In this document: positions 1 through 32,000 of the stretch, one piece after another
Layout: each line of letters opens with the position of its first letter
Position numbering within the stretch: the stretch's first letter is position 1
From: Candidatus Lokiarchaeum ossiferum
Lineage (GTDB): Archaea > Asgardarchaeota > Lokiarchaeia > Sigyniarchaeales > Promethearchaeaceae
DNA: 32,000 nt
Assembly (NCBI GenBank): GCA_025839675.1
Contig: CP104013.1
Span: 450,001 to 482,000 of the forward strand
Reading direction: 5' to 3'
Translations under genes and position numbers: made by a program
The notes under the pieces: model-generated
Seen by the model: the letters and a program-made list of their open reading frames with translations, nothing else
Database searches by the model: none
Told to the model about the DNA's origin: nothing

Positions 1-45
1 CTAAGTTTTCAAATTTAATTAAACTCAAGAAGGTCACTGTTCTCT

Positions 46-888
46 ATGAAACATATTTGGATTATCAATAAATTTTCATCTACAAATTTACTTTATCGGA
101 ATTATTCTGATTTTAGTATCGATCCTGATTTGGTTAGTGGTTTATTGACTGCCTTAAACTCCTTTTCAGAAGTTGAACTTAAAGCTCATGGAATTTCCTC
201 GATACATATGGGTGGTTTAAAGTGGGTATATTCAGATCAAAAAGAAATGCATCTAATGCTGATTGCTGCAGATAAAATTGAAGCTCAAACTGAAGTCCTT
301 CGGGCTCGTTTAGAGGTAATCTTCAAAATGTTCATTGAGAAATATGGAATTATCCCTGAACAAATGGAAAAAACCTTAATTGATTCGGTCCGCTTTGATG
401 ATTTTGCCGAAGAATTGGATTTATTAAAAGCCCAATGGATACAAGCAGAAGAAATAATCACAGGGGGAGCCGCAAAAATATTTGATCTTTTAGGCGTTTT
501 TCAGCAGATCTACTCGGCTTTCAATAATATTATTCGACTTAACTTTTTCCAAGCAGATTACGATAATACGGTTATCGAAATAAAAATGATATTGGAAAAT
601 ATGAAGGGAACCCCAGAATTCAAAAAATATCCCGAATTGTCAAAAATTAAATTTGATAAATATGGATGGGATGTAATTAACTTAAACCCAACGAATTTGG
701 ATGAAAAAGTTCTGGCACGAATCTTAATTATGTTAACCCTCCATTTAAACAATATTCTTACAACGAAATTAAGTAGATCGTCAAAATATAATGCGTATTC
801 CAAAGAAATCTTTCCATTATTGCTTGAAAAATATGATCTACTCGTTTCATTGGATATTTTGCATACTTTAATGCGAGTTTTTTTGTAG
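46..888 (+). CDS. Hypothetical protein with an N-terminal longin/roadblock (TRAPP Bet5/sedlin-like) alpha/beta regulatory domain and a helical C-terminal half
   Basis: 280-aa ORF on the same strand as, and just upstream of, cheW-cheA. The N-terminal ~100 aa (IWIINKFSS..LLY...DPDLVSGLLTALNSFSEVEL...GISSIHMGGLKWVY....MHLMLIA) follow the hydrophobic periodicity and D..L.SG.L.AL..FS motif I associate with longin/TRAPP-type domains. The rest is predicted helical. The fold assignment is by eye only. Confidence 0.55.
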   Translation: MKHIWIINKFSSTNLLYRNYSDFSIDPDLVSGLLTALNSFSEVELKAHGISSIHMGGLKWVYSDQKEMHLMLIAADKIEAQTEVLRARLEVIFKMFIEKYGIIPEQMEKTLIDSVRFDDFAEELDLLKAQWIQAEEIITGGAAKIFDLLGVFQQIYSAFNNIIRLNFFQADYDNTVIEIKMILENMKGTPEFKKYPELSKIKFDKYGWDVINLNPTNLDEKVLARILIMLTLHLNNILTTKLSRSSKYNAYSKEIFPLLLEKYDLLVSLDILHTLMRVFL

Positions 889-1040
889 AACGAAGATTCA
901 AAATAAAAAATTCTGAAATTTCATGATTTGGTTTCCCAAACTAGTTTTTTTTTTTGAAAATTTCATGCAAATTTTATGGATTTTTCATGAATTTTTTTTT
1001 AACACTAAGGGATAAATTCCTTTTTGTGCAAAAATCACAT

Positions 1041-1772
1041 ATGAGTAGCATGCTAGATGGTTCCATAAAACTAGTAATATTCGAATTGGCATCGGAAGAA
1101 TTTGGAGTAGATATCCACAAAATTAATTCTACGGTCAGAATGCAAGAAATTATCAAAGTACCCAATGCAAATGCGTTTATTGAAGGTATTTTAGATTTTA
1201 GAGGTACACCTTTGCTCGTCATAGATCTTCGTAAGAAATTTGGACTGTCAACTGAGGCTAAAAACATAGAAAATATGCGAATTTTGATCATTGAGTTTCA
1301 ACCGCATAAAATCGGTTTTATAGTAAATGCAGTTACTGAGGTTAAACAAATCCCCTTTAATACCATAGAACCCGTTCCATCAAATATTTTAACTGATGAA
1401 CTAGAAGAAAAGTATTTGCTAGGGATAAGCAATTTAGAAAAAGGCGAGCGATTAATTTTAATGCTAGATCTAGCGAATATGTTTTCACCGCCAGAAATTG
1501 ATGAACTCAGTCGTCTACTCAATGATCAAGAGTTTTTGCAAAATTGTCTAAGAACTGGATTAGAAGAAATGAAAATCTATGATGAACAAACCGCCTCCAC
1601 ATTTGATCAAGAACATCGTAAAAAAATTGAATCTAAAATAGAATCAAATGATTCGAACAAAATAATTGAAGATAATATCTCAACTGAACGCAAAATTGTA
1701 CAAAAATTGGCAGTGAAAGAAATAGAAGACGAATTACAATTATCTATTAACTATAGCGACGAAGAAGAATAA
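1041..1772 (+). CDS. cheW: CheW-like chemotaxis coupling protein with an acidic C-terminal extension of about 100 aa
   Basis: Canonical CheW core: KLVIFELASEEFGVDIHKINSTVRMQEIIKVPNANAFIEGILDFRGTPLLVIDLRKKFGL....ILIIEF.....GFIVNAVTEV. The track ORF begins at a TTG at 954. I prefer the ATG at 1041 because it places the CheW core at the usual distance from the N-terminus. The C-terminal ~100 aa are E/D/K-rich low complexity. Confidence 0.85.
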   Translation: MSSMLDGSIKLVIFELASEEFGVDIHKINSTVRMQEIIKVPNANAFIEGILDFRGTPLLVIDLRKKFGLSTEAKNIENMRILIIEFQPHKIGFIVNAVTEVKQIPFNTIEPVPSNILTDELEEKYLLGISNLEKGERLILMLDLANMFSPPEIDELSRLLNDQEFLQNCLRTGLEEMKIYDEQTASTFDQEHRKKIESKIESNDSNKIIEDNISTERKIVQKLAVKEIEDELQLSINYSDEEE

Positions 1773-1790
1773 GACAATGAGGTACCTGAA

Positions 1791-3419
1791 ATGAGTAATA
1801 TAACTGATAATGGTGAAAATTCGGAAGACATAGTCGATGTTCTTCAATATCAAGAAGAATTAGAATTAGATGATGAAGAAATTGAAGAGATAACACATAA
1901 TCAAGAACAAAATAAAACGGTTTTATACATAACAATAACATTACAACCCGAAACCGAATTGAAATATACACGCGCATATCTATGTTTAAAAAAAGTTCGA
2001 GAATTTGGAAAAATATTTAAAACTGTTCCCAATGAAGCAAATTTAAAAGAAGAAAATTTCGATCGTAGTTTCAGAGCAATACTAATTTCTCAAGAAATAA
2101 TAGATATTCTCCCTCTAAAACAAAATCTTGGGAGTATTGCCGCAGTTGATTCAGTCGAGATCGTAGTATTCAACATGCGAGAATTATCTGAAAATTTAGA
2201 TGCGAATTCTCAAGAATCTAAAGGTAAAAAAAATAATATTATGGCTGTCCAAAATGTTAAGGTCTCGATCAAGCATTTAGATAATCTAATGAATTTAACT
2301 GGAGAATTATTAATCACCAAGATTCGTCTAGATAAGATTGCTCAACAAAGACATGTCAACGAATTGAATGAAACTTTAAACTTGATTAATCGTATAACCT
2401 TTGATTTACAAGATGAAGTACTTCAAATGCGAATGATTCCTGTATCTCATATTTTTGATCGCTTTCCAAGGATGGTACGAGACTTAACAAAATCCTTAGG
2501 AAAATTAATTGACTTTTCAATGGAAGGAAGAGAAATAGAATTAGATAGAACAATTATAGATGAAATCGGAGATCCTATTGTCCATCTACTTCGAAACAGT
2601 GTAGATCATGGAATTGAAAAACCAGATATAAGAATAACCAAGGGGAAGAATCGAATTGCTTCATTAAAATTACGCGCTTACCGAGAACGAAATTTTGTAA
2701 TTATTGAGATTGCAGATGATGGTAAAGGGATAGATTTTGATAAAATTAAACAAAAAGCATTAAAAAGAAATTTGATTACATCAGAAGAAGCTGATCAAAT
2801 GACAGATTACGACCTTAAACGGTTGTTACTAGGAGGAGGGATCAGTACAGCAGATAAAATATCGGAAATCTCAGGTAGAGGAGTTGGATTAGGTGTTGTG
2901 AAACAAAAAATTGAATCAATAGGCGGAATAATTGATGTTGATTCAAAATTAGAGAAAGGGACCAGGTTTTTATTAAAACTACCTCTTACTGTTGCCATCA
3001 TTAAATCACTTCTTGTAAGTTTGGGTTCCGGGAGAGATATGGAAATTTATGCAATTCCTATTAATAATGTGGTTCGTACAATCGTAATTCATGAGAGCGA
3101 GATTCGTACGATTAAAAATAAGGAAGTAATTACAATTATGGGAAAAATTGTCTCAATTGTAAGATTACGAAAGTTAGTTTCATATGAAGATAAATCCAAT
3201 GAAGATCAAACACTCAAAAATGTTAAAATGAAAACAATAATCGTCATTGAACGTAATGGGATGGAAGTCGGATTAATGGTAGATTCTTTGATTGGTCAAC
3301 AAGAAATTGTTATTAAAAGCTTAGGAGGTTTGTTAAAAGCAATCAATGGGGTTTCAGGAGGAGCTATCCTCGGAGATGGGAAGGTAGCATTGATTATTGA
3401 TGTAGGTTCCCTTTTTTAA
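1791..3419 (+). CDS. cheA: CheA-type chemotaxis histidine kinase (P2-like, P3 dimerisation, P4 HATPase and P5 CheW-like domains); no recognisable P1/Hpt domain
   Basis: Dimerisation helix VKVSIKHLDNLMNLTGELLITKIRL. N-box HLLRNSVDHGIE. G1 DDGKGID. G2 SGRGVGLGVV. C-terminal CheW-like domain (YAIPINNVVRTI...GLMVDSLIGQQEIVIKSL...ILGDGKVALIIDV). GAGGT ribosome-binding motif 8 nt upstream of the ATG. The gene starts 18 nt after the cheW stop. Confidence 0.9.
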   Translation: MSNITDNGENSEDIVDVLQYQEELELDDEEIEEITHNQEQNKTVLYITITLQPETELKYTRAYLCLKKVREFGKIFKTVPNEANLKEENFDRSFRAILISQEIIDILPLKQNLGSIAAVDSVEIVVFNMRELSENLDANSQESKGKKNNIMAVQNVKVSIKHLDNLMNLTGELLITKIRLDKIAQQRHVNELNETLNLINRITFDLQDEVLQMRMIPVSHIFDRFPRMVRDLTKSLGKLIDFSMEGREIELDRTIIDEIGDPIVHLLRNSVDHGIEKPDIRITKGKNRIASLKLRAYRERNFVIIEIADDGKGIDFDKIKQKALKRNLITSEEADQMTDYDLKRLLLGGGISTADKISEISGRGVGLGVVKQKIESIGGIIDVDSKLEKGTRFLLKLPLTVAIIKSLLVSLGSGRDMEIYAIPINNVVRTIVIHESEIRTIKNKEVITIMGKIVSIVRLRKLVSYEDKSNEDQTLKNVKMKTIIVIERNGMEVGLMVDSLIGQQEIVIKSLGGLLKAINGVSGGAILGDGKVALIIDVGSLF

Positions 3420-3610
3420 TACAATATTAATGGGTGATTGGAACAGCAACGACTCTTTTCGAAAGCGAGATAAATTCTGAACTTTATTTGACTAATGAAA
3501 TGCTTTTTATTACTGAAACATCAAAAAATTAAAAAAAAAAGTCGAATTAAAAAAAGAAGTAATTTTTTATCATACTTTTCAAAAAGAAATCTTTTCTATG
3601 TTGTTTTTTT

Positions 3611-3874
3611 CTAATTGTTTTGTTGAAGATAAGTAAGCACTTTTTTATCCCAAGTATCTAGAGATGTTCCAGATAATTTGCTTCCATTTGGCATCATATT
3701 TACAGGGACTAATGCCATCCCTAATTTTGCTTTAATTTTTTTCCTTACGCATTTTTCTTGTTCTGGACCTTTACAAAATTTCCGAACAAAACCTTTAAGA
3801 GCTAAACGACGTTTTTCATCTCTTTCAAATTCCTTGAAAAAGGCACATGATTTTAAACTTGGACATTCTGACAT
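3611..3874 (-). CDS. Small basic four-cysteine protein (hypothetical)
   Basis: 87-aa ORF with the motif CPSLKSCAFF...FCKGPEQEKCVRK...VPVNMMPN. The composition looks protein-like, whereas the overlapping + strand ORF 3678..3905 is F/L/S-rich and looks spurious. Confidence 0.5.
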   Translation of the reverse strand: MSECPSLKSCAFFKEFERDEKRRLALKGFVRKFCKGPEQEKCVRKKIKAKLGMALVPVNMMPNGSKLSGTSLDTWDKKVLTYLQQNN

Positions 3875-4100
3875 TTTTAATTGTGATGATTTAAAAATGT
3901 CATGAATATATATTCACGGTTTTAGAAATTTTCTATACTCTTTCTCACCAAAAAACTAATAATCAATTCAAGGTTCAAAAAATTTCATGAATAGAATTAA
4001 CATCAAAAAAAAAGAAATGGGCTACTGATGATTCTAATAGGGTACCAACCTTTTTCTGTCATGACTACCAATTTTTATTCCCTAAAGGTGTGAAAAAAAA

Positions 4101-5378
4101 ATGATCTATTGTCCAAATTGTGGGGAAGAACTCGTCGATGAAGCCGTTTTTTGTGCAGAATGTGGCACAAAGATCGATTTACGACATCCTTCAGATATAA
4201 AACCCAAAACCCAAAAAAGAACTCAAAAAACCCCCCCTCATCGAAAACCTACCCCTGCTTATTCAAGTGTCCAAATGAATAAGAAGGCGAGGTCTCCAAA
4301 TCAAACCAAAACTGCAGGTAAAATTGGCATTGCTATAATCGTAGGAATTATGGTGATCAGTGGATTATCTTATGGTTTTTCATTTATTGGTCCAAAAACT
4401 ACCCTTCAAGACACAGTTACATATCAAGATCAAGATCCAATTCTTAGTGCCCAAACAATGATTCCAGTGAGAATGGATATCACATCCGCAGATGTGAAAT
4501 TCCAATATAATTCAACAATCATGAATAATAGTATTAAAATTCAAGCAAACTATGATCTATTGGGCAGGTTCAAAGAAGTTGAAGATGTGAATCAGATCTT
4601 AGATATTAATTTTTCAACCCTTAACGAGGAAATCAATTTTGAAGTTAAGTTTAAAGATGATAATAATGATTTTTCAGATAGAACTTCCATCAATATAACT
4701 TTAAGAACCGATTTAGAATATTATTTGGATATTGAACTTTATTCCGGAGATCTTATTATTGAGACGGGTGAAGATTGCGTCATTAACAGAATGGAGGTGC
4801 AATTGACTTCAGGGGATGCTCAAGTTATCATCACACCAAACAGTTACGTTAGATCTGCAATAAATATTAACTCTTTGTATGGAAATATTGATTTTACAGC
4901 AGAAAAAACAATTTTCAATTCTTCCTTATCTTTAACTGTTACTTCAGGAACCATTTCCAGCGATATTTCACAGTCGCATTTTCGGGGAATAATTGATTTT
5001 CAAATGACTACAGGTCAAATGAATTTAATCCAAAGTGAGATAACTTGTGAAAAATCTTTGATCTGGAATATGCAAGGCACATCTGGTGACATTTATTTAG
5101 ATCTAGAGCAGCATATTTCACCTTTAGCAAATATGTCAATTCAAGTTGAACTAATTAGCGGGGATATAGATGTAAATTATTTAGGAAATGCATCTGTAGT
5201 CAGAGCAATTGTTAATTCTTCCACTTCAACGGGAGAAATTAACTATCAAGCCGCTACTGGATTTAATGAATCAGATGGCCAATTATATTCAACAAATGTG
5301 GATATCTTAGTTGGATTTAATCTAGATCTATCAACTATAAGTGGAAAAATAGATTTTATTGGATCTAGTTTAAAATAA
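4101..5378 (+). CDS. Membrane-anchored protein: N-terminal zinc ribbon, disordered basic linker, one TM helix, and an extracytoplasmic beta-helix-like repeat domain (DUF4097/putative-adhesin style)
   Basis: N-terminus CPNCGEELVDEAVFCAECG (CxxC-x13-CxxC). TM segment IGIAIIVGIMVISGLSYGF. At least 8 degenerate repeats carry a (T/I)SG(D/T/K)I core (SGDLIIET, TSGDAQVII, TSGTISSDI, TTGQMNLI, TSGDIYLDL, ISGDIDVNY, STGEINYQ, ISGKIDFIG). AGGTG ribosome-binding motif upstream of the ATG. Confidence 0.75.
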   Translation: MIYCPNCGEELVDEAVFCAECGTKIDLRHPSDIKPKTQKRTQKTPPHRKPTPAYSSVQMNKKARSPNQTKTAGKIGIAIIVGIMVISGLSYGFSFIGPKTTLQDTVTYQDQDPILSAQTMIPVRMDITSADVKFQYNSTIMNNSIKIQANYDLLGRFKEVEDVNQILDINFSTLNEEINFEVKFKDDNNDFSDRTSINITLRTDLEYYLDIELYSGDLIIETGEDCVINRMEVQLTSGDAQVIITPNSYVRSAININSLYGNIDFTAEKTIFNSSLSLTVTSGTISSDISQSHFRGIIDFQMTTGQMNLIQSEITCEKSLIWNMQGTSGDIYLDLEQHISPLANMSIQVELISGDIDVNYLGNASVVRAIVNSSTSTGEINYQAATGFNESDGQLYSTNVDILVGFNLDLSTISGKIDFIGSSLK

Positions 5379-5384
5379 GTACAC

Positions 5385-5392
5385 TTTTTTTT
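5385..5392 (+). terminator. Oligo-T (T8) tract 7 nt after the stop of the 4101..5378 gene
   Basis: T8 run seen directly in the sequence. Archaeal RNA polymerase terminates at oligo-T tracts. Confidence 0.4.
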
Positions 5393-5690
5393 GCCAACTG
5401 AGTTATAGCATGTAATCCCACGACTTTTTGACTCCTACGGACCACAAACCAACGAATTGACATGACCGTTCATAGTCAATATTCCATGGAAACCTTTGAT
5501 AGAAGGATAGTCAATTGTCGTTCCGACAATCAACTTAGGATAGTCAAGATTGTGGAACCCTATGGACTGATAGGATAGTTAACATATTAAACTTTCAGAT
5601 AGTCAGGGGTCCGGCAAAAAGGAGTAAAAAATGCGCTCAAAATACGCTACGAATCAGTTAGGTTAAAGAAGCGAGATTAATTTTTTGATA
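5393..5690 (+). ncRNA. Candidate structured non-coding RNA of unknown family (boundaries approximate)
   Basis: The island is richer in G+C than its flanks and has no ORF. A TATA-like TTTAAAATAA sits at 5369-5378, about 25 nt upstream. Three T6-T8 runs follow at 5681-5709. The ends can pair (5394-5409 with 5646-5662, 14 bp with one bulge and two mismatches). Internal hairpins are 5456-5480, 5514-5530 (ATTGTCG-TTC-CGACAAT) and 5559-5574 (CCTAT-GGACTG-ATAGG). Transcription is not demonstrated. Confidence 0.3.
5472..5606 (+). repeat. Five phased direct copies of the (G)GATAGTCA(A) motif
   Basis: ATAGT(C/T)A cores start at 5472, 5507, 5540, 5575 and 5599, giving spacings of 35, 33, 35 and 24 nt. 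Copies 2 and 3 are GGATAGTCAA, copy 4 is GGATAGTTAA, copy 1 is CATAGTCAA and copy 5 is AGATAGTCAG. Confidence 0.85.
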
Positions 5691-6027
5691 TTTTTTGAGG
5701 ATTTTTTTTAATTTATGGTTTTCTCCTAATTGTTAGTTTGTTAATAATACGTATCGGAATCTTTTCATTATTCCATCCCTAAAATTGGAAAGTTTCTAAT
5801 ATGATTATCTCAGTTTTCTGAATGAAATGGCGCTTATTTCTTATTTCAAAACTCCTAAATTATGAAAAAAAGAAAATATGACCAAATGCTTTTAGGATCA
5901 AAAAAAAAAAAATAGAAGTAGCTCAAAAAAAATTGGACAAATTCTAAAAAAAATCTAGCGAAATAAGCAATATTCTCGGCACAAATTATATATAGGCTCG
6001 GAACCATGACTAAATCAAGCATTTACA

Positions 6028-6279
6028 GTGGAATCAAAAATGAAAATTGCCATTAACTACCGTGAAGAAATTGAAACCAATATCCGTGAAGATATAGAAT
6101 TTGTTCGAGATGAATTTGAATGTCTTTTCGGTCAAAAAAATAAATATACTCTCCAAGATAAAAATATTGCTATAGGATTACTAAATCACTTGTCCAAATT
6201 AATAGAAACCCCTATATGCTTAGATTTTCTATCTCGCACCCTTGAAGATTTAGAACTAAACTATCCAACCTTATTTTAA
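6028..6279 (+). CDS. Hypothetical small acidic protein
   Basis: 83-aa ORF from a GTG at 6028 (alternative ATG at 6040, MKIAINY...). I recognise no motif. The composition is plausible for a helical protein. Confidence 0.4.
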   Translation: MESKMKIAINYREEIETNIREDIEFVRDEFECLFGQKNKYTLQDKNIAIGLLNHLSKLIETPICLDFLSRTLEDLELNYPTLF

Positions 6280-6392
6280 ACCGACTTGATCTTCAATTTA
6301 TTCCTTTATTCTCGCTTATTTTCAAGAAGAATGAGCATCATTATAACGATCAGAATTAAGTTAGAACGGAAACAAAAAAAAACATTTTAACT

Positions 6393-7514
6393 TCAAGAAT
6401 TTAACATTTCGTCTGATACACCTTCATCATAATATCGCTTGCGTGTCATCCAACTTTGCTGAAATTCGGGAATTACAGACAAAATAGATCCACCAACCCA
6501 ATTTGAAAGTGTTCTCCCCTTTGGAGCAATCACCCTAATCATTTGAGCAACTTTTCCCATCTTATTTAATTCTGTCTCAATCTCTTGTTTCAATTTTACT
6601 TCAAAGAGAGGAAACTTAGATGAACCTCCTGTGATAAAAATATTTTGTAACAGTTCTCTACGAATATCCACATCACAAGACTGAGCAACATTCACTATGG
6701 CTTGAGGAAGACTCTCACATTCAATATTATGTAAGGAAGGATCAAACAACAATTCAGGTACAATAAAACGTTCACTCCCAATAGTAATCGTAGAAGAATC
6801 GGGAAGAACAAAATCTTTTTGAAAATTAGCATGATTCTTTAAATCATTGTCAAAATCTAAAGAACAGAAACAAGCACGTTCTTTTAGAACTCGAATTAAA
6901 TTTTTTTGCACAGAACTATCAACCGGGATCCCAAGTTCATGAACTTTTTTTGACATAAAGGAGTCCAACACATTTCCCCCCAAGGGAAGAAATTTAACTG
7001 CGTGTTGTAAAACATATGATTTGTAGATTGGAGTAATTCGAATATTTGAAGAACCCATATCAACCACAAGCCCAGTATCAAATCCACCAGAATACATAGT
7101 AAGCAAGGCCCCACGAACAGGATAATATCCCGCTACATTTATCTTCTCAAGAAATATTTCAAAGAGTTTCCTTTTGGACTCAATAGACATAAAAGGGTTT
7201 GTAGTGAACATTACTTTACATAAAGTAGGATCAACATGTAATAAATAAAATATATAATCTAAGATGGAAAGAAATTGATCCCAGTCTTCTATTTCCCCCC
7301 CTTTACCAATAGGAGAACTTACTTTGTAGAGTCCCAAGGAATCGATGATTTCGTTACCAATGAAAAGTTGTTTCTTTTGGTCGAATCCAATAGTTTTATA
7401 CTTAGGGGATCCTGTTATGGTAAAAAAAGAATAACGTGGCTCATTTTCTCCCCCAAAACCAATTTTGGTTGAAAATTGGCCCATGTCTATAATTACACTA
7501 TAAAAATTTTCCAT
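6393..7514 (-). CDS. Eukaryote-like actin-family protein (divergent Asgard actin or Arp-like paralogue)
   Basis: 373 aa that can be aligned by eye with actin along the whole length. [18 protein letters not shown] matches [38 protein letters not shown] matches [34 protein letters not shown] matches [26 protein letters not shown] matches [39 protein letters not shown] matches [27 protein letters not shown]. Confidence 0.9.
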   Translation of the reverse strand: [373 protein letters not shown]

Positions 7515-7724
7515 CTAAAAAATCCTACCCTCTTTCCATTTCATATCAATATAATATATATTGAAGATATTATAAATATCAACTTTACATAATAGATTGA
7601 CATAGAATAAATTAAAGATTTGGGTAATATCTCAGTTGAAATCGGAATAGGTTATTGGGGCATTCAGATGTATAACAAAATAAGATTAACTTTCAAAAAA
7701 ATAATTTAAGAAAAATATGGACCC

Positions 7725-8294
7725 TTAAGGATTTCGCTCAATGATCCTGCGACCGATTGTTTCAAACAAGAGATCAACGTTTTGACCCGTAAGTGCACTG
7801 GTTTCAACATAATCAGGAATTGTAAGTTGTTCTTTTAAATGGTCTACATGAGCCAAGCTAATCTTTCGATCTTCAGTCAAATCGGATTTATTCCCTACCA
7901 AAACCATAGGTAGATCTATTAATCCATCTTTAATTAACTCTGCATGCCAACTTTTGAGATTGCTATAAGTATGTGTACGAGTCAAATCAAAACCTAACAG
8001 TACACCATTTGCTCCATTGAAGTATACTTTGTGTAACAGAAAGAATTGAGGTTGTCCCGCAAGATCCCACAACATTAAATCAATTTTTACATCTTTTCCC
8101 CCAACATTAATGGTGATTGGTTGTTTGCTAATACTTACTCCAACAGTAGGAATATAATCTTTCTCAAATTGATGTTTTACGAATTTGCGAATGAGACTGG
8201 TTTTTCCAATGGAAGGATCTCCAATGACGATAATCTTATACACCCTATCACCTTTATCTCGTGTTTGCACGTATAATTCTTCTTCTTTACTCAT
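7725..8294 (-). CDS. Ras/Rab-like small GTPase
   Basis: All five G motifs are present: G1 GDPSIGKTS, G2 YIPTVG, G3 WDLAGQ, G4 GNKSD, G5 ETSAL. The 189-aa length is typical of the Ras superfamily. No C-terminal CAAX or CC prenylation motif. Confidence 0.9.
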   Translation of the reverse strand: MSKEEELYVQTRDKGDRVYKIIVIGDPSIGKTSLIRKFVKHQFEKDYIPTVGVSISKQPITINVGGKDVKIDLMLWDLAGQPQFFLLHKVYFNGANGVLLGFDLTRTHTYSNLKSWHAELIKDGLIDLPMVLVGNKSDLTEDRKISLAHVDHLKEQLTIPDYVETSALTGQNVDLLFETIGRRIIERNP

Positions 8295-8569
8295 GATAAA
8301 TCACTTAATTAATTCTCAATTATATAATAATTATCTTCGAGCCAAATAAATGTACTTCATTACCATCTGGTTAGCAACCTTAGGATTGTGAAAAACCAAA
8401 TTCAAATACCATTCAAAATTTCCCAAAAAAAAATGTGATTCCTTTCAAAAATCCTTAAGGAAGAAAAGTATTAAAGAACTAAAAAAAAACTAACAATATA
8501 GTCCGCAATATAAATCAAAATTTATTCAACAACAACAAAAAATTATATGAATAAAACGAAGGCAGAAGT

Positions 8570-9928
8570 ATGACAGCAACAAACCAAGAATCAATAGTGT
8601 TTTACCTAGATTTAGCCACCAAAATCTTAGGAAAAAAAGATATGGTGAAGTCGATTCAATCGTTTTTAGAAGAGAAATTAAAAAAAAATCCGGATACATC
8701 GTTTAGCGCTTTCTATTTTAAAGAAGGAAATGAGCCTTTTTTATCGGAAGAAGTCTCTAATATTAAAGATTTAACAAAAATAATCAACAATGATTGGAAA
8801 ACCCGTGAACAATCGGAATCAAACTTTGAAAATGGCCTCTTCTATTGTCTCTCATTTTTAGCTTCCAAAGCGGCCATTTCTTCGGGAAGTTTTCGAGTCA
8901 TTTGTATAAGCGATTTGCCGAGCAAAAAAGGATCCGAATATGCTGAAGCTTTAATGGCTTTGGTCGAGACGGTAAGGACATTTCCAACCTTTATTGATAT
9001 AATCAGAGTTGGAAAATCTGAAATGTACCCAGATGATGTAAAACTGAGAATAGTATCCACACTAACTTCAGGTGGGTTGTTTTACGCTTCGGATTCCAAA
9101 GAATTTAAATTAACTTTTGTAGGTTTGGCAAAAAACAAAACACTCCCAGATTTAAGAGTCGAAGGAGGCCAAGAAATTGATCAAGATAAGAAAACCTATT
9201 ATGAAAATTTAGCAAAAGCTCTCGTGCAAGGTCAAATAGGGAAAGAAAAATGTAGCCTGTGTTCCAAAAAAACATGCGATTACTGTAATGAAAAAGATGA
9301 TATTTATAAATGTAGTCAATGTGGGACATTTTACCATGAATGCTGCGCAGCCCTTTATTCTTGGAAATTTAATATGGGATTAAAACACATCTTTCGATGT
9401 ATAACCTGTGGAGCCATATTGAAGTTAGAAGAATCTCTTGTATATGAGATAAATGGGGAAACTATGCCAGATCAAGAAGAATTACCAACGATTGAGGAAG
9501 AATCTGATGAAGAAAAGTGGACTCCTGAAGCAGAACCAGAAGAAATAATCGAAGAACCCATTGTAGAGCCAGAGGATACCAGTGTTAGCGAATCAGTAGC
9601 ATCGGAAGAACAAAAACCTTCAGAAGATAGCAGTGATAGTAAAGTCGAAATGCGTCCCGGTTTGTTTGGCCCACGCCCAGTACCTAAACGACGAAGTGGA
9701 TCTAAACCAACAGAAATTGAATCAACAGAAACTAAACCCAAAGAAACTGAAGCCGCAATACCCAAGGCGAGTAAAGCGGAAAAAGCAATTAGTGCCCGAA
9801 AGAGTCTTGCTGAACGAAGAAGAAAAAATAGGTCTGGAAATGGAACGATTAGGATTTGCAGAGTATGTTCCACTCGATTAAAACCAAATGATCGTCGATG
9901 TCCAAAATGCGGTTCTCCAGCTTATTAA
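8570..9928 (+). CDS. Multidomain protein: vWA-like domain, PHD-type (C4HC3) zinc finger, acidic disordered linker, C-terminal zinc ribbon
   Basis: The N-terminal ~190 aa have a vWA-like pattern (IVFYLDLATK...SAFYF....FRVICISDLPS....TFIDIIRVG...LFYASD) with a degenerate MIDAS site (DLATK instead of DxSxS). Residues encoded by 9251-9409 read CxxC-x4-CxxC-x8-CxxC-x4-HxxC-x17-CxxC. The E/P/S-rich linker is about 110 aa. The C-terminus is CRVCSTRLKPNDRRCPKCG. Confidence 0.8.
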   Translation: MTATNQESIVFYLDLATKILGKKDMVKSIQSFLEEKLKKNPDTSFSAFYFKEGNEPFLSEEVSNIKDLTKIINNDWKTREQSESNFENGLFYCLSFLASKAAISSGSFRVICISDLPSKKGSEYAEALMALVETVRTFPTFIDIIRVGKSEMYPDDVKLRIVSTLTSGGLFYASDSKEFKLTFVGLAKNKTLPDLRVEGGQEIDQDKKTYYENLAKALVQGQIGKEKCSLCSKKTCDYCNEKDDIYKCSQCGTFYHECCAALYSWKFNMGLKHIFRCITCGAILKLEESLVYEINGETMPDQEELPTIEEESDEEKWTPEAEPEEIIEEPIVEPEDTSVSESVASEEQKPSEDSSDSKVEMRPGLFGPRPVPKRRSGSKPTEIESTETKPKETEAAIPKASKAEKAISARKSLAERRRKNRSGNGTIRICRVCSTRLKPNDRRCPKCGSPAY

Positions 9929-9937
9929 AGCACCCCC

Positions 9938-9945
9938 TTTTTTTT
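9938..9945 (+). terminator. Oligo-T (T8) tract 10 nt after the stop codon
   Basis: CACCCCC followed by T8, directly downstream of the TAA at 9926-9928. Confidence 0.4.
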
Positions 9946-10149
9946 AAAAATATTTTCTCAAAAATTCTTCTTGTTTCAAAAGCATTTAAGTAAAAAACTT
10001 TTTTGGTATTTCAAATAATTGTTGGCATATATTTTAAAGATCGAATTGCGTTAAGTATGTTGAATGACTGTTTTTTCAATATTTTCCAACAATATCTACA
10101 AAAAAAAAAATGTAACAAATAAATGCTTGTTTTAAGGTGAAAAAAAATC

Positions 10150-10404
10150 ATGACAAACCGAAAGAAAGTAAAAGCAGAAATTTCTAAAAATCTAGATAAG
10201 GACATTCAAGTATTAGCCGATATTGAAGTAGAAGAAAGAGACAAAGTATTTGAAGGTGATAGTAATCGATATAGCCAAATTCTTGAACAAAGGAAACAAG
10301 ACAAACGTGAACGTGAAGATGCAAAGAAACAAAAAATCCATCTAGGAAAACGAAAACATATTGAAAAACGAGCCATAGCAGAGGTCGAAGAACAACAAGC
10401 ATAA
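10150..10404 (+). CDS. Hypothetical highly charged (K/E/R-rich) small protein
   Basis: 84-aa ORF, strongly charged and probably helical. No motif recognised. The overlapping antisense ORF 10184..10426 is hydrophobic and low complexity and looks spurious. Confidence 0.4.
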   Translation: MTNRKKVKAEISKNLDKDIQVLADIEVEERDKVFEGDSNRYSQILEQRKQDKREREDAKKQKIHLGKRKHIEKRAIAEVEEQQA

Positions 10405-10562
10405 ATATCAAATCATGGTTTTCCAAAGGAAAATCATTGACCTACTTTTTTTTTGAATTATAGTCAGAGAAAAAACATCCTCACGAAATGCTTCATATTC
10501 TTTTAATATACTCCTAATCTTCAGATATTTACTAATTGTAAGAAGAAATGTGATATAGAAAA

Positions 10563-11003
10563 ATGCCAGTAAAAGATGGAGATAAGATAAAAGTCGAATA
10601 TGAAGGTTCGTTTGATGATGGGGAAATTTTTGATTCTACAAAGATGCATGGTGGCGAGCCGCTTGAATTTGGAGTCGGCCAACATCAGGTAGTTCCTGGA
10701 TTTGAAATGGCTATGCTAGGTAAAGAAATCAATGAAGAATTTCAAATTCACCTTGAACCAAAAGATGCATACGGGGAATATCATGCAGAAGGAGTACAAG
10801 CGATCCCACGAACCCAATTTCCCCCTGAAATGAATCCTCAAGTAGGAATGATTGTTGAATTACAACAACAACATGGAGATCACACTCACCCAATCCCAGC
10901 TAAAATAGTTGATGTTAATGAAGAAGAAGTAAAATTAGATTTGAACCATCCCCTAGCTGGAAAAGCCTTAAATTTTAAAATTAAAATTGTAGGAATCAAT
11001 TAA
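10563..11003 (+). CDS. FKBP-type peptidyl-prolyl cis-trans isomerase (short archaeal/SlyD-like form with an insert-in-flap domain)
   Basis: KVEYEGSFDDGEIFDST......PLEFGVGQHQVVPGFEMAMLGKEINEEFQIHLEPKDAYGE, then ...LDLNHPLAGKALNFKIKIVGI. GTGAT ribosome-binding motif upstream of the ATG. Confidence 0.9.
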   Translation: MPVKDGDKIKVEYEGSFDDGEIFDSTKMHGGEPLEFGVGQHQVVPGFEMAMLGKEINEEFQIHLEPKDAYGEYHAEGVQAIPRTQFPPEMNPQVGMIVELQQQHGDHTHPIPAKIVDVNEEEVKLDLNHPLAGKALNFKIKIVGIN

Positions 11004-11154
11004 TTCTTTTTACTTCATTATCAAATGAATATTCAAATGGAGTTATTTTTTTATTGTTTTCTAACTAAAAGAGAAAAAAGAACGATGTCTTGAATGAGAT
11101 TAATCCAGAAAGAATTTGGAAATGCTTAAATACTTGCTATAAGACATTATCAAT

Positions 11155-12114
11155 ATGTTAAAAAAAAATTACATTTATGTAACTAAACATACAAATCAAT
11201 ATTCAAAATATTTTACAATTTTAATAGGAATTATAATCTTTTCATTTCTGAAGGTAAACATTATTATATTGGAATCTAAAATATATAGTAACGATATTGA
11301 GCACATTCCAAAATCTGCATTACATTTACAACTTGTAAATGAAAGTATCCCCCATATAATCTCACCTGGAAATCAAACTTTTTTTGAGTTTGATCCAGAG
11401 AAAACATTTCAATGGTCTGTGTCCGATCCGAATTGTTCCTATTCTGCCAATTATTCCATTTTATTAAATTTTGGTTTAATGGACAACCATACTAATCTTT
11501 CTTGGTTTGAATCAGCGCAAATACATTTTTCTGCTGCAGATATTTCTCCTGGTATATACAACTTGACACTTCAAGTAAATGACGGATGGGGTGCAGAGGC
11601 TAACGATACCATTATTTTAACAATCACACCCAATGAAGCACCTACGATTACTGGGAACAGAGGAGTCTTTATTTTTCTGGATGAAGAATACAACGGCGCC
11701 CCAATCAGTTTGAACTGGACTATTAAAGATAATCATACAAATAATTCTTTTTATTCAATTTTCTGTGATTCTAATCCGATCCCGAACCATCAGAATATAT
11801 CTTGGAATTCTGGAGACCAAATAGCAATAAGAACGTGTAACATAACAGAAAATGAATACACTTATGTTTTGAGGGCATTTGATGGCTATGGTAAAAATTC
11901 ATCGTATATAGTAGAAATTTTTTGGGATAAAACAGGGTTTGTTGAAGAGATAGTAGAGGAAGTAGCGGAAGAAGTGTTGGAAGAAGTTATCGAGGAACTT
12001 TTTGATGGAGATGGGTATTTCCCAGGATATGATGTCTTATGGATTTGTTTAATTGGATTATCTACAATCTTCCTATGTGTTAGAATTGAAAAGAGAAAAA
12101 GAATTGTAAAATAA
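11155..12114 (+). CDS. Secreted or membrane-anchored surface protein with Ig/PKD-like repeats and many N-glycosylation sequons
   Basis: N-terminal signal-anchor FTILIGIIIFSFL. PKD/cadherin-like strand pattern YNLTLQVNDGWGAEANDTIILTITPNEAPTI. At least 14 N-x-S/T sequons. Acidic EE(V/I) repeat linker. C-terminal FPGYD plus hydrophobic helix plus RIEKRKRIVK. Confidence 0.7.
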   Translation: MLKKNYIYVTKHTNQYSKYFTILIGIIIFSFLKVNIIILESKIYSNDIEHIPKSALHLQLVNESIPHIISPGNQTFFEFDPEKTFQWSVSDPNCSYSANYSILLNFGLMDNHTNLSWFESAQIHFSAADISPGIYNLTLQVNDGWGAEANDTIILTITPNEAPTITGNRGVFIFLDEEYNGAPISLNWTIKDNHTNNSFYSIFCDSNPIPNHQNISWNSGDQIAIRTCNITENEYTYVLRAFDGYGKNSSYIVEIFWDKTGFVEEIVEEVAEEVLEEVIEELFDGDGYFPGYDVLWICLIGLSTIFLCVRIEKRKRIVK

Positions 12115-12168
12115 CGGCAATAATAGGTGAAATTAAAAACAAACAATTTAAATATCAATAAATTGGTT

Positions 12169-14157
12169 TTATTCATCTTCTGAATTAATTAGAGCAATTT
12201 GATATAAATCACGAAATTCTTCGGAAAGCGAATAGACATAGCTGCCATGGGAGTATTGCTTTTGAACCATGTCTTCCCCAAAACTTTCGATCATATTATA
12301 CAGAATCATTCCTAAAGCAACAGAGCCTAAATATCTACCTGACTTCTTAATCTTTCTCAACATTTGGCAATCAGCAATTCCTTCAGTAGAACTATGTAAA
12401 ATTTTCAATATTTGGTGTTTTAGAACTTCACTTTGTTCAAAGAATTGTAGTTTTTCAATGATCATTGTTTTACGTTCTTGTGGATCCATATTTTGAAGTG
12501 AATTTTCTGGAACAAGAGTTGATTGTGCAATACTATTATCAAAAGGTGAATTACTTGGATTTTGATGAAATAAGGCAGAATTCAACTGGTTTCTATTTGT
12601 TTTATACACATCATCAGATTGGATCGAATTCATTTCCTGAGTGAATTTTCGTTGCACATAAGATGAAGGATCAGGTGATGATATTTCATCATTAGAGATA
12701 GGTGATTGATACAGAGGTCTATTTAATGTAAATTGACTTGTAGATTGGTTAGATGGATCATCAATTTGGCTTTGTGAGGGGTATTTTGAATAATTTGAAT
12801 TGACATTTGAATTGACATTTGAATTAACATTTGAATTAACATTTGAAATGACATTCGAATTGGCAGGATAATTCAAAACATTTTGATTAAATCTAATTCG
12901 TCCATTTGAATCGTTGTGATCTTCAGCTAAATGATTTGAATCATTATTTTGGAACGTTTTTTGTTGGCTATTTCGGAAAGATGCACTAAAACGTGAAGGT
13001 GCTGTTGTTGTTTTATATTCATCATCTATTCGTGGTGCTTGCCTAATACTAGAATGCTTTTCAGTAAAATTATAGGAATTTTGTAACTTTTTTGACTCAT
13101 TTCTATTTGTTTGTTTTTTGAAATTAGATGAACTGGATGATTTAGGAAAAACTAAGCTTTGTAAAGGTCTAGTTTGTTGCAAATTTTGACTTGAAATTGA
13201 GTTGTGGGCGTCTTCAGATGATCTCTTGTGAGATTTCGCTTGTATATTATGTATATTGGAATCATTCTGCTGATATTCAAATCTTCGGTTAGAATTTAAA
13301 GTAGAGTTTAACTTTGCAGTTATGTCAAAGGATTTCGGATTCTTATGTGCAATATGTTTTGGGTTAATTTGATTATGGCCTTGAAAATTCGAAGCGGAAG
13401 CAAATTTTTCGCCAGAATAATTCATTTGATTAATCTTGGGAGGCATAATTGGAGGTGGGGGTTGAAGACGTCTTTCAGAAGAAAAGTTCTTAAAATTTAA
13501 CGAATTTGCATTTTGCATAGAATTTCGAGAAATGTTTTGAATTGTCCTACGCTTAATTAAAGAGTTAACAGACTGATGAGTATGTTCATTTTGATTGGAA
13601 AAATTATCTTGAGAACGAAAAGAAGCATTTTGAGACAGATTCAAGTTAGAATTTGATCCTAAGTTTCTCCTTTGGTTGATTTCAGAAACATTTTTCCTTG
13701 TATTTTGCTGAGAATCAGGGAACGAAGGATACTCACTTGGAGTTGAATTTTGATAATTTTTTGAATCTTGGGAAATTTCTCTATGTGCTTGACTGTACAA
13801 ATTTGTGCGATTATGAAAATCGGATCCCATGGTACTTTGATTACATCCCAAATTTGAGGATTGTTGCTTACTAGTAATTTCCCTCATTTGAATTCTTCGG
13901 AGCATATTTTCTAATGCTTTATTCCGTTTGGATGGAATAGTGGGTTTTACTATTGGAGAAGATCTCTGAATTTTTTGTTGAGGGGTATTTTTATTTTTTA
14001 AAAGAGAATGTGATGTATCTTCCGTTGAATTGCCCTTACACTCGGGTTCTTGGAACATTGTATTCATAAAATAAACTTCATCACTTTTTTGAGGTGCTTT
14101 TTTAATAGTCTGAGTATAATCGAGCAAGTTATTTGATTTAGTTTGATACTTTTCCAT
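12169..14157 (-). CDS. Asn/Gln/Ser-rich low-complexity protein with a C-terminal globular (possibly winged-helix-like) domain
   Basis: One long uninterrupted ORF. The track starts it at a TTG at 14187. I prefer the ATG at 14157 (MEKYQ...), which has AGGGGA 13 nt upstream. About 560 aa are N/Q/S-rich, including an (NVNS)n repeat. The last ~100 aa (IIEKLQFFEQSEVLKHQILKILHSSTEGIADCQMLRKI...SYVYSLSEEF) have ordinary globular composition. Confidence 0.7.
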   Translation of the reverse strand: MEKYQTKSNNLLDYTQTIKKAPQKSDEVYFMNTMFQEPECKGNSTEDTSHSLLKNKNTPQQKIQRSSPIVKPTIPSKRNKALENMLRRIQMREITSKQQSSNLGCNQSTMGSDFHNRTNLYSQAHREISQDSKNYQNSTPSEYPSFPDSQQNTRKNVSEINQRRNLGSNSNLNLSQNASFRSQDNFSNQNEHTHQSVNSLIKRRTIQNISRNSMQNANSLNFKNFSSERRLQPPPPIMPPKINQMNYSGEKFASASNFQGHNQINPKHIAHKNPKSFDITAKLNSTLNSNRRFEYQQNDSNIHNIQAKSHKRSSEDAHNSISSQNLQQTRPLQSLVFPKSSSSSNFKKQTNRNESKKLQNSYNFTEKHSSIRQAPRIDDEYKTTTAPSRFSASFRNSQQKTFQNNDSNHLAEDHNDSNGRIRFNQNVLNYPANSNVISNVNSNVNSNVNSNVNSNYSKYPSQSQIDDPSNQSTSQFTLNRPLYQSPISNDEISSPDPSSYVQRKFTQEMNSIQSDDVYKTNRNQLNSALFHQNPSNSPFDNSIAQSTLVPENSLQNMDPQERKTMIIEKLQFFEQSEVLKHQILKILHSSTEGIADCQMLRKIKKSGRYLGSVALGMILYNMIESFGEDMVQKQYSHGSYVYSLSEEFRDLYQIALINSEDE
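12793..12864 (-). repeat. Six tandem copies of a 12-nt unit (ATTTGAATTGAC on the + strand) encoding (NVNS)n
   Basis: Units at 12793, 12805, 12817, 12829, 12841 and 12853. The first two are identical, the next two differ at 1 nt, and the last two are more degenerate. The repeat is in frame within the 12169..14157 CDS. Confidence 0.9.
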
Positions 14158-14759
14158 AGTCTGAATTTCCCCTACACTCAAAAACAATGGTATGAATCTG
14201 AAAATAACAAAGATGATATCATGTAGATAATATGGAAATGTGAAAAAATTACTTGAAAAAAGGAAAAAAAAGAAAAAAATGGTTGATTGATATGCAGCGT
14301 AATGTTGTAGGTGTTTGTGTGTGATTAAATAAGATTTATTTTTGAATCTGTTTCAATTTTCAATCGTGAGGTCGTAGGATATACATTATTAGAAATATTG
14401 ATGTGAATATATAGATTTCCAAATGGTAGACTGATTTTTTTTGTGCATAATGGTTCCTTCTTGTGGGTTTTTAAAAAAATTGTTAGTAGTAAGTGGAATG
14501 AAAATCAACAGTATTCCATATTTTATTATGAGTAGAATTGGTTTTGATCATAGTTTTTCACTTCGATTGAATGTTAACATATTTTTTATGTTAAATAATT
14601 ATTCTCTGATCTATATATAGTGTGTATTGTATATAAATATATGTACTTTTGATGTGTATCTATGTGATGCTATTTTTTTTTAAACTTGATTTTGCCCAAA
14701 ATAAGATTCCATAATTAAAACATTGAAATCTAAAAGATATGCAGATGATTTTGAGCCAT

Positions 14760-15062
14760 TCACATATTTAAGAAAGAAATTTGCAGCTCAATGTTAATAT
14801 TTGGAAAGTTCGGCAGACCTATTTTTCTTTTCAGTTGATAGGGAAGATTGTCAGTGATATGATTGGAAGAAATCACAACATCAACAATAATTGGATAGTA
14901 AAGTGAATAATGAAATGAAATAGATCGTATTCTGCAATGTTCAGAACAATATGAAGAAATTATTTTGTCAACTCTTTTTTTAATGGCCTTTTCAATGTGA
15001 TCATTTTTTGCTGGATCATAATAGGCTTTATTATCACTCAGGTTGATCTTGTGTTTTAACAT
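14760..15062 (-). CDS. Hypothetical protein (weak call)
   Basis: 100-aa ORF isolated between two long non-coding stretches. No motifs recognised. The composition is only moderately protein-like. Confidence 0.3.
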   Translation of the reverse strand: MLKHKINLSDNKAYYDPAKNDHIEKAIKKRVDKIISSYCSEHCRIRSISFHYSLYYPIIVDVVISSNHITDNLPYQLKRKIGLPNFPNINIELQISFLNM

Positions 15063-15310
15063 TTATTGCATATAAATAATAAAAAAACTTATTAAAAAAT
15101 GTGTGGATTCTTAATAAGGTAGTTTCTTGTTGAACCTTGTTTTACAGTCTAAAAAGATTATTTAATCTCACTTTTTAAACGATAAGTCAAAATACATTAT
15201 TTAAGTTAGAAAATATAGTGGAATGACGTAAAATAACTTATATTGGATAGAAAGGGAAGAGATAAAAAAAAGGAACATTGGCCCAAAATTGGTACGATCA
15301 ATTAAATATA

Positions 15311-16654
15311 TTATTCTGTTTCATCTTTTTTTTTTTTTCTTGAGAAGGGATTCTTGATTTTCTTTCCTATTACTTTGATTTTATCTCCTACGATTTTAAC
15401 TCCTTGAGTAAATGAATAGTGATTTGTGGCCAATTCTCTAAAATTCTCTGAAGTTACGTAAAAGATCATCATGATCAATAAAATAACTAGCGAGGCTAAA
15501 GCAAACAATCGATGACTGACCACAGGAAGCCCAAGATCCACTTCAAAGAAAGTTCCAAAGGGTAAAGAAGCATCTACAGTTACATTTAATAAAATCAATG
15601 AATAACCTAAAGCAAATCCTATAGCAATTATAATCAATGATAATTCACCCAACATTTTTTCGATGCGAGCCGAAAATAATAATTTTTTCTGGAAAAAGAC
15701 TTTTCGACCGGAATCAACTTTTTCTAAACGAGAATCATCAATACTTGCCACAGTATTCGTCTTACTTTGAATATAATAGAAAGCAGTAAAAATCAAGAGA
15801 AATAGTTCAGTAAAAGCATTTTCAATTCCTTGTGAAGGGGTGATTGCGGCAGAAAGTTGATAGGTTATGTATATATTAAATAACCCGAGAATAGCGATGA
15901 AGTTGCTTGTAGATGCATTTTTTTTTGCTGTAAAACCAAAAACTAAATATAAAATATTAACTCCAATTCCAATGGCTCCAATTATTATTGCATTTAAAGA
16001 CATGTTTAGTAAAATAAGGGCTATACATAATCCAATAGAGCCGATGGAAACTAATCGTAAAATTCCACCCATAAATAAGTGGTCATCTGATTTTCCTGCA
16101 GTGAGTAATTTTCCTTCGATTCCAGTGAAAAAATAAAAGATGATGAAAAACATGGAGATGGACGAAATAAACACCCAAATTAGTAAAAAGACCACTTCTA
16201 TTGCATCAAAGCCCACCCATACTTCTGGAATACCTATTACAAAGATTAAAATAAAAGCAACAATGATTCCAACAAACACGACGATTACTTGGAATAGATA
16301 TTGCTTCCAGATTGCAGCAATAATCCCAAAAACCACGAATACAATAGCAATAAATAACCCCAAATGATATAGTGTTGTAACTAGAGAAAGGCTCATCCAG
16401 TTAACTTCAAATGAATATAGTATAACAGCACCGATATTGATACCTAAAGTGAGAAACAAAATCATACTAAAGGGCAATAAGCGTTTGGTCAAAAGCGTTC
16501 TAAATCCACCAAAAATTTGGTCGACGAAAAATTTTCCCAAGGCGCGTTCCACATAACTTGATTTTGACATAACTTGAATTTGACATCTTGGTCTAATATA
16601 TTTTTTTATTTTTATCGATATCTTTTCTCTTCTCTTATAAGTCTTGTTTTTCAT
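15311..16654 (-). CDS. Polytopic integral membrane protein of unknown function (about 10-12 TM helices)
   Basis: 447 aa with many 20-aa hydrophobic segments separated by short loops, and K/R-rich termini. The opposite-strand ORFs 15867..16136 and 16140..16367 look like mirror artefacts. Confidence 0.7.
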   Translation of the reverse strand: MKNKTYKRREKISIKIKKYIRPRCQIQVMSKSSYVERALGKFFVDQIFGGFRTLLTKRLLPFSMILFLTLGINIGAVILYSFEVNWMSLSLVTTLYHLGLFIAIVFVVFGIIAAIWKQYLFQVIVVFVGIIVAFILIFVIGIPEVWVGFDAIEVVFLLIWVFISSISMFFIIFYFFTGIEGKLLTAGKSDDHLFMGGILRLVSIGSIGLCIALILLNMSLNAIIIGAIGIGVNILYLVFGFTAKKNASTSNFIAILGLFNIYITYQLSAAITPSQGIENAFTELFLLIFTAFYYIQSKTNTVASIDDSRLEKVDSGRKVFFQKKLLFSARIEKMLGELSLIIIAIGFALGYSLILLNVTVDASLPFGTFFEVDLGLPVVSHRLFALASLVILLIMMIFYVTSENFRELATNHYSFTQGVKIVGDKIKVIGKKIKNPFSRKKKKDETE

Positions 16655-16845
16655 CCTTTCATAATCTTTTTACTAACTTCTCCTTCAAATTTCAGTTTCA
16701 TTAAATATTCCTAATGAGAAAAAAATCTTTTAAGCACAGAGAATATTATTATTAATACGAGAATGCTATTTTGGTAAGATAAAAAAAATCAAGCAAGCAT
16801 AAGATTTTTATCCAAAATACTCAGAATATTAAACAGTGATAATTT

Positions 16846-17112
16846 ATGGCAAAAAAAGAGCTTTTTATTAAAAGAGTATATGAAATAGTTCAAGAATTGA
16901 AAATCCCCTTAGTGGACGAACGTGTTTATAATCGTGCAGATATTACAGATGCCAGATATGGATCCACGGTCATTTTTACCTTTGAAGAAGATGAAAGTGT
17001 GATTCGTGGATTTCTCGGTTTAGCCGAATATTACCATACAATTGTCTTGAAAAAGAAAGAAGTATTTTATATTTCGAGTGGTAGTATTCTTTTCAAATTG
17101 AATTCTAAATAA
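16846..17112 (+). CDS. Hypothetical small protein
   Basis: 88-aa ORF with balanced composition and a GTGAT ribosome-binding motif 8 nt upstream of the ATG. Confidence 0.45.
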   Translation: MAKKELFIKRVYEIVQELKIPLVDERVYNRADITDARYGSTVIFTFEEDESVIRGFLGLAEYYHTIVLKKKEVFYISSGSILFKLNSK

Positions 17113-17272
17113 TTTACTAGTTAGAATAGATTATATGATTTTTTTCTATCTATAACCTTCTTTTTTACATCCTTTCTCATAAAACCTTAGAATATTTCTA
17201 CAAAGATAAATAAAAGAAGTCTTTCAACTGAGGAATTAGTTAATTGAAATATTAAAATTGGTTTTCTGATAA

Positions 17273-18208
17273 ATGACATCGGATTTACTTAAAGAAGGGA
17301 GTTTTCTCAAATTAAAAGATCAATATTTAGTGGATAAATTTTTAATTGCAGGAGGATTTTCCGATGTTTACACGGGTATTCGAGTAAAAGATTCGAAAAA
17401 AGTAATTATTAAAGTATTACGAAATATCGATTTTGATGATCACATTCAGGCAGAGAATTATTGGAGACGGGAATGTGCGTTTATCGATATTGGTTCTTTT
17501 TTCTCTCCCTTGACTATGAAATTACTCGACAGCATGGCCGATAAACGAAATTTTGATCATTTTAAATTTATTCTGGTAACAAATTTTATAGAAGGGCCTG
17601 AATTTGGAATTTGGTATGAAAAATGGATAAAAAATGCACCATCAGGAATAGAACAGATAACATTTCTATTGAATTTTGTCTTTATTCCGTTATGTGAGCA
17701 CTTACAGTTTTGTTCCAATCATGGATTAATCCATCGTGATTTTTCCACCACCAATTTTATTATGAGCACCAATAAAGATAATGGGCTAGTCTATCCTGTG
17801 ATTATTGATTGGGGTGCTGGTCGAAATTTCGATCCCGCCACATTATACGATAATCCACCCTATATCGAAGAGATGGAAGGCATTGGTACTCAAATTTATA
17901 CTCCTGGTTTTTCATCTCCCGAGGTTATGGAAGGAAAACCTCCTGTTCCACAAACTGATATCTACAATTTTGGAAGCATCATGTACTTTGCTTTTTCGGG
18001 GGGAAAATATCGTAAAAATGATATTTTAACAACTGATTATATACTCAATCCTCGTGAAGAAGTTGAAGATTGTCCCAAATTAATCGCAAATATTGTTAAA
18101 CGTTGCACCCAATATCAACCACGAGATAGATATATCACATTTAATGAACTTTTGGAAGATTTAAACGAAGTATATGAACAACTATCGGAAGAAACTACGA
18201 GTTTTTAA
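17273..18208 (+). CDS. Eukaryote-like Ser/Thr protein kinase (ePK fold), soluble, single domain
   Basis: Degenerate glycine loop IAGGFSDVY. Beta3 lysine in VIIKVL. Catalytic loop IHRDFSTTNF (HRDxxxxN). DWG in place of DFG (IIDWGAGR). SPE in place of APE (TPGFSSPE). DIYNFGSIMY. Conserved Arg in QPRDRY. Confidence 0.85.
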   Translation: MTSDLLKEGSFLKLKDQYLVDKFLIAGGFSDVYTGIRVKDSKKVIIKVLRNIDFDDHIQAENYWRRECAFIDIGSFFSPLTMKLLDSMADKRNFDHFKFILVTNFIEGPEFGIWYEKWIKNAPSGIEQITFLLNFVFIPLCEHLQFCSNHGLIHRDFSTTNFIMSTNKDNGLVYPVIIDWGAGRNFDPATLYDNPPYIEEMEGIGTQIYTPGFSSPEVMEGKPPVPQTDIYNFGSIMYFAFSGGKYRKNDILTTDYILNPREEVEDCPKLIANIVKRCTQYQPRDRYITFNELLEDLNEVYEQLSEETTSF

Positions 18209-18259
18209 ATTCAATGAATTCAAAAATAATTTTAAGATAGATTTTAAAAAATTTTGGAC

Positions 18260-18682
18260 CTAAGGCCCAGGATAGAAAATATTCCAGAAGGTTAAGAGTG
18301 CTCCAGAAATAAAATAGCTGAATAAAAACGAAATAATTGCTAACACTACTATAAATATAATAAGTGCCCCAAAAGCACCCAAGAAGGTAGTATTGTGACG
18401 TGATTTTAAGATAAATAGACCAATAATCAAAGAAATTATTGAACCTAAAAAGCTCAAACTTGGTTGGAAAAATCCCGTGGCAAATGTAATTAGAATAAAT
18501 AATGTAATCATTAAAATACCGGTTATAAAAACTTCACCTAATCCAGTTTGCTCACCTTTTACTGCATTAATTCCAATTTTTAATGCTAAGGTCATTACCA
18601 CAACTACGATCAAGAGCATTATAAGTACCATTCCAATGCCTCCAAGATCAGTGATAATTTGTTGAAAATCGATTTGTGCCAT
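18260..18682 (-). CDS. Small integral membrane protein (4 predicted TM helices), unknown function
   Basis: 140 aa that are almost entirely hydrophobic helices. The antisense ORF 18477..18665 is a mirror artefact. Confidence 0.6.
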   Translation of the reverse strand: MAQIDFQQIITDLGGIGMVLIMLLIVVVVMTLALKIGINAVKGEQTGLGEVFITGILMITLFILITFATGFFQPSLSFLGSIISLIIGLFILKSRHNTTFLGAFGALIIFIVVLAIISFLFSYFISGALLTFWNIFYPGP

Positions 18683-18803
18683 GTATTTTTTAACATATCG
18701 TTAAATAAAAGGATTAAGGTTTCGATAATACATGAATTGCTTGAAAAGGTATTAGAAAAAGAGAATTTATAAAAAAAACGTTACACTAGTTCCAACGTTG
18801 TCA

Positions 18804-20309
18804 TTAATCTGCATATTTTTCTTGCATTTCTTGAATTTTTTCTTTGTCCAATTTTTTACTTTCACTTTCTTTTTTAACCCCAAACATTAAAATAATGGCA
18901 AAAATTTGCCAAATTAAGACGAAAAAGAAAAGCATTCGATATTGGTATCCTTCACCAAATATTGCAATATTTTCAGGATAAAGAGCGATGTATAAATCAA
19001 ATTCAAGACCCATAACAACAGGACTTAAAATGGCAGCGGTTTGGGTAAACAAATAATACGCTCCGGAATAGGTTCCAATTTGACCATCAGGAGCCATTTG
19101 CCAAACCATAACAATGGCGTTCACAGAAATCAGAGCATAAAATAACCCTAAACAAAAAATGACTATCATAGACACAATGAAAGCTGATTCTTCAAAACTT
19201 TGGGTATAGTGCAATATTTCAACACATACGGAGAGTCCAACTAAACCAATCATGAATGATCGTTTTCTCCCCAATCTATCTGAGATTTTTCCAGCAGGTA
19301 CAGCAAATACAAATAAGGAAACCGGAGCCATGATTAAAGCGGTACTTGCCATGGCGTCACTCCATCCAAGAAAAACTGTTGCATAACTGCTATAATATGT
19401 TTCAATAGCATTAAATCCAAAAGCACTGGCGAAGATAGCCATTAAAAGGAAAATAATACTTTTATCTTTACTCTTAAATAATAACTTCAAATAATCCATT
19501 TTTTTATGTTGAGTTACTTTTTTATCTTCAATTTCCCCAAGGAATTCCAAAGTTGTAGGATCAACAGACATATTATTATTTGAAACTTGTAAAAATTTTG
19601 TGCCCGTTGGAGTTTCTTTTATAGTTGTATAAAGAATAACCAAAGCGATTAACATAATAATAGAAATATAATAAAAACCACCAGTACGAGCCGCAGTTCT
19701 CCCTTCTGGAATAGATGTGTCATAGAAAAGTTCCATAATAATTGGTCCCAGCATCCCCAAAATAAAGGACAAACCCCCCATAATTTGAATTATAGCATTG
19801 CCGGTGCTTCGGACTTTCGGATCTGTAAGATCAGGCATTAAAGAAATCGAGCAACTACGATAAAAAGCCATAGATAAATTAAAAAATGTAATAACGGCGA
19901 ATAACAATCCAAGTACTTTAACTTGAGGAATAATTGAGAATGCAATTGCGCCAAAAGTACAACCGATCATAATATAAGGCATCCTTCTCCCGTGTTTCGA
20001 TTTTGTATGATCAGAAAGTACCCCAAAATAGGGCAACATTAGGATTGCAACAACATTATCCAAGATCATTATTAAGCCTACAAAAGTATCTGTCCCCAAC
20101 CAATAAAACTGAGCATCTTGTAAAAACTCCCGTAAGACTATTGGCATCATAAAATTGTAGTAAGCCCAAGCGGTCTGAGACGAGAGAAATGCTAACCCGA
20201 TCAAAAAGGTCCGCCCATAATTTACTTTTCCGGGCGTATTTGGTTTCATTCGAGGTGAAAACAATTCATTTTCTGGACGAGAAGGATTGTCCATTGGTTG
20301 AGTAGCCAT
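18804..20309 (-). CDS. MFS-type transporter (GPH/SLC45-like sugar or solute:cation symporter family)
   Basis: 501 aa with about 12 TM helices. MFS loop 2-3 motif SDHTKSKHGRRMPYIMIG. A central hydrophilic loop. A second-half motif KISDRLGRKRS. Confidence 0.85.
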   Translation of the reverse strand: MATQPMDNPSRPENELFSPRMKPNTPGKVNYGRTFLIGLAFLSSQTAWAYYNFMMPIVLREFLQDAQFYWLGTDTFVGLIMILDNVVAILMLPYFGVLSDHTKSKHGRRMPYIMIGCTFGAIAFSIIPQVKVLGLLFAVITFFNLSMAFYRSCSISLMPDLTDPKVRSTGNAIIQIMGGLSFILGMLGPIIMELFYDTSIPEGRTAARTGGFYYISIIMLIALVILYTTIKETPTGTKFLQVSNNNMSVDPTTLEFLGEIEDKKVTQHKKMDYLKLLFKSKDKSIIFLLMAIFASAFGFNAIETYYSSYATVFLGWSDAMASTALIMAPVSLFVFAVPAGKISDRLGRKRSFMIGLVGLSVCVEILHYTQSFEESAFIVSMIVIFCLGLFYALISVNAIVMVWQMAPDGQIGTYSGAYYLFTQTAAILSPVVMGLEFDLYIALYPENIAIFGEGYQYRMLFFFVLIWQIFAIILMFGVKKESESKKLDKEKIQEMQEKYAD

Positions 20310-20477
20310 AATATATCGTTGGATAAATTAACCTAAATTCTTTAAGGATTTTCAAGAAATTACTTTTTTTCTTAGATAATGTACTAAAAAGATGAATTTT
20401 TCCCAATTTTCTTTGGGAATGACCATTCATAAGTAATTTATAGGAAATCGTGTTTATGTATGTAGGGAATTGCATTC

Positions 20478-21227
20478 ATGCCAAATAACTTAGATAATCT
20501 TATAAAAAGAGCGGCAAAAGCATTAAAAAGGGCAAATTATGCAATAGCATTTACGGGTGCAGGTATTTCTGTTGAAAGTGGCATCCCTCCTTTTCGAGGT
20601 CCAACTGGACTCTGGTCGAAGTATTCTCCAACCATATTAGATCTATATCATTTTAGAGATTTTCCCGAAGAATCATGGCCAACTATCAAAGAGATATTTT
20701 ATGATTATTGGGAAACCGCAAAACCGAATCCTGCTCATTATGGATTAGCAGAATTGGAAACAAATGGAATAATCAAAGAAATTATTACCCAAAATATCGA
20801 TAATTTGCATCAAAAAGCAGGTAGTAAACGTGTACATGAATTTCATGGAACATTGAAAACTTTAACCTGCATGGACTGTTATCATAATTTCAAATATGAT
20901 CCCATTTTGCTAAAGAAATTGCCTGCCAGTTGTCCTGATTGTCATGGATTATTAAAACCCAATTTTGTTTTCTTCAGTGAAGCAATTCCAGAACAAGCAA
21001 AAATATCTTCGATTGAAGCTATAGTGAAAGCAGATTTGATTCTTGTTATAGGAACATTGGGAGAAGTTATGCCTGCTTGTCAATTACCTTATTTGGCAAA
21101 AAAAACGAACAATGCGACTATTATCGAAATTAACATAGAAGAATCAAATTTTACAAGAAAAATTACGGACATTTTTCTCAAAGGAAAAGCGGGGGAAATT
21201 CTACCAGAAATATTACACTATTTTTGA
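20478..21227 (+). CDS. cobB: NAD-dependent protein deacylase, Sir2 family
   Basis: FTGAGISVESGIPPFRG, TQNIDNLHQKAGS, catalytic-His context EFHG, and a zinc module CMDC...CPDC. Confidence 0.92.
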   Translation: MPNNLDNLIKRAAKALKRANYAIAFTGAGISVESGIPPFRGPTGLWSKYSPTILDLYHFRDFPEESWPTIKEIFYDYWETAKPNPAHYGLAELETNGIIKEIITQNIDNLHQKAGSKRVHEFHGTLKTLTCMDCYHNFKYDPILLKKLPASCPDCHGLLKPNFVFFSEAIPEQAKISSIEAIVKADLILVIGTLGEVMPACQLPYLAKKTNNATIIEINIEESNFTRKITDIFLKGKAGEILPEILHYF

Positions 21228-21305
21228 GGTATTTGGGATTAAACCAGTATTTCTATTACAAATGGTATCTGAAGGTTTTCAAAATCCTCATATAGTTATG
21301 ACAAT

Positions 21306-21335
21306 AAAGTCATTTCCAAAAAAGTCATTTCCAAA
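21306..21335. repeat. Perfect 2 x 15-bp tandem direct repeat (AAAGTCATTTCCAAA)
   Basis: Seen directly at 21306-21320 and 21321-21335. It lies in the intergenic region about 150 bp upstream of the histidine kinase ATG. Confidence 0.9.
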
Positions 21336-21486
21336 AAAGATATACAACATTATTAAGATTAAAAAAGAAAATTTCTATAATACTTAAAAGGAGGAATTTG
21401 TCAAACTGAAAACTCAATTTCTAAAAGCAGAACGAAAATCTATTGAAGAAATATTAGAAATTAATAAAAAAGTTATAAATATACCA

Positions 21487-22545
21487 ATGCTAGAAGAAAT
21501 ATTCAACAACTTACCTCACCTACTAATGGTTTTGAATTCAGAACGGCAATTAATATTTAGTAATCCAAGCTTGCTCGATTTTCTTAGTCTAAAAGATTAT
21601 CAAGAAATATTAGGGGATAGACCAGGAGAAATCTTTAAATGTGTACATGCTTGGGAAAATCCAGGAGGATGTGGAACTAGTTTAAACTGTCAATATTGTG
21701 GAGCGGCTCAAGCACTAAAGAGAGCTCAAGAAACAAAACTAATAGCCGAGCATGAATGTCGTTTATCACACAATGCAGATGGAAAAATAATTACAAACTA
21801 TTTCAAAGTAATAGTCTATCCCCATAATATGAAGAATTTGGATTTTTACTTATTTTATATTGAAGATTTATCTTCCTTAAAACACAAAGAACAGTTAGAA
21901 AAAGCATTTTATCACGATTTGAATAATCTTCTTACAATGCTTCAAGGGAATATCGAAATTTTTTCTACTAATGGTCTTACAGCGGAGCAAGAAGAAAATT
22001 TCAATGTAATAAATAACATTAGTAATCGATTGATTGAAGAAATACAGATTCAAAAAGATTTAAGTAATGTTTTAGTTAATCAATATTCTCGAGGATATGA
22101 GACATTTTTCTCCTTACCATTTCTTCTGGAGTGTGAAAACTTAGTTAAATTTTCATTTGCAAGAAAAAAAGTTATTCTTAAGCGGGACAAGTCTTCAAGT
22201 AACATTGAATTATCAACTGACAAAGTTCTACTACGTCGAACGATATTAAATTTGCTTAAAAATGCCTATGAAGAGTGTAAGATGAAGGATATTATTCAAA
22301 TAAGATGTTTCAACCAAGATAATGATGTAATATTTTGGGTTCAATCCCCAACTTTAATTTCCCAATCGATTAAAAATAATTTATTCGAATATGGAGTCTC
22401 TACAAAAGGGAAAGGAAGAGGAATTGGATTGTATAGCTCAAAACTTTTTGTAGAACAAATTTTAAGGGGTAATCTTAGCTATGATTCCAATACTGAAGAA
22501 GGGACAGTTTTTCGCATTCATATTCCTTCCTACTTAGAAAAATAA
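21487..22545 (+). CDS. Soluble sensor histidine kinase with a Cys-rich PAS-like sensor domain and an HPK10/HATPase_c_5-type catalytic domain
   Basis: Sensor region with CVHAWENPGGCGTSLNCQYCG (C-x9-C-x5-C-x2-C). H-box FYHDLNNLLTMLQG. N-box LLKNAYEE. G-box FEYGVSTKGKGRGIGLYS. No TM segments. No response regulator gene adjacent. Confidence 0.85.
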   Translation: MLEEIFNNLPHLLMVLNSERQLIFSNPSLLDFLSLKDYQEILGDRPGEIFKCVHAWENPGGCGTSLNCQYCGAAQALKRAQETKLIAEHECRLSHNADGKIITNYFKVIVYPHNMKNLDFYLFYIEDLSSLKHKEQLEKAFYHDLNNLLTMLQGNIEIFSTNGLTAEQEENFNVINNISNRLIEEIQIQKDLSNVLVNQYSRGYETFFSLPFLLECENLVKFSFARKKVILKRDKSSSNIELSTDKVLLRRTILNLLKNAYEECKMKDIIQIRCFNQDNDVIFWVQSPTLISQSIKNNLFEYGVSTKGKGRGIGLYSSKLFVEQILRGNLSYDSNTEEGTVFRIHIPSYLEK

Positions 22546-22560
22546 TGTAAGTAGATATAG

Positions 22561-22590
22561 AGTTTTCACTCCCTAAAACTGTTTTTTTTT
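22561..22590 (+). terminator. Hairpin plus T9 tract downstream of the histidine kinase gene
   Basis: AGTTTT (22561-22566) pairs with AAAACT (22575-22580) across an 8-nt loop, followed by G and T9 (22582-22590). It starts 16 nt after the stop codon. Confidence 0.5.
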
Positions 22591-22720
22591 AAATCTACAT
22601 TAATGAGAGTACTACAAATTACACTATTCCTTTTAGGAATATTCATCTAATGCATCATTAATAACTTCTTTTGCATTACCAAACTAGAACAACAGAGTTA
22701 ATATTGGTTGGTGAAAAAGT

Positions 22721-24100
22721 ATGACTTTAAGTACAGATTACGAAAGTAAATGGAAAAATCCAGAAGGATCTCCTGTCGCCAATAACAAAGCGAAAAAATG
22801 GAGGATCTTTTTAGGGCTCTCTTCATTCCAAATTTTAGCCATGTTTCGTCGTGGTCTTTTCTATACATATTTATCTATTTATATGCGCAGTTATTTGCAG
22901 TTAAGCGTCACAATCACTACACTATTTGCAACAATTCCTATGCTCTGTAGTGGTTTTTTACAGGTTTTTATCTGGGGAAGATTATCTGACAAACTACAAA
23001 AGCGCAGAACCTTAATTATCGTGGGTGAAATTATTGCAGCAATTCTAATTTTAGCAACCTATTTAATACATGCTCAGATCTCTGATTTTCTAATCGCAGG
23101 ATTTGTAATCATTATTGGGTTATCTGTCACAGAAATATTTTGGTCAATGTCAAATATCAGTTGGAGTGCATTGATATCTGATCTTTATCCTTCTAAAGAT
23201 AGATCCAAAATCATGGGCCAATTAACAAGTCTAGGTGGAGCCGGAAGAATAGTTGGTGCATTACTAGGAGGGCTTTTATATGATGGATTTGGAAGTAAAT
23301 ATCCTGGATGGGGATTTAGAGAAGGAAGTTTATTTATTATTACAGTAATTATCATGGGATTATCAACAATCCCTATGTTGCTTGTTCCAGAAGGGGGGAT
23401 TGGTAATCTTCCTGTAACTCAAAAATTTGAACGAGAATTAATAAAATCAAAAAAAAACACTCCATCTAATAAACCAAAAATCCCATTTTTAGGTTTTTTT
23501 ATTTTGTTTATTATCGCCCTATATGTATCTAACTTCGGAAGGAATAGCACTGAGGTTATTTATTCTCAATTTTTGGTTTTGAAAGATGGATTTGCCCTTT
23601 CAAGTCAATTATTAAGCTATGTAGTAAACATTCGATCTGTTGCGGTAATCATTGTAGGAATTACCATAGGTTTCTTAAGTAATAAATTAGGACATGGGAA
23701 TACATTTTTGATCGGAATAATCATTGGCATCGGTGCTTTACTTCTAACTGCGTTTACAAATAGTCTTGTCTTTGTCTTCATCGGTAGTTTCTTCTTGGGC
23801 GCCTCAGAAGTAATTATAGGCGCCAGTTCTTATGCGTATGCCGCTCAATTAATTCCAGAAGAACATCGAGCGAAAATGTTTAGCGTGTATAATGCTGCTT
23901 TCTTCCTTTCTTGGGGGATTCCAAGTACATTAGTAACTGCGCCAATTATTGACAAAATGATTAACTCAGGAAACGCAGAAGTGTTTGCCTATCAAACTTC
24001 ATTCTTGGTTGGATCAATTATTGCTTTGGTGGGCTTTTCATTCCTATTAGGCCTGGAGATTTATCGAAAAAAACACCGAATTGCTGTAAACGAAAATTAG
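22721..24100 (+). CDS. MFS transporter (unknown substrate)
   Basis: 459 aa with about 12 TM helices. Motif-A-like GRLSDKLQKRRTLI after TM2. A central loop holds a basic stretch. GGTGA ribosome-binding motif upstream of the ATG. Confidence 0.85.
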   Translation: MTLSTDYESKWKNPEGSPVANNKAKKWRIFLGLSSFQILAMFRRGLFYTYLSIYMRSYLQLSVTITTLFATIPMLCSGFLQVFIWGRLSDKLQKRRTLIIVGEIIAAILILATYLIHAQISDFLIAGFVIIIGLSVTEIFWSMSNISWSALISDLYPSKDRSKIMGQLTSLGGAGRIVGALLGGLLYDGFGSKYPGWGFREGSLFIITVIIMGLSTIPMLLVPEGGIGNLPVTQKFERELIKSKKNTPSNKPKIPFLGFFILFIIALYVSNFGRNSTEVIYSQFLVLKDGFALSSQLLSYVVNIRSVAVIIVGITIGFLSNKLGHGNTFLIGIIIGIGALLLTAFTNSLVFVFIGSFFLGASEVIIGASSYAYAAQLIPEEHRAKMFSVYNAAFFLSWGIPSTLVTAPIIDKMINSGNAEVFAYQTSFLVGSIIALVGFSFLLGLEIYRKKHRIAVNEN

Positions 24101-24305
24101 GATCACATTAATCCATTTTTTCTTTACTTTTTCTTTACTTTTGTTTCTTTTGAATCATACAATAGTTATTTAGGGATGTTTATCATTGTGGTGATAATAA
24201 TATTTCACACTTTCTTAGAGCGTAAAATTATAGTTAGTGTTTAGCTAAGAAATTTCGGAAAATATATCCACAAAATTTAAATCTACCTATTGTCATTTAA
24301 AAATT

Positions 24306-24323
24306 ATATGTAGTTCTACATAT
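24306..24323. promoter_or_regulatory. 18-bp palindrome ATATGTAG-TT-CTACATAT just upstream of the ABC operon; candidate operator
   Basis: Perfect 8-bp arms with a 2-bp spacer. It ends 9 nt before the AAGGAGGG ribosome-binding site and 20 nt before the TTG start at 24343. Confidence 0.4.
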
Positions 24324-24331
24324 CCATATAA

Positions 24332-24339
24332 AAGGAGGG
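24332..24339 (+). promoter_or_regulatory. Shine-Dalgarno-type ribosome-binding site AAGGAGGG
   Basis: Strong complementarity to the conserved 16S rRNA 3' end. It lies 3 nt (TTG at 24343) or 6 nt (TTG at 24346) upstream of the candidate start codons. Confidence 0.7.
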
Positions 24340-24342
24340 AAC

Positions 24343-25380
24343 TTGTTGTCAGACATAATAAACGTGGAGACAAACCTAGCAATAAATTTTGAACATATAT
24401 ATGTAGGCTATGGAAAGAAGACTATTCTTTATGATATCAATCTGCAGATTAAAAAGGGAAATATGGTCGCAGTTATTGGAAATTCAGGAGCTGGAAAATC
24501 AACTGGTATTCGCTGTATGACGGCTCAAATTATTCCGCAAAACGGCAAGGCATACACATCAGGAATTTCGGTTAAGAACCGCGAAGATGTCCAAGGAATG
24601 ATCGGATATGTTCCACAACTTGAATATGTCTCCCTCTACTATGATTTTAATGCAATTCAAAATGCCTTATTCTTTGGAAGAAATTATGGTATCAAGGACG
24701 AAATTATCAAACAACGATGCCAAGAAATTATGGAGATTTTGGGGTTATCCCAAAAAGAATTTCTCAAAAAAAAGATCAAACTTCTCTCAGGTGGGGAACG
24801 AAAAAGAGTATCTATAATGATAGGGTTGATTAGTAATCCCGAAATCTTATTTTTAGATGAACCTACCACCGGATTAGATCCCCACTTGCGGATTGAAGTT
24901 TTGAATTTTTTACATAAGATCAACAAGAAATATGGAACCACCATTATGATCGTGTCCCACGATTTGGAATGCGTCGATTATTGCGATCAGGTTATAGTCT
25001 TCTCTGAAGGGGTCTTAGTAGACTCACGTAAACCACGTAATTGTGTAGAATCTTTACCGAACAAAGGATTCGGATATGAAATCACATTCGAAGAGCTCTC
25101 TATTGAACAAGAAGAAATATTAAGTTCAATTAAGAAACTAATCTATTTCTTACATATTGGAAGAAACAAATTCAAATTATTTGTTAATTCAAATACAGAT
25201 TTTGTAGAAATTGTCCAAATTTTAATTCAAAAGGGATTCAAAATTAAGAAATACAACAAAATGGACTCTACTTTTCTGGATTATTTTCGAATAATGTCAA
25301 AATACAAATATCCCGCAATTTCTACAAAGATGAAGCATGATGCAAAAATAAAACAACCTAAACTAAATGGAGAAAATTAA
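24343..25380 (+). CDS. ABC transporter ATP-binding protein (ABC-2/DrrA-like, with a C-terminal accessory domain)
   Basis: Walker A GNSGAGKST, Q-loop VPQ, signature LSGGERKR, Walker B ILFLDEPTTGLD, H-loop VSHD. TTG start preceded by a strong ribosome-binding site. Confidence 0.9.
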   Translation: MLSDIINVETNLAINFEHIYVGYGKKTILYDINLQIKKGNMVAVIGNSGAGKSTGIRCMTAQIIPQNGKAYTSGISVKNREDVQGMIGYVPQLEYVSLYYDFNAIQNALFFGRNYGIKDEIIKQRCQEIMEILGLSQKEFLKKKIKLLSGGERKRVSIMIGLISNPEILFLDEPTTGLDPHLRIEVLNFLHKINKKYGTTIMIVSHDLECVDYCDQVIVFSEGVLVDSRKPRNCVESLPNKGFGYEITFEELSIEQEEILSSIKKLIYFLHIGRNKFKLFVNSNTDFVEIVQILIQKGFKIKKYNKMDSTFLDYFRIMSKYKYPAISTKMKHDAKIKQPKLNGEN

Positions 25381-26512
25381 GATGGGATTTGAATTCCAAT
25401 TACGAAGTGTCAGAAATTCATTTGCTCGTACTTCAGCTCAAATCCATAAAGAAATCGATTGGTTTATTCATGATAAACTATCTTTATCAATATTATTTGG
25501 ACTACCATTGATAATTTTAGGATTGGTAGGTGGGGGGGCATTTACTGTAACAAATGTAGCAGGAACACCTCGTGTTTTCATTTTGGATTTAGATCAGACG
25601 GAATATTCATTGGCTTATATTAACAGTTTTCGCAATTCTACCTATTTTTCAATGGATGTTAAAGATAATTGGCATGAGCCAGAGTTAGTTTCATATGAAA
25701 ACTGTACGAGCATGATTTTAACTGACAGTTTGGATGCCTTTGTGATAATTCCAATGAATTTCACATCGCACTTGTTAAATAATAGAAGTGCTAATATAAA
25801 TCTCACGATTGACTATGATTCTGAAACAGGGGCTTTGGTCCCGACATATTTTAGGAATGGACATATCGTTTATCAATCGGAATTTCAAGTTTTTAATAGC
25901 GAAATTGTATATGAACCTACATTTCGACCAGATGAAGAGTTTACTTTCATAAAAATAATCCTTCCAATCATTATTCCTCTACTTTTATTTGTTTGTGCCA
26001 ATTTAGTTGCAAGTCAAAGCATTGTAGGAGATGAACCCCTTAAACGCATCCTCCTTACTCCTGCTCGAAAAATTGAAATTGTATTTTCGAAGTTTACAGC
26101 GTACGCTATCATGGGAGTAATACTTGCATTTGCTTCCTTAATTTTACTTAATGTTATTTTTCAGATTGAATTTTATTCATTCTTAAGTACATTTGTAATT
26201 GTTGCAGCTGTGCCGATATTCGGAGTATCTTATGGCATATTATTCAGCTGTTTATCCACATCAAAATTGCAAGCTGCTCAATTATCTTTATTTTCGTTTA
26301 TTTTTCAATTTGTATTTCTAATATTTATCAGAGTAGATCCTTTAGTAAAATTGATTCCGGCGGAAATAATTCGTGAAACTTTTACCCTCGTTGCTTTTCG
26401 AGGAGTCCCCTTTACTAAATTATGGCTTCAAATGGGACAAATTTTCTTGCATAACAGTGTTATTCTTTTACTATCTGTGTTATTATACAAACGAAAGAAA
26501 TTGGAGATTTAA
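25367..26512 (+). CDS. ABC-2 type permease with a large extracytoplasmic loop after TM1
   Basis: TM1 is LSILFGLPLIILGLVGG, followed by a hydrophilic loop of about 150 aa and then 5 TM helices, which is ABC-2 architecture (YbhS/YbhR-like). The start overlaps the upstream stop by 14 nt. The alternative ATG at 25382 has GGAG 9 nt upstream. Confidence 0.8.
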   Translation: MEKIKMGFEFQLRSVRNSFARTSAQIHKEIDWFIHDKLSLSILFGLPLIILGLVGGGAFTVTNVAGTPRVFILDLDQTEYSLAYINSFRNSTYFSMDVKDNWHEPELVSYENCTSMILTDSLDAFVIIPMNFTSHLLNNRSANINLTIDYDSETGALVPTYFRNGHIVYQSEFQVFNSEIVYEPTFRPDEEFTFIKIILPIIIPLLLFVCANLVASQSIVGDEPLKRILLTPARKIEIVFSKFTAYAIMGVILAFASLILLNVIFQIEFYSFLSTFVIVAAVPIFGVSYGILFSCLSTSKLQAAQLSLFSFIFQFVFLIFIRVDPLVKLIPAEIIRETFTLVAFRGVPFTKLWLQMGQIFLHNSVILLLSVLLYKRKKLEI

Positions 26513-26515
26513 GAA

Positions 26516-27829
26516 ATGGAACTAAACAATTTACCTGAGGCACAAGCAGATCAAACAGGTGATCAAACTTTAAACCCAAAACCAAGTCACGTAGCAAAAA
26601 ATAAAGCAAAACCTCAAAAAAATAAAACCTTGAATGCTTCAAAACACCTTATTCACTTAAAAAATCGAGTATCACGAATACATTCATTGATAAAGAAGGA
26701 AATTTCTGTCTTACTAAGAGATAAAGTTGCAATTATACTGCTCTTAGTTCTCCCAACATCTGTAATACTGTTAACTCACTTCATGAACGGAGATCAAAAT
26801 GTTAATGCTAATGTTGGTTCTGGAGAAAATGCCATGGGAAGTATGGGATTTACTTTCTCAGTCCCAAAAATTGGAATTATTGACCGTGATAACTCAGACG
26901 GGTATTATGGAGCAGATTTATCAGCACAATTTGCCCAAAATTTTGAAATTCTTGAAGAAAATGACCAATGTGTTTTAATCAGAGGCTATACTCAAAATGA
27001 ATATGAAGAAATGCTGGGAGAAGGGACTTTAAATGGCTATATTGTCATAAATACAGGTTTTGAATATAATTTATCGACTCATTTTGTTGCAATGTTTGAT
27101 ATATTTGTAGATTCCTATGATCAATTTGTAATGCAAGATGTTTTCAACGTTGTTGATAATGCGGTGTCCCTTTTAAAGAAAGACTTCAATTTTACAGGCG
27201 CAATAAGCATCAATACGGACTATGTCAATGTTCCAGAAACTGCAGGAGGTTTACGATCAATTTCAGCATTTTTCTATCCACTATTAGTTATGGCTCTTCC
27301 CATTCTCATCCAATCTCAATCTTTGATCGGAGATTTACCTAAAGATCGAATGGTTTTAACCCCCACAAATAAAGGAGAGATCTTACTTTCCAAATATATG
27401 GGAGGAATCATTGTTAACTCAAGCCTCTCATTTGTTGTTACTTTTGTATCCATAGGTTTGGGATTAAAAGCAGATGCGGGTTGGTTTGTTTATTTAATGC
27501 TAATGATAATTACAGTCATTATGGCAATATCCTTCGGTCTTTTAATTTCCGCAATTTCTAAAACCAGTTTGCAAGGTTTCCAATATGCACTTATCGTAAT
27601 CATTATGCAAGAGATGTTAATGCTGTTTATATCCAATGATAATTTTCTATCCGTTTTTCCTCTATATTGTGTGCAAGAACTGTATCGTGTTGGGGTTTTA
27701 AAAGGAATTCCTCTATTTTCTCTAACAAATTCAATAGGTATCCCTTATCTTGTAATTTTATTAATCGAAATCATTATGTTAGTTGGTCTTTCTTATCTAT
27801 TCTATAAAAAATCACGGAGTGTTATTTAA
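26516..27829 (+). CDS. Second ABC-2 type permease (paralogue of the preceding gene) with an N-terminal hydrophilic extension
   Basis: Same TM1, large loop and 5-TM layout, including the shared motif S(Q)S(I/L)(V/I)GD.P(L)KR..LTP. GGAG ribosome-binding motif upstream. It starts 3 nt after the previous stop. Confidence 0.8.
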   Translation: MELNNLPEAQADQTGDQTLNPKPSHVAKNKAKPQKNKTLNASKHLIHLKNRVSRIHSLIKKEISVLLRDKVAIILLLVLPTSVILLTHFMNGDQNVNANVGSGENAMGSMGFTFSVPKIGIIDRDNSDGYYGADLSAQFAQNFEILEENDQCVLIRGYTQNEYEEMLGEGTLNGYIVINTGFEYNLSTHFVAMFDIFVDSYDQFVMQDVFNVVDNAVSLLKKDFNFTGAISINTDYVNVPETAGGLRSISAFFYPLLVMALPILIQSQSLIGDLPKDRMVLTPTNKGEILLSKYMGGIIVNSSLSFVVTFVSIGLGLKADAGWFVYLMLMIITVIMAISFGLLISAISKTSLQGFQYALIVIIMQEMLMLFISNDNFLSVFPLYCVQELYRVGVLKGIPLFSLTNSIGIPYLVILLIEIIMLVGLSYLFYKKSRSVI

Positions 27830-27830
27830 A

Positions 27831-29645
27831 ATGAATCTATATGCGACAGATGCAGATCTTACAGGCAACAATAATCAAGATTTTGGAGGATTAGGGGAAC
27901 ATGGCTATTTCACAGCATCTCAATTTGAAGAATTATGGGAATGGGTCGATAAACGAATCCAAAATATGTTAAATATTTCAATAATTGGGACATATGGAAA
28001 AACAGGAATGGGATTTCAATTAAAAGGAAGAATTATCCCTCAACGCCACTCCTTAGAAAGAAAATCACTTATAATACTTTCATCCAATTTTGAGACATCA
28101 GATTCATCAAGTTCGATTCCCTACATCCTTGAGATTCATGGGAAATCTGTGAAAGGATTAAAAATACAGGGAAGAAAAGAAAAACTTTTGATAATCAATT
28201 ATGTTGTCGAAAATACCTTTCAGAAACCAAAAAAGAAAATGCGTGCATTCTCAAAAAGATATCTCTTTAGAGCATTTGAATATCAAGATCGATACTTGGT
28301 AGATTGGCATATTCGCATGGTGGCAATCGGTAAAATAATGGAAGTTGGGATTCCGCAGTATTCTATCATTGATGGTATGGTAGTCTCCAGAAAAAAATAT
28401 AAAAAAAAAATTCATCTTAAGGACTTCCACCTTCATTCAGATTTTTTGAGAACCGGTGATGATTCCGAATTGCCTTTCAAAAAAGCAGAACTATCGATTT
28501 ATCTAAGAAAAATGCGAACTCGCGATTATGAATATCACTATTTTGAACCAGAATTAGTGGTTGTGGTATTGGAAAAATCACGATTAATAAAACAAAACAT
28601 CATCTCGGTCAGAAACTTGACAGTGAAATTTGGAAAACGAGTCATAATTGATAAAGCTTCCTTTGACATTCGCCACGGGTCAATAATCGGAATCATTGGA
28701 GAAAGTGGAGCAGGAAAGAGCACGACGGTAAAATCAATGCTCGCACAAGTTCCATATAAAGGTGAAATCTCCATCATGGGAATCAATGCGCAAGAAACAA
28801 AAAGAATTGCACCTCATATTGGATTTGTTCCCCAAGATTTAACGATGATTTACCATGAATTCAATGCATTTGAAAATATGGTGCATTTTGGGACACAATA
28901 TAATTTAGAAGAACAAGAAATCACCCAAAAAGCTAAAAATATTCTGAAAGATTTAAATATGTCGAGATATATGGAAAAACCTGTTGAAGAATTATCTGGA
29001 GGACAAAAAAGGCGAGTCTCTATAGCAGTTGCATTAGTGCATGATCCTACTATTTTAATTCTTGATGAACCGACTTCAGGATTAGATCCAATGACTAGAT
29101 TCTCCCTATGGCGTTTTCTTGATCGAATAAACAAGCTTTATGGAATTACTTTAATCGTTATCTCTCATTATTTAGATGAAATTGAGTATTCAGATAAAAG
29201 CGCAATATATCTCAAAGGAATCGGGTTTTTTGATTATGATTCACCAGAAGGTTTAAAGAAAAAATTACCTGGGGGAGGAATGGCTCTCGAAATTACTTTG
29301 ATGGATATAGATCTGCGTGCGAATGAAATATTGGAAAAAATCCCACATGTTGAAGCAGTAATTCAACGTGGTGTCCGTCTTCGAGTTCTTTCAAATATTC
29401 ATACGGAAGAAATGAAAATAATTGTAGAAAGACATTTGAGGGAAGCTGGAATAGCGGTGTACTCACTCACTGCAGAAATTGAAGTAGATATGATGGATTA
29501 TTTCACTTATTTCAGTCGTAAGTTGGGATCTGGAAAAAATATGATCGAAACCAATGAAAAAAATAAACAAAAGCATATTAATTCAGAGTTGGAACATAAA
29601 AATTCACAAAAACAAATAGATGAGGAAAATCCCGATGAAATTTAA
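27831..29645 (+). CDS. ABC transporter ATP-binding protein with an N-terminal domain of about 265 aa and unknown function
   Basis: Walker A GESGAGKST, Q-loop VPQ, signature LSGGQKRR, Walker B LILDEPTSGLD, H-loop ISHY. I prefer the ATG at 27831 (1 nt after the previous stop, GGAG upstream) to the track start at 27783. The N-terminal 265 aa contain no motif I recognise. Confidence 0.85.
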   Translation: MNLYATDADLTGNNNQDFGGLGEHGYFTASQFEELWEWVDKRIQNMLNISIIGTYGKTGMGFQLKGRIIPQRHSLERKSLIILSSNFETSDSSSSIPYILEIHGKSVKGLKIQGRKEKLLIINYVVENTFQKPKKKMRAFSKRYLFRAFEYQDRYLVDWHIRMVAIGKIMEVGIPQYSIIDGMVVSRKKYKKKIHLKDFHLHSDFLRTGDDSELPFKKAELSIYLRKMRTRDYEYHYFEPELVVVVLEKSRLIKQNIISVRNLTVKFGKRVIIDKASFDIRHGSIIGIIGESGAGKSTTVKSMLAQVPYKGEISIMGINAQETKRIAPHIGFVPQDLTMIYHEFNAFENMVHFGTQYNLEEQEITQKAKNILKDLNMSRYMEKPVEELSGGQKRRVSIAVALVHDPTILILDEPTSGLDPMTRFSLWRFLDRINKLYGITLIVISHYLDEIEYSDKSAIYLKGIGFFDYDSPEGLKKKLPGGGMALEITLMDIDLRANEILEKIPHVEAVIQRGVRLRVLSNIHTEEMKIIVERHLREAGIAVYSLTAEIEVDMMDYFTYFSRKLGSGKNMIETNEKNKQKHINSELEHKNSQKQIDEENPDEI

Positions 29646-32000
29646 AACGCACAAATTTCTATCCATGGGGATGTTCATCCTAATTTTAGTTGCAAATAGC
29701 AACTCTTATGTTTACAACTGGGATCTGATAGATCTTACAGAAGAATCTCAATTTATTGAAAAATTATCATCTCCAACGCTTTTTATTGATCCACGAATAC
29801 AAACCGCAGCAAGTCAAGAAATAACAGAATTATCTTTAGTTATTTCAACATATGAAGATTCATTTAGTTTTGTTTTAGAAATGTTGTACTCCATAGACGG
29901 AATAAGCATTATCCAAGATTTTTCTGTATTTAATCAAATTGTGATTCAATCGAGGGTAAATTCAATTTCAATTCTTGAGAAAATGGCTGGAATAAAAGGA
30001 ATTTACCTTAATACTGCCCAAAAAATTGAGACGTTTTCTCAAAAACCCCCAATTAGTTCTTCTACTGATCTTGAAGAACAGAAAACCGATTCTATTTTTG
30101 GTTATAATGTAAGCGAATTTCTCCGAAAAAATGAACTTTCAGCACTCACAGGTTTAAATGATTCACAACTACAGGGTAAAAATGCTGTGGTAGCCATGAT
30201 AGATGCAGGTATTGATTATTTGCTAGAGGATATGGATTATTTTGAAGGAACAGAAGGAATCAACGAGAATATATCAGATTATATGACAGATTTTCAGGAA
30301 AATTTCCTCGGATTCAACATGTTGAATCAAAATATTAGCTTCAATATCTTAGGAGCAGTAAGTATGATCCCCTACGAACCCCTCGCTTATACGGATTTTC
30401 GTGGAACTGGGACAAATTTTGCGGGACTTATTGGAGGAATGGGGGAAAACATTTCAGTTCACGATGATCCTCTGGATTTGAATTCGACAACTAATATTAA
30501 TTATACTGGTATCGCTCCAGGCTGTCAGTTACTTAACGTAAAAGTATTGGACTCCTTGGGTTTTACATATTATTCTTTCATCTTATCGGGTTTAAATTGG
30601 GCATTAGAAAGAGATGCAGACATCGCGTTTATACCTTGGTCATTTCCAGGTTATGCTGATGATCCTATCTGTCAAGCAGTGGATAGACTCAATCAAGAAG
30701 GAGTGGTTGTGGTAACTGCGGCAGGTGATGATGGTCCTGCGTATACTTCAGTTTTCTCCCCTGCTCAAGCGAAAACTGCCATTCGTGTTGGAGCTTATGA
30801 TCAATATCAAGAGATCATCGCAAATTTCAGTAGTCGTGGACCCACTTCAGACATGCGAACAGCGATCGATTTATCAGCACCTGCATTTAATATTGCTGGA
30901 CCATCAACTTCATTAGCTTATGATGCAAATAATCAGTCTTTAACATTCTTTAATTCAAGTAAAAGTTCTGCTGCAATAGTTGTTGGGGCGATTGCAATTC
31001 TGATCGGTGCTTTTCCATCAATAACTCCGGAAATGATCAAAATTGCACTTATGAAAACTGCAACACCACTTTCTTCCTATGCAAATCCTAATGAAGAAGG
31101 GTTTGGATTACTCAACCTTGTAGCAGCCATACAATTTATTCAAAGGTACTATGAAACCGATGAATTCCCCGATCGAGTTTTGACAGTAAATCCATATCCA
31201 GGTATGATAACCAATATAGATATGCTAGAAGTCAAAGAAAATTTAAATTTGTATAATAGCTCCCAAGATATTAATCTGTTTGCCATCACCGGTAACCAAG
31301 CTTTAATGACAGCGTTAGTATGCATGAATTTGACACAACTTCAAGGATTAGGAAATGGAAGTGTTCCAGATATCCACTTACCCTTGAATATTTTTGGTTT
31401 TAGTTTCAATACCACTTATGTTTCCTTTCTGGAATTGGATGTTGAACGTGAGATGGATGTTATGTTTAAGACCACAGATCCATCCTTCTATTCTAGATAT
31501 AGTAGTGTATTATCCTATCAAGATGAAATATTTATCACAGTATCAATAGAATCATGGAGTTATATATATGATACCACAATTCCAGATTATAATCCAGGAT
31601 TGCCAATTGATCCAGATAGCCCAGAACTTCCCGAAAATATTACTGCGTGGGAAGATTTTGATTTTTCACAAATAAATTCCACAGATTATTGGACTGAACA
31701 ATTTGGATTCAATTATACAGGGAGAGTGCCTGTATTTAAGTTTAATTTTGGTTTTATTAACTATGGAAACCGAAATTTTGACAATTTGACTCTTCACTCA
31801 TCCTTCAAATCGGATTTATATTTGAATGAACAAGGGATAACCGATTATAACGACATGAATGCAATGCCAACAGATATTTTAGATGCAGGTATTGACGATA
31901 TCTGGGAATATAATGCAACAAATGAAATGTTCTTAACCCATGATCAATACACTCAAGGAGAAAATGCAACCTATGAATGGACATCGATATTATTTAATTC
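29635..32000 (+). CDS. Large secreted or membrane-anchored subtilase-like (peptidase S8 fold) glycoprotein, 3'-truncated by the window end; catalytic residues appear substituted
   Basis: This ORF is not in the supplied track because it has no stop in the window. I translated it by hand from the ATG at 29635 and found it open through 32000 (788+ codons). GAGGA ribosome-binding motif upstream, and an 11-nt overlap with the preceding gene. N-terminal signal-anchor FLSMGMFILILVA. Subtilase blocks: GKNAVVAMIDAGID (Asp block), YTDFRGTGTNFAGLIGG (His block), GIAPGCQLLNVKVLD, GVVVVTAAGDDG (Asn block), ANFSSRGP, FFNSSKSSAAIVVGAIAIL (Ser block). About 18 N-x-S/T sequons. Confidence 0.85.
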   Translation, partial: MKFKTHKFLSMGMFILILVANSNSYVYNWDLIDLTEESQFIEKLSSPTLFIDPRIQTAASQEITELSLVISTYEDSFSFVLEMLYSIDGISIIQDFSVFNQIVIQSRVNSISILEKMAGIKGIYLNTAQKIETFSQKPPISSSTDLEEQKTDSIFGYNVSEFLRKNELSALTGLNDSQLQGKNAVVAMIDAGIDYLLEDMDYFEGTEGINENISDYMTDFQENFLGFNMLNQNISFNILGAVSMIPYEPLAYTDFRGTGTNFAGLIGGMGENISVHDDPLDLNSTTNINYTGIAPGCQLLNVKVLDSLGFTYYSFILSGLNWALERDADIAFIPWSFPGYADDPICQAVDRLNQEGVVVVTAAGDDGPAYTSVFSPAQAKTAIRVGAYDQYQEIIANFSSRGPTSDMRTAIDLSAPAFNIAGPSTSLAYDANNQSLTFFNSSKSSAAIVVGAIAILIGAFPSITPEMIKIALMKTATPLSSYANPNEEGFGLLNLVAAIQFIQRYYETDEFPDRVLTVNPYPGMITNIDMLEVKENLNLYNSSQDINLFAITGNQALMTALVCMNLTQLQGLGNGSVPDIHLPLNIFGFSFNTTYVSFLELDVEREMDVMFKTTDPSFYSRYSSVLSYQDEIFITVSIESWSYIYDTTIPDYNPGLPIDPDSPELPENITAWEDFDFSQINSTDYWTEQFGFNYTGRVPVFKFNFGFINYGNRNFDNLTLHSSFKSDLYLNEQGITDYNDMNAMPTDILDAGIDDIWEYNATNEMFLTHDQYTQGENATYEWTSILFN

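Follow-up and report, generated by a model that had tools for sequence, protein, structure and literature searches.

Genes and composition of the locus

The window (i.e. the whole 32-kb stretch of Candidatus Lokiarchaeum ossiferum DNA that was analysed) has a G+C content of 32.3%. Its features around the gap discussed here are collected in Table 1. The zinc-ribbon gene NEF87_000409, which also has CheW and CheA genes in its neighbourhood, is followed by a gap without open reading frames and then by genes for a 79-aa protein, a divergent actin paralog and a Ras-like GTPase. An earlier reading of this DNA from its letters alone (the sequence-only reading) had called the gap the longest of its kind, and with the 79-aa gene starting at 6040 this holds: positions 5379-6039 (661 nt) are the longest ORF-free stretch of the window, followed by 572 nt at 14188-14759. 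Searches of PADLOC and Pfam gave no match for the 79-aa protein, whose gene is also present in genomes without the array described below, and no toxin match for the neighbouring genes.

Table 1. Features of the locus in window coordinates
Feature	Position	Strand	Remarks
Gene for 425-aa protein (NEF87_000409)	4101-5378	+	N-terminal zinc ribbon; 100% identical to the L. ossiferum B35 protein
TATA-like TTTAAAATAA	5369-5378	+	Over the last codons and stop of the 425-aa gene; B36 has TTTAAGTTAA
AAG, left junction	5377-5379	none	Repeated as the final 3 nt of the insert, 5669-5671
Inserted DNA, 292 nt	5380-5671	none	In B35; not in B36, L009 or L014
Left inverted arm	~5384-5443	none	MFE pairing and inverted-repeat alignment; contains T8 at 5385-5392
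Hairpin, 10 bp, one bulge	5456-5480	none	Arms ATTGACATGA/TCATAGTCAAT; 3' arm is the first box (CATAGTCA)
Five direct boxes (A)GGATAGTCA(A)	5471-5605	+	Starts 5471, 5506, 5539, 5574, 5598; spacing 35, 33, 35, 24 nt
Palindrome TTCCATGGAA	5482-5491	none	Read from the sequence
Central hairpin AATTGTCG-TTC-CGACAAT	5513-5530	none	Near the symmetry centre of the insert
Hairpin CCTAT-GGACTG-ATAGG	5559-5574	none	Sequence and fold
Right inverted arm	5607-5671	none	MFE pairing and inverted-repeat alignment; extends to the last base of the insert
Oligo-T runs T6, T6, T8	5681-5686, 5691-5696, 5702-5709	+	Identical in B36, right after the stop codon region
Upstream region of the 79-aa gene	5688-6039	+	Conserved; outside the insert; includes a three-species block TTCTCGGCA.AAA.TATATATA at about 5975-5995
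Gene for 79-aa protein	6040-6279	+	ATG at 6040
Divergent actin paralog	6393-7514	-
Ras-like GTPase gene	7725-8294	-

The gap had also been described as carrying a G+C-rich island, and composition agrees with this description. Positions 5394-5680 have a G+C content of 0.394, compared with 0.22-0.28 in all other intergenic gaps and 0.332 in coding sequence. The enrichment is real but modest, with 3.9% of 287-nt windows reaching the island's value; lying above both the intergenic and the coding DNA of the host, it could point to a foreign source. Stop codons occur throughout all six frames of the inserted DNA defined below, and a search with its concatenated six-frame peptides against 5.8 billion proteins returned no match at E <= 10, and a hidden or decayed coding sequence in the island was rejected on these grounds.

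A strain-specific insertion behind the zinc-ribbon gene

A cluster look-up of the neighbouring proteins led to a second L. ossiferum genome, B36 (CP163304, locus L094), which derives from the same Slovenian sediment source as B35 and has an ANI of 97.2% to it (preprint 10.64898/2026.02.13.705702). BLAST of the window against this locus gave two colinear blocks, positions 1-5379 at 98.3% identity and positions 5669-17504 at 98.1%, whose overlap is the sequence AAG. Window positions 5380-5671 (292 nt) are missing from B36 and form the sole large indel over 17.5 kb, all remaining indels between the two strains being 12 nt or shorter; a placement of the insert at 5377-5668 is equally valid within the 3-nt AAG ambiguity. 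The empty site in B36 reads ...TTTAAGTTAAG/CTAAATTAATTTTTTGATATTTTTTGAGGATTTTTTTT..., and the filled site in B35 reads ...TTTAAAATAAG/TACACTTTTTTTTGCC...GGTTAAAGAAG/CGAGATTAATTTTTTGATATTTTTTGAGGATTTTTTTT... (slashes mark the junctions). Three read sets (SRR22273277, SRR32148621 and SRR32148623) yielded contigs with the identical insert, which excludes an assembly artefact.

The gene order zinc ribbon, 79-aa protein, actin is kept in a more distant relative (L009; zinc-ribbon protein 75% and actin 94.5% identical at the amino acid level) and in an outgroup (L014; 51% and 83%), where the spacers measure 362 and 412 bp and the island is absent. Conservation in related genomes had been proposed as a check on the island, and it fails both in B36 and in these two relatives of shared gene order. 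Since the island is absent from all three, parsimony favours a gain in the B35 lineage. An actin-anchored synteny search of GTDB genomes yielded five further loci at 57-73% identity, none of them with island-like DNA. On this comparison of sequences, the island entered the B35 lineage recently and lies 1 nt past the stop codon of NEF87_000409.

The trinucleotide AAG found at both ends of the insert is either a 3-bp target duplication or junction microhomology, three bases being too few to separate the two. Among the 12 bases flanking the junctions, four differ between B35 and B36, compared with 1.7% elsewhere. This clustering points to a footprint of the insertion event, left by error-prone joining or by import of a pre-formed allele.

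Comparison with the empty site also bears on the signals that the sequence-only reading had assigned to the island. The TATA-like box is present where it was described, but as a promoter it overlaps the stop codon of the upstream gene and is a candidate by consensus resemblance only; two substitutions separate B35 from B36 here (AAAA vs AAGT) and make the B35 box more TATA-like, which is suggestive. The three downstream oligo-T runs are likewise present, but as a terminator of the island they do not hold up: since they are unchanged in island-less B36, they are the ancestral terminator of NEF87_000409 and not the island's own. A separate T8 at 5385-5392, located 6 nt past the stop codon and absent from B36 at that position, arrived with the insert, and the plus strand between 5393 and 5680 contains no T-run of six or more. 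The A-rich segment further downstream, which had been suggested as an unwinding region, is instead the conserved upstream region of the 79-aa gene and lies outside the insert: positions 5700-6027 are 99% identical in B36 and 74% identical in L009, and a promoter-like block is kept even in L014.

Foldback, box array and sequence coverage of the insert

The complementarity of the island's ends, described earlier for 5394-5409 with 5646-5662, was confirmed and extends to ~5384-5443 with 5607-5671. The inverted-repeat alignment of the insert scores 17; shuffled sequences scored 9.5 +/- 1.7, with 5 of 3000 reaching 17, and among other genomic windows the value was reached by 4 of 321. The arms are ~70% matched overall (18 of 26 positions in the terminal 26 nt of the insert), and the left arm starts 4 nt inside the insert so that the bases TACA lie outside it. 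The insert aligns weakly to its own reverse complement in nhmmer, and its ends pair in both DNA and RNA folds. Folding z-scores were -3.4 for plus-strand RNA, -3.7 for minus-strand RNA and -2.5 for single-stranded DNA; because both strands and ssDNA fold similarly, the structure signal is not strand-specific. The local hairpins and the palindrome noted before are also present, displaced by one base at most.

Within this foldback lie five direct copies of a short motif, again as had been reported, with coordinates off by one. Exact GATAGTCA occurs at 5506, 5539 and 5598 and one-mismatch versions at 5471 (CATAGTCA) and 5574 (GATAGTTA), all on the plus strand, and a single further exact copy of GATAGTCA is found elsewhere in the 32 kb. 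Of 1000 sequences simulated from a first-order Markov model of the island, 15 contained some 8-mer in at least five copies at no more than one mismatch, and none contained at least five copies together with at least three exact ones. The box array is non-random. ATAGT.A alone is kept without change in all five units, and the spacers between boxes have diverged. The array sits centre-to-right in the core of the insert, and its direct orientation breaks the symmetry of the foldback.

Searches for a known RNA family gave no relevant match to Rfam at gathering score over the whole window; at E <= 10 nothing fell within 5370-5700, and matches elsewhere in the gap (5200-6100 scanned) were at chance level. 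ARAGORN reported no tRNA or tmRNA. These results extend to every Rfam family, introns, ribozymes and sRNAs included, the earlier failure to match the island to SRP RNA, RNase P RNA or tRNA. C/D-box and H/ACA readings were dropped because their defining parts are missing, and a ToxIN-like reading was dropped because the units share only ATAGT.A and the neighbours include no toxin match.

Neither a second copy nor a parent element was detected in the 202 kb searched, which comprised 44 kb of B35, 21 kb each of B36 and L009, and the remaining loci. A 167-kb k-mer contig running through the island argues against a further near-identical copy in B35. Three island-specific 19-20-mers had no match in IMG/VR, one 20-mer had none in JGI metagenomes, and BLASTN against phage and plasmid collections gave only one chance match of 30 nt. 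The box pair GGATAGTCAA-N18-28-GGATAGTCAA was found at 3 viral and 77 metagenome loci; these belong to many different organisms, consist of unrelated tandem repeats or phage control regions and were rejected as relatives of the island. One of them, the contig L011 (32% G+C), encodes a GIY-YIG endonuclease and has Shine-Dalgarno sites; it comes from a bacterial phage, and the shared core is coincidental. The literature searched contained no study of MITEs or sRNAs in L. ossiferum.

Logan contigs of the runs SRR32148620-23 provide coverage of the locus. Several of them begin ahead of start codons: at 4072 in two runs (ATG at 4101, 29 nt further on), at 6028 and 6035 (ATG at 6040) and at 8516 (ATG at 8570). 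Of the contig ends, one falls at 7571, which is 57 nt upstream of the minus-strand actin ATG, and one within a T9 run at 10453. No contig of these runs covers the promoter spacers 3875-4071, 5669-6027 and 8243-8515. Judged by where the contigs end, the assemblies resemble transcriptomes, an AT-biased DNA library being the alternative. Contigs from SRR32148621 and SRR32148623 span 4072-5631 and 4072-5668, with gene, T8 and island contiguous, and both end before the downstream T-runs. If the runs are RNA-seq, transcription would include the island, at a minimum by read-through from the upstream gene. In one contig (L007) the last 30 nt diverge past 5668. This tail was considered as a second copy of the insert and rejected, as 30-nt foreign tails are common at contig ends (L093, L096 and L103); such tails otherwise mark putative RNA 5' ends, and a tail between 5668 and 5669 thus hints that a minus-strand RNA may begin at the edge of the insert.

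Origin and possible roles of the insert

We read the insert, with a probability of roughly one half, as a MITE-like non-autonomous foldback insertion or a fragment of a mobile element that arrived recently in B35. With 292 nt it stays below the limit of about 800 bp for such elements, it lacks coding capacity, and an intact empty site exists in B36, L009 and L014. Like the MITEs of bacteria and archaea, which measure 100-500 bp, it is non-coding, has inverted ends that pair into a long stem in predicted folds, lies intergenically behind a gene, is polymorphic in presence between close strains and is flanked by a short repeat. It differs from them in being seen as one copy, in having no known parent IS, in its arms, which are ~70% matched and not cleanly terminal, in its ambiguous 3-bp repeat and in the array of direct boxes in its interior.

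Pneumococcal BOX elements (boxA-boxB(n)-boxC) and enterobacterial ERIC and BIME sequences are bacterial multi-copy families with near-identical internal units of ~45 nt, in which complementary terminal modules close a stem around variable iterated units; they lie behind genes and are co-transcribed with them. The insert resembles these families in its stem-closing ends around iterated units, in its place behind a gene and in its probable co-transcription, whereas its own units share only a core of 7-11 nt and belong to no known family.

Several observations sit less easily with a MITE. The sequences searched contained neither a second copy nor a parent element, while the arms are imperfect (~70% matched) and the left end is not cleanly terminal. 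The 3-bp repeat, moreover, fits microhomology-mediated capture of foreign DNA equally well.

The sequence data show the insertion polymorphism with its boundaries, the lack of coding capacity, the foldback and the box array; mobility of the insert, a function of its boxes and its transcription are what we infer from these observations. According to the MITE-like reading, the element would have been mobilised in trans, its joining leaving a 3-bp AAG duplication or relying on microhomology. The conserved boxes would most simply be binding sites for a protein that mobilises or regulates the parent element, with the RNA signal secondary. The insertion landed 1 nt past the stop codon of NEF87_000409, inside the oligo-T terminator region, giving this gene a new adjacent T8 and shifting the old terminator 292 nt downstream. 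The insert is probably transcribed through read-through or from an accidental promoter.

The sequence-only reading had favoured an independent structured RNA, and part of that description stands: the island is discrete, non-coding and unusually structured, and its boxes are non-random. What falls is a conserved RNA gene, the island being missing from B36, L009 and L014. A version that survives this result would make the insert a self-contained gene for a structured RNA of ~270 nt, transcribed on the plus strand from the box at 5369-5378 or on the minus strand from ~5668, with sponge-like GGAUAGUCAA boxes. We regard this as unlikely. The G+C content (0.39 vs 0.25 in other spacers) and a folding z of -3.4 are consistent with an RNA gene, but both strands and ssDNA fold about equally well, and with the island missing from a conspecific strain and two relatives there is no homolog for covariation. 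On the plus strand, four of the five boxes are predicted to be unpaired more often than average (probability 0.45-0.63 vs a mean of 0.42), and no T-run of at least six occurs between 5393 and 5680; the downstream terminator, however, is ancestral and not the island's, and no Rfam match appeared even at E <= 10. With end points at 5631 and 5668, the transcript-like contigs finish close to where the closing helix and the insert end, and the two B35 substitutions make the junction box more TATA-like than that of B36. Yet the same contigs are continuous with the upstream mRNA, so that read-through explains the coverage, and the covering runs might themselves be DNA libraries. The CsrB/RsmZ sponge sRNAs offer a precedent, as structured RNAs of ~300 nt with several copies of a GGA-containing motif, some predicted to be unpaired. 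Here, by comparison, the archaeon gives no evidence for a CsrA-like partner, the insert is not conserved and has no defined transcript, and its motif works equally well as a DNA site. The antitoxin RNAs of type III toxin-antitoxin systems (ToxI, with ~36-nt repeats) are likewise similar, with some five units of 34-36 nt arranged in tandem on a short non-coding segment close to a terminator, and different in that their units are near-identical and a ToxN-like gene follows downstream.

The boxes might instead be DNA iterons for a replication, partition or regulatory protein, with the insert representing the captured control region of a plasmid or virus or a regulatory module newly gained by the neighbouring genes; we consider this quite unlikely. 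Five direct boxes at 33-35 bp, or about three helical turns, conserved while their spacers diverged, speak for such a reading, as does the foreign-looking G+C content. Unrelated phage contigs (L011, L012 and L013) also carry arrays with the same core in intergenic control regions, typical of protein-binding arrays, although L011 is a bacterial phage and the shared core therefore coincidental. The position of the insert fits poorly: it follows a gene, over 360 nt separate it from the next start codon downstream, and no initiator, partition or regulator gene adjoins it, its neighbours all occurring also where the island is absent. Elsewhere in the window the motif shows no enrichment, and virus and plasmid collections contained no match. 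The earlier suggestion of iterons for a replication protein accordingly lacks an initiator gene nearby. Iteron origins of plasmids and viruses and the ORB origins of archaea do share direct repeats about three helical turns apart beside an A/T-rich stretch, but at this locus no rep or orc1/cdc6 gene adjoins the repeats, the A/T-rich stretch is an older conserved promoter region, and the whole array is missing in the sister strain. An iteron origin or archaeal oriC was rejected on the absence of rep and orc1/cdc6 among the neighbours and of the array in the sister strain.

It is similarly improbable, in our estimate, that the insert is functionless filler captured when a double-strand break in the terminator region was repaired by microhomology-mediated end joining or template switching. 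The 3-nt AAG microhomology at the junction, the four substitutions clustered in 12 flanking bases and the single copy within the sequences searched would all follow from such a repair. However, an end-to-end foldback (p about 0.002-0.01) combined with a five-fold box array is unexpected in random filler, and no source sequence was found.

Very doubtful, finally, is a reading in which the insert is a mobile and self-contained gene for an RNA, or founds a MITE family not yet described from Asgard archaea. Such a foldback of ~290 nt would spread among Lokiarchaeum strains and, once inserted, yield a structured RNA whose four or five GGAUAGUCAA boxes titrate a protein of the host or of a mobile element.

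Whatever its origin, the island is excluded as a housekeeping or lineage-conserved ncRNA, as a member of a known RNA family and as a chromosomal origin. In an AT-rich archaeon, a well-folding island rich in G+C is easily taken for an RNA gene when a TATA-like box and oligo-T runs flank it; at this locus the flanking signals are those of the neighbouring gene, and the island is a strain-specific insertion. If the insert is single-copy filler, it would hold little further interest. If other copies exist, it would be a first small non-autonomous mobile element described at the sequence level in a cultured Asgard archaeon and a marker of very recent genome change between B35 and B36, and its ends and boxes might serve the development of genetic tools for Lokiarchaeum.

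Substitutions at the insertion junctions and the repeated box

Four substitutions between strain B35 and the 98% identical B36 (window positions 5374-5375, 5673 and 5675) are clustered within 6 nt of the two junctions of the 292-nt foldback insert. The left pair (5374-5375) alters the final codon of NEF87_000409, the zinc-ribbon protein gene, which encodes K in B35, S in B36 and D in both the more distant relative L009 and the outgroup L014, and renders the junction in B35 more TATA-like. Separately, in an unrelated virus represented by two IMG/VR contigs of 53-55% G+C (L012, 10015-10060; L013, 5216-5261), an array of (G)GATAGTC-like boxes lies upstream of a gene with divergent orientation. 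There are five or six of these boxes, at intervals of about 30-45 nt. This viral array is iteron-like and its core is identical to that of the insert; the shared core is probably a coincidence.

Ends and divergent paths of the assembled contigs

Logan contigs from SRR32148620-23 (L007, L093/L099, L096 and L103) bear exactly 30 nt of unrelated sequence at contig ends located 5-57 nt upstream of start codons, and one such junction (5668|5669) falls at the right boundary of the insert. These tails look like either template-switch chimeras formed at RNA 5′ ends or an artefact of the k-mer graph. Contigs from SRR32148620 and SRR32148621 depart from the B35 reference path inside a 251-aa gene (L097, about 11343-11933, versus L095, 19054-19809); the gene call in L097 gives 196 aa for it. 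This divergence may reflect an indel or a variant in the culture.

Conserved neighbourhood and the spacer upstream of the 79-aa gene

The CheA of the window contains P2, dimerisation, HATPase and CheW domains, and both chemotaxis proteins are kept in B36 and L009. The order zinc-ribbon protein, 79-aa protein, actin paralog and Ras-like GTPase is kept in four Lokiarchaeum-like genomes (the window, L009, L014 and the B36 locus L094); the actin is a divergent paralog, sharing only 48-50% identity with the majority of the Asgard actins that the search recovered.

Coordinates of features in the window
Feature	Position	Remarks
CheW and CheA	954-3419	bacterial-type chemotaxis genes
Conserved gene order	4101-8294	
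Spacer	5688-6039	upstream of the 79-aa gene
Upstream ORF	start 6006	16 codons; begins in the spacer, ahead of the 79-aa gene start
Second-longest ORF-free gap	14188-14759	572 nt, 25% G+C
Clustered single-base indels, B35/B36	14473-15188	

The spacer contains long A-tracts and a block common to three species, TTCTCGGCA.AAA.TATATATA. Its identity to L009 is 74%, compared with 52-65% for the remaining spacers and 77% for the adjacent coding gene, a level of conservation that is unusually high for a spacer.
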